Source: a virus | Lineage: Duplodnaviria; Heunggongvirae; Uroviricota; Caudoviricetes | Virus record (IMG/VR): IMGVR_UViG_2925914267_000005 | Location: 1 to 20,458 of that record | Length of the DNA: 20,458 bases | Direction: 5' to 3' (one strand) | Part shown: positions 1 through 20,458 of the stretch, one piece after another | Layout: each line of letters starts with the position of its first letter | How positions within the stretch are numbered: position 1 is the stretch's first letter | Translations under genes and position numbers: made by a program | The notes under the pieces: model-generated | What the model saw: only the letters and a program-made list of their open reading frames with translations | Database searches by the model: none | What the model was told of the DNA's origin: nothing

Positions 1-8
1 TCACTCTG

Positions 9-31
9 CCAGATGGCGCAATGCCATCTGG
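9..31. other. Perfect 9-bp inverted repeat (ccagatggc / gccatctgg, 5-nt loop) in host flank outside the prophage
   Basis: Read directly from sequence; no adjacent T-tract on either strand, so terminator function is uncertain. Confidence 0.3.
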
Positions 32-90
32 TATCACTTAAAGGTATTAAAAACAACTTTTTGTCTTTTTACCTTCCCGTTTCGCTCAAG

Positions 91-260
91 TTAGTATAAA
101 AAAGCTGAATGAGAAACGTAAAATGATATAAATATCAATATATTAAATTAGATTTTGCATAAAAAACAGACTACATAATACTGTAAAACACAACATATGC
201 AGTCACTATGAATCAACTACTTAGATAGCATTAGTGACCTACAACAGAGCATTAGCGCAA
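91..260 (-). other. attR: Prophage attR (P-O-B' junction): 15-bp lambda att core at 91-105 plus lambda attP P arm (about 106-260)
   Basis: Reverse complement of 91-105 is GCTTTTTTATACTAA, followed outward by CTTGAGCGAAACGGG (attB B' side as recalled); reverse complement of 106-260 reads like the lambda P arm (…AGGTCACTAAT…GTTGATTCATAGTGACTGCATATGTTGTGTTTTACAGTATTATG…). Confidence 0.85.
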
Positions 261-418
261 GGTGATTTTTGTCTTCTTGCGCTAATTTTTTGCTAATCCC
301 ACCATTTCTCAAAGATCACAAAGGGGTATGGTTGGTCTGGATGGCTCACCTGATGCAGAAGTATGATTTTGTAGTGACATCATTACCTTAATAGCGAACA
401 TTTCCTTGCCGCCTCGCA

Positions 419-446
419 TTGACGCGAGGTCGCACGGAAGTATAAT
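419..446 (+). promoter_or_regulatory. Putative sigma70 promoter for the acyltransferase gene: -35 TTGACG (419-424), 16-bp spacer, -10 TATAAT (441-446); 6-bp inverted repeat cctcgc/gcgagg (412-417 and 424-429) flanks the -35
   Basis: Hexamers read directly; positioned about 30 bp upstream of the ATG at 479. Confidence 0.5.
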
Positions 447-478
447 TCGTAGTCTTTCTACGTAGTTTAGGGAACAAT

Positions 479-1561
479 ATGTCGTCTAATAATCGACTCC
501 ATTATCTTGATGGTATTCGTGGCTGGGCCGCAACTATTGTTGTCTTCGGGCACACCATGGGGGGCGTGATTGCAATTGACGCACCTAATTTTGTAAATCA
601 TCAATGGATGAGCTTTTTTACAAATGCTCATCTTGCTGTTTTGGTATTTTTTGTTTTATCAGGCTACGTCCTGAGCGTTAGCCAAATCTACTCATCAAAA
701 CGTAATACTGCGGTATCCACCGTTGCAAGATTATTCAGATTGGCTCTTCCGATTCTGTTCGTAAGCCTTGTCGCATATATCATGATGAGGTTAAACCTAT
801 TTTTCAATGTTCAAGCCGCTACTAATGACATATCGAAATCGTGGTTAGGGACATTTTTCAGGTTTGAGCCGTCACTACCTGGTGTATTTTCCTTTTCATT
901 TTTCGATGTATTTTTCGCTTATGATACTCCGACATCATACAACTCTTCATTATGGACCATGCCTATAGAAATGGCTGGGTCAATTCTAATTTATTCATAC
1001 ATAGCTATATTCAGAACTGAAAAATTCAACTGGATAATTTCTTCCATTTTAATAGTTTATTTCTATTTTTATAGCCCATTCATGTTCTGCTTTATGGTTG
1101 GGTATGTTCTGGCTGAACTGAAAAAAATTAACAACCTATACCTGAGTGGTAGAAATGAAATACCGTTGATATTTATTTTCTTTGCCATGATCTATCTGGA
1201 TACATACCATAGGCCGGTTGATGAGATTATTCAGGCGCTTGAGGCGGTAGTATTTGTTGTTGTAATATCTTACAGCAAAACTTTATCATCGCTGTTCTCA
1301 TCAAGAGCATCAAGATTTATGGGCAGGATTTCGTTTTCTCTATATCTAGTTCAGATACTGGTTATTTGCTCATGGTCTTCGTACATGAAGATTTTACTAT
1401 CAAACTCTGGTATTAATATAAATATTGCAGCCTCAATAAACCTCATATCATCCATGGCTTTGTGCATATTAACAGCAAGAGCCATGACTCCTATTGATGA
1501 ATTTAGTGTTAAACACTCCAAAACCATTGCTTTTAAATTATTAAATTTATGCTCTAGGTAA
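479..1561 (+). CDS. Integral-membrane acyltransferase family 3 protein, probable O-antigen/LPS O-acetyltransferase (prophage moron)
   Basis: 360-aa ORF; N-terminal motif LDGIRGWAATIVVFGHT typical of acyltransferase-3 family; multiple hydrophobic segments; markedly AT-rich relative to neighbours. Confidence 0.75.
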   Translation: MSSNNRLHYLDGIRGWAATIVVFGHTMGGVIAIDAPNFVNHQWMSFFTNAHLAVLVFFVLSGYVLSVSQIYSSKRNTAVSTVARLFRLALPILFVSLVAYIMMRLNLFFNVQAATNDISKSWLGTFFRFEPSLPGVFSFSFFDVFFAYDTPTSYNSSLWTMPIEMAGSILIYSYIAIFRTEKFNWIISSILIVYFYFYSPFMFCFMVGYVLAELKKINNLYLSGRNEIPLIFIFFAMIYLDTYHRPVDEIIQALEAVVFVVVISYSKTLSSLFSSRASRFMGRISFSLYLVQILVICSWSSYMKILLSNSGININIAASINLISSMALCILTARAMTPIDEFSVKHSKTIAFKLLNLCSR

Positions 1562-2174
1562 CCAAGTCGTCAAGATGCACTTTAAGCCCCATAAGGGGCT
1601 TTCCATTCGCTCAGGTCTATCGAATCCACCATCCTGGCATACTAAAATGTTAATCGATATGCCATCAATCACTTCTTTCTCTTCATCCATTTCTGCCACG
1701 TAAATTGCGGCAATCGTATGGACGCTTTTCCTCAATTGGTTCATTATTTTTCCGATATGTCACACCCCATATTTAGATTTCAACGTTATTAGATCACTCG
1801 CAAACTGTTCCTTCAGCATTGGATATTTAGCTTGCTAATGCTGCATGATTGCTTCCATCAGTTAAAGATGCAGAACTAAAAGCTAACGTAAGAAATGAAA
1901 CATTCTCTTGATATGCTTTACTTAAGCTTTTCAGCTCTTTTTTGTATAGATAAGCATTTATTGTTGATTCTGAAATAATTTTATACTCCAGCTACTGACA
2001 GAATTTACTATTTGATGAATTGTGTTTATCTCCTAATGAGTGCTTAACATTTTAATTCATTACAATTTCCTTATATTCAAGGTATTTTTCAAGATCTTGC
2101 TCACAACGGAATATTGATACTAATTGACTTTCATCATTAGTTGAAAGTTGGATGTATAGATTCATCAATAGTCC

Positions 2175-3329
2175 TTAAATAGTATACCCACTTACACCAA
2201 CAGTTAAGCTAGATACTGATGATGTTGTCCAAGTGAATGTATAATAAATTGTTTGAGGGTTCTGGATTAGAAGCTCATAGTAAAAATCGACGCCAGTAGA
2301 TCTACTTAAACCAGCATATGCCTGGAAATACCCTACATCCTGGGTATCAGAAGCAATTGAAGCAGCTGCATAACCATCACCTTCCCCTGTGTTACAAAAC
2401 ACATAACCAGTACAGGTTGCTGCGTTTTTCGGGATCGCGTTTGTAAGAGAAATTGGAGTATACCCACCTGGGTTGCTACTGGTTGACAGTACATCAACTC
2501 GCTGGGTAGCGAACTTTCTCCCTCTTTGGTACCCAATTTTTAACAGCGCCCCAGATGTTGTTCCCCACACCGATACCAAAGCGCTCGCCGTATATCCTGC
2601 TGGCATGTTTGCACCACCATATACCGTGGGAGCAATAATAGAAGTGACGTCCTGAGCAAGTAATGCCGAGGTATCTGTCGTCGGGTTATAAATCAGGTAA
2701 ATTGCAACCCAACCACTGGCTGGCGCACTACCAGTATCCATGCCACCCGCCCCAGTCGTGGTGAGATTGATGGTTTTGTTGACCGAGCTTAAACGGTACT
2801 GCTTACCAGATAATGACTCACCAACAATGACTTGATCAGCAGTGAACGTTGCTGATGCCGACGCTATTGCCACGCTCATTTTCTGGTTAACAGCCTGACC
2901 AACCACGCCGGTGAATGATTCTCGCATCTTGAGGTAATCACTTAGCGGCGACCACCCAGCTGAAGAAGTATTAGGGTCGTTTGTGTTGTTGTTGATAGTG
3001 CTGATATAAATCGTTGCGCCGTCATCACTGATGAGAACAGCTCCAAGAGGATACCCTCCAACCGCCGTTGAAAAATCTGAGTCAAAAGCATTAAGAGCGC
3101 CTGCGCTAGACCATCTGCAAAGGGAAGACAACTCATACAAGATTTGATTCATGTCCTGCCCTTTGGGAGGAAGGCCCCCGGCAGATTTCAAAATCATTGT
3201 TATTGGTGGGAATCCTAAATCGTAGGATGCTGTATTATCTCCAGCTGGAGTTGTCGGCAGAAGATCCTCTCTTTGACCATTTACTCCAAAAGGTTTTGGT
3301 TGTTTTTTGGGTGAGTCAGAGCGATTCAT
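2175..3329 (-). CDS. Phage tail fiber protein
   Basis: 384-aa ORF; N-terminal GFPPITMILKSAGGLPPKGQDMNQILYEL resembles tail-collar fibre domain; Ser/Thr/Gly-rich C-terminal region; last gene of the baseplate operon. Confidence 0.7.
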   Translation of the reverse strand: MNRSDSPKKQPKPFGVNGQREDLLPTTPAGDNTASYDLGFPPITMILKSAGGLPPKGQDMNQILYELSSLCRWSSAGALNAFDSDFSTAVGGYPLGAVLISDDGATIYISTINNNTNDPNTSSAGWSPLSDYLKMRESFTGVVGQAVNQKMSVAIASASATFTADQVIVGESLSGKQYRLSSVNKTINLTTTGAGGMDTGSAPASGWVAIYLIYNPTTDTSALLAQDVTSIIAPTVYGGANMPAGYTASALVSVWGTTSGALLKIGYQRGRKFATQRVDVLSTSSNPGGYTPISLTNAIPKNAATCTGYVFCNTGEGDGYAAASIASDTQDVGYFQAYAGLSRSTGVDFYYELLIQNPQTIYYTFTWTTSSVSSLTVGVSGYTI

Positions 3330-3331
3330 AC

Positions 3332-3970
3332 TTAATTCCTATAAAATGTGCCATCATTAAACGGGTAGGCGTCAGATGAAAAACCGAAATAAGGACTAAT
3401 AATTTTTCGAATATTTACCTGAACACCACTAGGAACTGGCATTACTTCATAATTTGTGAGAATAGATTCCTCGTATGGTGCAAGTTCAAACTCGAATGTT
3501 ATTCCAATGGTCATATCTCGATAATTCACACAGTATGCCCTTCCTCTTTGAAAAAATAATATCTTTAAAAACTTGTTGATTTCTGGAATCGTAGCAATAC
3601 TTATGTTCGTAAACGCTTTGCAAAATATGAGTGTTCTGTAAGCCTCGTCACTCAATCTAACATTTGTTGTCTCCTGTGCTCCTCCAAAAAAAGGAGAGTT
3701 GTTGAACGGAGCGGGGTAATTTGGTTCTGCATTATCAGCTTCACTGAATCCGAAGGAATTGGTCTCTATAGGTGAGTTAATATAGCGACTTATCCCTACT
3801 ATTTTCCCCCACATATCCAGGCCGAATGTATCACAGGTAGTCAAATCCCATACTTTTTTAATAAACTCATCAGTGAAATCATCAAGGCTAATTGCCTGAT
3901 TAAAGGTATCAATGATGGATAGTAATTTTTTGCTTGCAGAGTACTGGGTAAGAATTGTGTCCTCCCACAT
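3332..3970 (-). CDS. Phage tail/baseplate protein (P2 gpI / Mu gp48 position)
   Basis: 212-aa ORF between the baseplate J-like gene and the tail fiber gene, matching P2 V-W-J-I-H order; family assignment by position only. Confidence 0.45.
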   Translation of the reverse strand: MWEDTILTQYSASKKLLSIIDTFNQAISLDDFTDEFIKKVWDLTTCDTFGLDMWGKIVGISRYINSPIETNSFGFSEADNAEPNYPAPFNNSPFFGGAQETTNVRLSDEAYRTLIFCKAFTNISIATIPEINKFLKILFFQRGRAYCVNYRDMTIGITFEFELAPYEESILTNYEVMPVPSGVQVNIRKIISPYFGFSSDAYPFNDGTFYRN

Positions 3971-3980
3971 ACATTTCCCC

Positions 3981-5210
3981 CTACGATAATGTAACAGTGA
4001 TATCTGATTCCTGAATGGTTGGAACCTGGTCTATGCCCATAGTCACAGCCGGTCCGTATAGTGAACCATCGAGAGAAACTTCAAGAGACAAAATTCCAAC
4101 TGTATCAGGAGATATTGAAATAACAGGGGCATAGTATTTACCAGCATTTATCGTCGAACCAATTCGTGCCTTTCCAATACCCTCATATCCTCCATTGAAC
4201 ACAGTGACAATCATTTCCTTTACTTGTTTAGTAATATCACTTGGGGGATTTAGTGAAGCATCGACATTTACCTTAAAGTAAACCCGCGTAGGTGATGCCT
4301 TTTGCCATTGCATTACATAAGATGGATATGGCGGCATGTAATTAACGTTATCGTAAACAGTGAACGTTGTATTACCATTCATATTGGCCCCGGGGTTATA
4401 AGTATTGAATATTGACTCAGCAACATCCGTATCAGCCCCGCCATAAACACAAATATAAACAGAATGCGCAAGAATCGGGAAATTCGTTGTTCCTTTATTT
4501 ACTGTTTCTGCAGTTCTGTTTGACCATACGTAAGCATCAAGCACACCATCAGTCGCAAGTAACGCGGCTAATGTAGATGCGTCCTGATTTCGACTGTTTC
4601 TGGCAACTGATTGTCTCCGGCGAGTTTCAAAGGCGATCCGTGATTCAACATCAACACCAACGACTCCAGGGCTAGTATTATTTACAGCATCCCACCCGGA
4701 AACGGCTCGATAAATCTGGTTCAGTGAACCTGCGGCACACGGAATCGGCCCGGTTGTTGTGTTGACAAACTGCACATCAACAGAGCCTGATGAGGGTATT
4801 ACAGCATTATCAATTGACTGATATATATACCCGCTCGTATCCACAGCGGTACTCCCTGCTGGTATTGTTGTTCCAACCTGACCAATGCATGTTGCTGTAA
4901 CAACTGTCCCCTGAGCAGCGATCCGCTCCATAAAGTAAATCCGACCAATCCCGTCCTGGAATCTGCCGGTTGAAAAGTCAGGGTTAATTTGATTAAACAA
5001 ACAAAGAAGCTTGTCGTATTCCTGAGCGATAATTTCAGTGTCAGACTGGGCGATCTGCCCTTGCGGTGAACTCAGTGACTGACTTGCGCCACCGCCAAGG
5101 GCCGTTGACATGTCTGTAAGTCTTCCCGCCAATACATCTGCTATATCGGGGACTGAAAGACCGTTTTCAGTGATGGTTACATCAGGAACAGCCGTATTTA
5201 ATGTCGTCAT
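3981..5210 (-). CDS. Baseplate J-like protein (P2 gpJ / Mu gp47 family)
   Basis: 409-aa ORF; size, position and sequence character consistent with baseplate J family; start overlaps upstream gene by 4 nt. Confidence 0.65.
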   Translation of the reverse strand: MTTLNTAVPDVTITENGLSVPDIADVLAGRLTDMSTALGGGASQSLSSPQGQIAQSDTEIIAQEYDKLLCLFNQINPDFSTGRFQDGIGRIYFMERIAAQGTVVTATCIGQVGTTIPAGSTAVDTSGYIYQSIDNAVIPSSGSVDVQFVNTTTGPIPCAAGSLNQIYRAVSGWDAVNNTSPGVVGVDVESRIAFETRRRQSVARNSRNQDASTLAALLATDGVLDAYVWSNRTAETVNKGTTNFPILAHSVYICVYGGADTDVAESIFNTYNPGANMNGNTTFTVYDNVNYMPPYPSYVMQWQKASPTRVYFKVNVDASLNPPSDITKQVKEMIVTVFNGGYEGIGKARIGSTINAGKYYAPVISISPDTVGILSLEVSLDGSLYGPAVTMGIDQVPTIQESDITVTLS

Positions 5211-5566
5211 AAGGTGGCCTGTGCAATATTACCATTGATATCTGTAACGCGGATTGTCCCGCGAGTTGTGCGTGTATTCTTGTCAAAGAAAACTGACGCC
5301 AGAGCATCCTCAACAACGGGTAATTTGAGTGCTTCAGCCTGCATTTTCTGAGCAATAAAACCAGGAGATGGTCGCCTGCCAAGAACTTCTGCCTTCCATG
5401 GGATCCCAAGTGTATTGTCGTAATAACACTCTCCTGAAAACACCAGGCATGCACTGGCGACATCCTGAGCAACAGAATATGATTCTTCTGCGATCGCCAG
5501 ATTGCCATTTCCGTCAAGCGTCAAGTCCCACGTAGAAGTGTCCAGCTGCATAGTTCTGTATGTCAT
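5207..5566 (-). CDS. Small baseplate wedge protein (P2 gpW / Mu gp46-like)
   Basis: 119-aa ORF between the V-like and J-like genes; translational coupling at both ends. Confidence 0.5.
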   Translation of the reverse strand: MTYRTMQLDTSTWDLTLDGNGNLAIAEESYSVAQDVASACLVFSGECYYDNTLGIPWKAEVLGRRPSPGFIAQKMQAEALKLPVVEDALASVFFDKNTRTTRGTIRVTDINGNIAQATL

Positions 5567-6255
5567 GTCGGTTTATCCGTTGCATTGGAATTTATTGTTG
5601 ACCCACCACTTTGTATTCCTGAAACAGAATGTTTGTGATTGTTATAGTTGTCCCTTAAATTTTTAACAGTAGATGACTGTGAGTCTGCGTTATCCTGAAT
5701 ATCGCCACTAACTTTAAGTAAAGGCGTATTCATGTTGACTCCATCAGGAGCATCAATATTTAACGATGAGCATTTGATATTTAGTGGGTTAGGCGTGGTT
5801 ATATTTATTGCACCGTCAGCGAATTCAATGAATTGAGTAGGTGAAATGTTTAATACCCCACCAAGATAAATCGCATCCGATTTACTGTGTCGTCTTTTGC
5901 TTCCAGGTACTGATTCTTTACGATTTTTTCTTACCAGTGATGTGTCTTTGTCGCATACCGCAATCAGACCAATATCACCTGCCACAGGGTCCATAATTAC
6001 AGCGCTGTTTCCTCTCTGCAACCGCCATACGGGAAGATCATATAAAACCGAGTTGGAAATCATTTTTCCTGTACGGTCTGTTCTGGTTAGTAAAGGAAGA
6101 ACATCAACAACTAAATCTGGTGCTTCCCCTCTGACTTCCTGAACTTTCGCTAACTCAATGAAGAAATATCCAGACATCAGCATCTCAAAAATATATTCCT
6201 GAGATTGAGCCTCACTTACCTGAGCAGGCGTTGGAGTAAATAGTTGCTTATCCAT
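5563..6255 (-). CDS. Baseplate assembly/spike protein V-like
   Basis: Start chosen at the ATG (MDKQLFTP…) that overlaps the upstream stop as ATGGATAA; the longer ORF to 6348 would overlap the upstream gene by about 100 nt; motif PVWRLQRGNSAVIMDPVAGDIGLIAV fits gpV-like fold. Confidence 0.5.
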   Translation of the reverse strand: MDKQLFTPTPAQVSEAQSQEYIFEMLMSGYFFIELAKVQEVRGEAPDLVVDVLPLLTRTDRTGKMISNSVLYDLPVWRLQRGNSAVIMDPVAGDIGLIAVCDKDTSLVRKNRKESVPGSKRRHSKSDAIYLGGVLNISPTQFIEFADGAINITTPNPLNIKCSSLNIDAPDGVNMNTPLLKVSGDIQDNADSQSSTVKNLRDNYNNHKHSVSGIQSGGSTINSNATDKPT

Positions 6256-7129
6256 TATTCTGTTGCGCCTCTGCTCTTTGTTCCGCTGTTCTGGCGGCAA
6301 TACATATTGAGTGCCATGAACCATTTGGCATCCATGATGATAATTCATGCCGAACGGAGGTTAACTTATACCTTCCGCTTGCATGTGGTAGTTCTGTTTT
6401 GATATCCACATATCTTCCAATGCAAAGGAGAGATGAATATTGCGTCTGAAACATCAGCCCCCCATTTGAAAATACAGGATATCCAACAAGTCCGTATTCT
6501 CTGGATATAAACGGAATTACATCATCTCTGTTTTTTTCTGAAGGCCAGAACTCTACTTTTGCAGGTGGCGTAGCTGACATTGCCAGTCCATAATCTGAAC
6601 AGACTCTATAAAGTTGCTCAAAAACACTTCCTTCAAAATGCGGACTTCCTGATGTTGTCATCCCTTTTACATTATTAAACACAGCTTCATAACCTGCACT
6701 TGCACAAATGGATGAGATGACATCTTCAACACTTTGCGCCCCCTGTGCTGTAAACGGGCTTGCTGGCATGTTCTGCAAATCAACATTAGAAGAAGCTGTT
6801 ATCATCAGGCTGCTTTCAGGAGCAGAATTCATGTTTGCTATTGATGAAAGCATCGTGCCAGAGAAAACAAGAGAATCATCGGCAAATACTTCAACATTTA
6901 GCTTCTGCCCTTCTCCAATAATACCATCAGCCTTCCCTGATATATCAGCAAGCCTTTCAATTCCTAACCCGTAAAGAGATATATCAGCCTGAGCGCCTCC
7001 CCGACCGGTAACAAAGTTCAGGGATACTGTTGACTTAACATTTCTGATGGAGATTTTATTGTTCCCATTTTTATCAAATGCTGATGATTCATTCGTGAAG
7101 TCAAACCGAAGACTGTGATTTTTATACAA
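6248..7129 (-). CDS. Phage tail/baseplate protein (possible hub, Mu gp44 / P2 gpD position)
   Basis: ORF runs to 7237, but the ATG starts would overlap the upstream gene by at least 80 nt; an in-frame TTG at 7129 preceded by GAGGA (8-nt spacer) overlaps the upstream stop; start uncertain. Confidence 0.4.
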   Translation of the reverse strand: MYKNHSLRFDFTNESSAFDKNGNNKISIRNVKSTVSLNFVTGRGGAQADISLYGLGIERLADISGKADGIIGEGQKLNVEVFADDSLVFSGTMLSSIANMNSAPESSLMITASSNVDLQNMPASPFTAQGAQSVEDVISSICASAGYEAVFNNVKGMTTSGSPHFEGSVFEQLYRVCSDYGLAMSATPPAKVEFWPSEKNRDDVIPFISREYGLVGYPVFSNGGLMFQTQYSSLLCIGRYVDIKTELPHASGRYKLTSVRHELSSWMPNGSWHSICIAARTAEQRAEAQQNNG

Positions 7130-7424
7130 GCTCGTTTTCCTCGATGTAGTACAGCAAGTAACGGCTACCCAAGCCTTCCCATTGCGGATCCGATTCCCCA
7201 TCATTATCAATGAAAATAAGGTCTCCCTTAAATCCAAGGTAGGAATATCTTACCATCTTATTCCCATACAGACATGGAACGCCCTGCATAATTGGGACTT
7301 CATTAACAGTTAAATCCATGTACATAAAACTCTGTCGCTGAACAAGTTTTATATTACATTGCTGACCAGACAGACTTACCGAAATGGACTGAGATTTGCT
7401 GGGAAGAACAGATACTGTAATCAT
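7122..7424 (-). CDS. Hypothetical phage tail-module protein (100 aa)
   Basis: Intact ORF with an in-frame stop 9 nt upstream and an AAGG ribosome-binding site; first retained gene after the IS600-like element. Confidence 0.4.
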   Translation of the reverse strand: MITVSVLPSKSQSISVSLSGQQCNIKLVQRQSFMYMDLTVNEVPIMQGVPCLYGNKMVRYSYLGFKGDLIFIDNDGESDPQWEGLGSRYLLYYIEENELV

Positions 7425-7573
7425 GTACTCGCCTTAACTATATTTTTTGCAATATCTGCCGCTTTTTTTGTTGCGCTGTTTGTGACTTCGAGTATTGGTT
7501 TGGATACCGTGAGGTAGCCTGAGTTTAACGGACACTCCTTCCTGAAATAGAATGGCATCAGAAGGAGCTAATA

Positions 7574-7876
7574 ATGAGCAGAAAAACCCAACGTTACTCT
7601 AAAGAGTTCAAAGCCGAAGCTGTCAGAACGGTTCTTGAAAATCAACTTTCGATCAGTGAAGGCGCTTCCCGATTATCTCTTCCTGAAGGCACTTTAGGGC
7701 AATGGGTTACCGCCGCCAGAAAAGGGCTCGGTACTCCTGGTTCCCGCACGGTGGCTGAACTGGAATCTGAAATTCTGCAACTGCGTAAGGCGTTAAATGA
7801 AGCTCGCCTTGAGCGAGATATATTAAAAAAAGCAACAGCGTATTTTGCACAGGAGTCGCTGAAAAATACGCGTTAA
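7574..7876 (+). CDS. IS3-family transposase OrfA (helix-turn-helix)
   Basis: 100-aa ORF MSRKTQRYSKEFKAEAVR…; contains the frameshift window near its 3' end. Confidence 0.85.
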   Translation: MSRKTQRYSKEFKAEAVRTVLENQLSISEGASRLSLPEGTLGQWVTAARKGLGTPGSRTVAELESEILQLRKALNEARLERDILKKATAYFAQESLKNTR

Positions 7877-7911
7877 TCGAACAATGGCGACAACAATTTC
7901 CCATTGAAGCG

Positions 7912-8730
7912 ATGTGTCAGGTATTTGGTGTATCCAGGAGCGGTTATTACAACTGGGTACAGCATGAACCCTCAGACAGAAAACAAAGTGATGAGCGGCT
8001 AAAACTGGAGATTAAGGTGGCACATATCCGCACTCGCGAAACATATGGAACCCGGCGGCTCCAGACGGAGCTGGCAGAGAATGGCATCATCGTTGGTCGT
8101 GACCGACTGGCACGTCTTCGTAAGGAGCTAAGGCTACGCTGTAAGCAGAAACGCAAGTTCAGAGCGACTACGAACTCGAACCACAATCTGCCAGTTGCGC
8201 CAAATCTGCTGAACCAGACGTTCGCTCCTACAGCACCAAATCAGGTCTGGGTGGCGGACCTGACGTATGTTGCCACACAGGAGGGATGGTTGTACCTCGC
8301 TGGCATCAAAGATGTTTATACGTGCGAAATTGTCGGCTACGCCATGGGAGAGCGCATGACAAAAGAGCTGACAGGTAAAGCCCTGTTTATGGCGCTCAGG
8401 AGCCAGCGCCCACCTGCCGGGCTAATCCACCACTCTGATCGAGGTTCACAGTACTGCGCATACGATTACCGGGTCATACAGGAGCAGTTTGGTCTGAAAA
8501 CATCAATGTCGCGTAAAGGTAACTGTTACGACAACGCTCCGATGGAAAGCTTCTGGGGAACGCTGAAAAATGAGAGCCTGAGCCACTATCGTTTTAATAA
8601 CCGGGATGAAGCCATCTCAGTAATACGGGAATACATTGAGATTTTCTACAATCGTCAGCGTCGTCACTCTCGTCTGGGGAATATCTCCCCGGCAGCCTTC
8701 AGGGAAAAATATCATCAGATAGCTGCTTAA
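7912..8730 (+). CDS. IS3-family transposase OrfB (DDE catalytic domain), normally made as OrfAB fusion by -1 frameshift
   Basis: 272-aa ORF with integrase-core-like motifs (…HSDRGSQY…NAPMESFWGTLK…). Confidence 0.85.
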   Translation: MCQVFGVSRSGYYNWVQHEPSDRKQSDERLKLEIKVAHIRTRETYGTRRLQTELAENGIIVGRDRLARLRKELRLRCKQKRKFRATTNSNHNLPVAPNLLNQTFAPTAPNQVWVADLTYVATQEGWLYLAGIKDVYTCEIVGYAMGERMTKELTGKALFMALRSQRPPAGLIHHSDRGSQYCAYDYRVIQEQFGLKTSMSRKGNCYDNAPMESFWGTLKNESLSHYRFNNRDEAISVIREYIEIFYNRQRRHSRLGNISPAAFREKYHQIAA

Positions 8731-8994
8731 AAAAAGAACAAATGGTAGTGTCCGCTATTGCCAGTACACCTCAGGGAAATATGTCGATAAATGGGCAATA
8801 CGAACGACGGCAATGATTGCCAGAGAACTTGGTAAACAGAACAACAAGGCTGCCTGATGGTGGCCTTTATTTTTGGCATAAACAACAGAATAAACACTGC
8901 ACTGTGTATTCATTCCAACGAGTGAATACACGGAGCAATGTCGCTCGTAACTAAACAGGAGCCAACTTGTTCTGATTATTGGAAATCTTCTTTG

Positions 8995-9020
8995 CCCTCC
9001 AGTGTGAGGGCAATTTTTTT
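8995..9020 (+). terminator. Possible intrinsic terminator (ccctc-cagtgt-gaggg plus T8) just upstream of the coiled-coil gene
   Basis: 5-bp GC stem and T-run read directly; short stem, so weak. Confidence 0.3.
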
Positions 9021-9033
9021 TAACGGGGGAAAT

Positions 9034-10002
9034 ATGAGTGAAGTAACAGATTTAGTTGTTATTGAAAAAGCAAATGCAATGACTGTATTTCAGTCTGCCG
9101 ACCAGATTGAAGAAATCCTTCAAAAGGTTGAACGTGAAGTTATGTCCTTTGTGCCTGATATCACAACGGCAAAGGGCAGAAAGGAGATCGCTTCTCTGGC
9201 GTATAAAGTTGCGCAGACGAAAACATATCTCGATGGTCTTGGCAAAGACCTTGTTGCTGAACTGAAGGAAATTCCAAAGCTAATTGATGCTAACCGCAAG
9301 ACAGTGCGTGATCGCCTTGATGAGCTGAAAGCCAAGGCACGCCAGCCTCTTACTGATTATGAGGAAGAACAGGCGCGGATTAAAGCCGAAGAAGAAGCTA
9401 AGGCAGCAGCTGAAGCTCTCGCAAAGCAAATTGAGTCTGACCATGAAATAGCGATTTTGATGGATCGCGAATTTGACCGCCAAAGAGAAGAGGCAAGACT
9501 CAAAGCGGAGCAGGAAAAGCGAGAGCATGAAGAACGCTTAAAAAGAGAAGCTGAAGAGAAAGCCAGAGCTGAAGCCGAAGCAAAGGCAAAAGCCGAAATT
9601 GAAGCAGCAGCAAGGCGAGAAGCAGAAGCTAAGGCCGCAGCGGAACGTGCAGAGCGTGAACGCATTGAAGCCGAGCAACGAGCACAGCGCGAAGCAAAAG
9701 AGGCAGCAGAACGAGCTGAAAGAGAAAAGCAGGCAGCAATTGAAGCAGAACGCCGAAAAGCACAGGAGGAGGCAGAACGAATCCGGCGCGAGGCTGAAGC
9801 AAAAGAGCAAGCCAGAATAGCAGAAGAAAAAAGAATCAAGGACGAAGAAGAGCGTAGAGCAAAGGATAAAGCTCACCGGAGAGAAGTAAATAACAAAATA
9901 CTTGCTGACCTTATCAAGGTTGGCGCATCAGAAGATGTTGCTAAAAATATCATAATAGCCATCGCAAAAGGCGAAGTATTCGCAACAAAAATAACCTACT
10001 AA
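9034..10002 (+). CDS. Hypothetical phage early protein with long E/A/K/R-rich predicted coiled-coil region (TolA-domain-II-like composition)
   Basis: ATG at 9034 preceded by GGGGGA; ORF could extend upstream to 8938; central ~200 aa is low-complexity EAKAR-type; occupies the position of ea10/ral/sieB upstream of cIII. Confidence 0.6.
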   Translation: MSEVTDLVVIEKANAMTVFQSADQIEEILQKVEREVMSFVPDITTAKGRKEIASLAYKVAQTKTYLDGLGKDLVAELKEIPKLIDANRKTVRDRLDELKAKARQPLTDYEEEQARIKAEEEAKAAAEALAKQIESDHEIAILMDREFDRQREEARLKAEQEKREHEERLKREAEEKARAEAEAKAKAEIEAAARREAEAKAAAERAERERIEAEQRAQREAKEAAERAEREKQAAIEAERRKAQEEAERIRREAEAKEQARIAEEKRIKDEEERRAKDKAHRREVNNKILADLIKVGASEDVAKNIIIAIAKGEVFATKITY

Positions 10003-10026
10003 TAAAACCAACATAAGGAACCACCC

Positions 10027-10197
10027 ATGATTTACGCAATCGCGGGAGGCGCTCGCATGGGTGCCTTCCAACTAAATGAATCTTTACTTGAACGAATCAC
10101 CCGTAAATTACGTGACGGATGGAAACGACTTATCGACATACTTAATCAGCCAGGAGTCCCAAAAAATGGATCAAACACTTATGGCTATCCAGACTAA
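10027..10197 (+). CDS. cIII: Lambda-like CIII (FtsH/HflB inhibitor)
   Basis: 56-aa [59 protein letters not shown], near-identical over most of its length to lambda CIII as recalled; preceded by AAGGA. Confidence 0.85.
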   Translation: MIYAIAGGARMGAFQLNESLLERITRKLRDGWKRLIDILNQPGVPKNGSNTYGYPD

Positions 10198-10309
10198 ATT
10201 CACTATCGCCACTTTTATTGGCGATGAAAAGATGTTTCGTGAGGCCGTCGACGCTTATAAAAAATGGATATTAATACTGAAACTGAGATCAAGCAAAAGC
10301 ATTCACTAA
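10166..10309 (+). CDS. kil: Lambda Kil (FtsZ-ring inhibitor)
   Basis: 47-aa [50 protein letters not shown] matches lambda Kil as recalled; overlaps cIII 3' end. Confidence 0.85.
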
Positions 10310-10680
10310 CCCCCTTTCCTGTTTTCCTAATCAGCCCGGCATTTCGCGGGCGATATTTTCACAGCTATTTCAGGAGTTCAGCCATGAACGCTTATTACAT
10401 TCAGGATCGTCTTGAGGCTCAGAGCTGGACGCGTCACTACCAGCAGATCGCCCGTGAAGAGAAAGAGGCAGAACTGGCAGACGACATGGAAAAAGGCCTG
10501 CCCCAGCACCTGTTTGAATCGCTATGCATCGATCATTTGCAACGCCACGGGGCCAGCAAAAAAGCCATTACCCGTGCGTTCGATGACGATGTTGAGTTTC
10601 AGGAGCGCATGGCAGAACACATCCGGTACATGGTTGAAACTATTGCCCGCCACCAGGTTGATATTGATTCAGAGGTATAA
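10264..10680 (+). CDS. gam: Lambda Gam (RecBCD inhibitor); GamS internal start at 10383
   Basis: 138-aa [52 protein letters not shown]… near-identical to lambda Gam as recalled. Confidence 0.92.
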
Positions 10681-10685
10681 AACGG

Positions 10686-11471
10686 ATGAGTACAGCACTC
10701 GCAACGCTGGCAGGGAAGCTGGCTGAACGTGTCGGCATGGATTCTGTCGACCCACAGGAACTGATCACCACTCTTCGCCAGACAGCATTTAAAGGCGATG
10801 CCAGCGATGCGCAGTTCATCGCATTGCTGATCGTCGCCAACCAGTACGGCCTTAATCCGTGGACGAAAGAAATTTACGCCTTCCCTGATAAGCAGAACGG
10901 CATCGTTCCGGTGGTGGGCGTTGATGGCTGGTCCCGTATCATCAATGAAAACCAGCAGTTTGATGGCATGGACTTTGAGCAGGACAATGAATCCTGCACA
11001 TGCCGGATTTACCGCAAGGACCGTAATCATCCGATCTGCGTTACCGAGTGGATGGATGAATGCCGCCGCGAACCATTCAAAACCCGCGAAGGCAGAGAAA
11101 TCACGGGGCCGTGGCAGTCGCATCCCAAACGGATGTTACGGCATAAAGCCATGATTCAGTGTGCCCGTCTCGCCTTCGGATTTGCTGGTATCTATGACAA
11201 GGATGAAGCCGAGCGCATTGTCGAAAATACCGCATACACTGCAGAACGTCAGCCGGAACGCGACATCACTCCGGTTAACGATGAAACCATGCAGGAGATT
11301 AACACTCTGCTGATTGCCCTGGATAAAACATGGGATGACGACTTATTGCCGCTCTGTTCCCAAATATTTCGCCGCGACATTCGCGCATCGTCAGAACTGA
11401 CACAGGCCGAAGCAGTGAAAGCTCTTGGATTCCTGAAACAGAAAGCCACTGAGCAGAAGGTGGCAGCATGA
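10686..11471 (+). CDS. bet: Lambda Red beta (single-strand annealing protein)
   Basis: 261-aa [41 protein letters not shown]… near-identical to lambda Bet as recalled. Confidence 0.95.
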
Positions 11472-12148
11472 CACCGGACATTATCCTGCAGCGTACCGGG
11501 ATCGACGTGAGAGCTGTCGAACAGGGGGATGATGCATGGCACAAATTACGGCTCGGCGTCATCACCGCTTCAGAAGTTCACAACGTGATAGCAAAGCCCC
11601 GATCAGGAAAGAAGTGGCCTGACATGAAAATGTCCTACTTCCACACCCTGCTGGCTGAGGTTTGCACCGGTGTGGCTCCGGAAGTTAACGCTAAAGCGCT
11701 GGCCTGGGGAAAACAGTACGAGAACGACGCCAGAACCCTGTTTGAGTTCACTTCCGGCGTAAATGTTATTGAATCCCCGATCATCTATCGCGACGAAAGT
11801 ATGCGCACCGCCTGCTCTCCCGATGGTTTATGCAGTGACGGCAATGGCCTTGAGCTGAAATGCCCGTTTACCTCCCGGGATTTCATGAAGTTCCGGCTCG
11901 GTGGTTTCGAGGCCATAAAGTCGGCTTACATGGCCCAGGTGCAGTACAGCATGTGGGTGACGCGAAAAGATGCCTGGTACTTTGCCAACTATGACCCGCG
12001 TATGAAGCGTGAAGGCCTGCATTATGTCGTGGTTGAGCGGGATGAAAAGTACATGGCGAGTTTTGACGAGATGGTGCCGGAGTTCATCGAAAAAATGGAC
12101 GAGGCACTGGCTGAAATTGGTTTTGTATTTGGGGAGCAATGGCGATGA
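11468..12148 (+). CDS. exo: Lambda exonuclease (Red alpha)
   Basis: 226-aa [68 protein letters not shown]… near-identical to lambda Exo as recalled; ATGA overlap with bet. Confidence 0.95.
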
Positions 12149-12327
12149 CGCATCCTCACGATAATATCCGGGTAGGCGCGATCACTTTCGTCTACTCCGT
12201 TACAAAGCGAGGCTGGGTATTTCCCGGCCTTTCTGTTATCCAAAATCCACTGAAAGCCCAGCGGCTGGCTGAGGAGATAAATAATAAACGAGGGGCTGTA
12301 TGCACAAAGCATCTCCCGTTGAGTTAA
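12145..12327 (+). CDS. Lambda orf60a-like hypothetical protein
   Basis: [56 protein letters not shown]…; ATG overlaps exo stop (ATGA); alternative ATG at 12139. Confidence 0.8.
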
Positions 12328-12491
12328 GAACGAGTATCGAGATGGCACATAGCCTCGCTCAAATTGGAGTCAGGTTTGTGCCAATACCAGTAGAAACAGA
12401 CGAAGAATTTCATACGTTAGCCACATCCCTTTCACAAAAGCTGGAAATGATGGTGGCGAAAGCAGAAGCAGATGAGAGAGACCAGGTATGA
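12300..12491 (+). CDS. Lambda orf63-like hypothetical protein
   Basis: 63-aa ORF in lambda order between orf60a and orf61. Confidence 0.75.
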   Translation: MHKASPVELRTSIEMAHSLAQIGVRFVPIPVETDEEFHTLATSLSQKLEMMVAKAEADERDQV

Positions 12492-12571
12492 CAACCACTG
12501 AATGCATTTTTCTGGCAGCGGGCTTCATATTCTGTGTGCTTATGCTTGCCGACATGGGACTTGTTCAATGA
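12488..12571 (+). CDS. Candidate 27-aa hydrophobic micro-protein (MTTTECIFLAAGFIFCVLMLADMGLVQ)
   Basis: Not in ORF track (too short); start ATG overlaps orf63 stop as ATGA and its stop overlaps orf61 start as ATGA; single predicted transmembrane helix. Confidence 0.35.
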   Translation: MTTTECIFLAAGFIFCVLMLADMGLVQ

Positions 12572-12783
12572 CACCTCAGCAAGAAAACGCCCTTCGCAGT
12601 ATTGCCCGTCAGGCTAATTATGAAATCAAAAAAGCCAGACAGCGGTTTCCGGATAAAAACGTCGATGACATTTGCCGTAGCGTACTGAAGAAGCACCGCG
12701 AAACGGTAACGCTGATGGGATTCACACCGACTCACTTAAGTCTGGCAATCGGTATGTTAAACGGCGTCTTTAAGGAACGGTGA
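12568..12783 (+). CDS. Lambda orf61-like hypothetical protein
   Basis: 71-aa ORF MTPQQENALRSIARQANYEIKKARQRFPDKNVDDICRSVLKKHRETVTLMGFTPTHLSLAIGMLNGVFKER matches lambda orf61 as recalled. Confidence 0.8.
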   Translation: MTPQQENALRSIARQANYEIKKARQRFPDKNVDDICRSVLKKHRETVTLMGFTPTHLSLAIGMLNGVFKER

Positions 12784-12804
12784 ACATGAAAAGCAAAATC
12801 ATCA

Positions 12805-12828
12805 GGGAGCTACAGGCTCCTTTTTTAT
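12805..12828 (+). terminator. Intrinsic terminator-like hairpin (ggagc-tacag-gctcc plus T6) after orf61
   Basis: Stem and T-run read directly. Confidence 0.5.
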
Positions 12829-12881
12829 TATTCGCATTCACCCTCAAGCGTATTAACCAACAATTCAGGGATTAATGAAAG

Positions 12882-13103
12882 ATGGCGGACATCATTGATT
12901 CAGCATCAGAAATTGAAGAATTACAGCGCAATACAGCAATAAAAATGCGCCGCCTGAACCACCAGGCTATATCTGCCACTCATTGTTGTGAGTGTGGCGA
13001 TCCCATAGATGAGCGAAGACGCCTGGCCGTTCAGGGTTGTCGGACTTGTGCAAGTTGCCAGGAAGTTCTGGAGCTTATCAGTAAACAGAGAGGTTCGAAG
13101 TGA
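12882..13103 (+). CDS. TraR/DksA-family C4-type zinc finger protein
   Basis: 73-aa ORF with CxxC…CxxC (CCECGDPIDERRRLAVQGCRTCASC) characteristic of phage/plasmid TraR-like proteins. Confidence 0.7.
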   Translation: MADIIDSASEIEELQRNTAIKMRRLNHQAISATHCCECGDPIDERRRLAVQGCRTCASCQEVLELISKQRGSK

Positions 13104-13471
13104 GCGAAATTAACTCTCAGGCACTGCGTGAAGCGGCAGAGCAGGCAATGCATGACAACTGGGGATTTGACGCGGACCTTTTCCATGAGCTGGTAACACC
13201 ATCGATTGTGCTGGCACTGCTGGATGAACGGGAAAGAAACCAGCAATACATCAAACGCCGCGACAAGGAGAACGAGGATATTGCACTAACGGTAGGGAGG
13301 CTGCGCGTTGAGCTGGAAGGCAAACACAGGCGCATTACTGAGCTGACAATGTGGATTAAGCGACTGAGTTCCTCTCTCAAAAACGCAAAACCAGACAGCA
13401 AGTTGCCGGATGACGCAATGATCTGGCTAAATAATGAAGGGCTTACCAGTATAGAGGATATTTTACGATGA
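13100..13471 (+). CDS. Ea22-like protein (N-terminal region resembles lambda Ea22)
   Basis: MSEINSQALREAAEQAMHDNWGFDADLFHELVTPSIVL…ERERNQQYIKRRD… matches recalled lambda Ea22 N-terminus, C-terminal part diverges. Confidence 0.65.
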   Translation: MSEINSQALREAAEQAMHDNWGFDADLFHELVTPSIVLALLDERERNQQYIKRRDKENEDIALTVGRLRVELEGKHRRITELTMWIKRLSSSLKNAKPDSKLPDDAMIWLNNEGLTSIEDILR

Positions 13472-14006
13472 GCACTTTTACCATGGAATGGCTACAAAAT
13501 ACGATTACCAGTATTGAGTCAGCACGAGATGAAATGCCATTCGGACTCGATAACGATCAAGCACACATGCTTACAGCATTTAAAATCGCTCTCGCCTCAC
13601 TGGAACGCGAGCGGGTTCGCCACGAGCATGCCAAATGGTCTGACTCCACATTTGGCTGCGTTGGCCCCATTGGTCCACTGAAACACCTCTCAAAAGAGGC
13701 TCTGGAAGCCGCAGCCGAACCTGACGATCTCAGCGAGTGGGCTGATATGCAGTTCCTGTTGTGGGATGCACAGCGCCGTGCTGGCATCAGCGATGCTGAA
13801 ATTAACGTTGCTATGGAAGATAAATTGAAGATCAACATGGAGCGCCAGTGGCCTGAGCCAAAAGATGGTGAGCCTCGCTTGCACATTAAAGAACCCGGCA
13901 ACTCTCCGATAATTCCGGATGGTTTACCCACGGTATGCGCTGAGGCTTATCAGGTTGTAGGAGTTATGGCAGATGCGCTTGGTGTATTCGGTGATGCAGC
14001 AGTACA
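13468..14006 (+). pseudogene. 5' fragment of a phage gene interrupted by the IS629-like element
   Basis: ORF continues in-frame across the IS if the IS and one ACA copy are removed (…GDAAV|QKVLDNL…). Confidence 0.7.
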
Positions 14007-14060
14007 TGAACCGCCCCGGGAATCCTGGAGACTAAACTCCCTGAGAAAGAGGTAAACAGG

Positions 14061-14387
14061 ATGACTAAAAATACTCGTTTTTCCCCCGAAGTCCGTCAGA
14101 GGGCGATTCGTATGGTTCTGGAAAGTCAGGGCGAATATGACTCACAGTGGGAGGCAATTTGTTCCATTGCCCCAAAGATTGGCTGTACACCGGAGACTCT
14201 GCGTGTCTGGGTACGCCAGCATGAGCGGGATACCGGAGGCGGTGATGGCGGGCTCACCACCGCTGAACGTCAGCGTCTGAAAGAGCTGGAACGTGAAAAT
14301 CGTGAACTGCGCCGCAGTAACGATATCCTTCGCCAGGCTTCCGCTTATTTTGCGAAGGCGGAGTTCGACCGCCTCTGGAAAAAGTGA
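14061..14387 (+). CDS. IS3-family transposase OrfA
   Basis: 108-aa [29 protein letters not shown]…. Confidence 0.88.
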
Positions 14388-15274
14388 TGCCACTGCTGGA
14401 TAAGCTGCGTAAGCTGTACGGGGTCGGACCGGTATGCAGTGAACTACATATTGCCCCGTCAACGTATTACCACTGTCAGCAACAGCGACATCATCCTGAT
14501 AAACGCAGTGCCCGTGCGCAGCGCGATGACTGGCTGAAGAAAGAGATACTGCGCGTATACGATGGGAATCATCAGGTATACGGTGTGCGTAAAGTCTGGC
14601 GTCAGTTGTTACGGGAAGGAATCAGGGTAGCCAGATGTACAGTGGCGCGCCTCATGGCGGTTATGGGACTTGCCGGTGTTCTCCGGGGTAAAAAGGTCCG
14701 CACTACCGTCAGCCGGAAAGCCGTTGCCGCAGGCGACCGCGTAAACCGTCAGTTTGTGGCAGAACGTCCTGACCAGTTGTGGGTGGCTGATTTTACTTAC
14801 GTCAGCACATGGCAGGGCTTCGTCTATGTGGCGTTCATCATTGATGTGTTTGCCGGATACATCGTGGGGTGGCGGGTCTCATCGTCTATGGAAACGACAT
14901 TCGTGCTGGATGCTCTGGAGCAGGCGTTATGGGCCCGTCGACCGTCCGGCACAGTCCATCACAGTGATAAAGGTTCTCAGTATGTATCGCTGGCCTACAC
15001 ACAGCGGCTTAAGGAAGCCGGATTACTGGCATCAACAGGAAGTACTGGTGACTCGTATGACAACGCGATGGCGGAGAGCATCAATGGCCTTTACAAAGCG
15101 GAGGTAATACACCGTAAGAGCTGGAAAAACCGGACAGAAGTGGAGCTGGCCACACTCACGTGGGTGGACTGGTATAACAATCGACGATTGCTGGAAAGGC
15201 TGGGCCATATCCCACCGGCAGAAGCAGAAAAAGCTTATTATGCTTCCATCGGAAACGATGATCTGGCAGCCTGA
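14384..15274 (+). CDS. IS3-family transposase OrfB (DDE domain)
   Basis: 296-aa ORF with …HHSDKGSQY… and …[13 protein letters not shown]… motifs. Confidence 0.88.
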
Positions 15275-15319
15275 GTTCACAGATAAAACACTCTCCAGGA
15301 AACCCGGGGCGGTTCAACA

Positions 15320-15581
15320 GAAAGTTCTGGATAACCTGTCACAGCAAAAACTTGTTCACAGAGATGTGCTGCCGTTCTCGCTTCCGGTAATTCCGGATGG
15401 TTGGATAAGCTGTAGTGAGCGAATGCCCGCTCAAGATGATTGGATTTTAATTTATTCAAAGCACGGCGAGTATATGGCAGGACAGGTACAAGGGGAATAC
15501 GTGGAGTTGAGCGACGGCACTTTATCGTGGTTAGGGAACGCCTTGTTCTGGATGCCGCTACCGGAACCGCCGCAGGGGTGA
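15320..15581 (+). pseudogene. 3' fragment of the IS-interrupted phage gene; C-terminal DUF551-like domain
   Basis: In-frame continuation of the 13468 ORF after the IS; C-terminus …WISCSERMPAQDDWILIY…WMPLPEPPQG resembles DUF551 phage proteins. Confidence 0.65.
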
Positions 15582-15647
15582 AATGATGCTTGGCCTGAAG
15601 TATTTTATGTAATTGGTATTGCTATATTTTTATCTGGGGATAAACGA

Positions 15648-15890
15648 ATGTTCTCTCTGATTCAACGTGGTCAGATATACACCGATAGCGCTGGCTATCC
15701 AGTAAAAATCATTCGTAGTACTGATCACTCAGTGTTCTTCAAGAGGATGGATGGCTATCCTGGAAGGGTGTGCATCAGAAAATTCAATAATTTATTCGAA
15801 CACATTGATCACAGAGAATATCACCAGATCCTGGCTGAAACAGAACAGGAGAACCATCTGAAAAAATTACGTGCCATGCAAAGGAGATAA
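15648..15890 (+). CDS. Hypothetical small phage protein (80 aa)
   Basis: ORF with plausible codon usage in the accessory region upstream of xis; no family recognised with confidence. Confidence 0.5.
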   Translation: MFSLIQRGQIYTDSAGYPVKIIRSTDHSVFFKRMDGYPGRVCIRKFNNLFEHIDHREYHQILAETEQENHLKKLRAMQRR

Positions 15891-16032
15891 GCCGATAAAG
15901 GTGTTCGCGATAAAGGTGAATATCGGCACTGAATAACAATCCTCGCACTCGCGGGGATTTCTTTTATCTGAACTCGCTACGGCGGGTTCACCGTCAAGCT
16001 TTCTTCAATGCAAAAGCCAATGTGAGGACGCT

Positions 16033-16814
16033 ATGAATACTCAAATTTCTGTTGAAACACTTTCACCAATCACCTACAAACAAACCAACGTCATCACCAG
16101 CGAACTATTGGCGCAGTTGTACGGAACGGATGTTGTGCGCATCCGGCAAAACCATCATGAAAACAAGTCGCGCTTTGTTGAGGGGGTACACCTTCTACAA
16201 GGTCGTTGGTGACGAGCTGCGCGCTAAAACACAAAGTAGCTTTAAACTACTTTGTGAAAATTGCCCCAAATGCACGCCACCTCACCCTCTGGACAGAGCG
16301 CGGAGCCGCCCGTCACGCGAAGATGCTCGAAACGGATCAGGCACGGGACGTGTTCGAAAAACTGGAGGGCGGCTACTTCAATCAGCGCGAAAAGGTTGCC
16401 AACCATCCTCAACCAGTACCGCAACCAGAAAGTAGCCTAGACCGTGCGCGAGCCATGGAAATAGCTTTGAACGTGGCGGATCGACTGGTGAATATGTTCC
16501 CGAATCTGTCCTCAGAATCAAAGCAGGCAGCAGTAGCTGGAGTGTTCAACACGATTGTTGGTCGCGATGTTGTACCTCTGCCAGCTATCTCAGAGCACTA
16601 CTACTCTGCTACGGAAGTCGGCCAGCGCTACGGTATTTCAGCCAACAAGGTAGGACGCATTGCCAATACCTACATGCTCAAAACAGAAAAGTACGGTAAG
16701 TGGTTCATCGACAAATCGGCGCACAATGACAAGCAGGTTGAAACATTTCGGTACAACGAGGCTGGAGTGCACAAAATAGAGGAACTCATCGAAGGAGAGC
16801 GAAAGGCTGCATGA
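16033..16814 (+). pseudogene. ORF6N/KilA-N-like antirepressor-family gene, apparently disrupted by frameshift(s)
   Basis: ATG at 16033 with GAGG RBS encodes MNTQISVETLSPITYKQTNVITSELLAQLYGTDVVRIRQNHHENKSRFVEGVH then stops at 16210-16212; homology-like continuation FYKVVGDELRAKTQ… is in the +1 frame and …APNARHLTLWTERGAARHAKMLETDQA… in a third frame (ORF 16206-16814). Confidence 0.5.
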
Positions 16815-16863
16815 TTTGACAACACCGCCAGAGCTATCGCATACTGACCGCACTAGAAAATAT

Positions 16864-16890
16864 AGGCGGTCATCCGCACCCGATAGCCTT
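16864..16890 (+). terminator. Possible intrinsic terminator (ccgca…tgcgg stem followed by CTTTTT) downstream of the ORF6N-like gene
   Basis: Read directly; loop is long (about 10 nt) so moderate. Confidence 0.35.
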
Positions 16891-17012
16891 GCGGCTTTTT
16901 ATGCCCGTAATACGGCATAGTCACATCCGTACAAAGGTCGGGTGGAGAGGCGTAATACAACACCCGCAAGGGAAATATGCCCGGAGCTACCTATATTGCT
17001 CTAGTTGACACC

Positions 17013-17039
17013 CGATCACCAGCTACTCACTGGTGATCG
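17013..17039. promoter_or_regulatory. Perfect 10-bp inverted repeat cgatcaccag-ctactca-ctggtgatcg immediately downstream of a TTGACA hexamer (17005-17010), upstream of the AntA-like gene
   Basis: Read directly; candidate operator or RNA hairpin. Confidence 0.4.
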
Positions 17040-17065
17040 CACACTGAAAAATATAGGAGGTCATC

Positions 17066-20458: not shown

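What the first reader, a model, noticed from the sequence alone, without database searches (positions are those of the whole stretch)
419..1561. AT-rich acyltransferase moron with near-consensus promoter beside attR: candidate lysogenic-conversion gene
A 360-aa multi-pass acyltransferase-3 family protein is encoded convergently to the tail fibre gene, right next to the att site where serotype-converting phages carry O-antigen modification genes. It has its own TTGACG-16-TATAAT promoter and is much more AT-rich than the lambda-like DNA. O-acetylation of surface polysaccharide could alter serotype and block receptor recognition by other phages.
Basis: partly seen in the sequence, partly recalled or inferred. 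Interest (0 to 1): 0.6.

Follow-up and report, generated by a model that had tools for sequence, protein, structure and literature searches.

The report
Prophage-borne surface-sugar acyltransferase gene
An intact membrane acyltransferase gene with its own strong promoter sits at the edge of a decayed lambda-type prophage in E. coli, in the slot where sister prophages carry O-antigen-modifying genes, so it is very probably an ordinary, though uncharacterised, surface-sugar "conversion" gene.

Summary
ORF 479-1561 (+) encodes a 360-aa full-length acyltransferase-3 (AT3, PF01757) protein. All three family motifs are intact and the model is confident, with a transmembrane-acyltransferase fold. TTGACG-16-TATAAT (419-446) is the only 11/12 promoter match in the window. 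The gene is 36.5% GC against 46.8% for the rest of the prophage. It lies 374 nt from the lambda attR core and is convergent with a tail-fibre gene.

New context:
- The window holds a whole 19-kb IS-truncated prophage remnant (attR 91-105, attL 19114-19128).
- Its tail module is myovirus-type, not lambda-like.
- A 2.8-kb cassette (AT3, spacer, distal 252 aa of the fibre) recurs at 99% identity in a prophage with an unrelated Mu-like baseplate.
- Homologues of 31-70% identity in three other genera sit at the same prophage-end position.
- In six sister E. coli prophages with the same baseplate, the slot holds gtrA-gtrB plus a third gene, another acetyltransferase, an esterase, or nothing.

Best reading: a lysogenic-conversion moron that most likely O-acetylates the O-antigen or another surface glycan. 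The substrate is unproven. It is a new member of a known kind and of modest interest.

The parts
91..105 (.). attR core (reverse complement of the lambda att core GCTTTTTTATACTAA). DNA to its left (1-90) is the chromosomal ybhB-side flank.
   Evidence: There are two exact copies in the window against 0 expected. Positions 1-292 match lambda lysogens at 98.3%. In loci L001-L004, ybhB ends directly left of this point.
106..292 (.). Lambda P arm and sib/tI region.
   Evidence: Positions 250-292 are 100% identical to lambda 27537-27579. The HK022 and HK97 records annotate this stretch as the sib processing/retroregulation site. The match to lambda lysogens ends at 292.
160..2926 (.). Mobile cassette: upstream region, AT3 gene, AT-rich spacer and the distal 252 codons of the tail fibre. 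It is shared between prophages with unrelated baseplates.
   Evidence: 99.3% nucleotide identity to L007, a prophage with a Mu-like baseplate at a different chromosomal site; nothing else in the window matches L007. Fibre residues 133-384 are 99% identical and the N-termini are unrelated.
402..439 (.). Imperfect 38-nt palindrome centred on the -35 hexamer. It could be an operator or a read-through barrier; its function is unknown.
   Evidence: Folds at -21.9 kcal/mol with z = -5.4; 0 of 200 shuffles fold as well.
419..446 (+). Sigma-70-type promoter TTGACG-16-TATAAT.
   Evidence: 11/12 match. It is the only site of this quality in the window, and P = 0.003 for the 180 nt upstream of the start.
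469..473 (+). Shine-Dalgarno-like AGGGA, 5 nt before the ATG.
   Evidence: Read directly from the sequence.
479..1561 (+). AT3-only membrane acyltransferase gene, 360 aa.
1584..1601 (+). GC-rich 7-bp hairpin 23 nt after the stop codon. It is a possible intrinsic terminator with a weak U tract.
   Evidence: Folding result. The terminator scan did not call it.
1562..2174 (.). AT-rich spacer (34.7% GC) with two small minus-strand ORFs (1547-1744, 65 aa; 2052-2168, 38 aa) of unknown significance.
   Evidence: ORFs listed. No hit in Pfam, PHROGs or PADLOC. No tail-fibre-assembly remnant was found. No DNA match in the phage collection. GC.
2175..3329 (-). Tail-fibre gene, 384 aa. Residues 1-132 form the baseplate-attachment part and 133-384 the distal part.
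   Evidence: PHROG tail-fibre families. tblastn finds tail fibres of Burkholderia, Pseudomonas and Yersinia phages at 40-57% identity. Sister E. coli prophages share only the first ~66-94 codons.
3332..7424 (-). Contractile-tail baseplate genes (wedge, Baseplate_J, sheath initiator, hub, plug), cut off by IS600.
   Evidence: Pfam and PHROG assignments.
7499..8774 (+). IS600, which joins the truncated tail module to the truncated ral/early region.
   Evidence: 99.5% identity to elements annotated as IS600. Colinearity with the full-length prophages ends at 7510.
19114..19128 (.). attL core, which follows int (17970-19040) and precedes ybhC (19175-20458).
   Evidence: int/xis/exo/bet/gam match lambda at 97.5%.

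Best explanation
The gene is a lysogenic-conversion 'moron'. It is a stand-alone AT3 membrane acyltransferase carried at the attR end of a lambdoid prophage and transcribed from its own sigma-70 promoter, independently of phage regulation. In this window the immunity region is deleted anyway.

Shown: the protein has the complete AT3 domain, the three family motifs and a transmembrane-acyltransferase fold.

Inferred from the family mechanism (PMC9558356, PMC9833829): it binds acetyl-CoA from the cytoplasmic side through R14, H25 and the RLFR loop. It passes the acyl group through its pore and esterifies a sugar hydroxyl of an envelope polysaccharide at the periplasmic face.

Inferred from position and relatives: the acceptor is most probably the O-antigen repeat unit, and less probably another surface glycan.

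Inferred consequence: the acetyl group changes the epitope, giving a serotype factor. It also masks the receptor from phages that carry the co-inherited fibre tip, giving superinfection exclusion.
For: - Family membership: Pfam full-length hit and PHROG 'O-acetyltransferase'. Motifs R-X10-H, VxxFFxLSGY and RxxR are present and invariant in 38 homologues; they are defined in PMC9558356.
- Selection: dN/dS is 0.08 and 0.06 in the two pairs where dS is computable. In the other pairs pN is 0.24-0.34 against saturated synonymous sites.
- Expression signals: a unique 11/12 promoter placed 33 nt upstream of the ATG.
- Foreign composition: 36.5% GC here, and 33-34% in all orthologues whatever the host GC.
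- Slot logic: six sister prophages with the same baseplate (88-94% nucleotide identity) were inspected. In the same att-to-fibre slot one carries gtrA-gtrB plus a third gene at the same att-lambda site, one a hexapeptide acetyltransferase, one a GDSL esterase, and three nothing.
- Position: orthologues of 31-70% identity in Leminorella, Enterobacter (two) and Achromobacter sit at prophage ends, convergent to spike, fibre or assembly genes.
- Polysaccharide neighbours: more distant homologues lie among Wzm/Wzt, glycosyltransferase, deoxysugar and Wzy-type genes.
- Co-inheritance: the gene travels with the fibre's distal 252 residues at 99% identity into a prophage with an unrelated Mu-like baseplate.
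- Precedent: Sf6 has the same convergent tailspike/oac/int-att arrangement.
Against: - There is no experimental evidence of any kind.
- The protein is only 24% identical over 140 residues to Sf6 Oac. It matches no NCBIfam model and no close homologue in 50,697 phage records. No characterised enzyme can therefore lend it a substrate.
- AT3 enzymes act on many acceptors, including ECA, osmoregulated glucans, capsule and peptidoglycan (PMC9558356).
- The neighbouring receptor-binding protein is a fibre of unknown receptor, not an O-antigen-cleaving tailspike.
- The strong promoter is not conserved upstream of the orthologues.
- The terminator is weak.
- AT-rich acquired DNA is often H-NS-silenced in E. 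coli (general knowledge).
- Several alleles in the 90% cluster look disrupted: a frameshift near codon 106, a split at codon 65/66, a stop at codon 90, and N-terminal truncations that remove R14 or H25.
Confidence: 0.62

Rival explanations
1. The enzyme has the same mechanism but a different acceptor. It acylates enterobacterial common antigen, a capsule or K-antigen, colanic acid, LPS core or periplasmic glucans rather than the O-antigen. Alternatively it transfers an acyl group other than acetyl, such as succinyl, as OpgC does.
For: The AT3-only enzymes WecH (ECA), OpgC (glucans) and IcaC (PNAG) show how broad the family is (PMC9558356). The neighbouring fibre has no recognisable O-antigen-degrading domain. 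One 38%-identical homologue sits next to a WecG-type glycosyltransferase. The 63%-identical Duffyella homologue is chromosomal, with no phage genes nearby.
Against: There is no match to any NCBIfam model. The sister prophage at the same site carries a gtr operon, and gtr operons act on O-antigen. Two of the distant homologues inspected lie beside O-antigen-type export or polymerase genes, Wzm/Wzt and Wzy_C.
Confidence: 0.24
2. The gene is silent or decaying cargo. It is intact here only because the remnant is young. It is either not expressed (H-NS silencing, or the palindrome over the -35) or lacks its acceptor sugar in this host, so it gives no phenotype.
For: The prophage is a 19-kb IS-riddled remnant. 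Several independent disrupted alleles exist. The loci are 99% or more identical between strains, so conservation within E. coli says little. The gene is absent from all 5,426 complete RefSeq E. coli genomes.
Against: In the cluster, roughly 100 contigs carry the three full-length alleles and about 20 carry shortened forms, some of which may be contig-end artefacts. The family shows strong purifying selection. The promoter is near-consensus and correctly placed. All catalytic motifs are intact.
Confidence: 0.1
3. The enzyme O-acetylates peptidoglycan (OatA/PatA-like) or plays another envelope role, protecting the lysogen from lysozyme or from incoming phage lysins.
For: AT3 proteins include the peptidoglycan O-acetyltransferase OatA. 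WecH can feed acetyl groups to PatB (PMC9558356).
Against: There is no fused SGNH domain and no partner SGNH gene in the cassette. No PADLOC defence model matches. The positional analogues are glycan-modifying genes.
Confidence: 0.03

Closest known systems
Oac of Shigella phage Sf6 (O-antigen O-acetylase, AT3-only)
   Same: Both are single-domain AT3 proteins of similar size (333 versus 360 aa) with the same motifs aligned: D-x2-R...H, FFxxSGY, an arginine-rich loop and NxSLWTxPxE. Both genes are convergent with the receptor-binding protein gene and adjacent to the int/att region of a temperate phage.
   Different: Identity is only 24% over 140 residues, and Sf6 does not appear in tblastn even at E = 5. 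Sf6 has an endorhamnosidase tailspike, whereas this element has a fibre of unknown receptor. oac lies on the int side of attP, whereas this gene lies on the other side. The substrate here is unknown.
gtrABC O-antigen glucosylation operons of P22/SfV-type phages, and the gtrA-gtrB-plus-third-gene set in the sister prophage of E. coli FDAARGOS_1288
   Same: They occupy the same slot (att site, then conversion gene(s), then convergent tail-fibre genes), at the same ybhB/att-lambda site and in front of the same baseplate module. The position and expected role match: receptor and serotype modification.
   Different: The chemistry (glucosylation through a lipid carrier) and the proteins are different, and there are three genes rather than one. 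The two are analogous, not homologous.
Salmonella OafA / OafB (family II GtrC), AT3-SGNH O-antigen acetyltransferases
   Same: They share the AT3 fold and the essential R14/H25 motif at the same residue numbers, plus the RxxR motif (PMC9833829).
   Different: Those enzymes have an 11th helix and a fused periplasmic SGNH domain that performs the final transfer. This protein ends after the AT3 domain.
E. coli WecH (ECA O-acetyltransferase) and OpgC (glucan succinyltransferase)
   Same: They have the same AT3-only architecture and occur in the same species (PMC9558356).
   Different: They are core-genome housekeeping genes. The protein here matches no NCBIfam model, is prophage-borne, and is absent from all complete RefSeq E. 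coli genomes. No direct sequence comparison was run.
Human HGSNAT and yeast GWT1 (solved transmembrane acyltransferases, TmAT superfamily)
   Different: Sequence identity is 8-15%. They are eukaryotic and have different acceptors. No AT3 protein has a solved structure, and Foldseek against the PDB finds nothing at E <= 0.001.

Membership tests
Acyltransferase-3 (AT3, PF01757) | Full-length match to the family profile above the curated cut-off | tested here: met
   80.9 bits against a cut-off of 31, E = 1.2e-22, covering profile positions 2-325 of 326.
Acyltransferase-3 (AT3, PF01757) | R/K-X10-H motif in the first transmembrane helix | tested here: met
   R14-GWAATIVVFG-H25. Both residues are invariant in 38 homologues. 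The motif is defined in PMC9558356.
Acyltransferase-3 (AT3, PF01757) | V-X-X-F-F-X-(I/V/L)-S-G-(F/W/Y) motif | tested here: met
   V54-LVFFVLSGY-63. F58, S61 and G62 are invariant.
Acyltransferase-3 (AT3, PF01757) | RXXR motif in the first cytoplasmic loop | tested here: met
   R84-LF-R87. Both arginines are invariant.
Acyltransferase-3 (AT3, PF01757) | About ten transmembrane helices with the transmembrane-acyltransferase fold | tested here: met
Acyltransferase-3 (AT3, PF01757) | Acyl-CoA-dependent acylation of an extracytoplasmic carbohydrate | not testable with these tools
   This needs biochemistry, or NMR/mass spectrometry of envelope glycans.
Phage serotype-converting O-antigen acetyltransferases (Oac type) | AT3-only architecture encoded by a temperate phage | tested here: met
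   There is no SGNH or other domain. The gene lies inside a prophage bounded by att cores.
Phage serotype-converting O-antigen acetyltransferases (Oac type) | Located between the receptor-binding protein gene and the att/int region | tested here: met
   The gene is 374 nt from the attR core and convergent with the fibre gene. Sf6 has the equivalent layout.
Phage serotype-converting O-antigen acetyltransferases (Oac type) | Close sequence relationship to Oac, OacB, OacC or OacD | tested here: not met
   Identity to Sf6 Oac is 24% over 140 aa; hhalign probability is 96%, which shows common family membership only. No Shigella phage appears in tblastn at E <= 5. No Shigella protein is among the named hits of the best 120. 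OacB and OacC were not compared directly.
Phage serotype-converting O-antigen acetyltransferases (Oac type) | Demonstrated O-acetylation of the O-unit, with serotype change or phage resistance | not testable with these tools
   This needs LPS chemistry, serology and adsorption assays.
Phage moron (autonomous accessory gene) | Own promoter | tested here: met
   An 11/12 consensus match, unique in the window, with P = 0.003 in the upstream 180 nt. This is a sequence prediction only.
Phage moron (autonomous accessory gene) | Own terminator | tested here: inconclusive
   A 7-bp GC hairpin at 1584-1601 has a poor U tract. The terminator scan did not call it.
Phage moron (autonomous accessory gene) | Base composition distinct from neighbouring phage genes | tested here: met
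   36.5% GC against 46.8%.
Phage moron (autonomous accessory gene) | Present or absent among otherwise similar phages | tested here: met
   Twenty complete E. coli genomes carry the same baseplate module without this gene. Of six inspected, the slot is empty in three, including one at the same att-lambda site, and holds other cargo in three.

The most novel reading that the evidence does not exclude
The acyltransferase and the distal half of the tail fibre form a co-adapted 'bind-and-mask' cassette. The enzyme acylates exactly the surface epitope that the linked fibre tip recognises. The 2.8-kb pair moves as one unit between phages with unrelated baseplates and different integration sites. In the rare E. 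coli lineages that carry it, it creates a so far undescribed O-acetylated variant of an O-antigen or other glycan.
Probability: 0.35. Interest if true: 0.5.

Novelty: new member of a known kind. Interest (0 to 1): 0.33.

Why it matters
Phage-borne acetylation of surface sugars changes serotype, vaccine epitopes and phage susceptibility. This gene would add an uncharacterised AT3 subfamily to the small set of conversion genes known in E. coli.

Its tight co-inheritance with one fibre tip gives a simple testable pair: does the enzyme block the fibre that travels with it?

The sister prophages show that the att-to-fibre slot is a general docking place for alternative glycan-modifying cargo (gtr genes, two unrelated acetyltransferase types, an esterase). 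That helps when annotating prophages and predicting phage host range. None of this would surprise a specialist.

Tried and rejected
- **NCBIfam:** no model matched, so no curated functional name is available.
- **PADLOC:** no defence-system model matched the AT3 protein or either small ORF.
- **Phage collection:** megablast, blastn and tblastn found no close homologue. The best hit was a Pantoea phage at 28% identity.
- **Complete E. coli genomes:** neither megablast nor sensitive blastn found the cassette at window 293-2174.
- **Genome contigs with the single protein:** nothing confirmed. With the alignment it returned 80 loci at 41% identity or less from many phyla. A crude tblastn panel found only one with a phage-tail neighbour and 17 with possible polysaccharide neighbours. 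Most of those were ABC-ATPase hits that are not specific, so I give this little weight.
- **Structure searches:** Foldseek against the PDB and BFVD gave no useful hits. The AFDB library was unavailable. Sequence searches of the PDB were uninformative for both the enzyme and the fibre.
- **Spacer 1562-2174:** I looked for a degraded tail-fibre-assembly gene and found none.
- **Rfam:** no RNA family matched in 1-2400.
- **Tandem repeats:** none in the window.
- **Phase variation:** there is only one GATC upstream (position 314) and no repeat array. The A7 (1121) and G6 (559) runs do not coincide with the observed frameshift allele. I rejected a Dam/OxyR- or repeat-based switch for lack of evidence.
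- **Host identity:** I first suspected Shigella, because of the IS load and the absence from complete E. coli genomes. The sources name the carriers as E. coli, so I dropped that idea. CP170291 is not in the annotated collection.
Full report
**1. The observation**

The finding is accurate at its coordinates.
- ORF 479-1561 (+) encodes 360 aa. It matches Pfam PF01757 (acyltransferase-3, AT3) over essentially the whole profile, at E = 1.2e-22 and 80.9 bits against a cut-off of 31. It also matches PHROG 3333 'O-acetyltransferase'.
- TTGACG-16-TATAAT lies at 419-446. It is the only site with at least 11/12 consensus matches on either strand of the window. A site this good turns up in the 180 nt upstream of the start in 0.3% of shuffles. 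An AGGGA ribosome-binding motif sits 5 nt before the ATG.
- The ORF is 36.5% GC. The rest of the prophage is 46.8% and the lambda-like early region is 49.0%.
- The gene is convergent with a 384-aa tail-fibre gene at 2175-3329 (-).
- It lies 374 nt from the lambda att core at 91-105.

**2. What the window really is**

The att core occurs twice, at 91-105 and 19114-19128. The second copy follows int (17970-19040) and the P' arm, and precedes a 427-aa ORF at 19175-20458. I identify that ORF as ybhC from my own knowledge of the att-lambda region, not from a tool result. Positions 1-292 match lambda lysogens at 98.3%. The int-xis-exo-bet-gam region matches lambda at 97.5%.

So the window holds an entire prophage of only 19 kb at att-lambda.
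- The full-length versions in other E. coli assemblies are colinear with the window up to position 7510.
- At that point IS600 (7499-8774) joins a truncated baseplate module to a truncated ral/early region.
- No ORF for immunity, replication, lysis or head functions was found between the IS600 junction and int.
- A second IS3-family element, with an ALIL frameshift pseudoknot, sits at about 14007-15317.
- The tail genes (wedge, Baseplate_J, sheath initiator, hub, plug) are contractile-tail type, not lambda-like.

**3. The protein**

Three motifs characterise functional AT3 enzymes (PMC9558356). All three are present:
- R/K-X10-H in helix 1, here R14...H25.
- V-x-x-F-F-x-(I/V/L)-S-G-(F/W/Y), here V54-LVFFVLSGY-63.
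- RxxR, here R84-LF-R87.

R14, H25, F58, S61, G62, R84 and R87 are invariant in an alignment of 38 homologues down to 31% identity.

There is no SGNH domain, so this is an 'AT3-only' enzyme like Oac, WecH and OpgC.

The family is under purifying selection. Synonymous sites are saturated while pN is 0.19-0.33, and dN/dS is 0.06-0.08 in the two pairs where dS is computable.

**4. Distribution**

The exact protein is indexed in 212 blocks of public assemblies, and the sources name the carriers as E. coli. Yet the cassette is absent from all 5,426 complete RefSeq E. coli genomes, even with sensitive blastn, and from 50,697 phage records. It is therefore a rare accessory gene that no sequenced phage or characterised enzyme represents.

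Sf6 Oac is only 24% identical over 140 residues, with an hhalign probability of 96%. No NCBIfam model matches.

Some alleles in the 90% cluster are disrupted. There is a frameshift near codon 106, a split at codon 65/66, a stop at codon 90, and N-terminal truncations that lose R14 or H25. The three full-length alleles account for roughly 100 contigs and the shortened forms for about 20, some of which may be contig-end artefacts.

**5. Context evidence for function**

*a) The gene travels with the fibre tip.* A prophage at another chromosomal site (near yegE/ibsA), with an unrelated Mu-like baseplate (L007), shares with the window only positions 160-2926, at 99.3% identity. That stretch covers the upstream region, the AT3 gene, the spacer and the last 252 codons of the fibre. 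The fibre N-termini are unrelated.

*b) The position is conserved among relatives.* Homologues of 70% (Leminorella), 53% (two Enterobacter) and 31% (Achromobacter) identity all sit at a prophage end. All are convergent with a tailspike, fibre or fibre-assembly gene, and they use different integration sites. Their fibre tips differ from this one. One 63% homologue in Duffyella is chromosomal, with no phage genes nearby.

*c) Two more distant homologues lie in polysaccharide clusters.* At 37% and 42% identity they sit among Wzm/Wzt, glycosyltransferase, deoxysugar and Wzy-type genes.

*d) The slot is a cargo site in sister prophages.* Twenty complete E. coli genomes carry the same baseplate module at 88-94% nucleotide identity. 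Homology stops inside the fibre gene, and the AT3 cassette is missing. I inspected six of them:

| Strain | Integration site | Content of the att-to-fibre slot |
|---|---|---|
| FDAARGOS_1288 | same ybhB/att-lambda site | gtrA, gtrB and a 491-aa third gene |
| STEC299 | next to torT | hexapeptide-type 'serine acetyltransferase' |
| WS4437A-1 | next to purK | GDSL esterase |
| KCJ3K291 | next to dacD | empty |
| E423 | tRNA-Arg | empty |
| IGC_RcoliRes_1.1 | same att-lambda site | empty |

The gene therefore meets the presence/absence criterion of a moron. It also occupies a slot whose alternative cargo includes the classical O-antigen glucosylation genes. Sf6 shows the same logic, with a tailspike convergent to oac next to int and attP.

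**6. Mechanism**

*Shown:* an intact AT3-only enzyme gene with a strong predicted promoter, foreign composition, the prophage-end position, and co-inheritance with a fibre tip.

*Inferred from the family* (PMC9558356, PMC9833829): acetyl-CoA is bound from the cytoplasm by the basic residues and H25. The acyl group passes through the pore and is transferred to a sugar hydroxyl at the periplasmic face.

*Inferred from context:* the acceptor is a surface polysaccharide, most likely the O-antigen. The modification alters serotype and hinders adsorption of phages carrying the linked fibre tip.

I put 0.62 on this reading. The rivals are:
- another envelope glycan or another acyl group, 0.24;
- silent or decaying cargo, 0.10;
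- peptidoglycan or another role, 0.03.

Caveats:
- The substrate cannot be read from sequence at 24% identity to the nearest characterised enzyme.
- The fibre's receptor is unknown.
- The promoter is not conserved in the orthologues.
- The hairpin after the stop codon (1584-1601) is a weak terminator.
- AT-rich acquired genes are often H-NS-silenced (general knowledge).

**7. Verdict**

There are two corrections: the tail is myovirus-type, and the prophage is a 19-kb remnant.

This is a new, uncharacterised member of a well-known kind, a phage-borne AT3 glycan acyltransferase acting as a conversion moron. The most interesting extra is the 2.8-kb 'enzyme plus fibre tip' cassette shared between unrelated tail machines, together with the cargo slot that holds gtr genes, two kinds of acetyltransferase or an esterase in sister prophages.

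Interest is modest. It gives a clean experimental pair for testing receptor masking, but nothing that overturns expectations.

Noticed in passing
window 91-19128: The window contains a complete but defective 19-kb lambdoid prophage, from attR (core 91-105) to attL (core 19114-19128). It keeps int, xis, exo, bet, gam and part of a baseplate. No immunity, replication, lysis or head genes were found.
   Followed up: yes
window 7499-8774 and about 14007-15317: There are two IS3-family insertions. IS600 forms the deletion junction between the tail module and the ral region. An IS629-like element with an ALIL frameshift pseudoknot (Rfam RF01497, 14342-14458) lies in the early region. A related remnant (L009) has the IS629-like element at a different junction (window position 5262), which implies independent IS-mediated deletions.
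   Followed up: partly
window 402-439: A strong imperfect palindrome (-21.9 kcal/mol, z = -5.4) is centred on the -35 hexamer of the acyltransferase promoter. It could be an operator. It could also be a barrier to transcripts reading through from int/sib in the circular phage genome, where the gene lies directly downstream of int-attP-sib in the same orientation.
   Followed up: partly
window 1547-1744 (-) and 2052-2168 (-): Two small ORFs (65 and 38 aa) lie in the 613-bp AT-rich spacer between the acyltransferase and the fibre. They are conserved at 99% within the cassette and gene callers have called them in other assemblies. They have no family match. The 65-aa ORF spans the hairpin at 1584-1601 and overlaps the acyltransferase stop codon.
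   Followed up: partly
window 8938-10002 (+): A 354-aa ORF has extreme A-richness on the coding strand (AT skew up to 0.62). It encodes a Glu/Ala/Lys/Arg-rich, coiled-coil-like protein that matches only PHROGs of unknown function. It sits between the IS600 junction and gam.
   Followed up: no
window 16936-17025 (+): Rfam match to sRNA-Xcc1 (RF02221, 64.9 bits against a gathering score of 53), just upstream of an AntA/P22AR-type antirepressor-like ORF (17066-17689).
   Followed up: no
L105 (NZ_CP035822.1) 2881-3477; L103 (NZ_CP022279.1) 4044-4616; L102 (NZ_CP070007.1) 1766-4514: In sister prophages with the same baseplate, the att-to-fibre slot carries a GDSL-type esterase, a hexapeptide-type 'serine acetyltransferase', or gtrA-gtrB plus a 491-aa gene. 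This slot is a general docking site for glycan-modifying cargo. The esterase may be the counterpart (a deacetylase) of such acetylations.
   Followed up: partly
L015 7985-8003 and L016 7985-8003: In the Enterobacter orthologues an extended -10-like TGCTAAGAT or TGCTAATAT lies only about 2-4 nt before the annotated ATG. This suggests either a leaderless mRNA or a mis-set start codon. The E. coli near-consensus promoter is not conserved there.
   Followed up: no
L005 and L007, 9600-9682: Prophages carrying the same cassette are integrated next to ibsA/yegL. Homology to the window begins at window position 160, inside the lambda P arm. The distal P arm/sib segment is therefore shared between elements that appear to use different att sites.
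   Followed up: no

What the first reader, a model, noticed from the sequence alone, without database searches (positions are those of the whole stretch)
2175..7424. Contractile-tail-type baseplate and tail-fibre module inside a prophage with lambda int/att and lambda early genes
The gene order (hub-like, V-like, W-like, J-like, I-like, fibre) with tight translational coupling follows the P2/Mu baseplate arrangement, whereas lambda itself has a siphovirus tail (J, stf, tfa). The element is therefore a mosaic, and only the distal baseplate and fibre are retained. The retained fibre plus baseplate could be a non-functional leftover or a receptor-binding module kept for another purpose.
Basis: inference. 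Interest (0 to 1): 0.45.

Follow-up and report, generated by a model that had tools for sequence, protein, structure and literature searches.

The report
Leftover phage baseplate genes after deletion
This stretch is the surviving tail-tip (baseplate and fibre) end of a contractile-tailed, lambda-like prophage whose middle (about 30 kb by analogy with relatives) is gone, with an insertion sequence at the break; it is an ordinary decaying prophage, not a new device.

Summary
Window 2175-7424 (minus strand) holds seven tightly coupled genes: plug, hub, spike, sheath initiator (W-like), Baseplate_J, wedge-1 (DUF2612, I-like) and tail fibre. All match contractile-tail baseplate proteins by profile, PDB sequence or fold.

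The lineage is not P2 or Mu. All seven genes are colinear with Edwardsiella phage GF-2 (44-72% identity), and they are distantly related to the solved baseplates of E217/Pa193, XM1 and Pam3.

The whole prophage lies in the window, between two lambda att cores (91-105 and 19114-19128). It carries lambda-type int, xis, exo, bet and gam. Lambdoid early genes plus a contractile tail is the normal design of this phage group, as seen in GF-2 and in an E. coli STEC299 prophage.

IS600 (7510-8773) has no target duplication. It joins the last ~29 codons of the gene upstream of the plug to the last 27 codons of ral. Sheath, tube, tape measure, head, lysis, replication and immunity genes are missing.

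Window 1-7510 differs by one base from prophages elsewhere whose tail module is complete, so the intact ORFs reflect a recent deletion, not selection. Other strains carry different IS-bounded truncations. Verdict: non-functional leftover; low interest.

The parts
91..105 (-). Lambda att core (attR side), followed by the lambda P arm up to about 292
   Evidence: Exact GCTTTTTTATACTAA. Window 87-292 is 97.1% identical to the lambda/HK630 attP region. Alignment.
479..1561 (+). Acyltransferase-3 family gene (probable O-antigen O-acetyltransferase), a low-GC moron converging on the fibre gene
   Evidence: Pfam Acyl_transf_3 1.2e-22. phrog_3333 O-acetyltransferase 1.3e-23. GC 35-38%. Present next to the fibre in all related loci.
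2175..3329 (-). Tail fibre, 384 aa: conserved baseplate-attachment N-terminus and an exchangeable distal part
   Evidence: Several PHROG tail-fibre families, best 4e-55. The N-terminal 133-147 aa are 68% identical to GF-2 and E. coli relatives, after which similarity ends. The C-terminal 250 aa are 55-58% identical to BcepMu gp52 and Yersinia myophage fibres.
3332..3970 (-). Baseplate wedge-1 protein (DUF2612 / Phage_Wedge1), functional counterpart of P2 gpI and Mu gp48
   Evidence: Pfam PF11041 7e-53. PDB: XM1 baseplate wedge gp17 (7kh1) 4e-10. 70% identical to GF-2 gp30.
3981..5210 (-). Baseplate_J wedge protein (triplex subunit)
   Evidence: Pfam Baseplate_J 1.1e-11. PDB: Pa193 gp45, E217 gp44 and XM1 gp16, 1e-14 to 3e-9. 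69% identical to GF-2 gp29.
5207..5566 (-). Sheath initiator (gp25/W-like)
   Evidence: phrog_120 9e-37. PDB: Pam3 sheath initiator gp21 2.9e-8, Pa193 gp35, E217 gp34. Precomputed PF10934 Sheath_initiator on the identical protein.
5563..6255 (-). Central spike (V-like), 230 aa, with a C-terminal HKH apex-like motif
   Evidence: PDB: E217 baseplate spike gp43, Pa193 gp44 and phage SN puncturing protein gp41 (4ru3), about 5e-9. Weak Pfam Gp138_N-like and GpV Apex hits. Gene callers give 230 aa in related loci.
6248..7129 (-). Baseplate hub (gp27 / Mu gp44-like), 293 aa from TTG 7129
   Evidence: phrog_196 baseplate hub 1e-68. AlphaFold model pLDDT 78. Foldseek top hits are hubs of Bas63, PhiTE, E217 and Pa193, then eCIS, MuSo2/Mu gp44, VgrG and T4 gp27. 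The 8-bp overlap with the plug gene is the same as in GF-2.
7122..7424 (-). Baseplate plug
   Evidence: Pfam Pam3_gp18 1.7e-24, above the gathering score. PDB: E217 gp33 1.4e-3. 68% identical to GF-2 gp25.
7421..7509 (-). 3' stump (about 29 codons) of the 271-aa tail gene that precedes the plug in copies with a complete tail module; the rest is deleted
   Evidence: Alignment of the junction with L002. The full protein is phrog_1830 2e-74 with a weak Dit_like match, 1.8e-4, below the cut-off.
7510..8773 (+). IS600, 1264 bp, at the deletion junction; no target-site duplication (flanks ccg / ggg)
   Evidence: 99.8% identical over 1264 of 1264 bp to elements annotated 'IS3-like element IS600'. Ends read. 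Flanks mapped onto the intact 271-aa gene and intact ral.
8774..8857 (+). 3' stump (27 codons plus stop) of ral; its first 39 codons and everything upstream (N, immunity, replication and onward) are deleted
   Evidence: Junction compared with intact ral in L007, L011 and L012. Pfam Ral on those genes.
10264..12148 (+). Lambda gam, bet and exo (context: early-left operon of the same prophage)
   Evidence: 97.5% identical to lambda J02459 blocks covering int, xis, exo, bet and gam. Pfam Gam, RecT and YqaJ on the identical genes in L007.
17774..19040 (+). Lambda-type xis and int
   Evidence: lambda 27724-34170, 97.5%. Pfam Exc, Arm-DNA-bind_1 and Phage_integrase.
19114..19128 (-). Lambda att core (attL side) with the P' arm; ybhC follows from 19175
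   Evidence: ybhC annotation under the matches.

Best explanation
The window holds a whole, defective prophage of about 19 kb at the lambda attachment site, between the bio side and ybhC. Its parent was a temperate phage of the GF-2-like kind. That kind has lambdoid control and early genes (here lambda-type int, xis, exo, bet, gam and attP) and a contractile tail with a simple baseplate of the E217/XM1/Pam3 type.

A deletion bounded by IS600 removed the segment from inside the gene upstream of the baseplate plug to inside ral. By analogy with relatives this is about 30 kb. It held the tape measure, tube, sheath, neck, head, terminase, lysis, Q/nin, replication, immunity and N genes.

What remains at the attR end is the distal part of the late operon: plug, hub, spike, sheath initiator, J, wedge-1 and fibre, followed by an acyltransferase moron. 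These genes have lost their late promoter and antiterminator, and every partner needed to build a tail. They are most likely silent passengers that have not yet had time to decay.

Shown: the gene identities, both att sites, the IS600 junctions without a target duplication, near-identity to copies with a complete tail module, and independent truncations in other strains.

Inferred: the lack of expression, the deletion mechanism (recombination between two IS600 copies, or an IS600 adjacent deletion), and the size of the deletion.
For: - Gene identities.
- Relationship to GF-2: all seven genes are colinear at 44-72% identity. Similarity to Mu and SfV is marginal, and there is none to P2.
- Prophage limits: both att cores lie in the window, 19,023 bp apart (offset between the two cores, 91 to 19114) and in direct orientation. 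The lambda P arm is at the fibre end. The P' arm, int and xis are at the other end.
- Complete relatives: window 1-7510 is 99.987% identical (one intergenic mismatch) to loci L002 and L005. There the same genes are preceded by a sheath (E217_gp31_N), a tube (E217_Gp32), a chaperone, a tape measure with an SLT domain, an Arc/Ant region and the 271-aa gene. All seven proteins are 100% identical to those of L002.
- Junctions: IS600 abuts codon ~242 of the 271-aa gene on one side and codon 40 of ral on the other. The flanking triplets differ, ccg versus ggg. By contrast the IS629 at 14007-15316 has a clean ACA duplication.
- Other truncations of the same prophage: L007 has an IS629-like element at window position 5262. 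L009 has another IS at 5557. L013 has IS629 in ral, 21 bp from the IS600 site.
- Whole-genome layouts of the same design: GF-2 and E. coli STEC299. By analogy the missing segment is about 30 kb.
- Promoters: no sigma-70-like site on the minus strand between IS600 and the plug gene. Promoter-like sites in 1500-7700 are fewer than in shuffled sequence.
- Further decay in the same element: a frameshifted anti-repressor and an IS629-split ea22-like gene.
Against: - No expression data exist. A simple promoter scan cannot exclude transcription.
- All seven ORFs are intact.
- The three truncated variants all keep J, wedge-1, fibre and the acyltransferase. This could reflect selection on something at this end, most plausibly the acyltransferase.
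- The early region of the 99.99%-identical loci that keep a complete tail module was not recovered. That one parent genome carried both halves therefore rests on the att arms, on L001 and on analogy.
- No intermediate with two IS600 copies was found, so the deletion mechanism is unresolved.
Confidence: 0.88

Rival explanations
1. The baseplate-fibre block, or at least J, wedge-1 and fibre, is kept by selection. It would act as a working receptor-binding unit: for example as a donor of fibre or baseplate parts to other prophages, or as a surface or secreted binding complex.
For: - All seven ORFs are intact.
- Three independently truncated variants (window/L008, L007, L009) all keep J, wedge-1, fibre and the acyltransferase.
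- Fibre modules are exchanged among phages.
Against: - The remnant differs by 0-2 bases in 5-7.5 kb from copies with a complete tail module. ORF integrity therefore carries no information about selection.
- The truncation points differ (upstream of the plug, inside the sheath initiator, at its start), so no fixed baseplate gene set is conserved.
- The late promoter and Q are gone, and no promoter-like site precedes the plug gene.
- The 271-aa gene upstream of the plug (weak Dit-like match only, function untested), the tape measure, the tube and the sheath are absent.
- The neighbouring acyltransferase explains why deletions stop short of attR.
Confidence: 0.05
2. The element is a fusion of two different prophages that lay at or near att-lambda: a myovirus remnant and a lambda remnant. 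Recombination at IS600 joined them, rather than an internal deletion within one genome.
For: - IS600 lacks a target duplication and joins unrelated sequences.
- The early region of the 99.99%-identical loci with a complete tail module was not seen.
- L001 shows that IS-driven shuffling between a siphovirus-tailed lambda-like prophage and this myovirus type does occur.
Against: - The fibre end carries the lambda P arm and the int end carries the lambda P' arm. They flank one attB in the orientation expected of a single integrated genome.
- L001 has int, an uninterrupted attP and the fibre end contiguous.
- GF-2 and the STEC299 prophage show the same layout in single genomes.
- L007 has the same two halves joined by a different IS at different points.
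Confidence: 0.05
3. The block is a tailocin or an extracellular contractile injection system, not a phage remnant.
For: The hub fold also matches eCIS, pyocin and diffocin hubs.
Against: - There is no sheath, tube, tape measure or lysis gene anywhere in the window.
- The block is one base away from the tail end of prophages that keep a complete tail module.
- The closest relatives are phages with heads.
Confidence: 0.01

Closest known systems
Edwardsiella phages GF-2 and Edno5 (genus Gofduovirus) and Vibrio phage IKEMa6-1
   Same: - The same seven genes in the same order, with the same small overlaps. Identities are 44-72%, and J is 67-73%.
- The same overall design: the tail module is followed by the fibre, then the integrase and a lambdoid early-left operon with N-like and cIII genes.
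   Different: - GF-2 is a complete 43-kb phage. It has its own integrase, Erf instead of Bet/Exo, and a tail-fibre assembly gene.
- The window copy is truncated. It has lambda int/att/Red, a different distal fibre, no tfa gene, and an acyltransferase moron.
E. coli prophages of the same type: STEC299 at torT, Z1323CEC0013, and the near-identical att-lambda prophages of loci L002-L006
   Same: - Baseplate proteins are 85-100% identical.
- L002 and L005 are 99.987% identical in DNA over window 1-7510 and also lie at att-lambda.
   Different: - They keep the sheath, tube and tape measure. Head, lysis, replication and immunity genes are also seen in STEC299 and in part in Z1323CEC0013; the L002-L006 loci do not reach that far.
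- STEC299 uses another integrase and att site, has another distal fibre with a tfa gene, and carries a serine acetyltransferase moron.
Solved simple contractile baseplates: Pseudomonas phages E217 (8eon/8env) and Pa193 (9b45), Vibrio phage XM1 (7kh1), cyanophage Pam3 (7yfz)
   Same: The same set of parts: plug, hub, spike, sheath initiator, J-type triplex subunit and wedge-1. The matches are detectable by sequence or by fold.
   Different: Homology is distant (hub about 14% identity; E-values 1e-3 to 1e-14). Apart from the cyanophage Pam3, their hosts differ per the names. No structure exists for this module itself.
Mu / SfV baseplate (gp44-gp49) and the P2 V-W-J-I-H-G operon
   Same: - The functional order hub, spike, W, J, I, fibre is as in Mu and SfV.
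- The hub fold matches Mu gp44 (1wru, 9ki1).
- SfV is likewise a lambdoid-controlled myovirus with an O-antigen modification moron next to the fibre.
   Different: - Sequence similarity is only marginal: J versus Mu gp47 E 0.002; hub and spike versus SfV orf16 and orf17, E 0.004 and 8e-5. There is no cognate P2 hit.
- No Pfam hits to Phage_GPD, Phage_base_V, GPW_gp25 or Tail_P2_I.
- A plug gene and a 271-aa gene replace Mu gp43.
- In P2 the hub gene D lies in another operon.
The oac1b-carrying defective prophage of Shigella flexneri serotype 1b (PMC3630932)
   Same: As the paper describes it: an O-acetyltransferase gene lies next to the tail fibre and baseplate genes of an incomplete prophage. 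The prophage is bounded by IS elements, lacks recombination, immunity, replication and lysis genes, and cannot be induced.
   Different: - It lies at torT with an HK022-type integrase and keeps head and tail genes.
- Its sequence was not compared here, so kinship is not tested.
- The window's acyltransferase has no close phage relative; the best is Pantoea phage PA-1 at 28%.

Membership tests
GF-2-like (Gofduovirus-type) temperate myovirus tail-tip module | Colinear plug, hub, spike, sheath initiator, J, DUF2612 wedge and fibre genes with clear sequence identity | tested here: met
   tblastn against GF-2 finds all seven in order at 44-72% identity, E 1e-47 to 0. The annotation order is shown.
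GF-2-like (Gofduovirus-type) temperate myovirus tail-tip module | Sheath, tube, chaperone and tape-measure genes upstream in the same operon | tested here: not met
   Absent from the window. Present in the 99.99%-identical loci L002, L004 and L005. The window copy is therefore a truncated member.
GF-2-like (Gofduovirus-type) temperate myovirus tail-tip module | Lambdoid layout: the fibre end lies next to attP and int, followed by the early-left operon | tested here: met
Simple contractile baseplate of the E217 / XM1 / Pam3 type | Plug of the Pam3_gp18 family | tested here: met
   PF22479: 86.6 bits against a cut-off of 24.2. E217 gp33 at 1.4e-3.
Simple contractile baseplate of the E217 / XM1 / Pam3 type | Sheath initiator, J-type triplex subunit, wedge-1, spike and hub homologous to the solved components | tested here: met
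   PDB sequence hits. Hub by fold, with E217 8eon_E at 1.5e-15.
P2-type baseplate operon (V-W-J-I-H-G) | Sequence or Pfam membership in Phage_base_V, GPW_gp25, Baseplate_J and Tail_P2_I | tested here: not met
   Only Baseplate_J is hit. tblastn against P2 gives no cognate hit at E<=1.
P2-type baseplate operon (V-W-J-I-H-G) | Operon starts with V; the hub gene D lies in the separate F operon | tested here: not met
   Here the plug and hub genes directly precede the spike gene. P2 map.
Mu / SfV-type baseplate (gp43-gp49) | Gene order hub, spike, W-like, J-like, I-like, fibre | tested here: met
Mu / SfV-type baseplate (gp43-gp49) | Recognisable sequence similarity to Mu gp44-48 or SfV orf16-20 | tested here: inconclusive
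   Only marginal cognate hits: J versus Mu gp47 E 0.002; hub versus SfV orf16 E 0.004; spike versus SfV orf17 E 8e-5. None for W-like, I-like or plug. This is remote homology, not family membership.
Siphovirus distal tail (Dit / Tal / lambda J) | Profile assignment of these ORFs to siphovirus tail-tip families | tested here: not met
   No such Pfam or PHROG assignment for any of the seven. A sheath initiator, J and wedge-1 are specific to contractile systems.
R-type tailocin / extracellular contractile injection system | Sheath and tube genes in the locus | tested here: not met
   None in the 20.5-kb window.
Lambda site-specific integration module | 15-bp core at both prophage ends, P and P' arms, lambda-type Int and Xis, location between bio and ybhC | tested here: met
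   ybhC annotation. ybhB and bioA beyond the attR end in related loci.
Simple IS600 insertion | The same 3-bp target duplication on both sides, flanking sequence that is contiguous in uninterrupted copies | tested here: not met
   The flanks are ccg and ggg. They map to two genes that lie far apart in intact genomes. The IS629 in the same window does have its duplication, ACA.

The most novel reading that the evidence does not exclude
The end of the prophage next to attR (J, wedge-1, fibre and the acyltransferase) is repeatedly spared by independent IS-mediated deletions because it is useful to the host. In the most novel version, the fibre with its baseplate adaptor proteins is expressed and used, for instance as a spare receptor-binding cassette for co-resident myovirus prophages. 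In the more mundane version, only the acyltransferase (O-antigen modification) is selected and the baseplate genes hitch-hike.
Probability: 0.05. Interest if true: 0.4.

Novelty: new member of a known kind. Interest (0 to 1): 0.1.

Why it matters
It matters little beyond annotation.

- It shows that the 'hypothetical proteins' at this locus are the baseplate and fibre of a GF-2-like lambdoid myovirus. Related baseplate modules (88-94% DNA identity) were seen in a number of complete E. coli genomes.
- It is a clean, datable example of IS-driven prophage decay. One base of divergence from copies with a complete tail module, and three different truncation points in related strains, make the history easy to read.
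- For genome annotation, intact tightly coupled structural ORFs in a prophage remnant should not be read as evidence of retained function.
- The neighbouring acyltransferase is the only gene at this end with an obvious possible benefit to the host.

Tried and rejected
- Megablast of 1600-7520 against the phage collection found nothing. Relatives appeared only at the protein level.
- I tried to recover the early region of the 99.99%-identical prophages (those that keep a complete tail module) by exact look-up of the 354-aa protein, its 322-aa version and Int. These returned other lambdoid or P22-like prophages, or short contigs, but not the L002/L005 contigs. The size of the deletion is therefore given only by analogy with STEC299 and GF-2.
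- From IS600 and IS629 I first guessed a Shigella origin. Public names for the identical fibre and acyltransferase say Escherichia coli, and IS600 is common in E. coli. I dropped the guess.
- I checked whether the acyltransferase is one of the known S. flexneri genes. oacC sits in an SfII-type prophage and is unrelated. The oac1b prophage is an analogous case at another site. tblastn finds no close phage homologue.
- The PDB sequence and profile searches for the hub were negative, so a structure prediction and fold search were used instead.
- The Pfam scan here did not reproduce the precomputed PF10934 hit for the sheath initiator (versus 16). That assignment rests on PHROG and PDB hits instead.
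- Rfam and tRNA scans found nothing inside 2175-7424.
- The small plus-strand ORFs within the module (all 88 aa or shorter) were not pursued.

Full report
**What is at 2175-7424.** Seven minus-strand ORFs fill the interval exactly. After correcting two over-extended starts by comparison with gene calls in related loci and with GF-2, they are:

| Gene | Coordinates | Note |
|---|---|---|
| plug | 7122-7424 | |
| hub | 6248-7129 | TTG start |
| spike | 5563-6255 | |
| sheath initiator | 5207-5566 | W-like |
| Baseplate_J | 3981-5210 | |
| wedge-1 (DUF2612) | 3332-3970 | I-like |
| fibre | 2175-3329 | |

The junctions are 8-, 8-, 4- and 4-bp overlaps, then a 10-bp gap with a GGGGGA ribosome-binding site, then a 2-bp gap.

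**Identity of each gene.**
- Pfam gives Pam3_gp18 (plug, 1.7e-24), Baseplate_J (1.1e-11) and DUF2612/Phage_Wedge1 (7e-53).
- PHROGs give baseplate hub (1e-68), baseplate wedge subunits (9e-37 and 4e-64) and several tail-fibre families (best 4e-55).
- Against PDB sequences:
  - the plug matches E217 gp33;
  - the spike matches E217 gp43, Pa193 gp44 and the puncturing protein gp41 of phage SN;
  - the W-like protein matches the sheath initiators of Pam3, Pa193 and E217;
  - J matches Pa193 gp45, E217 gp44 and XM1 gp16;
  - DUF2612 matches XM1 wedge protein gp17.
- The hub had no PDB sequence match. An AlphaFold model built on 21 homologues (pLDDT 78) matches the hubs of Bas63, PhiTE, E217 and Pa193 first. 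After those come eCIS hubs, MuSo2 and Mu gp44, VgrG and T4 gp27.

**Which lineage.** The functional order is that of Mu and SfV, but the family is different.
- tblastn of the seven proteins against P2 gives no cognate hit at E<=1.
- Against Mu and SfV it gives only marginal cognate hits: J versus Mu gp47 at 0.002, hub versus SfV orf16 at 0.004, spike versus SfV orf17 at 8e-5.
- Against Edwardsiella phage GF-2 it gives seven colinear hits of 44-72% identity.
- By the J protein, the nearest phages are Vibrio phage IKEMa6-1 (73.5%), Edno5 and GF-2 (67-68%), Pantoea PA-1 (55%) and Klebsiella prophage-derived phages (about 50%).
- Published comparisons place Gofduovirus near Pbunavirus and Obolenskvirus (PMC12390725, PMC10888812). 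This agrees with the E217 and Pa193 matches.
- Only the first ~133-147 residues of the fibre are shared with GF-2 and the E. coli relatives. Its distal 250 residues resemble the fibres of BcepMu, other Burkholderia phages and Yersinia myophages at 55-58%. This is the usual exchange of fibre tips.

**The surrounding element.**
- The lambda att core occurs at 91-105 and at 19114-19128 in the same orientation.
- The lambda P arm follows the first core (97.1% to lambda attP).
- The P' arm, int and xis adjoin the second core, and ybhC follows.
- About half of 8774-19130 is 97.5% identical to lambda 27724-34170 (int, xis, exo, bet, gam, ea22).

The entire prophage is therefore inside the window and spans only 19 kb. 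It also contains an IS629 (14007-15316) with a clean ACA target duplication that splits an ea22-like gene, and a frameshifted anti-repressor.

**Why only the tail tip is left.** IS600 occupies 7510-8773 (99.8% over its full 1264 bp). On its left is the last ~29 codons of a 271-aa tail gene (phrog_1830, weak Dit-like match). In copies with a complete tail module, that gene directly precedes the plug. On its right is the last 27 codons of ral. The flanking triplets differ (ccg and ggg), and the two flanks belong to genes that lie far apart in intact genomes. IS600 therefore marks a deletion junction, not a simple insertion.

Missing are the tape measure, chaperone, tube, sheath, neck, head, terminase, lysis, Q/nin, replication, immunity and N genes. 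In the STEC299 prophage the corresponding interval is about 34 kb including two IS100 copies. In GF-2 it is about 30 kb.

**Copies with a complete tail module, and other truncated copies.** The exact fibre protein occurs on many public contigs named Escherichia coli. In L002-L006 the same module sits at the same att site, next to ybhB and bioA, in all but L004. L004 has other genes beyond the acyltransferase. In these loci the module is preceded by an E217-type sheath and tube, a tape measure with an SLT domain, an Arc/Ant region and the 271-aa gene.

Window 1-7510 differs from L002 and L005 by a single base each. All seven proteins are 100% identical to those of L002. The deletion is therefore recent, and intact ORFs say nothing about selection.

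Other strains carry the same prophage cut elsewhere:
- L007 has an IS629-like element at window position 5262.
- L009 has another IS at 5557.
- L013 has IS629 in ral, 21 bp from the IS600 site.
- L008 is identical to the window.

**Is it a mosaic?** Relative to lambda, yes. But the combination is the normal architecture of this phage group.
- GF-2 has the same tail module followed by the fibre, int and a lambdoid early-left operon with N-like and cIII genes.
- E. coli STEC299 has a complete prophage of the same design at torT, with another integrase.
- In E. coli Z1323CEC0013 a lambda-type int is joined to the fibre end of the module through an uninterrupted attP: P arm, a variant core, then the P' arm.

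The int/att and recombination modules are exchangeable, as is usual among lambdoid phages.

**Function.** A tail cannot be built without the tape measure, tube and sheath, and probably the 271-aa gene upstream of the plug (its role is untested). The late promoter and Q are also gone. IS600 is transcribed away from the module. No sigma-70-like site lies between IS600 and the plug gene (a weak test).

The most likely state is a silent, not-yet-decayed remnant. The only gene at this end with a plausible benefit to the host is the converging, low-GC acyltransferase (479-1561). The oac1b remnant of S. flexneri 1b is a described parallel (PMC3630932).

**Verdict.** It is an ordinary IS-degraded prophage of a known kind, so interest is low.

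Noticed in passing
window 16033-16814 (+): The anti-repressor gene is split into a 59-aa ORF and a 202-aa ORF in different frames. They match positions 1-55 and about 64-264 of the same PHROG anti-repressor families. It is probably a frameshift pseudogene, and the sequence is identical in L007.
   Followed up: partly
window 14007-15316 (+), flanks 14004-14006 and 15317-15319: An IS629-type element (1310 bp) with a 3-bp target duplication, ACA. It splits an ea22-like gene (13468-14055 plus 15240-15581, both phrog_60). The Rfam ALIL pseudoknot hit at 14342-14458 is its frameshift signal. L007 lacks this insertion.
   Followed up: yes
window 16936-17025 (+): An Rfam sRNA-Xcc1 match (64.9 bits, gathering score 53) lies just upstream of the Ant-like gene at 17066-17689.
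   Followed up: no
window 8774-8857; L013 positions 1-97: ral is hit repeatedly by insertion sequences. IS600 is here, and in L013 an IS629 end lies 21 bp upstream of the same point. Many E. coli matches to the early region also begin at 8774-8792 next to IS3-family elements.
   Followed up: partly
window 1562-2174: An AT-rich (about 35% GC) spacer with few ORFs lies between the fibre gene and the converging acyltransferase gene. There is no tail-fibre assembly gene here, although GF-2 and the E. coli relatives have one. Only a 65-aa ORF (1547-1744) with no PHROG match is present.
   Followed up: partly
window 479-1561 (+): The acyltransferase-3 family moron has no close homologue in the phage collection. 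The only hit is the acyltransferase of Pantoea phage PA-1 (28% over half the protein), which also lies downstream of the fibre in a phage of the same tail type.
   Followed up: partly
window 8938-10002 (+): A 354-aa (or 322-aa) protein rich in Glu, Ala, Lys and Arg, probably coiled-coil, of unknown function (phrog_1376). It lies between ral and cIII. The identical protein is widespread in lambdoid and P22-like early-left operons.
   Followed up: no
L001 18330-18600 (E. coli Z1323CEC0013): An uninterrupted attP with a variant core, AACTTTTTATCCTAA, lies between lambda-type int and the fibre end. The locus is otherwise shuffled by IS100 and IS3 with a siphovirus-tailed lambda-like prophage.
   Followed up: partly

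What the first reader, a model, noticed from the sequence alone, without database searches (positions are those of the whole stretch)
7437..9033. IS600-like element sits exactly where ~25-30 kb of phage genome is missing, with no matching target duplication
The IS lies between the first retained tail gene (7122-7424) and the early-left block (from 9034). Flanking triplets are ccg on the left and ggg on the right, not a 3-bp direct repeat, which fits an IS-mediated adjacent deletion or recombination between two IS copies rather than simple insertion. About 70 bp of apparent coding remnant (7437-7509) precedes the IS.
Basis: partly seen in the sequence, partly recalled or inferred. Interest (0 to 1): 0.55.

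Follow-up and report, generated by a model that had tools for sequence, protein, structure and literature searches.

The report
IS600 at a prophage deletion junction
An intact IS600 insertion sequence sits where about 30 kb (immunity, replication, lysis, head and most tail genes) has been lost from a prophage at the lambda attachment site; this is ordinary insertion-sequence-driven prophage decay.

Summary
IS600 occupies 7510-8773: 1264 bp, TG...CA ends, intact orfA/orfB and an A7G slippery site, 99.76% identical to annotated IS600 copies. Its flanks are CCG and GGG, so there is no 3-bp target duplication. Simple IS600 insertions elsewhere do carry one, and so does an IS629-like element in this same window.

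The left flank (7421-7509) is the last 28 codons of a 271-aa tail gene. The right flank (8774-8857) is the last 27 codons of ral, so the early-left block starts at 8774, not 9034.

The window holds one prophage bounded by perfect lambda att cores (91-105 and 19114-19128). In an intact relative at the same site (E. coli FDAARGOS_1288) the two breakpoints lie 29,706 bp apart.

I slightly favour recombination between two direct IS600 copies over a transposase-driven adjacent deletion. The product is identical either way, and I found no precursor.

This is common. Only 28 of 73 distinct IS600 copies in a sample of viral contigs have a duplication, and a sister prophage carries an independent IS629-like deletion. 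The finding is already known in kind and of low interest.

The parts
91..105 (-). attR core, a perfect lambda 15-bp core (GCTTTTTTATACTAA). It is followed by the lambda P arm (87-292 = lambda 27742-27537). The ybhB-side host flank is at 1-90.
   Evidence: window 1-292 matches the sequence directly after ybhB in E. coli FDAARGOS_1288
7122..7424 (-). Baseplate plug gene, the last complete tail gene retained
   Evidence: Pfam Pam3_gp18, E 1.7e-24; the identical protein occurs in intact relatives
7421..7509 (-). 3' remnant (28 codons plus stop) of the 271-aa tail-module gene. This is the left deletion endpoint.
   Evidence: L007 matches window 1-7510 at 99.987% and continues ...ggataccg|tatcaagag; PHROG 1830, unknown function
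7510..8773 (+). Complete IS600 (IS3 family), 1264 bp. Imperfect terminal inverted repeats lie within about 7510-7536 and 8747-8773. orfA is 7574-7876, the A7G slippery run is 7825-7832, and orfB is 7912-8730. The flanks are CCG and GGG, so there is no target duplication.
8774..8857 (+). 3' remnant of ral (27 codons plus stop). This is the right deletion endpoint and corresponds to lambda position 34170.
8846..9021 (+). Two terminator-like hairpins with T runs (8846-8877 and 8992-9021) between the IS and the first complete early-left gene
   Evidence: consensus scan only
9034..10002 (+). First complete retained early-left gene, a 322-aa coiled-coil protein annotated elsewhere as 'TolA'-like. 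It is followed by cIII, kil, gam, bet and exo.
14007..15316 (+). Second IS, an IS629-like IS3-family element of 1310 bp. It has a perfect 3-bp duplication, ACA, at 14004-14006 and 15317-19. It serves as an internal control showing what a simple insertion looks like.
19114..19128 (-). attL core, a perfect lambda core. int is at 17970-19040 and xis lies upstream. ybhC starts at 19175.

Best explanation
The window contains a single prophage integrated at the lambda attachment site between ybhB/bio and ybhC/gal. It combines lambda-type int/xis and early-left genes with a contractile-tail baseplate and an acyltransferase cargo gene next to attR. An internal block of about 29.7 kb has been lost, and one intact IS600 sits exactly at the joint. 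The lost block comprises the 5' part of ral, N, immunity, replication, the nin region, Q, lysis, terminase, head, and the tail down to most of the 271-aa gene. That much is shown directly (about 0.9). The mechanism is inferred. Most likely two IS600 copies in the same orientation once sat in the prophage, one in the 271-aa tail gene (duplication CCG) and one in ral (duplication GGG). The second copy may have arisen by a local hop of the first. Homologous recombination between them then removed the interval and one copy. This left a single IS carrying the left flank of one insertion and the right flank of the other, and therefore no matching duplication. The remnant cannot form particles or replicate. 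It keeps the att sites, int/xis, the Red genes and the acyltransferase. It has lost pL and N, and two terminator-like hairpins lie downstream of the IS, so the retained early-left genes are probably silent.
For: The IS ends are exact and the flanks are CCG/GGG. Simple IS600 insertions show 3-bp duplications in 4 of 4 cases, and the IS629-like element in the same window has ACA/ACA. The left flank is 99.987% identical to an intact relative that continues through the full tail and head module. The right flank is about 100% identical to a relative with intact ral, N and cI. The breakpoints are 29,706 bp apart, collinear and in the same orientation in a complete relative at the same site. There is one pair of perfect att cores. 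IS3-family elements move by copy-out-paste-in, which regenerates the donor, so a one-step adjacent deletion is not the expected outcome (bioRxiv 10.1101/2023.06.07.543989, read). Deletions between homologous IS copies are the standard explanation in IS-rich Shigella and E. coli (PMC7373316). In a sample of viral contigs, 45 of 73 distinct full-length IS600 copies lack a duplication. Several share one flank with different partners, and in some cases one of the versions carries a duplication, which shows flank exchange between copies.
Against: I found no precursor with two copies, or with one copy plus its duplication at either site. This holds for 5,426 complete E. coli genomes, IMG/VR, GTDB species representatives and JGI metagenomes. 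The product of two-copy recombination is indistinguishable from that of a transposase-driven intramolecular event. The IS carries no internal polymorphism that would mark it as a hybrid.
Confidence: 0.55

Rival explanations
1. One-step, transposase-driven intramolecular event starting from a single IS600 copy. One version is attack of a distant site on the same molecule by the highly active abutted IRR-IRL junction of a tandem IS dimer. Another is aberrant strand transfer. Either would delete everything between the IS and the new target and leave one IS with one old and one new flank.
For: It yields the same TSD-less product. One E. coli locus (L005) has two IS600 copies only 15 bp apart, the second bordering a deletion, so closely spaced copies do arise. 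Tandem-dimer adjacent deletions are described for IS30, IS21 and IS911; this rests on my own knowledge and was not checked here. The IS600 here is intact and presumably active.
Against: [quoted passage not shown] There is no trace of a dimer or a second copy here.
Confidence: 0.3
2. Assembly artefact. The real genome has an intact prophage with two direct IS600 copies, and the assembler collapsed them and dropped the 30 kb between.
For: A collapse through a 1.26-kb repeat would give exactly this structure. The exact junctions were not found in any other public sequence searched.
Against: The window also crosses a second IS (14007-15316) cleanly, which suggests a long-read or finished assembly. 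Comparable real deletions exist in finished genomes (L034 and L038).
Confidence: 0.06
3. Not a deletion within one prophage but a chromosomal rearrangement between IS600 copies in two different prophages, joining the tail end of one to the early-left end of another.
For: Lambdoid early-left modules are mosaic. The 322-aa gene, for example, occurs in many unrelated prophages.
Against: Both ends carry matching lambda att cores in direct orientation, next to ybhB and ybhC, the two sides of the same attachment site. Relatives carry the identical integrase protein and a 100%-identical baseplate region on one contig as a single prophage of about 46 kb (L010 plus L029). A rearrangement between two prophages would have displaced one host flank.
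Confidence: 0.03
4. The deletion arose first by an IS-independent route, and IS600 later inserted by chance at the joint.
For: None specific.
Against: A later simple insertion would carry a 3-bp duplication, as 4 of 4 simple insertions and the neighbouring IS629-like element do. Landing exactly on a pre-existing joint is improbable.
Confidence: 0.02

Closest known systems
IS600 (IS3 family)
   Same: 1264 bp, TG...CA ends, orfA (HTH) and orfB (DDE/rve) in the -1 frame with an A7G slippery run, and 99.76% nucleotide identity to RefSeq copies annotated 'IS3-like element IS600 family transposase'.
   Different: Nothing in the element itself differs. Only this copy's flanks lack the 3-bp duplication.
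IS-mediated deletion and genome reduction in Shigella and E. coli, including 'grounded' defective prophages
   Same: An IS sits at the joint of a large deletion that removes the lytic functions of a prophage and keeps cargo genes. IS600 is one of five IS types expanded in all Shigella species and is credited with deletions between homologous copies (PMC7373316). Prophage grounding is reviewed in PMC6379469 (listing; title and abstract only).
   Different: This particular junction was not found elsewhere. It is a new instance, not a new phenomenon.
Independent deletions found here in related prophages
   Same: L034 (CP170291.1) is the same prophage lineage at the same att site. An IS629-like element without a duplication joins baseplate J (window-equivalent 5256) to the 3' end of N. 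L038 (E. coli 97-3250) has IS600 without a duplication joining truncated P to truncated sieB.
   Different: The endpoints differ, and in L034 the IS type differs too, so these are separate events.
IEE-promoted IS629/IS3-family excision and deletion
   Same: It involves IS3-family elements and generates deletions next to the IS (PMC9943667 abstract).
   Different: IEE events remove the IS, usually at microhomologies. Here a complete IS is retained with exact ends, so the signature does not fit.

Membership tests
IS600 (IS3 family) | About 1264 bp with imperfect terminal inverted repeats ending 5'-TG...CA-3' | tested here: met
   7510-8773 = 1264 bp, TGAGGTAGCC...CACCTCA. The ends coincide with six other copies and with 76 copies from viral contigs.
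IS600 (IS3 family) | Two overlapping ORFs: orfA with an HTH, orfB with a DDE/rve catalytic domain, orfB in the -1 frame, and an A-rich slippery site | tested here: met
   orfA hits HTH_Tnp_1 (1.5e-20). orfB hits rve (3.2e-26) plus HTH_21. The reading frames and the A7G run at 7825-7832 were read. Frameshifting itself was not tested.
IS600 (IS3 family) | At least 95% nucleotide identity to named IS600 copies | tested here: met
   99.76% over 1264 bp to copies annotated as IS600 family in RefSeq. ISfinder itself is not available here.
Simple IS600 insertion | 3-bp direct duplication of the target at both ends | tested here: not met
   The flanks are CCG and GGG. Controls with duplications: AGT, AAT, AAG and GTG.
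IS-associated deletion | The flanks are non-adjacent but collinear and in the same orientation in intact relatives | tested here: met
   29,706 bp apart in E. coli FDAARGOS_1288. About 29 kb in GCA_003185685.1 and about 32.5 kb in KCJ3K291.
IS-associated deletion by two-copy homologous recombination | Existence of a precursor with two direct copies, each with its own duplication | tested here: inconclusive
   No precursor was found in the collections searched. Absence there does not exclude it.
Prophage integrated at attB-lambda | Lambda-type integrase, a 15-bp core repeated at both ends, and host flanks ybhB/bio and ybhC/gal | tested here: met
   Cores at 91-105 and 19114-19128. int/xis are 98% identical to lambda. 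Host flanks.

The most novel reading that the evidence does not exclude
The deletion was made in one step by IS600 transposase from a single copy, for example through a tandem-dimer active junction. That would be a natural example of an adjacent deletion by a copy-out-paste-in element. The remnant would then have been kept because its acyltransferase cargo, and possibly its Red genes, benefit the host.
Probability: 0.25. Interest if true: 0.3.

Novelty: already known. Interest (0 to 1): 0.12.

Why it matters
For annotation, it matters in three ways. The 19-kb region between ybhB and ybhC should be labelled a defective, non-inducible prophage remnant. The short pieces next to the IS should be labelled pseudogene fragments of ral and of a tail gene. 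The IS should be labelled a recombinant or deletion-bordering copy rather than a fresh insertion. Biologically, it is one more example of insertion sequences fixing a prophage in place while its cargo gene survives. It opens no new question.

Tried and rejected
1. I first read the ORF at 479-1561 as a second integrase, which would imply tandem prophages. Pfam shows it is an AT3 acyltransferase, and window 87-292 is the lambda P arm, so there is one prophage.

2. I searched for the exact right and left junctions in IMG/VR, GTDB representatives, JGI metagenomes and complete E. coli genomes. None was found.

3. I searched for the hypothetical precursors. IS600 in the tail gene with a CCG duplication was searched in IMG/VR only. 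IS600 in ral with a GGG duplication was searched in IMG/VR and in complete E. coli genomes. Neither was found.

4. Some top E. coli hits shared 7-17 nt with the left flank, including a GGTT(T)GG motif, which suggested a target preference. An unselected sample of 73 IS600 left flanks shows no such motif, so the similarity was a ranking artefact.

5. I tested whether the acyltransferase is the Shigella flexneri serotype 6 oacC. The oacC prophage is SfII-like. The tail region here (window 1500-7509) has no megablast match in the phage collection. The protein's only phage hit is 28% identical, to a Pantoea phage. It is not oacC.

6. I looked up the IS629-truncated 195-aa protein to find the source genome. 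It returned only one 4-kb draft contig that does not reach the IS600 junction.

7. The IEE-type excision signature does not fit, because the IS is retained intact.

Full report
**What is at the coordinates.** The 7437-9033 span holds three things, not one.

- Positions 7510-8773 are a complete IS600. It is 1264 bp and starts TGAGGTAGCCTGAG and ends CAGTACACCTCA. orfA (7574-7876) matches HTH_Tnp_1. orfB (7912-8730) matches rve and HTH_21 and lies in the -1 frame. An A7G run sits at 7825-7832.
- To its left, 7421-7509 on the minus strand encodes VSKPILEVTNSATKKAADIAKNIVKAST*. This is the exact C-terminus of a 271-aa protein encoded just upstream of the baseplate plug gene in intact relatives.
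- To its right, 8774-8857 encodes GKYVDKWAIRTTAMIARELGKQNNKAA*, the last 27 residues of the 66-aa Ral protein. Window 8774 corresponds to lambda 34170, inside ral.

**IS ends and the missing duplication.** I used the window's IS as a query against loci fetched from complete E. coli genomes. Six further IS600 copies matched at 99.76% over all 1264 bp, with identical first and last bases.

- Four of these are simple insertions. Each has a perfect 3-bp duplication: AGT, AAT, AAG or GTG.
- Two border deletions and have no duplication. One lies between truncated P and truncated sieB in E. coli 97-3250. The other is the second of two copies 15 bp apart in UTAK-23.
- The window's copy has CCG on the left and GGG on the right, so it belongs with the second group.
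- The window carries its own control. A 1310-bp IS629-like element at 14007-15316 is absent from two otherwise identical relatives and is flanked by ACA/ACA.

**One prophage, not two.** The perfect lambda core GCTTTTTTATACTAA occurs twice in the same orientation, at 91-105 and 19114-19128. Shuffled sequence gives none.

- Window 1-292 is the sequence directly after ybhB plus the lambda P arm.
- Window 17747-19128 is xis-int-P' at 98% identity to lambda.
- ybhC begins at 19175.
- The ORF at 479-1561, which I first suspected to be another integrase, is an AT3-family acyltransferase.

The element between the cores is 19,038 bp, of which about 2.6 kb is IS.

**Intact relatives and the size of the gap.**

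- L007 (GCA_900603995.1) matches window 1-7510 at 99.987%. It then continues with the rest of the 271-aa gene, an antirepressor/Arc module, the tape-measure gene (SLT domain), the tube and sheath, and the head genes.
- L026 (GCA_001912195.1) matches window 8774-14010 and 15317-20458 at 99.98-100%. It has intact ral, N and a cI-type repressor upstream.
- E. coli FDAARGOS_1288 carries a related complete prophage at the same site: 93.6% identical in the baseplate block, 98.4% around ral, and 98% at int. There, window 7509 maps to record position 5,254,063 and window 8774 to 13,793 of a 5,269,977-bp circle. The two points are therefore 29,706 bp apart, collinear and in the same orientation.
- Its annotation shows what the window has lost: the rest of the tail, the head, terminase, lysis genes, two tRNAs, Q, the nin genes, replication genes, cII, cro, cI, sieB and the 5' part of ral.
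- Two other relatives give about 29 kb (L010 plus L029 on one contig) and about 32.5 kb (KCJ3K291).

**Mechanism.**

- Shown: a complete IS600 without a duplication joins two points that lie about 30 kb apart in the intact phage.
- Inferred: how this happened. IS3-family elements transpose by copy-out-paste-in through a circular intermediate. This regenerates the donor site, so a direct adjacent deletion is not the expected product.
- The simplest route is two direct IS600 copies, one in the tail gene and one in ral, followed by homologous recombination. This is the usual explanation for IS-associated gene loss in Shigella and E. coli.
- A transposase-driven intramolecular event, for example from a tandem dimer, gives the same product and cannot be excluded.
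- I put the two-copy route at about 0.55 and the one-step route at about 0.3. The remainder goes to an assembly collapse and to minor alternatives.
- The two-prophage rearrangement idea is contradicted by the paired att cores and host flanks, and by relatives that carry the same integrase protein and a 100%-identical baseplate region in a single prophage of about 46 kb.

**How ordinary it is.**

- A scan of IMG/VR for the IS600 left end returned at least 120 stretches. Among them were 73 distinct full-length copies with readable flanks. Only 28 have a 3-bp duplication, which is far above the 1/64 expected by chance but still a minority.
- Several copies share one flank with different partners. 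For example...aataACC|IS|ACCttcc appears with a duplication in one contig, and the same left flank appears with a different right flank in another.
- In the same prophage lineage, L034 (CP170291.1) has a separate deletion. An IS629-like element without a duplication joins baseplate J to the 3' end of N.

**Consequences for the remnant.**

- It has no immunity, replication, lysis or head genes and cannot produce phage.
- It keeps both att sites, int/xis, kil, cIII, gam, bet, exo and the acyltransferase next to attR.
- IS600 is transcribed towards the early-left genes. However, pL and N are gone and two terminator-like hairpins follow the ral remnant, at 8846-8877 and 8992-9021. Expression of those genes is therefore probably low. 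This is an inference, not a test.

**What led nowhere.** The exact junctions and both hypothetical precursors were absent from the collections searched. The junctions were sought in complete E. coli genomes, IMG/VR, GTDB representatives and JGI metagenomes. The precursors were sought in IMG/VR, and the ral precursor also in complete E. coli genomes. An apparent left-flank motif was a ranking artefact. The acyltransferase is not oacC.

**Verdict.** It is a routine case of IS-associated prophage decay.

Noticed in passing
window 14007-15316 (duplication ACA at 14004-14006 and 15317-15319): A second IS3-family element, IS629-like and 1310 bp, 99.7% identical to copies in E. coli. It interrupts a 266-aa DUF551/dATP-dGTP_PPHyd-type gene and leaves a 195-aa truncated ORF (13468-14055). 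Rfam finds its ALIL frameshift pseudoknot at 14342-14458. It is a simple insertion with a duplication.
   Followed up: yes
window 479-1561 (+): A 360-aa AT3-family acyltransferase (PHROG 'O-acetyltransferase') lies between the tail fibre gene and attR, the usual position for a lysogenic-conversion gene. Relatives at the same site carry gtrA/gtrB/gtr or a 380-aa acyltransferase instead. It is not oacC-like, and its only match in the phage collection is 28% identical, to a Pantoea phage.
   Followed up: partly
L034 (CP170291.1) 1-2200: The same prophage lineage at the same att site carries an independent deletion. An IS629-like element without a duplication joins baseplate J (window-equivalent 5256) to the last codons of N, and ral is intact.
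   Followed up: partly
L005 (E. coli UTAK-23) 6419-8961; L038 (E. coli 97-3250) 2510-3773: In L005, two IS600 copies sit 15 bp apart. The first has a GTG duplication and the second borders a deletion. In L038, an IS600 without a duplication joins truncated replication gene P to truncated sieB. These are further IS600-bordered deletions in lambdoid prophages.
   Followed up: partly
loci L040-L159 (IMG/VR contigs): Only 28 of 73 distinct full-length IS600 copies in viral contigs have a 3-bp duplication. Several insertion flanks recur with different partners, which indicates frequent flank exchange between copies.
   Followed up: partly
window 16936-17025 (+): An Rfam match to sRNA-Xcc1 (64.9 bits, above the gathering score of 53) lies just upstream of the AntA/P22_AR_C-like ORF at 17066-17689.
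   Followed up: no
window 8774-13320: The early-left region is a mosaic. Segments 97-98% identical to lambda (ral 3' end; cIII to orf61) are interrupted at 9020-10077 by a 322-aa coiled-coil gene where lambda has ea10. The same 322-aa protein occurs in many P22-like and other lambdoid prophages.
   Followed up: partly

Follow-up and report, generated by a model that had tools for sequence, protein, structure and literature searches.

The window analysed here (the whole stretch of 20,458 nucleotides) carries an intact lambda-type cIII-kil-gam-bet-exo block at positions 10027-12148 and none of the promoter, antiterminator and repressor genes that serve this block in lambda. Are these genes still expressed, and why are they intact? 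Our analysis indicates that 10027-12148 probably derives from a lambda-like prophage residing at att-lambda, as part of its delayed-early 'left operon' segment (ral'-LPR1-orf322-cIII-kil-gam-bet-exo ... xis-int), and that a recent IS600-associated deletion left the block orphaned and, as judged from the sequence, probably silent.

The att-bounded element lies completely inside the window. Exact 15-bp lambda att cores are present at both ends, i.e. attR at 91-105 (GCTTTTTTATACTAA on the minus strand) and attL at 19114-19128 (minus strand). The P arm adjoining the attR core (87-292) corresponds to lambda 27742-27537, the int-side arm also matches lambda, and the host flanks are in the expected order: ybhB/bioA lie at one end, and ybhC, which begins at 19175 beyond the attL core, lies at the other. 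With att sites at both ends and a known attachment site as its location, the element is a defective (cryptic) lambdoid prophage: replication, Q, lysis and head genes, all essential for the lytic cycle, are missing, and its ~19 kb consist solely of tail-end genes, a left-operon segment and IS elements. The attR end carries an intact, low-GC gene for an O-acetyltransferase-like acyltransferase moron (479-1561, plus strand), and a literature search for an acyltransferase prophage at ybhC in Shigella returned nothing relevant. The surviving end of the late module (2175-7509, minus strand) comprises tail fibre, wedge, baseplate J, hub and plug genes and had no close match in the phage collection searched; its last gene is truncated by IS600, leaving the final ~29 codons (7421-7509). 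At the other end of the element, xis (17774-17992, 71 of 72 residues shared with lambda) and int (17970-19040, 350 of 356) are intact on the plus strand and together span 17774-19040.

The first-pass annotation had described the block as intact and near-identical to lambda. Its coordinates proved exact, and all five genes, which are encoded on the plus strand, are intact, with zero internal stops or frameshifts. Near-identity holds for kil (10166-10309; 47 aa, 47/47 identical to lambda Kil), for gam (10264-10680; the 138-aa form, with 134/138 identical residues and four substitutions, Pfam Gam E 4e-64 over 98/98 positions of the profile), for bet (10686-11471; RecT-family annealase, Pfam RecT E 3e-33, 260/261) and for exo (11468-12148; YqaJ/lambda exonuclease, Pfam YqaJ E 2e-29, 222/226). 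It applies to cIII (10027-10197; 56 aa, Pfam Lambda_CIII E 9e-25) only in part, as 46 of 56 residues agree with lambda and the protein has a variant N-terminus in which residues 2-15 are unlike lambda and the remainder is identical. The same CIII protein is present in P22-like prophages. An Rfam scan of 8774-12148 gave zero matches, and the failure to detect the cIII thermoregulator family is consistent with the divergent 5' end of cIII. The gam gene includes the 98-aa short form GamS (10384-10680), whose exact allele occurs in 340 collection blocks, some of them in prophages retaining cI and N; the exact exo allele occurs in 7,585. The bet stop codon (11471) overlaps the exo start codon (11468), and full-length Exo, Bet and Gam, the components of a lambda Red module, are predicted from the sequence. 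Because of the near-identity to lambda, the protein identities can be considered settled.

At the nucleotide level, 10078-13318 matches lambda 33418-30177 with 97.2% identity over 3,242 nt, far beyond chance. The mosaic joint is placed at ~10078; in the region upstream, a charged, coiled-coil-like 322-aa ORF (9034-10002, plus strand; PHROG 1376) takes the place of lambda ea10. A mechanically predicted start of this ORF at 8938 is unlikely to be real, as the reading frame would run through the terminator tL2a, and minus-strand ORFs in the block (e.g. 10599-11123) were regarded as mechanical antisense predictions, the plus-strand genes accounting for the region.

The control region that would normally govern these genes has been lost. 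We found no pL/oL, nutL, N, cI, cro or cII in the whole att-bounded element, which bears out the earlier statement that pL, N and cI are absent. tblastn searches with lambda N, cI, cro, rexA/B, sieB and ea10, as well as 17 N/cI/cro/cII-type and related lambdoid-prophage proteins, yielded nothing in the element (best E 0.03) apart from one real match, Ral residues 39-66 at 8771-8854. Five N-type proteins reached a best E-value of 0.03, eight cI/S24-type repressor proteins gave no match in the element, site scans recovered no boxB-like or oL-like sequence at ≤3 mismatches, and Pfam scans of all major ORFs revealed no protein combining HTH_3 and Peptidase_S24. Of the parts of an N-antiterminated pL operon, pL/oL, N with nutL and a cognate cI are all missing, and the internal terminators tL2a and tL3 are present.

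How this region was lost can be read from the IS600 scar. IS600 (7510-8773, plus strand) measures 1264 bp, has full-length TGAGG...CCTCA inverted repeats at both ends and is 99.3% identical to annotated E. coli IS600 copies. As initially noted, its transposase genes, orfA (7574-7876, carrying HTH_Tnp_1) and orfB (7912-8730) in a frameshift arrangement, lie upstream of the block in the same orientation. The element is flanked by ccg and ggg, i.e. there is no 3-bp target duplication, and its two neighbours, a tail gene and ral, are unrelated parts of the prophage; the site is therefore a deletion or recombinant junction rather than a simple insertion. The contrast is provided by the same window, in which an IS629/IS1203-like IS3-family element (14007-15316, plus strand) carries a 3-bp ACA target duplication and represents a simple insertion splitting a dATP/dGTP-pyrophosphohydrolase-DUF551 gene. 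To the right of IS600, lambda homology begins at 8774 (lambda 34170), inside ral, such that the junction reads from IS600 into GGGAAATATGTCG and Ral residues 39-66 plus the stop codon remain (8774-8857, plus strand). This exact IS600-ral junction is absent from 5,426 complete E. coli genomes and from the GTDB representative genomes, and look-ups with ORFs specific to the junction returned either no match or just a short, chimeric draft contig. The IS600/IS629 content suggests that the host is Shigella or an E. coli closely related to it. We suggest that IS600-mediated recombination or transposition caused a recent deletion reaching from the tail genes through mid-ral, which would have removed the lysis genes, Q, the replication genes, cro/cI, cII, pL/oL, nutL and N.

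Between IS600 and cIII, two intrinsic terminators have been retained, each with a better structure than its lambda counterpart. The first is an intrinsic-terminator-like hairpin at 8846-8876 (plus strand; stem 8846-8867, followed by TTATTTTT) with a 9-bp stem and a predicted energy of -13.9 kcal/mol; it overlaps the ral stop codon and owes its better stem to two A-to-G changes relative to lambda. The second had been listed as a weak hairpin at 8995-9020. The hairpin is real, but it is not weak: with a perfect 8-bp stem and a 6-nt loop (stem 8992-9013, then T8; 8992-9021 in total, plus strand), -13.2 kcal/mol and a z-score of -4.5, it corresponds to lambda tL2a. Further downstream, a hairpin with a T-rich tail (12209-12241, plus strand; -17.6 kcal/mol; lambda ~31287-31265) follows exo, at what we take to be the lambda tL3 site, whose position in lambda was reportedly given by Luk and Szybalski in 1982 and by Datsenko and Wanner in 2000. 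In lambda, tL2a (bioRxiv 10.1101/2024.10.31.621285) forms the 3' end of the sRNA LPR1/PreS, which is not produced in repressed lysogens. The homologue of this Hfq-dependent sRNA occupies 8934-9021 (plus strand) in the window, its 5' end being approximate and placed ~88 nt upstream of the terminator end. LPR1/PreS is also a regulator of host dnaN.

Could the block nevertheless be transcribed? Consensus and position weight matrix (PWM) scans, which are blind to activator-dependent and alternative-sigma promoters, detected no promoter better than chance in 8774-10027: the best candidate scored 9.0, a value reached by 106 of 200 shuffled sequences. In the proposed course of events, no credible promoter would remain 3' of tL2a, and cIII, kil, gam, bet and exo would be orphaned. 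When pL is derepressed, the Kil made from it leads to filamentation and loss of viability (PMC3961180); given this toxicity, the intact kil gene itself argues for silence of the block. From these sequence features, we infer little or no expression of the five genes from cIII to exo.

The most serious alternative is that transcription enters from IS600, either by read-through from the transposase promoter or from a hybrid promoter based on the -35-like TTGCCA motif in the right end of IS600, resulting in constitutive, low-level production of CIII, Kil, Gam, Bet and Exo and altered host recombination. IS600 and the block share their orientation, and the IS629-like element upstream of the block in a sister genome (see below) does so as well. 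The left end of IS600 contains a good promoter-like site (7525-7553; 9/12 matches to the consensus, PWM score 11.7), and no plus-strand terminator-like site was found within IS600, including its 3' end; transcripts therefore plausibly exit the element. IS3 is known as a 'mobile promoter', IS911 forms a junction promoter, and right ends of IS3-family elements are able to supply a -35 element. However, the transposase promoters of this family are weak, and the hybrid promoter at the IS600 end (TTGCCA, 16-nt spacer, TATGTC) scores 3.9, compared to 12.5 for the pL control, with TATGTC as its -10 element. In the paper library searched, nothing was found on an outward promoter of IS600. Activation by an IS element would call for a reasonably good outward or hybrid promoter and a terminator-free path to the target, and neither is present here: the 1,253 nt from the IS end to cIII contain two canonical intrinsic terminators, in the absence of N or nut. 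Any weak transcription leaving IS600 would thus meet the terminators at 8846-8876 and tL2a with no N/nut system to override them, and constitutive Kil would be toxic. The proposal of the first-pass annotation that IS read-through or an outward promoter could drive the block fares poorly against these observations, and we consider it unlikely. Intrinsic terminators are never fully efficient, and together with the IS600 site scoring 11.7 this may allow for a trickle of read-through.

If the block is silent, its integrity calls for an explanation, which is provided by a sister genome. L021 (CP170291.1) shows 0 mismatches to the window over 5,256 and 4,788 bp (10,044 bp shared) but differs in its deletion, in which window position 5256 is connected through an IS629-like element with a site 22 nt upstream of orf28-ral, the junction reading from IS629 into AACCACTTATTTGAGG, with no target duplication. 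This record lies outside the E. coli collection searched. The two deletions are independent IS-mediated events. In both, IS600 in the window and the IS629-like element in CP170291.1, the IS transposase points into the kept segment. Over window 1-7510, relatives that possess the full tail module share 99.9% identity. The 10,044 bp without a single difference leave no time for decay, and intactness says nothing on selection; the coding sequences are intact because the deletion is recent, not because they are in use. Nearly all differences from lambda in gam, bet and exo are synonymous (pN/pS 0.07) and therefore accrued in working phages, and the exo, GamS, bet, kil and cIII alleles are each found unchanged in prophages retaining cI and N.

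A second, quite unlikely alternative holds that the block has been domesticated and is kept by selection. Its conditional expression would start downstream of tL2a, at a promoter that depends on stress or an activator and has gone unrecognised, and the host might profit from division arrest by Kil, from repair assisted by Gam/Red or from the exclusion of incoming phages, among other effects. All five genes as well as int and xis are intact, division inhibitors of cryptic prophages have been proposed to aid stress tolerance (PMC3961180), and the ral-to-int segment as well as the acyltransferase end survived each of the independent deletions, in the window and in L021. This double retention could hint at selection, with n=2 and end points that depend on, and are explained by, the positions of the IS copies. 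Against domestication, the zero divergence from the sister genome leaves no selection signal in the intact genes, no promoter above chance was found, and the same genes have been destroyed elsewhere by IS elements and truncations: bet carries an IS21 in L039, gam is truncated in L041, IS elements reside in the kil-gam spacer and in exo of O103:H2, and exoD is a pseudogene in K-12 DLP12. The matches to O103:H2 and related STEC that start at ~8880 were rejected as analogues of the present structure, since they keep N and cI and their exo is disrupted by an IS element, and match H26 turned out to consist of adjacent prophage pieces rather than of this structure.

A more elaborate version appears more improbable still. 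Here, ral'/LPR1-cIII-kil-Red-int would form a domesticated module in which an IS-driven leak ends at tL2a and yields constitutive LPR1/PreS, with the escaping fraction providing low-level Red and Gam and, consequently, more recombination in an IS-rich, Shigella-like genome. Finally, we give almost no credence to the notion that contigs were collapsed or mis-joined at IS600 and that the true locus is a complete prophage: IS copies often break or mis-join short-read assemblies, the related draft contig L034 is visibly chimeric and the exact junction recurs in 0 of the 5,426 complete genomes and in none of the GTDB representatives, but in the complete-genome record L021 the same locus shows a comparable IS-bounded deletion in otherwise identical sequence, IS600 is complete at both ends and has proper inverted repeats, and both att sites bound the element with the ybhB-side and ybhC flanks properly ordered.

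A recent, orphaned left-operon remnant, our preferred reading, has informative counterparts. One is the early-left (pL) operon of lambda, with which it shares the genes and their order (ral-ea10-cIII-kil-gam-bet-exo-...-xis-int, ea10 being replaced here), the overlapping start and stop codons, the att site, tL2a/LPR1 and the tL3-position hairpin, and 97-98% nucleotide identity over 8774-9019, 10078-13318 and 17747-19128. Unlike lambda, the remnant has no pL/oL, nutL, N, sieB, 5' half of ral or immunity region, carries the 322-aa ORF instead of ea10 and a CIII N-terminus of another lambdoid type, and combines these with a tail module that is not lambda-like and the acyltransferase moron. Engineered recombineering prophages of the DY330/DY380 type are defective lambda prophages at att-lambda that likewise retain the int-to-pL-operon segment with gam-bet-exo. 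They differ in that they deliberately keep cI857, pL/oL and N, exactly what the remnant misses, which shows what expression of Red requires. The use of defective lambda prophages for recombineering has been described (PMC3961180).

Among natural cryptic prophages, Rac of E. coli K-12 offers a functional phage recombination pair, recE-recT, and a division inhibitor, kilR, that are silent in a defective prophage. Rac encodes RecE/RecT and no Gam, whereas the remnant encodes Exo/Bet and Gam. Rac also retains its repressor and control region, and its silence is repression, whereas the remnant has lost the very promoter. In the absence of an activating sbcA mutation, Rac recET is 'completely repressed'; for these genes to act, transcription has to be supplied by a mutation or rearrangement, or a phage has to pick them up (PMC3945230). 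DLP12 of K-12 (intD-xisD'-exoD'-peaD'-renD::IS3-emrE...) is similarly lambdoid and IS-scarred, has lost its immunity region and is left with an int-xis-exo end. In contrast to the remnant, in which all of these genes are intact and kil and cIII are present in addition, its exo and xis are already pseudogenes, indicative of older decay, and deletion end points and IS type are different. A DLP12-like remnant in E. coli CP148323.1 shares the att-lambda/ybhC site, a gam-bet-exo-...-int segment with intact gam-bet-exo, and the lack of N/cI and the immunity region. The element studied here is best read as recent, transcriptionally orphaned and probably silent, comparable to Rac recET or to a young DLP12.

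As the evidence stands, the locus represents a textbook snapshot of early prophage decay through IS-mediated deletion. It cautions that intact phage genes lacking their promoter and antiterminator should not be taken as active. If expressed, the block would equip the strain with its own Red/Gam system together with a division inhibitor, which could be relevant to the plasticity of the genome in an IS-rich lineage and to genetic engineering without plasmids. The more realistic role would be a passive one, namely that of a reservoir for recombination with incoming lambdoid phages. Lambda is known to acquire DNA from defective prophages (PMC3945230), and given more than 3 kb of 97-100% homology, incoming lambdoid phages may pick up or exchange the Red, kil and cIII alleles preserved in this remnant.

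The cIII-kil-gam-bet-exo block (10027-12148, + strand) is intact and lies where the first-pass annotation had placed it: all five ORFs score above the Pfam gathering thresholds and none contains an internal stop. The claim that the block is near-identical to lambda holds for kil (10166-10309; 47/47 residues), gam (10264-10680, with the short GamS form at 10384-10680; 134/138), bet (10686-11471; 260/261) and exo (11468-12148; 222/226), all on the + strand, and nucleotide alignment matches lambda 33418-30177 to window 10078-13318 at 97.2%. It extends only in part to cIII (10027-10197, + strand; 46/56), a variant allele owing to a mosaic joint within the gene at ~10078; the differences from lambda CIII are confined to residues 2-15. 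The encoded proteins are presumably functional. Its Red, kil and cIII genes are lambda's own.

Lambda 27742-27537 (att core and P arm) corresponds to window 87-292, and lambda 29105-27724 (xis, int and att core) to 17747-19128. Exact 15-bp att cores are located at 91-105 and 19114-19128, host ybhC forms the right flank, and related contigs carry ybhB and bioA on the left; the window therefore contains, in its entirety, a ~19-kb prophage at att-lambda. Tail-fibre and baseplate genes (2175-7424, - strand) and the next tail gene, cut down to its final ~29 codons (7421-7509), are followed by a full-length IS600 (7510-8773, + strand; 1264 bp), the last third of ral (starting at 8774, + strand; lambda 34170), a short spacer homologous to lambda that holds two terminator hairpins, and a 322-aa ORF replacing ea10 (9034-10002, + strand). 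The latter encodes a Glu/Ala/Lys/Arg-rich, coiled-coil-like protein without a Pfam domain, which falls in a PHROG of unknown function (1376). P22-like prophages with other recombination modules, of the Rad52/Erf or AAA type, encode the identical protein in their pL operons and also carry Abc2-type anti-RecBCD genes. After exo come orf60a and orf63. A TraR/DksA-type zinc-finger gene (12882-13103, + strand; 73 aa) is intact and orphaned like the rest of the segment; lambda Orf73, of the same family, is reported to reprogram host transcription (PMC9239242). Among the accessory genes that follow, a dATP/dGTP-pyrophosphohydrolase-DUF551 gene (215 aa and intact in relatives) is split by an IS629/IS1203-like element (14007-15316, + strand) containing an Rfam ALIL frameshift pseudoknot (14342-14458). 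Two antirepressor-like genes (16206-16814 and 17066-17689) precede xis and int (within 17774-19128; 71/72 and 350/356 residues); an Rfam sRNA-Xcc1 match (16936-17025, + strand; 64.9 bits, gathering score 53) lies directly 5' of the second, an AntA/P22-type gene. At the opposite end, an intact, low-GC (35-38%) acyltransferase gene (479-1561, + strand; Pfam Acyl_transf_3, PHROG O-acetyltransferase) adjoins attR and looks like an O-antigen-modifying lysogenic-conversion moron. Its exact protein is found in 212 blocks of the collection, at att-lambda and at a second chromosomal site (loci L017 and L019), and in L019 it adjoins a different, Mu-like tail module.

The reported absence of pL, N and cI was confirmed. 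A tblastn search of the window was negative (best E 0.03 overall) for lambda N, cI, cro, RexA/B, SieB and Ea10 and for 17 proteins from other lambdoid prophages, of the N, cI, cro and cII types or related to them; only Ral gave a genuine match, with residues 39-66 (8771-8854). Likewise, no boxB-like or oL-like site with up to three mismatches is present in the window. We consider it likely that the block is a recently orphaned and probably silent remnant of the left operon, generated by an IS600-mediated deletion.

The same orientation of IS600 and the block, on which the idea of an IS-driven, active Red system was based, is real; such a drive is nevertheless unlikely. A consensus scan of the + strand from 7300 to 12600 returned one promoter-like site, that of the IS600 transposase (7525-7553). 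A separate PWM scan, which recovered lambda pL (12.5) and pRM as controls, scored this site 11.7. The only hybrid promoter using the -35-like TTGCCA of the IS600 right end (-10, TATGTC) scores 3.9, and the best site in 8774-10027 (9.0) was equalled in 106 of 200 shuffles. Low-level expression by read-through is conceivable in principle, since IS600 has no terminator-like site on its + strand and transcripts may thus exit the element, but we judge it improbable: they would have to cross two canonical intrinsic terminators on the + strand ahead of cIII without antitermination. The first (8846-8867, followed by TTATTTTT; -13.9 kcal/mol) carries two A-to-G changes that close mismatches relative to lambda. 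The second (8992-9013, followed by T8; -13.2 kcal/mol, z -4.5, matched by no shuffle) is the documented lambda terminator tL2a, and not the weak hairpin it was taken for; its stem is longer and its T-run has eight residues versus six in lambda, so that both hairpins are better formed than their counterparts. In lambda, N, acting through nutL, lets transcription pass these terminators. Both N and nutL are missing from the remnant, and the N or Q of a superinfecting phage would therefore be unable to act here in trans.

tL2a also provides the 3' terminus of LPR1/PreS, an Hfq-dependent sRNA that is made after pL derepression and not in repressed lysogens (bioRxiv 10.1101/2024.10.31.621285). A homologue (~8934-9021, + strand), ending at tL2a, is kept in the remnant and shows two differences from lambda before homology stops in the T-run; the ral-tL2a stretch as a whole (8774-9019) has five mismatches in 246 nt. 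Read-through from IS600 past the first hairpin would stop at the LPR1 end. The lambda sRNA upregulates host dnaN.

IS600 has proper inverted repeats, flanked by ccg and ggg, and lacks a 3-bp target duplication; the IS629-like element of the same window has one (ACA). Given that IS600 additionally joins unrelated prophage parts, a tail gene and mid-ral, it marks the place of an IS-mediated deletion. Related contigs share the left end (99.3-99.99% identity to window 1-7510), and their tail module runs on beyond 7510. The complete sister genome CP170291.1 (L021) shows 0 differences over 5,256 and 4,788 shared positions. In L021, an IS629-like element (14777-16087 there), without target duplication, connects the base at window 5256 with a site lying 22 nt 5' of orf28-ral; ral is intact. 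Neither arrangement could have given rise to the other: a single ancestral prophage has undergone two independent deletions, both very recent, and so has lost its lytic and immunity regions twice, in parallel. The IS600/IS629 content of the window, along with the lack of its IS600-ral junction in complete E. coli genomes, points tentatively to a host that is Shigella or closely related to it.

The intactness of the genes is, on this comparison, no evidence of selection in the present host, since zero differences from the sister lineage mean that there was no time for decay. Divergence of gam, bet and exo from lambda is almost all synonymous (pN/pS 0.07) and therefore built up while the genes sat in working phages. 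The exact Exo and GamS alleles recur in 7,585 and 340 blocks of the collection, respectively, and the Bet, Kil and CIII alleles in prophages retaining repressor and N. Selective retention, with a conditional promoter that was not recognised in the sequence, is hinted at solely by the two independent deletions having kept the same segment, and we regard it as very unlikely. An assembly artefact is scarcely credible, as a complete genome has a comparable structure. When derepressed pL drives kil, cells filament and lose viability (PMC3961180); that kil is intact here thus accords better with a silent block than with one expressed constitutively.

Similar remnants have been found elsewhere. DLP12 of K-12 (intD-xisD'-exoD'-peaD'-renD::IS3-emrE) resembles the one described here, with xisD, exoD and peaD being pseudogenes, and a DLP12-like remnant that occupies the same ybhC site in E. 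coli CP148323.1 has gam-bet-exo intact and lacks an immunity region. Decay is visible in other prophages, with an IS21 in bet (L039), gam cut to 44 aa (L041) and, in O103:H2, IS elements in the kil-gam spacer and in exo. Engineered recombineering prophages retain cI857, pL and N, exactly the parts absent here. With xis and int intact and both att cores exact, the remnant could in formal terms still be excised by Int and Xis from another source, such as a lambda-type phage resident in the same cell; cII and pL, from which its own int and xis would be expressed, are missing. The block as a whole is in the position of recET of Rac, described as "completely repressed" until an sbcA mutation activates it or lambda picks it up (PMC3945230). 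We propose that the realistic role of an orphaned and silent, or nearly silent, left-operon segment would be that of a homology reservoir, because homologous recombination lets lambda acquire sequences from defective prophages (PMC3945230).

What the first reader, a model, noticed from the sequence alone, without database searches (positions are those of the whole stretch)
12488..12571. Unannotated 27-codon hydrophobic micro-ORF translationally coupled between orf63 and orf61
The ORF MTTTECIFLAAGFIFCVLMLADMGLVQ shares ATGA overlaps with the stop of orf63 and the start of orf61, an arrangement typical of genuinely translated coupled genes. The peptide is essentially a single transmembrane helix, a class that includes small toxins, holin-like and regulatory membrane peptides that automated annotation usually misses.
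Basis: seen in the sequence. Interest (0 to 1): 0.45.

Follow-up and report, generated by a model that had tools for sequence, protein, structure and literature searches.

The report
Overlooked 27-codon membrane-peptide gene in lambda
Between two early genes of lambda-like phages lies a 27-codon gene for a very hydrophobic peptide; its substitution pattern indicates it is really protein-coding, it has been hidden under a mis-drawn 'orf61' annotation, and its function is untested.

Summary

The window is the exo-xis part of the pL operon of a lambdoid prophage. Phage lambda itself carries the identical peptide (complement 30925-31008), and the segment occurs in 3144 of 5426 complete E. coli genomes.

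Across 292 related sequences, substitutions fit this frame:
- This frame: 14 synonymous, 15 non-synonymous; omega about 0.4, or 0.22 without singletons (p = 0.001).
- The orf61 control gives about the same signal.
- The rival frame, the 93-aa "ZapA"/lambda orf61 N-terminal extension, looks neutral (omega about 1).

Supporting points:
- One mosaic junction falls exactly on the ATG. A methyltransferase gene replaces orf63 there and the ATGA overlap is kept.
- Orf61 variants with other N-termini lack the extension.
- The ORF fills the only sizeable gap in an operon joined mostly by 4-nt overlaps.

The peptide is hydrophobic enough for one membrane helix and has no Lys or Arg. It matches no known family. 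It is not wholly unannotated: some GenBank and UniProt records list it as hypothetical. Translation and function remain unproven. Toxin or holin readings have no specific support.

The parts
12488..12571 (+). 27-codon micro-ORF encoding MTTTECIFLAAGFIFCVLMLADMGLVQ. It equals lambda NC_001416 complement 30925-31008.
   Evidence: Searches give the ORF and searches show the identical peptide in lambda; 14 synonymous and 15 non-synonymous mutations, omega 0.40, p=0.012; without singletons 12 and 7, omega 0.22, p=0.0011; synonymous variants are the more frequent ones, p=0.010; intact in 308 of 318 sequences.
12488..12491 (+). ATGA overlap: start codon of the micro-ORF over the TGA stop of orf63.
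   Evidence: The same ATGA overlap is kept when the upstream gene is an N6-adenine methyltransferase and in the diverged orf63 clade.
12568..12571 (+). ATGA overlap: TGA stop of the micro-ORF over the ATG of the orf61 core. A common natural variant reads GTGA.
   Evidence: The orf61 ATG has the weakest Shine-Dalgarno pairing scored in the operon (-3.9 kcal/mol), which suggests it depends on coupling.
12474..12487 (+). Modest Shine-Dalgarno-like purine run (GAGAGAGACCAGGT) upstream of the micro-ORF start.
   Evidence: -5.6 kcal/mol with a spacer of about 6 nt. In the methyltransferase context the equivalent site is GGGAGG at -10.3 kcal/mol.
12300..12491 (+). orf63 (DUF1382), the upstream gene.
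   Evidence: Pfam PF07131, E=7.7e-31.
12568..12783 (+). orf61 core, 71 aa, the downstream gene. This is the start supported here.
   Evidence: SfI-type and other N-terminal variants start at this position and have no upstream extension. Own-frame omega is 0.50. AlphaFold pLDDT is 74-90 for the core.
12502..12567 (+). Frame-B 'N-terminal extension' of orf61 as drawn in many records (93-aa 'ZapA'). Judged not coding in this frame.
   Evidence: omega about 0.98, with 28 carriers of synonymous and 310 of non-synonymous variants; poor Shine-Dalgarno pairing (-3.8 kcal/mol, 13-nt spacer); pLDDT 43-51. Lambda's longer version of this frame is cut by TGA in the window.

Best explanation

Proposed mechanism:
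1. A ribosome finishing orf63, or whichever gene lies upstream, terminates at TGA and restarts at the overlapping ATG. A modest Shine-Dalgarno sequence helps.
2. It makes a 27-residue, uncharged-flank hydrophobic peptide.
3. On terminating, it restarts at the overlapping ATG of orf61, which has almost no Shine-Dalgarno sequence of its own.
4. The peptide most likely sits in the inner membrane as a single short helix (about C6-V26). There it acts like other bacterial and phage micro-membrane proteins, binding or perturbing a host membrane protein soon after infection or induction.

Shown here: the ORF and its overlaps, frame-specific purifying selection, behaviour as a mosaic module, and hydrophobicity.

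Inferred: translation itself, membrane insertion, and a host membrane target. The target is unknown.

The stretch is not the N-terminus of Orf61, although lambda's orf61 and the 93-aa 'ZapA' annotation read it that way.
For: 1. Selection. In 292 indel-free sequences (114 haplotypes) from phage, IMG/VR and metagenome contigs, codons 2-27 carry 14 synonymous and 15 non-synonymous distinct mutations, against an expected synonymous fraction of 0.27. That gives omega 0.40, p=0.012; without singletons it is 12 and 7, omega 0.22, p=0.0011. Carriers number 287 for synonymous and 51 for non-synonymous variants, and synonymous variants are the commoner ones (Mann-Whitney p=0.010). The orf61 control gives omega 0.50, or 0.33 without singletons.
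2. Other forward frames. In the same 78 nt they look neutral or worse: omega 0.98 and 1.45. One three-allele site (T/G/A at 12499) is Thr in this frame but stop, Gly or Arg in frame B.
3. Diverged clade. At about 89% identity it differs by 5 synonymous and 2 non-synonymous changes and keeps both overlaps.
4. Mosaic junction. In PhiR30_1, L109, L110 and E. coli hits H216-219, orf63 is replaced by an N6-adenine methyltransferase gene. Homology starts exactly at the ATG, the ATGA overlap is kept, and a GGGAGG Shine-Dalgarno sequence lies upstream.
5. Operon style. 8 of 11 junctions are ATGA or GTGA overlaps. Without this ORF there would be a 76-nt untranslated gap, against 6 nt or less elsewhere.
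6. Orf61 start. Orf61 relatives with other N-termini (MTIEHNN..., MTLKEES..., MKKTIAT...) start at or near the 12568 position.
7. Preservation. The ORF is intact in 308 of 318 sequences, versus 288 of 318 for orf61. It is intact in lambda, where orf61 is frameshifted.
8. Hydropathy is in the top 2% of small ORFs in the window.
9. The RNA is unusually unstructured (z=+2.56), with no Rfam match and no promoter or terminator inside.
10. Circumstantial: infection with Phi24B lacking exo-xis induces degP and htpX 5-8-fold less than wild type (PMC10789677 Table 4).
Against: - No direct evidence of translation was obtainable. The lambda ribosome-profiling paper is not held. A review of it lists only a 7-aa and a 31-aa extra ORF in this region (PMC8614690).
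- Divergence is shallow, with all copies at 89% identity or more. The selection test therefore rests on only 29 mutations, and codon-position bias alone is not significant (15/7/7, p=0.11).
- An antisense ORF (12370-12555) shares third positions and shows part of the signal (12 synonymous, 17 non-synonymous, p=0.03).
- Natural knock-outs exist. These are ATG>ATA in 2 sequences, a 14-nt deletion in Escherichia sp. E1V33 that moves the coupled ATG into the orf61 frame, and fusions or truncations.
- SfI-type phages and diverged DUF1382 loci lack the ORF.
- The hydrophobic core without a charge is only 16 residues, there are no flanking basic residues, and the position-independent Hessa sum is borderline at about 0 kcal/mol.
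- The region is non-essential for lambda plaque formation (PMC10695390).
Confidence: 0.65

Rival explanations
1. The stretch is the N-terminal extension of Orf61, read in the other forward frame. This is how RefSeq draws it (93-aa 'cell division protein ZapA', start 12502) and how lambda's orf61 is drawn (start equivalent to 12472). The micro-ORF would then be an accidental overlapping frame.
For: - Frame B is open from 12502 in 112 of 114 haplotypes.
- Many records and PHROG 303 include the extension.
- In Escherichia sp. E1V33 the ATG that overlaps the upstream stop is in this frame.
Against: - Frame-B omega is about 0.98. Common polymorphisms are non-synonymous in it: 310 carriers against 28.
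- Lambda's longer extension is cut by a TGA in the window and in about a quarter of natural copies.
- The ATG at 12502 has poor Shine-Dalgarno pairing, -3.8 kcal/mol with a 13-nt spacer.
- Orf61 relatives with other N-termini have no extension.
- AlphaFold pLDDT is 43-51 over residues 1-20 against 74-90 in the core. A published model also used residues 24-93 (PMC8614690).
- The E1V33 junction is found in none of 5426 E. coli genomes.
Confidence: 0.08
2. The ORF is translated only as a relay. Its translation hands ribosomes from orf63 to orf61 through the two ATGA overlaps, and the peptide itself has no function.
For: - Both ends are 4-nt overlaps, and orf61 has the weakest Shine-Dalgarno pairing in the operon.
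- SfI-type orf61, which lacks the micro-ORF, has its own GAGG site at a good spacing.
- The peptide has no homologues outside this narrow phage group.
Against: - A pure relay should tolerate any sense codon. Instead amino-acid changes are under-represented and rare (omega 0.2-0.4, frequency test p=0.01).
- The strongly hydrophobic composition is unexplained by a relay.
- A relay could be far shorter than 27 codons.
Confidence: 0.15
3. The stretch is a non-coding spacer, and the open frame and overlaps are chance.
For: - The ORF is short, and 28% of shuffles of its interior remain open.
- ORF integrity is equally high in several frames because divergence is low.
- A review of the lambda ribosome-profiling work does not list it.
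Against: - Frame-specific synonymous excess.
- A mosaic junction exactly at the ATG, with the overlap kept.
- It would be the only gap of more than 6 nt in the operon.
- The joint probability of both overlaps, the right phase and an open frame is about 0.006 (my estimate).
- Hydropathy is in the top 2%.
- There is no RNA structure or Rfam hit that would give a spacer a role.
Confidence: 0.08
4. The conserved frame belongs to the antisense ORF 12370-12555 (minus strand, 61 aa). Its third codon positions coincide with those of the micro-ORF.
For: It shows a partial synonymous excess in the overlapping stretch: 12 synonymous and 17 non-synonymous, p=0.03; without singletons 10 and 9, p=0.007.
Against: - All 3 mutations that discriminate between the two frames favour the sense frame.
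- Two high-frequency synonymous sites (offsets 71 and 80) lie outside the antisense ORF.
- There is no signal where it overlaps orf63.
- No promoter-like site lies nearby beyond chance expectation.
- The methyltransferase junction cuts it in the middle.
Confidence: 0.03

Closest known systems
Bacterial single-helix micro-membrane proteins that modulate larger membrane proteins (for example YohP 27 aa, KdpF 29 aa, AcrZ, MgtS, CydX). This comparison is from general knowledge; YohP is described as a 27-aa membrane protein in PMC7549839.
   Same: Length of about 27-30 residues, one hydrophobic stretch and no recognisable domain. Like KdpF, it lacks basic residues. It is also easily missed by gene callers and by tryptic proteomics.
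   Different: There is no sequence similarity. It is encoded by a phage early operon rather than the host. The uninterrupted hydrophobic core is short at 16 residues, with an Asp at position 22. Membrane location and partner are untested.
Other small host-directed products of the lambda pL operon and exo-xis region (Kil, CIII, Orf63, Orf73/TraR-like, Ea8.5).
   Same: It shares the operon, the early expression, small size and non-essentiality in the laboratory. The region is linked to the lysis-lysogeny bias and to host physiology (PMC8614690, PMC6213356, PMC9239242).
   Different: The characterised ones are soluble proteins, including regulators such as the RNA-polymerase-binding Orf73. This product would be a hydrophobic, probably membrane-embedded peptide, and it has never been studied on its own.
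Type I toxin peptides and Hok-like or holin-like small membrane peptides (TisB, ShoB, DinQ, Ibs, Hok; phage holins).
   Same: A short hydrophobic peptide of similar length.
   Different: It has no promoter of its own, no antisense RNA and no stable mRNA fold. It has no charged tail. It sits inside a polycistronic early operon, not in a toxin-antitoxin locus or a lysis cassette. Toxicity is untested.
The neighbouring small ORF 12780/12786-12875 (29-31 aa, MKSKIIRELQAPFLLFAFTLKRINQQFRD). By length it may be the 31-aa extra ORF that a review attributes to lambda ribosome profiling.
   Same: A small ORF in the same operon, joined to orf61 by a GTGA overlap and partly hydrophobic.
   Different: That ORF is already annotated in several phage and RefSeq records and has basic residues. 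The 27-codon ORF is not annotated there.

Membership tests
Protein-coding gene (as opposed to a chance ORF) | Excess of synonymous over non-synonymous change in this frame and not in the alternative frames | tested here: met
   frame A omega 0.40 (p=0.012), or 0.22 without singletons (p=0.0011). Frame B gives 0.98 and the third frame 1.45; frequency test p=0.010. The sample is small, at 29 mutations.
Protein-coding gene (as opposed to a chance ORF) | Direct evidence of translation (ribosome footprints with a start peak, or a detected product) | not testable with these tools
   The lambda ribosome-profiling paper is not held. The peptide has no Lys or Arg, so tryptic proteomics would miss it.
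Translationally coupled operon gene | Start codon overlapping the upstream stop, and stop overlapping the downstream start, kept across relatives and across different upstream genes | tested here: met
   The ATGA overlap is kept with orf63 clade 1, orf63 clade 2 and the methyltransferase. The downstream overlap reads ATGA or GTGA.
Single-pass small membrane protein | A hydrophobic segment long enough to span the bilayer (about 18-21 residues) | tested here: inconclusive
   the 19-21-residue Kyte-Doolittle window scores 2.3-2.4, above the usual 1.6 cut-off. However, the charge-free core is 16 residues, Asp22 lies inside the 21-residue window, and the simple Hessa sum is about 0 kcal/mol. No dedicated predictor was available.
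Single-pass small membrane protein | Membrane localisation | not testable with these tools
   This needs fractionation or PhoA/GFP fusions.
Type I toxin | Own promoter, a cis- or trans-encoded antisense RNA, and a structured mRNA that limits translation | tested here: not met
   There is no promoter-like site near it and no Rfam family. The RNA is less structured than shuffles, z=+2.56. The ORF is embedded in the pL operon.
Type I toxin | Growth arrest or membrane depolarisation when expressed | not testable with these tools
   An experiment is required.
Holin | Position in the lysis cassette next to an endolysin, and a transmembrane domain followed by a charged C-terminal tail | tested here: not met
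   It lies between orf63 and orf61 in the early recombination/exo-xis block. The C-terminus ADMGLVQ has no basic residues.
Orf61 (PHROG 303; 'ZapA' in RefSeq) N-terminal extension | The extension is conserved as protein and present in family members with diverged N-termini | tested here: not met
   Frame-B omega is about 1. The SfI-type, P0038, P0040 and P0049 variants lack it. Its pLDDT is low.
Any described protein family (Pfam, NCBIfam, PHROGs) | A significant profile match | tested here: not met
   Only insignificant hits to hydrophobic segments were found (E of 0.03 or worse, below cut-offs).

The most novel reading that the evidence does not exclude
The micro-peptide, rather than Orf61, may be the effector behind at least the lambda 'orf61' phenotypes. 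In lambda PaPa the Orf61 core is frameshifted and modelled as unfolded, while the micro-ORF is intact. The published delta-orf61 deletions also removed the micro-ORF. The peptide would act in the inner membrane on a host factor that biases the lysis-lysogeny decision (for example the FtsH/HflKC system that degrades CII). It could also explain the exo-xis-dependent induction of the envelope-stress genes degP and htpX.
Probability: 0.12. Interest if true: 0.65.

Novelty: new member of a known kind. Interest (0 to 1): 0.45.

Why it matters
Lambda is the reference temperate phage, and its exo-xis region influences prophage induction in Shiga-toxin phages.

If this ORF is a gene, four things follow:
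- Lambda's orf61 and the widespread 93-aa 'ZapA' models have the wrong N-terminus. The 'ZapA' name itself rests on a sub-threshold Pfam match (E=0.07).
- Published orf61 deletion, over-expression and two-hybrid results (PMC6213356) used a construct that mixes two genes. They need re-reading.
- A membrane-active peptide present in prophages of more than half of complete E. coli genomes would join the list of early phage effectors.
- It shows how a historical annotation can hide a small gene from ribosome-profiling analyses, because footprints on it are credited to the overlapping annotated ORF.

Tried and rejected
- Distant homologues. tblastn of the peptide against 50,697 phage records found only the near-identical family, with one spurious hit at E=5.
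- Diverged DUF1382 (orf63-like) loci in Klebsiella phages, Stx2a phages and Phi05_2388 have no comparable ORF after them.
- GTDB genomes gave only Escherichia copies plus lambda DNA contaminating unrelated assemblies.
- The peptide is too short for the search for homologous proteins and for the structure and contig look-up tools.
- A scan for the diverged clade by its upstream 20-mer found a single viral contig.
- Literature. The lambda ribosome-profiling paper and the global phage small-ORF paper are not held. The peptide string occurs in no held paper. No supplement is held for the lambda translation-efficiency paper.
- An RNA-element reading was rejected. There is no Rfam hit and the fold is weaker than shuffles.
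- ORF integrity across haplotypes does not discriminate frames, because divergence is too low.
- Codon-position counts alone were not significant.
- The same selection test on the neighbouring 29-aa ORF failed for lack of sequences: 23 sequences and 4 mutations.

Full report
**What is there.** The window's plus strand carries the early leftward (pL) operon of a lambdoid prophage. In order, the genes are bet 10686-11471, exo 11468-12148, orf60a 12145-12327, orf63 12300-12491, orf61 ending at 12783, a TraR-like orf73 at 12882-13103, and further on xis and int. At 12488-12571 there is an ATG-to-TGA frame of 27 codons, MTTTECIFLAAGFIFCVLMLADMGLVQ. Its ATG overlaps the TGA of orf63 as ATGA. Its TGA overlaps the ATG at 12568 as ATGA.

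**How public records treat it.** None of the inspected phage or RefSeq records annotates this ORF. They draw orf61 in one of two ways:
- as 71 aa from the 12568-equivalent ATG;
- as 93 aa from the 12502-equivalent ATG, often named 'cell division protein ZapA'.

Lambda itself (NC_001416) has the identical peptide at complement 30925-31008. Its annotated orf61 (30839-31024) starts still further upstream, in the other frame, reads straight across the micro-ORF, and then ends early because of an extra A in an A-run. In lambda the micro-ORF is thus hidden under a composite orf61.

The exact peptide does exist in protein collections as 'hypothetical protein' from some GenBank E. coli genomes and in UniRef (A0A0A2SGE8_ECOLX; 981 contigs). 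It is therefore uncharacterised rather than strictly unannotated. It matches no Pfam, NCBIfam or PHROG family. No held paper contains its sequence.

**Distribution.** The segment occurs in about 180 phage records at 90% identity or more and in 3144 of 5426 complete E. coli genomes, at 4269 places. Outside Escherichia, only lambda DNA contaminating other assemblies was found. Diverged orf63-like genes in Klebsiella phages, Stx2a phages and others are followed by different genes and have no comparable ORF. The gene, if real, is therefore confined to a narrow and shallow clade.

**Which frame is coding?** I collected 341 anchored copies from phage records, IMG/VR and metagenome contigs. The anchor was a 21-mer inside orf63, outside the ORF.

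| Measure over codons 2-27, in 292 indel-free copies (114 haplotypes) | Micro-ORF frame | Orf61-extension frame (B) | Third forward frame | orf61 in its own frame (control) |
|---|---|---|---|---|
| Synonymous / non-synonymous distinct mutations | 14 / 15 | 8 / 21 | 6 / 23 | 27 / 34 |
| Omega | 0.40 (p=0.012) | 0.98 | 1.45 | 0.50 |
| Omega without singletons | 0.22 (12 / 7, p=0.0011) | about 1.05 | about 2.0 | 0.33 |
| Carriers, synonymous vs non-synonymous | 287 vs 51 | 28 vs 310 | 24 vs 314 | 748 vs 144 |

The expected synonymous fraction is 0.27.
- In the micro-ORF frame, synonymous variants are also the more frequent ones (Mann-Whitney p=0.010). The same test gives 0.0015 for orf61 in its own frame and 0.84 for frame B.
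- The site at 12499 has three common alleles. All three encode Thr in the micro-ORF frame, but stop, Gly or Arg in frame B.
- A diverged clade at about 89% identity differs by 5 synonymous and 2 non-synonymous changes and keeps both overlaps.

Caveats on the selection test:
- Only 29 mutations are involved.
- Codon-position bias alone is not significant (15/7/7, p=0.11).
- An antisense ORF (12370-12555) shares third positions and shows part of the signal. However, the three discriminating mutations all favour the sense frame, and two high-frequency synonymous sites lie outside that antisense ORF.

**Mosaic evidence.**
- In phage PhiR30_1, two IMG/VR contigs and several E. coli genomes, orf63 is replaced by an N6-adenine methyltransferase gene. 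Homology to the window begins exactly at the micro-ORF ATG. That ATG again overlaps the upstream TGA, and a strong GGGAGG site precedes it.
- In SfI-type phages a tgt-like gene is followed directly by an orf61 starting MTIEHNN. This start is at the 12568-equivalent position and has its own GAGG site, with neither micro-ORF nor frame-B extension.
- Other Orf61 variants have unrelated N-termini and likewise no extension.
- AlphaFold gives pLDDT of 43-51 for the first 20 residues of the 93-aa model and 74-90 for the core. A published model likewise used residues 24-93 (PMC8614690).

**Operon logic.** With this ORF counted, 8 of 11 consecutive junctions in the operon are ATGA or GTGA overlaps, and the other gaps are 6 nt or less. 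Without it there would be a 76-nt untranslated gap.

Shine-Dalgarno pairing:
- micro-ORF ATG: -5.6 kcal/mol, or -10.3 kcal/mol in the methyltransferase context;
- frame-B ATG at 12502: -3.8 kcal/mol with a 13-nt spacer;
- orf61 ATG: -3.9 kcal/mol, the weakest scored in the operon, which suggests orf61 depends on re-initiation after the micro-ORF.

The RNA is less structured than shuffles (z=+2.56). It has no Rfam match and no promoter- or terminator-like site inside.

**Counter-examples.** Integrity is 308 of 318 for the micro-ORF and 288 of 318 for orf61. At least two of the ten apparent micro-ORF losses are offset artefacts from upstream indels. Most orf61 losses are the lambda-type frameshift. 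Natural losses of the micro-ORF include:
- ATG>ATA in two contigs;
- a last-codon stop;
- a stop loss;
- a fusion to another ORF in an O111:H8 prophage;
- an Orf63-peptide fusion caused by a 2-nt deletion;
- a 14-nt deletion in Escherichia sp. E1V33 that puts the coupled ATG into the orf61 frame.

The E1V33 junction is found in none of the 5426 E. coli genomes.

**The peptide.**
- GRAVY is 1.62, third of 190 small ORFs in the window. The best 19-21-residue Kyte-Doolittle window scores 2.3-2.4.
- The charge-free core is only 16 residues (C6-A21) and is followed by Asp22.
- The simple Hessa sum is about 0 kcal/mol.
- There are no basic residues, so orientation cannot be predicted and trypsin would not cut the peptide.

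A single membrane helix is plausible but not shown.

**Mechanism proposed.** The ORF is translated by termination-reinitiation from the upstream gene, and it passes ribosomes on to orf61. Its product is a hydrophobic micro-protein that most likely inserts in the inner membrane and acts on a host membrane component early after infection or induction. The ORF, the overlaps, the frame-specific constraint and the modular behaviour are shown here. Translation, localisation and target are inferred.

Circumstantially, wild-type Phi24B induces degP and htpX 5-8-fold more than a mutant lacking exo-xis (PMC10789677 Table 4). The published delta-orf61 mutants replaced the annotated orf61, which includes this ORF (PMC6213356). 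The region is dispensable for plaque formation (PMC10695390).

**Comparison and verdict.** It works most like bacterial single-helix micro-membrane proteins, but it is a member of no described family. Type I toxin and holin memberships fail on the features that could be tested. It is best filed as a new member of a known kind: a small hydrophobic accessory peptide in a phage early operon. My confidence that it is truly coding is about 0.65.

The main practical consequence is that the orf61 and 'ZapA' gene models, and the experiments built on them, need correction.

Noticed in passing
window 12780-12875 (GTG start) or 12786-12875 (ATG start), + strand: A second small ORF of 29-31 aa, MKSKIIRELQAPFLLFAFTLKRINQQFRD. 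Its GTG overlaps the orf61 stop as GTGA. It is annotated in several phage and RefSeq records, once as 'putative secreted protein'. By length it may be the 31-aa extra ORF that a review attributes to lambda ribosome profiling. My selection test had too few sequences: 23 sequences and 4 mutations.
   Followed up: partly
window 12804-12822 plus the following T-run, + strand: A terminator-like hairpin (AGGGAGCTACAGGCTCCTT followed by TTTTATTATT) lies inside the 29-aa ORF, in the middle of the pL operon.
   Followed up: no
L004 (lambda NC_001416) 30839-31024; window 12472-12783: Lambda's orf61 is a composite. It has an out-of-frame 5' part that crosses the micro-ORF, and a 3' end truncated by one extra A in an A-run relative to natural relatives. 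The 71-aa core is intact in most wild copies.
   Followed up: yes
window 12568-12780: The RefSeq name 'cell division protein ZapA' for Orf61 rests on a sub-threshold Pfam match: PF05164, E=0.07, 13.9 bits against a cut-off of 23.8. It is probably a misnomer. Published modelling suggests a homeodomain-like three-helix fold (PMC8614690).
   Followed up: partly
L013-L026 and other loci: Lambda-type DNA carrying the laboratory frameshift appears in assemblies labelled Shewanella, Bradyrhizobium, Pseudomonas, Paenibacillus, Kitasatospora and others. This is almost certainly lambda control or contaminant DNA in those assemblies.
   Followed up: no
L114 701-874 (E. coli O111:H8 prophage); protein P0085: Two rearranged variants. 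In L114 the first 10 codons of the micro-ORF are fused to an unrelated ORF that RefSeq marks as a pseudogene. In P0085 an 89-aa Orf63-micro-peptide fusion arises from a 2-nt deletion in the GAGAGAGAG run.
   Followed up: partly
L012 371-1438 (Escherichia sp. E1V33); L008 423-1175 (phage SfI): The slot upstream of orf61 is a hot spot for cargo genes. Examples are a 355-aa ORF with an FDGQHR motif in E1V33 (family not tested), a tgt-like queuine tRNA-ribosyltransferase in SfI, and an N6-adenine methyltransferase in PhiR30_1.
   Followed up: no
window 1-10000: No phage record covers more than about a third of the window. The left half, with several minus-strand ORFs at 2175-7237, differs from lambda and was not examined.
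   Followed up: no

Follow-up and report, generated by a model that had tools for sequence, protein, structure and literature searches.

A complete IS629-type insertion sequence, a member of the IS3 family, interrupts an accessory gene of the Eaa type in a prophage seated at the lambda attachment site of Escherichia coli. We are close to certain that the element reached this gene by one ordinary transposition event, which was most likely neutral, and no evidence contradicting a single transposition was found. The DNA analysed is a stretch of 20,458 nucleotides (hereafter the window), and the features discussed below are listed in Table 1.

Table 1. Features of the window that bear on the insertion, with positions counted from the first nucleotide of the window.
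Feature	Position	Strand	Remarks
Lambda-att prophage remnant, ~19 kb	91-19128		between the two att cores
Lambda att core GCTTTTTTATACTAA, 15 bp	91-105; 19114-19128		two exact copies, same orientation
IS600, full length, 1264 bp	7510-8773		99.4-99.6% identical to annotated IS600
Target gene, 5' part	13468-14006	+	codons 1-179 and 2 nt of codon 180; whole PF04447 domain
Chimeric ORF, 195 aa	13468-14055	+	5' part plus 16-aa IS-encoded tail; stop 14053-14055
20-nt direct repeat, left copy (19/20)	13905-13924	+	bounds middle segment, aa 147-201
Left ACA, 3-bp target-site duplication	14004-14006		abuts the IS629-type element
Complete IS629-type element (IS3 family), 1310 bp	14007-15316	+	same orientation as target gene
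IRL, left terminal inverted repeat	14007-14031	+	
orfA, 108 aa	14061-14387	+	HTH_Tnp_1, DNA-binding part of transposase (Pfam match)
ALIL pseudoknot, Rfam RF01497	14342-14458	+	116.2 bits, cut-off 50; spans orfA/orfB overlap
GGAAAAAG run, A-rich	14377-14384	+	directly before orfA stop; inside pseudoknot span
orfB, 296 aa	14384-15274	+	HTH_21 and rve (DDE integrase core); -1 frame relative to orfA
Mechanical ORF, 113 aa	15240-15581	+	ATG within the IS; in frame with 3' part
IRR, right terminal inverted repeat	15292-15316	-	
Right ACA, 3-bp target-site duplication	15317-15319		abuts the IS629-type element
Target gene, 3' part	15320-15581	+	third base of codon 180 to stop; DUF551 domain
20-nt direct repeat, right copy (19/20)	15383-15402	+	bounds middle segment, aa 147-201

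IS629 belongs to the IS3 family, was first described in Shigella sonnei, has the isoforms IS1203 and IS3411, and is abundant in E. coli O157:H7. The element in the window begins with TGAACCGCCCCGGG at 14007 and finishes with CCCGGGGCGGTTCA at 15316, as established by sequence reading and by script; over a longer stretch its ends read TGAACCGCCCCGGGAATCCTGGAGA at the start and TCTCCAGGAAACCCGGGGCGGTTCA at the finish. Its terminal inverted repeats of 25 nt match at 23 positions (92%), among them all of the first 14, and are thus imperfect repeats with the TG...CA termini of the IS3 family and IS629. The ACA on both flanks, present as a single copy in empty sites, is a target duplication of the 3-4 bp described for IS629 in O157:H7, where the target shows no sequence specificity (PMC3271280). 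An earlier note, made from the letters of the window, had placed an IS629-like element and its ACA duplication at exactly these positions.

Inside the element, orfA and orfB are consecutive, partly overlapping and offset by -1, and code for an HTH part followed by a DDE (rve) core, as in IS3-family elements. Both frames are full length and stop-free, and the orfB product scored 309.5 bits against the NCBIfam model transpos_IS3 (cut-off 160). The overlap carries a frameshift signal of the IS3 type, made up of a slippery run and a structure; the GGAAAAAG run is the likely -1 frameshift site, where a slip would produce an OrfAB fusion of ~404 aa.

The same 1310 bp are found, at 99.7% identity over the full length, in IS copies of thousands of E. 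coli records, both on chromosomes and on plasmids of ETEC (H10407, for example), and copies of the element occupy a median of four places per genome across E. coli genomes. In naming it we took the GenBank-annotated copies of IS629 (phage BP-4795 and the Stx phages) as reference. Identity to the copy of BP-4795 is 96.2%, with 50 mismatches over 1310 of 1310 nt and no gaps in a collinear alignment, and identity to the copies in Stx phages is 95.8-95.9%. Under the isoform rule of ISfinder, at least 95% nucleotide identity to a named element is needed, and the identity to the annotated IS629 of BP-4795 lies above this value. The element therefore resembles IS629 in its length, in the offsets of its two ORFs (55-381 and 378-1268, the same as in BP-4795), in its TG...CA repeats, its 3-bp duplication, its frameshift pseudoknot and its location in a prophage, while it differs at 50 of 1310 nt (3.8%) from the copies of BP-4795 and other STEC phages that bear the name. 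Subtypes of IS629 lie 4-5% apart (PMC3271280), and by sequence the distance of ~4% seen here is that between subtypes. We accordingly classify the element, from its sequence, as an intact IS629-type member of the IS3 family. It is apparently functional, and the zero divergence of its flanks (see below) points to recent movement.

In-silico excision showed what the element had interrupted. When the two parts of the gene were joined, they gave 801 nt, a multiple of three, and a stop-free ORF of 266 aa that reads ...GVFGDAAV-QKVLDNLSQQ... across the junction and ends in ...WMPLPEPPQG*. The IS and one ACA can be cut out in four equivalent ways, all of which lead to one identical sequence. The excision of 14007-15319 given in the earlier note was thus reproduced exactly in coordinates, junction residues and end. 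Its statement that the element splits the gene in frame is true only after excision: the insertion adds 1313 nt, which is not a multiple of three, so that the two parts are out of frame with each other as long as the element is in place.

The restored protein matched PF04447 (dATP/dGTP pyrophosphohydrolase, formerly DUF550) over aa 51-145 with 139.6 bits against a gathering threshold of 23, and PF04448 (DUF551) over aa 207-265 with 42.9 bits against 22. The description of the gene as DUF551-type hence fits its C-terminal domain but covers only the smaller half of the protein, the stronger match being to PF04447. For this protein, PHROGs returned no match with a known function, a PDB sequence search matched no solved structure, and NCBIfam held no model; pyrophosphohydrolase is the name of the Pfam family and stands here for a predicted activity. 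We assign the gene, from its domains, to the Eaa-type accessory genes of lambdoid early-left operons, with PF04447 and DUF551. Like the early-left proteins called EaA or Eaa in lambdoid and P22-like phages, which carry PF04447 with or without PF04448, it is encoded between ea22 and xis/int. The insertion point, codon 180, falls between the two domains, and the PF04447 domain remains intact in the truncated 195-aa product, whereas DUF551 is lost.

Compared with other Eaa-type alleles, the interrupted allele has an extra middle segment of 54 aa that is absent from some of them, and it is within this segment (aa 147-201) that the IS629-type element lies. The allele of E. coli Rb-50 (locus L012, 1501-2145) lacks exactly aa 147-201. 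Moreover, DUF551 modules have been swapped among alleles, other alleles carrying unrelated ones. The missing segment in Rb-50 and the swapped modules argue that the gene is a mosaic and that the segment hit by the element is facultative. The absence of the segment in Rb-50 looks as if recombination between the 20-nt repeats had lost or gained it.

The uninterrupted allele does occur in other isolates carrying the same prophage. The exact 266-aa protein is deposited at NCBI for E. coli (OKU74117.1 and OKW09122.1), and the allele is encoded on seven contigs examined, six of which are our loci L003-L008. All seven hold the same lambda-att prophage, in which the gene is followed by DUF4222, antirepressors, xis, int and ybhC. 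The window with the insertion removed has 0 mismatches to L003 over 8774-14006 and 15320-20458 (~10.4 kb), and it does not differ from L006 wherever the two overlap. A single ACA is also present at the site in a more distant allele, that of strain HCM-25C-3 (96.9% identity). Assemblies with the empty site include GCA_001912195.1, GCA_001912675.1, GCA_003982045.1 and GCA_049979945.1. Among contigs representing one genome per species, a 34-mer of the empty site matched only in Escherichia sp. E1V33, and the exact 42-mer of the junction gave 0 matches; when 500 bp spanning the left junction were searched against the 5,426 complete E. coli genomes of RefSeq, no place covered 80% or more of the query. 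The match to empty sites with a single ACA proves that the element came by simple transposition and duplicated 3 bp, and the 0 mismatches in the flanks show that the insertion is very recent, which bears out the earlier description of it as clean and recent-looking.

Independent support came from the draft assembly GCA_001912615.1, in which separate contigs carry the left and the right junction; the insertion is therefore real, not an assembly artefact, and is common to at least two assemblies. The chimeric 195-aa protein is WP_077901570.1 in RefSeq and the 113-aa ORF is OKV72306.1, each being found on two contigs. The pairing of IS600 with IS629 might have suggested Shigella, yet all database names attached to the intact, 195-aa and 113-aa proteins are those of E. 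coli. On one contig of the draft assembly (L002, 1-1056), the RecT-type bet is partly duplicated, the two pieces being 100% and 97% identical to overlapping stretches of window 10616-11314; an error of assembly or another, related prophage could account for this.

The prophage that received the element is itself heavily reduced. The att core occurs exactly twice in the window (0 occurrences expected by chance), Int matches Arm-DNA-bind_1 and Phage_integrase, and Xis matches Exc, features that mark a lambdoid prophage at the lambda (gal-bio) site. From the left, the gene order is an acyltransferase, tail-fibre and baseplate genes on the minus strand, and IS600; from IS600 onwards it is kil, gam, bet (RecT), exo (YqaJ), small genes, a traR-like gene, ea22 and the target gene; then come DUF4222, antirepressors, xis and int, with ybhC adjoining. 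In contrast to the IS629-type element, as the earlier note had also seen, IS600 has no target duplication, its left flank reading CCG and its right flank GGG. Beyond its right end, from 8774 on, the window and L003 agree exactly, whereas to its left the window has tail and baseplate genes and L003 has ral, N, cI and cII. These differences point to an IS600-associated deletion or rearrangement that would have removed the middle of the prophage. Judged by its gene content, the prophage is a remnant without immunity, replication, lysis and head regions. Since the ral/N/cI/cII side is replaced to the left of IS600, the early-left (pL) operon has lost its own promoter region. With xis, int and both att sites, the ~19-kb prophage might nevertheless be excisable.

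Further insertions were observed in related copies of this prophage. An IS629 lies in int in L008 (5981-6056), at the equivalent of window 18746/18747; an IS629 isoform with 96.5% identity lies beside the cII region in L003 (1-509); and an IS600 lies in int at 18204/18205 in L009 (3357-3762), which belongs to GCA_001912615.1, the assembly that shares the IS629-type insertion, while the window is without that IS600. On comparison of these loci, the same prophage is accumulating IS elements across isolates.

By analogy with the IS3 family, the insertion would have proceeded as follows. The OrfAB transposase would be made by a -1 frameshift at the A-run before the orfA stop, aided by the ALIL pseudoknot, and would copy the element out as a circle in a copy-out/paste-in reaction. 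The circle would then insert at a 3-bp staggered cut, the repair of which would give the ACA repeat. The expected outcome is a truncated product of 195 aa that has the whole pyrophosphohydrolase domain and is without DUF551.

Other accounts of the same structure were weighed against this one. Recombination between homologous IS copies, or a faulty assembly, would be conceivable as the source of the insertion in view of the many E. coli strains in which IS629 is multi-copy and the tendency of draft assemblies to break at such copies. However, the duplication of 3 bp is perfect, the duplicated sequence is single-copy in the isogenic empty site, nothing else has been gained or lost, and both junctions were recovered independently in a second assembly. 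Comparison with the empty site effectively refutes such an origin, to which we give a negligible probability. Alternatively, the element might have split the gene into two working proteins, namely a separate 195-aa pyrophosphohydrolase with a 16-aa IS-derived tail and a 113-aa DUF551 protein starting at ATG 15240 and transcribed by read-through from orfB. Both ORFs do exist and have been annotated by gene callers under the two accessions given above, the N-terminal Pfam domain is complete, and other genomes have annotated DUF550 proteins that stand alone. Against this, a scan of 13000-16100 returned no sigma-70-like promoter to drive the downstream fragment, no obvious ribosome-binding site was seen by eye before 15240, the ORF from 15240 follows mechanically from the reading frame, and the window strain has lost the pL promoter region upstream. 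We consider such a fission very improbable indeed; were it true, a phage accessory gene would provide a natural case of domains being split apart by an IS.

The earlier note had further proposed that the gene is dispensable or under counter-selection. Dispensability is upheld: there are natural alleles that have no counterpart of the interrupted segment, and what is left of the prophage, already truncated at IS600, measures only ~19 kb, so that the target gene can be spared. Selection is another matter. In favour of a benefit to the host from loss of the gene or of its DUF551 domain, the insertion is common to at least two assemblies that differ elsewhere and has thus persisted through some divergence. 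Yet this is one event at one site, the chimeric protein is encoded on two contigs as against seven examined with the intact allele, and the junction is present in 0 of the 5,426 RefSeq complete E. coli genomes. The pyrophosphohydrolase domain has been left intact, the promoter region of the operon is lost in the window strain, and the other IS hits, which fall in non-homologous places of the same prophage, have the look of unselected accumulation. Counter-selection is therefore unsupported, the event being single and rare, with an intact catalytic domain, in a silent remnant with an IS-rich background, and we regard a selected insertion as very improbable. A selectively neutral transposition is the most likely reading of the sequence, because the gene is mosaic and non-essential, natural alleles do without the segment hit, and the prophage was already a remnant.

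The element is a known one showing known behaviour, and its arrival in the prophage is a textbook IS insertion, a kind of event already known. Prophages and prophage-like elements house 62% of the IS629 copies of O157:H7 (PMC3271280). The present case resembles the insertions in the O157:H7 prophages (Sakai Sp/SpLE) in having a prophage gene as target and a duplication of 3-4 bp, and it resembles the O157:H7 sites in varying between close strains, which makes it usable as a lineage marker (PMC3271280). It differs from them in host background, in the IS629 being of a non-O157 type, and in prophage and site. The junctions at 14006/14007 and 15316/15317 offer a clean presence/absence marker for an E. 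coli sub-lineage, and the locus illustrates the decay of a prophage through IS accumulation, the IS600 and IS629 sites differing among isolates. For annotation, WP_077901570.1 (195 aa) and OKV72306.1 (113 aa) should be treated as fragments of one interrupted 266-aa gene, a pseudogene.

Several other genes of the prophage deserve mention. The 354-aa ORF directly to the right of IS600 (8938-10002), called as 322 aa in L003, had no Pfam match, and its PHROG matches were to families of unknown function only. Downstream of the target gene, a 59-aa ORF (16033-16212) overlaps a 202-aa ORF (16206-16814) by 7 nt. In L005-L008, whose DNA is identical here, the former has been called as a gene with an ORF6N domain, and the latter matches an anti-repressor profile of PHROGs (264 residues) over positions 69-264. 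Together they resemble a single anti-repressor gene broken by a frameshift, and the same break is present in related loci. At the opposite end, just inside the att core and beside the tail-fibre gene on the opposite strand, lies a gene for a 360-aa membrane acyltransferase of the Acyl_transf_3 family (479-1561), which could be a phage-borne acetylase of surface polysaccharide, that is, a moron gene.
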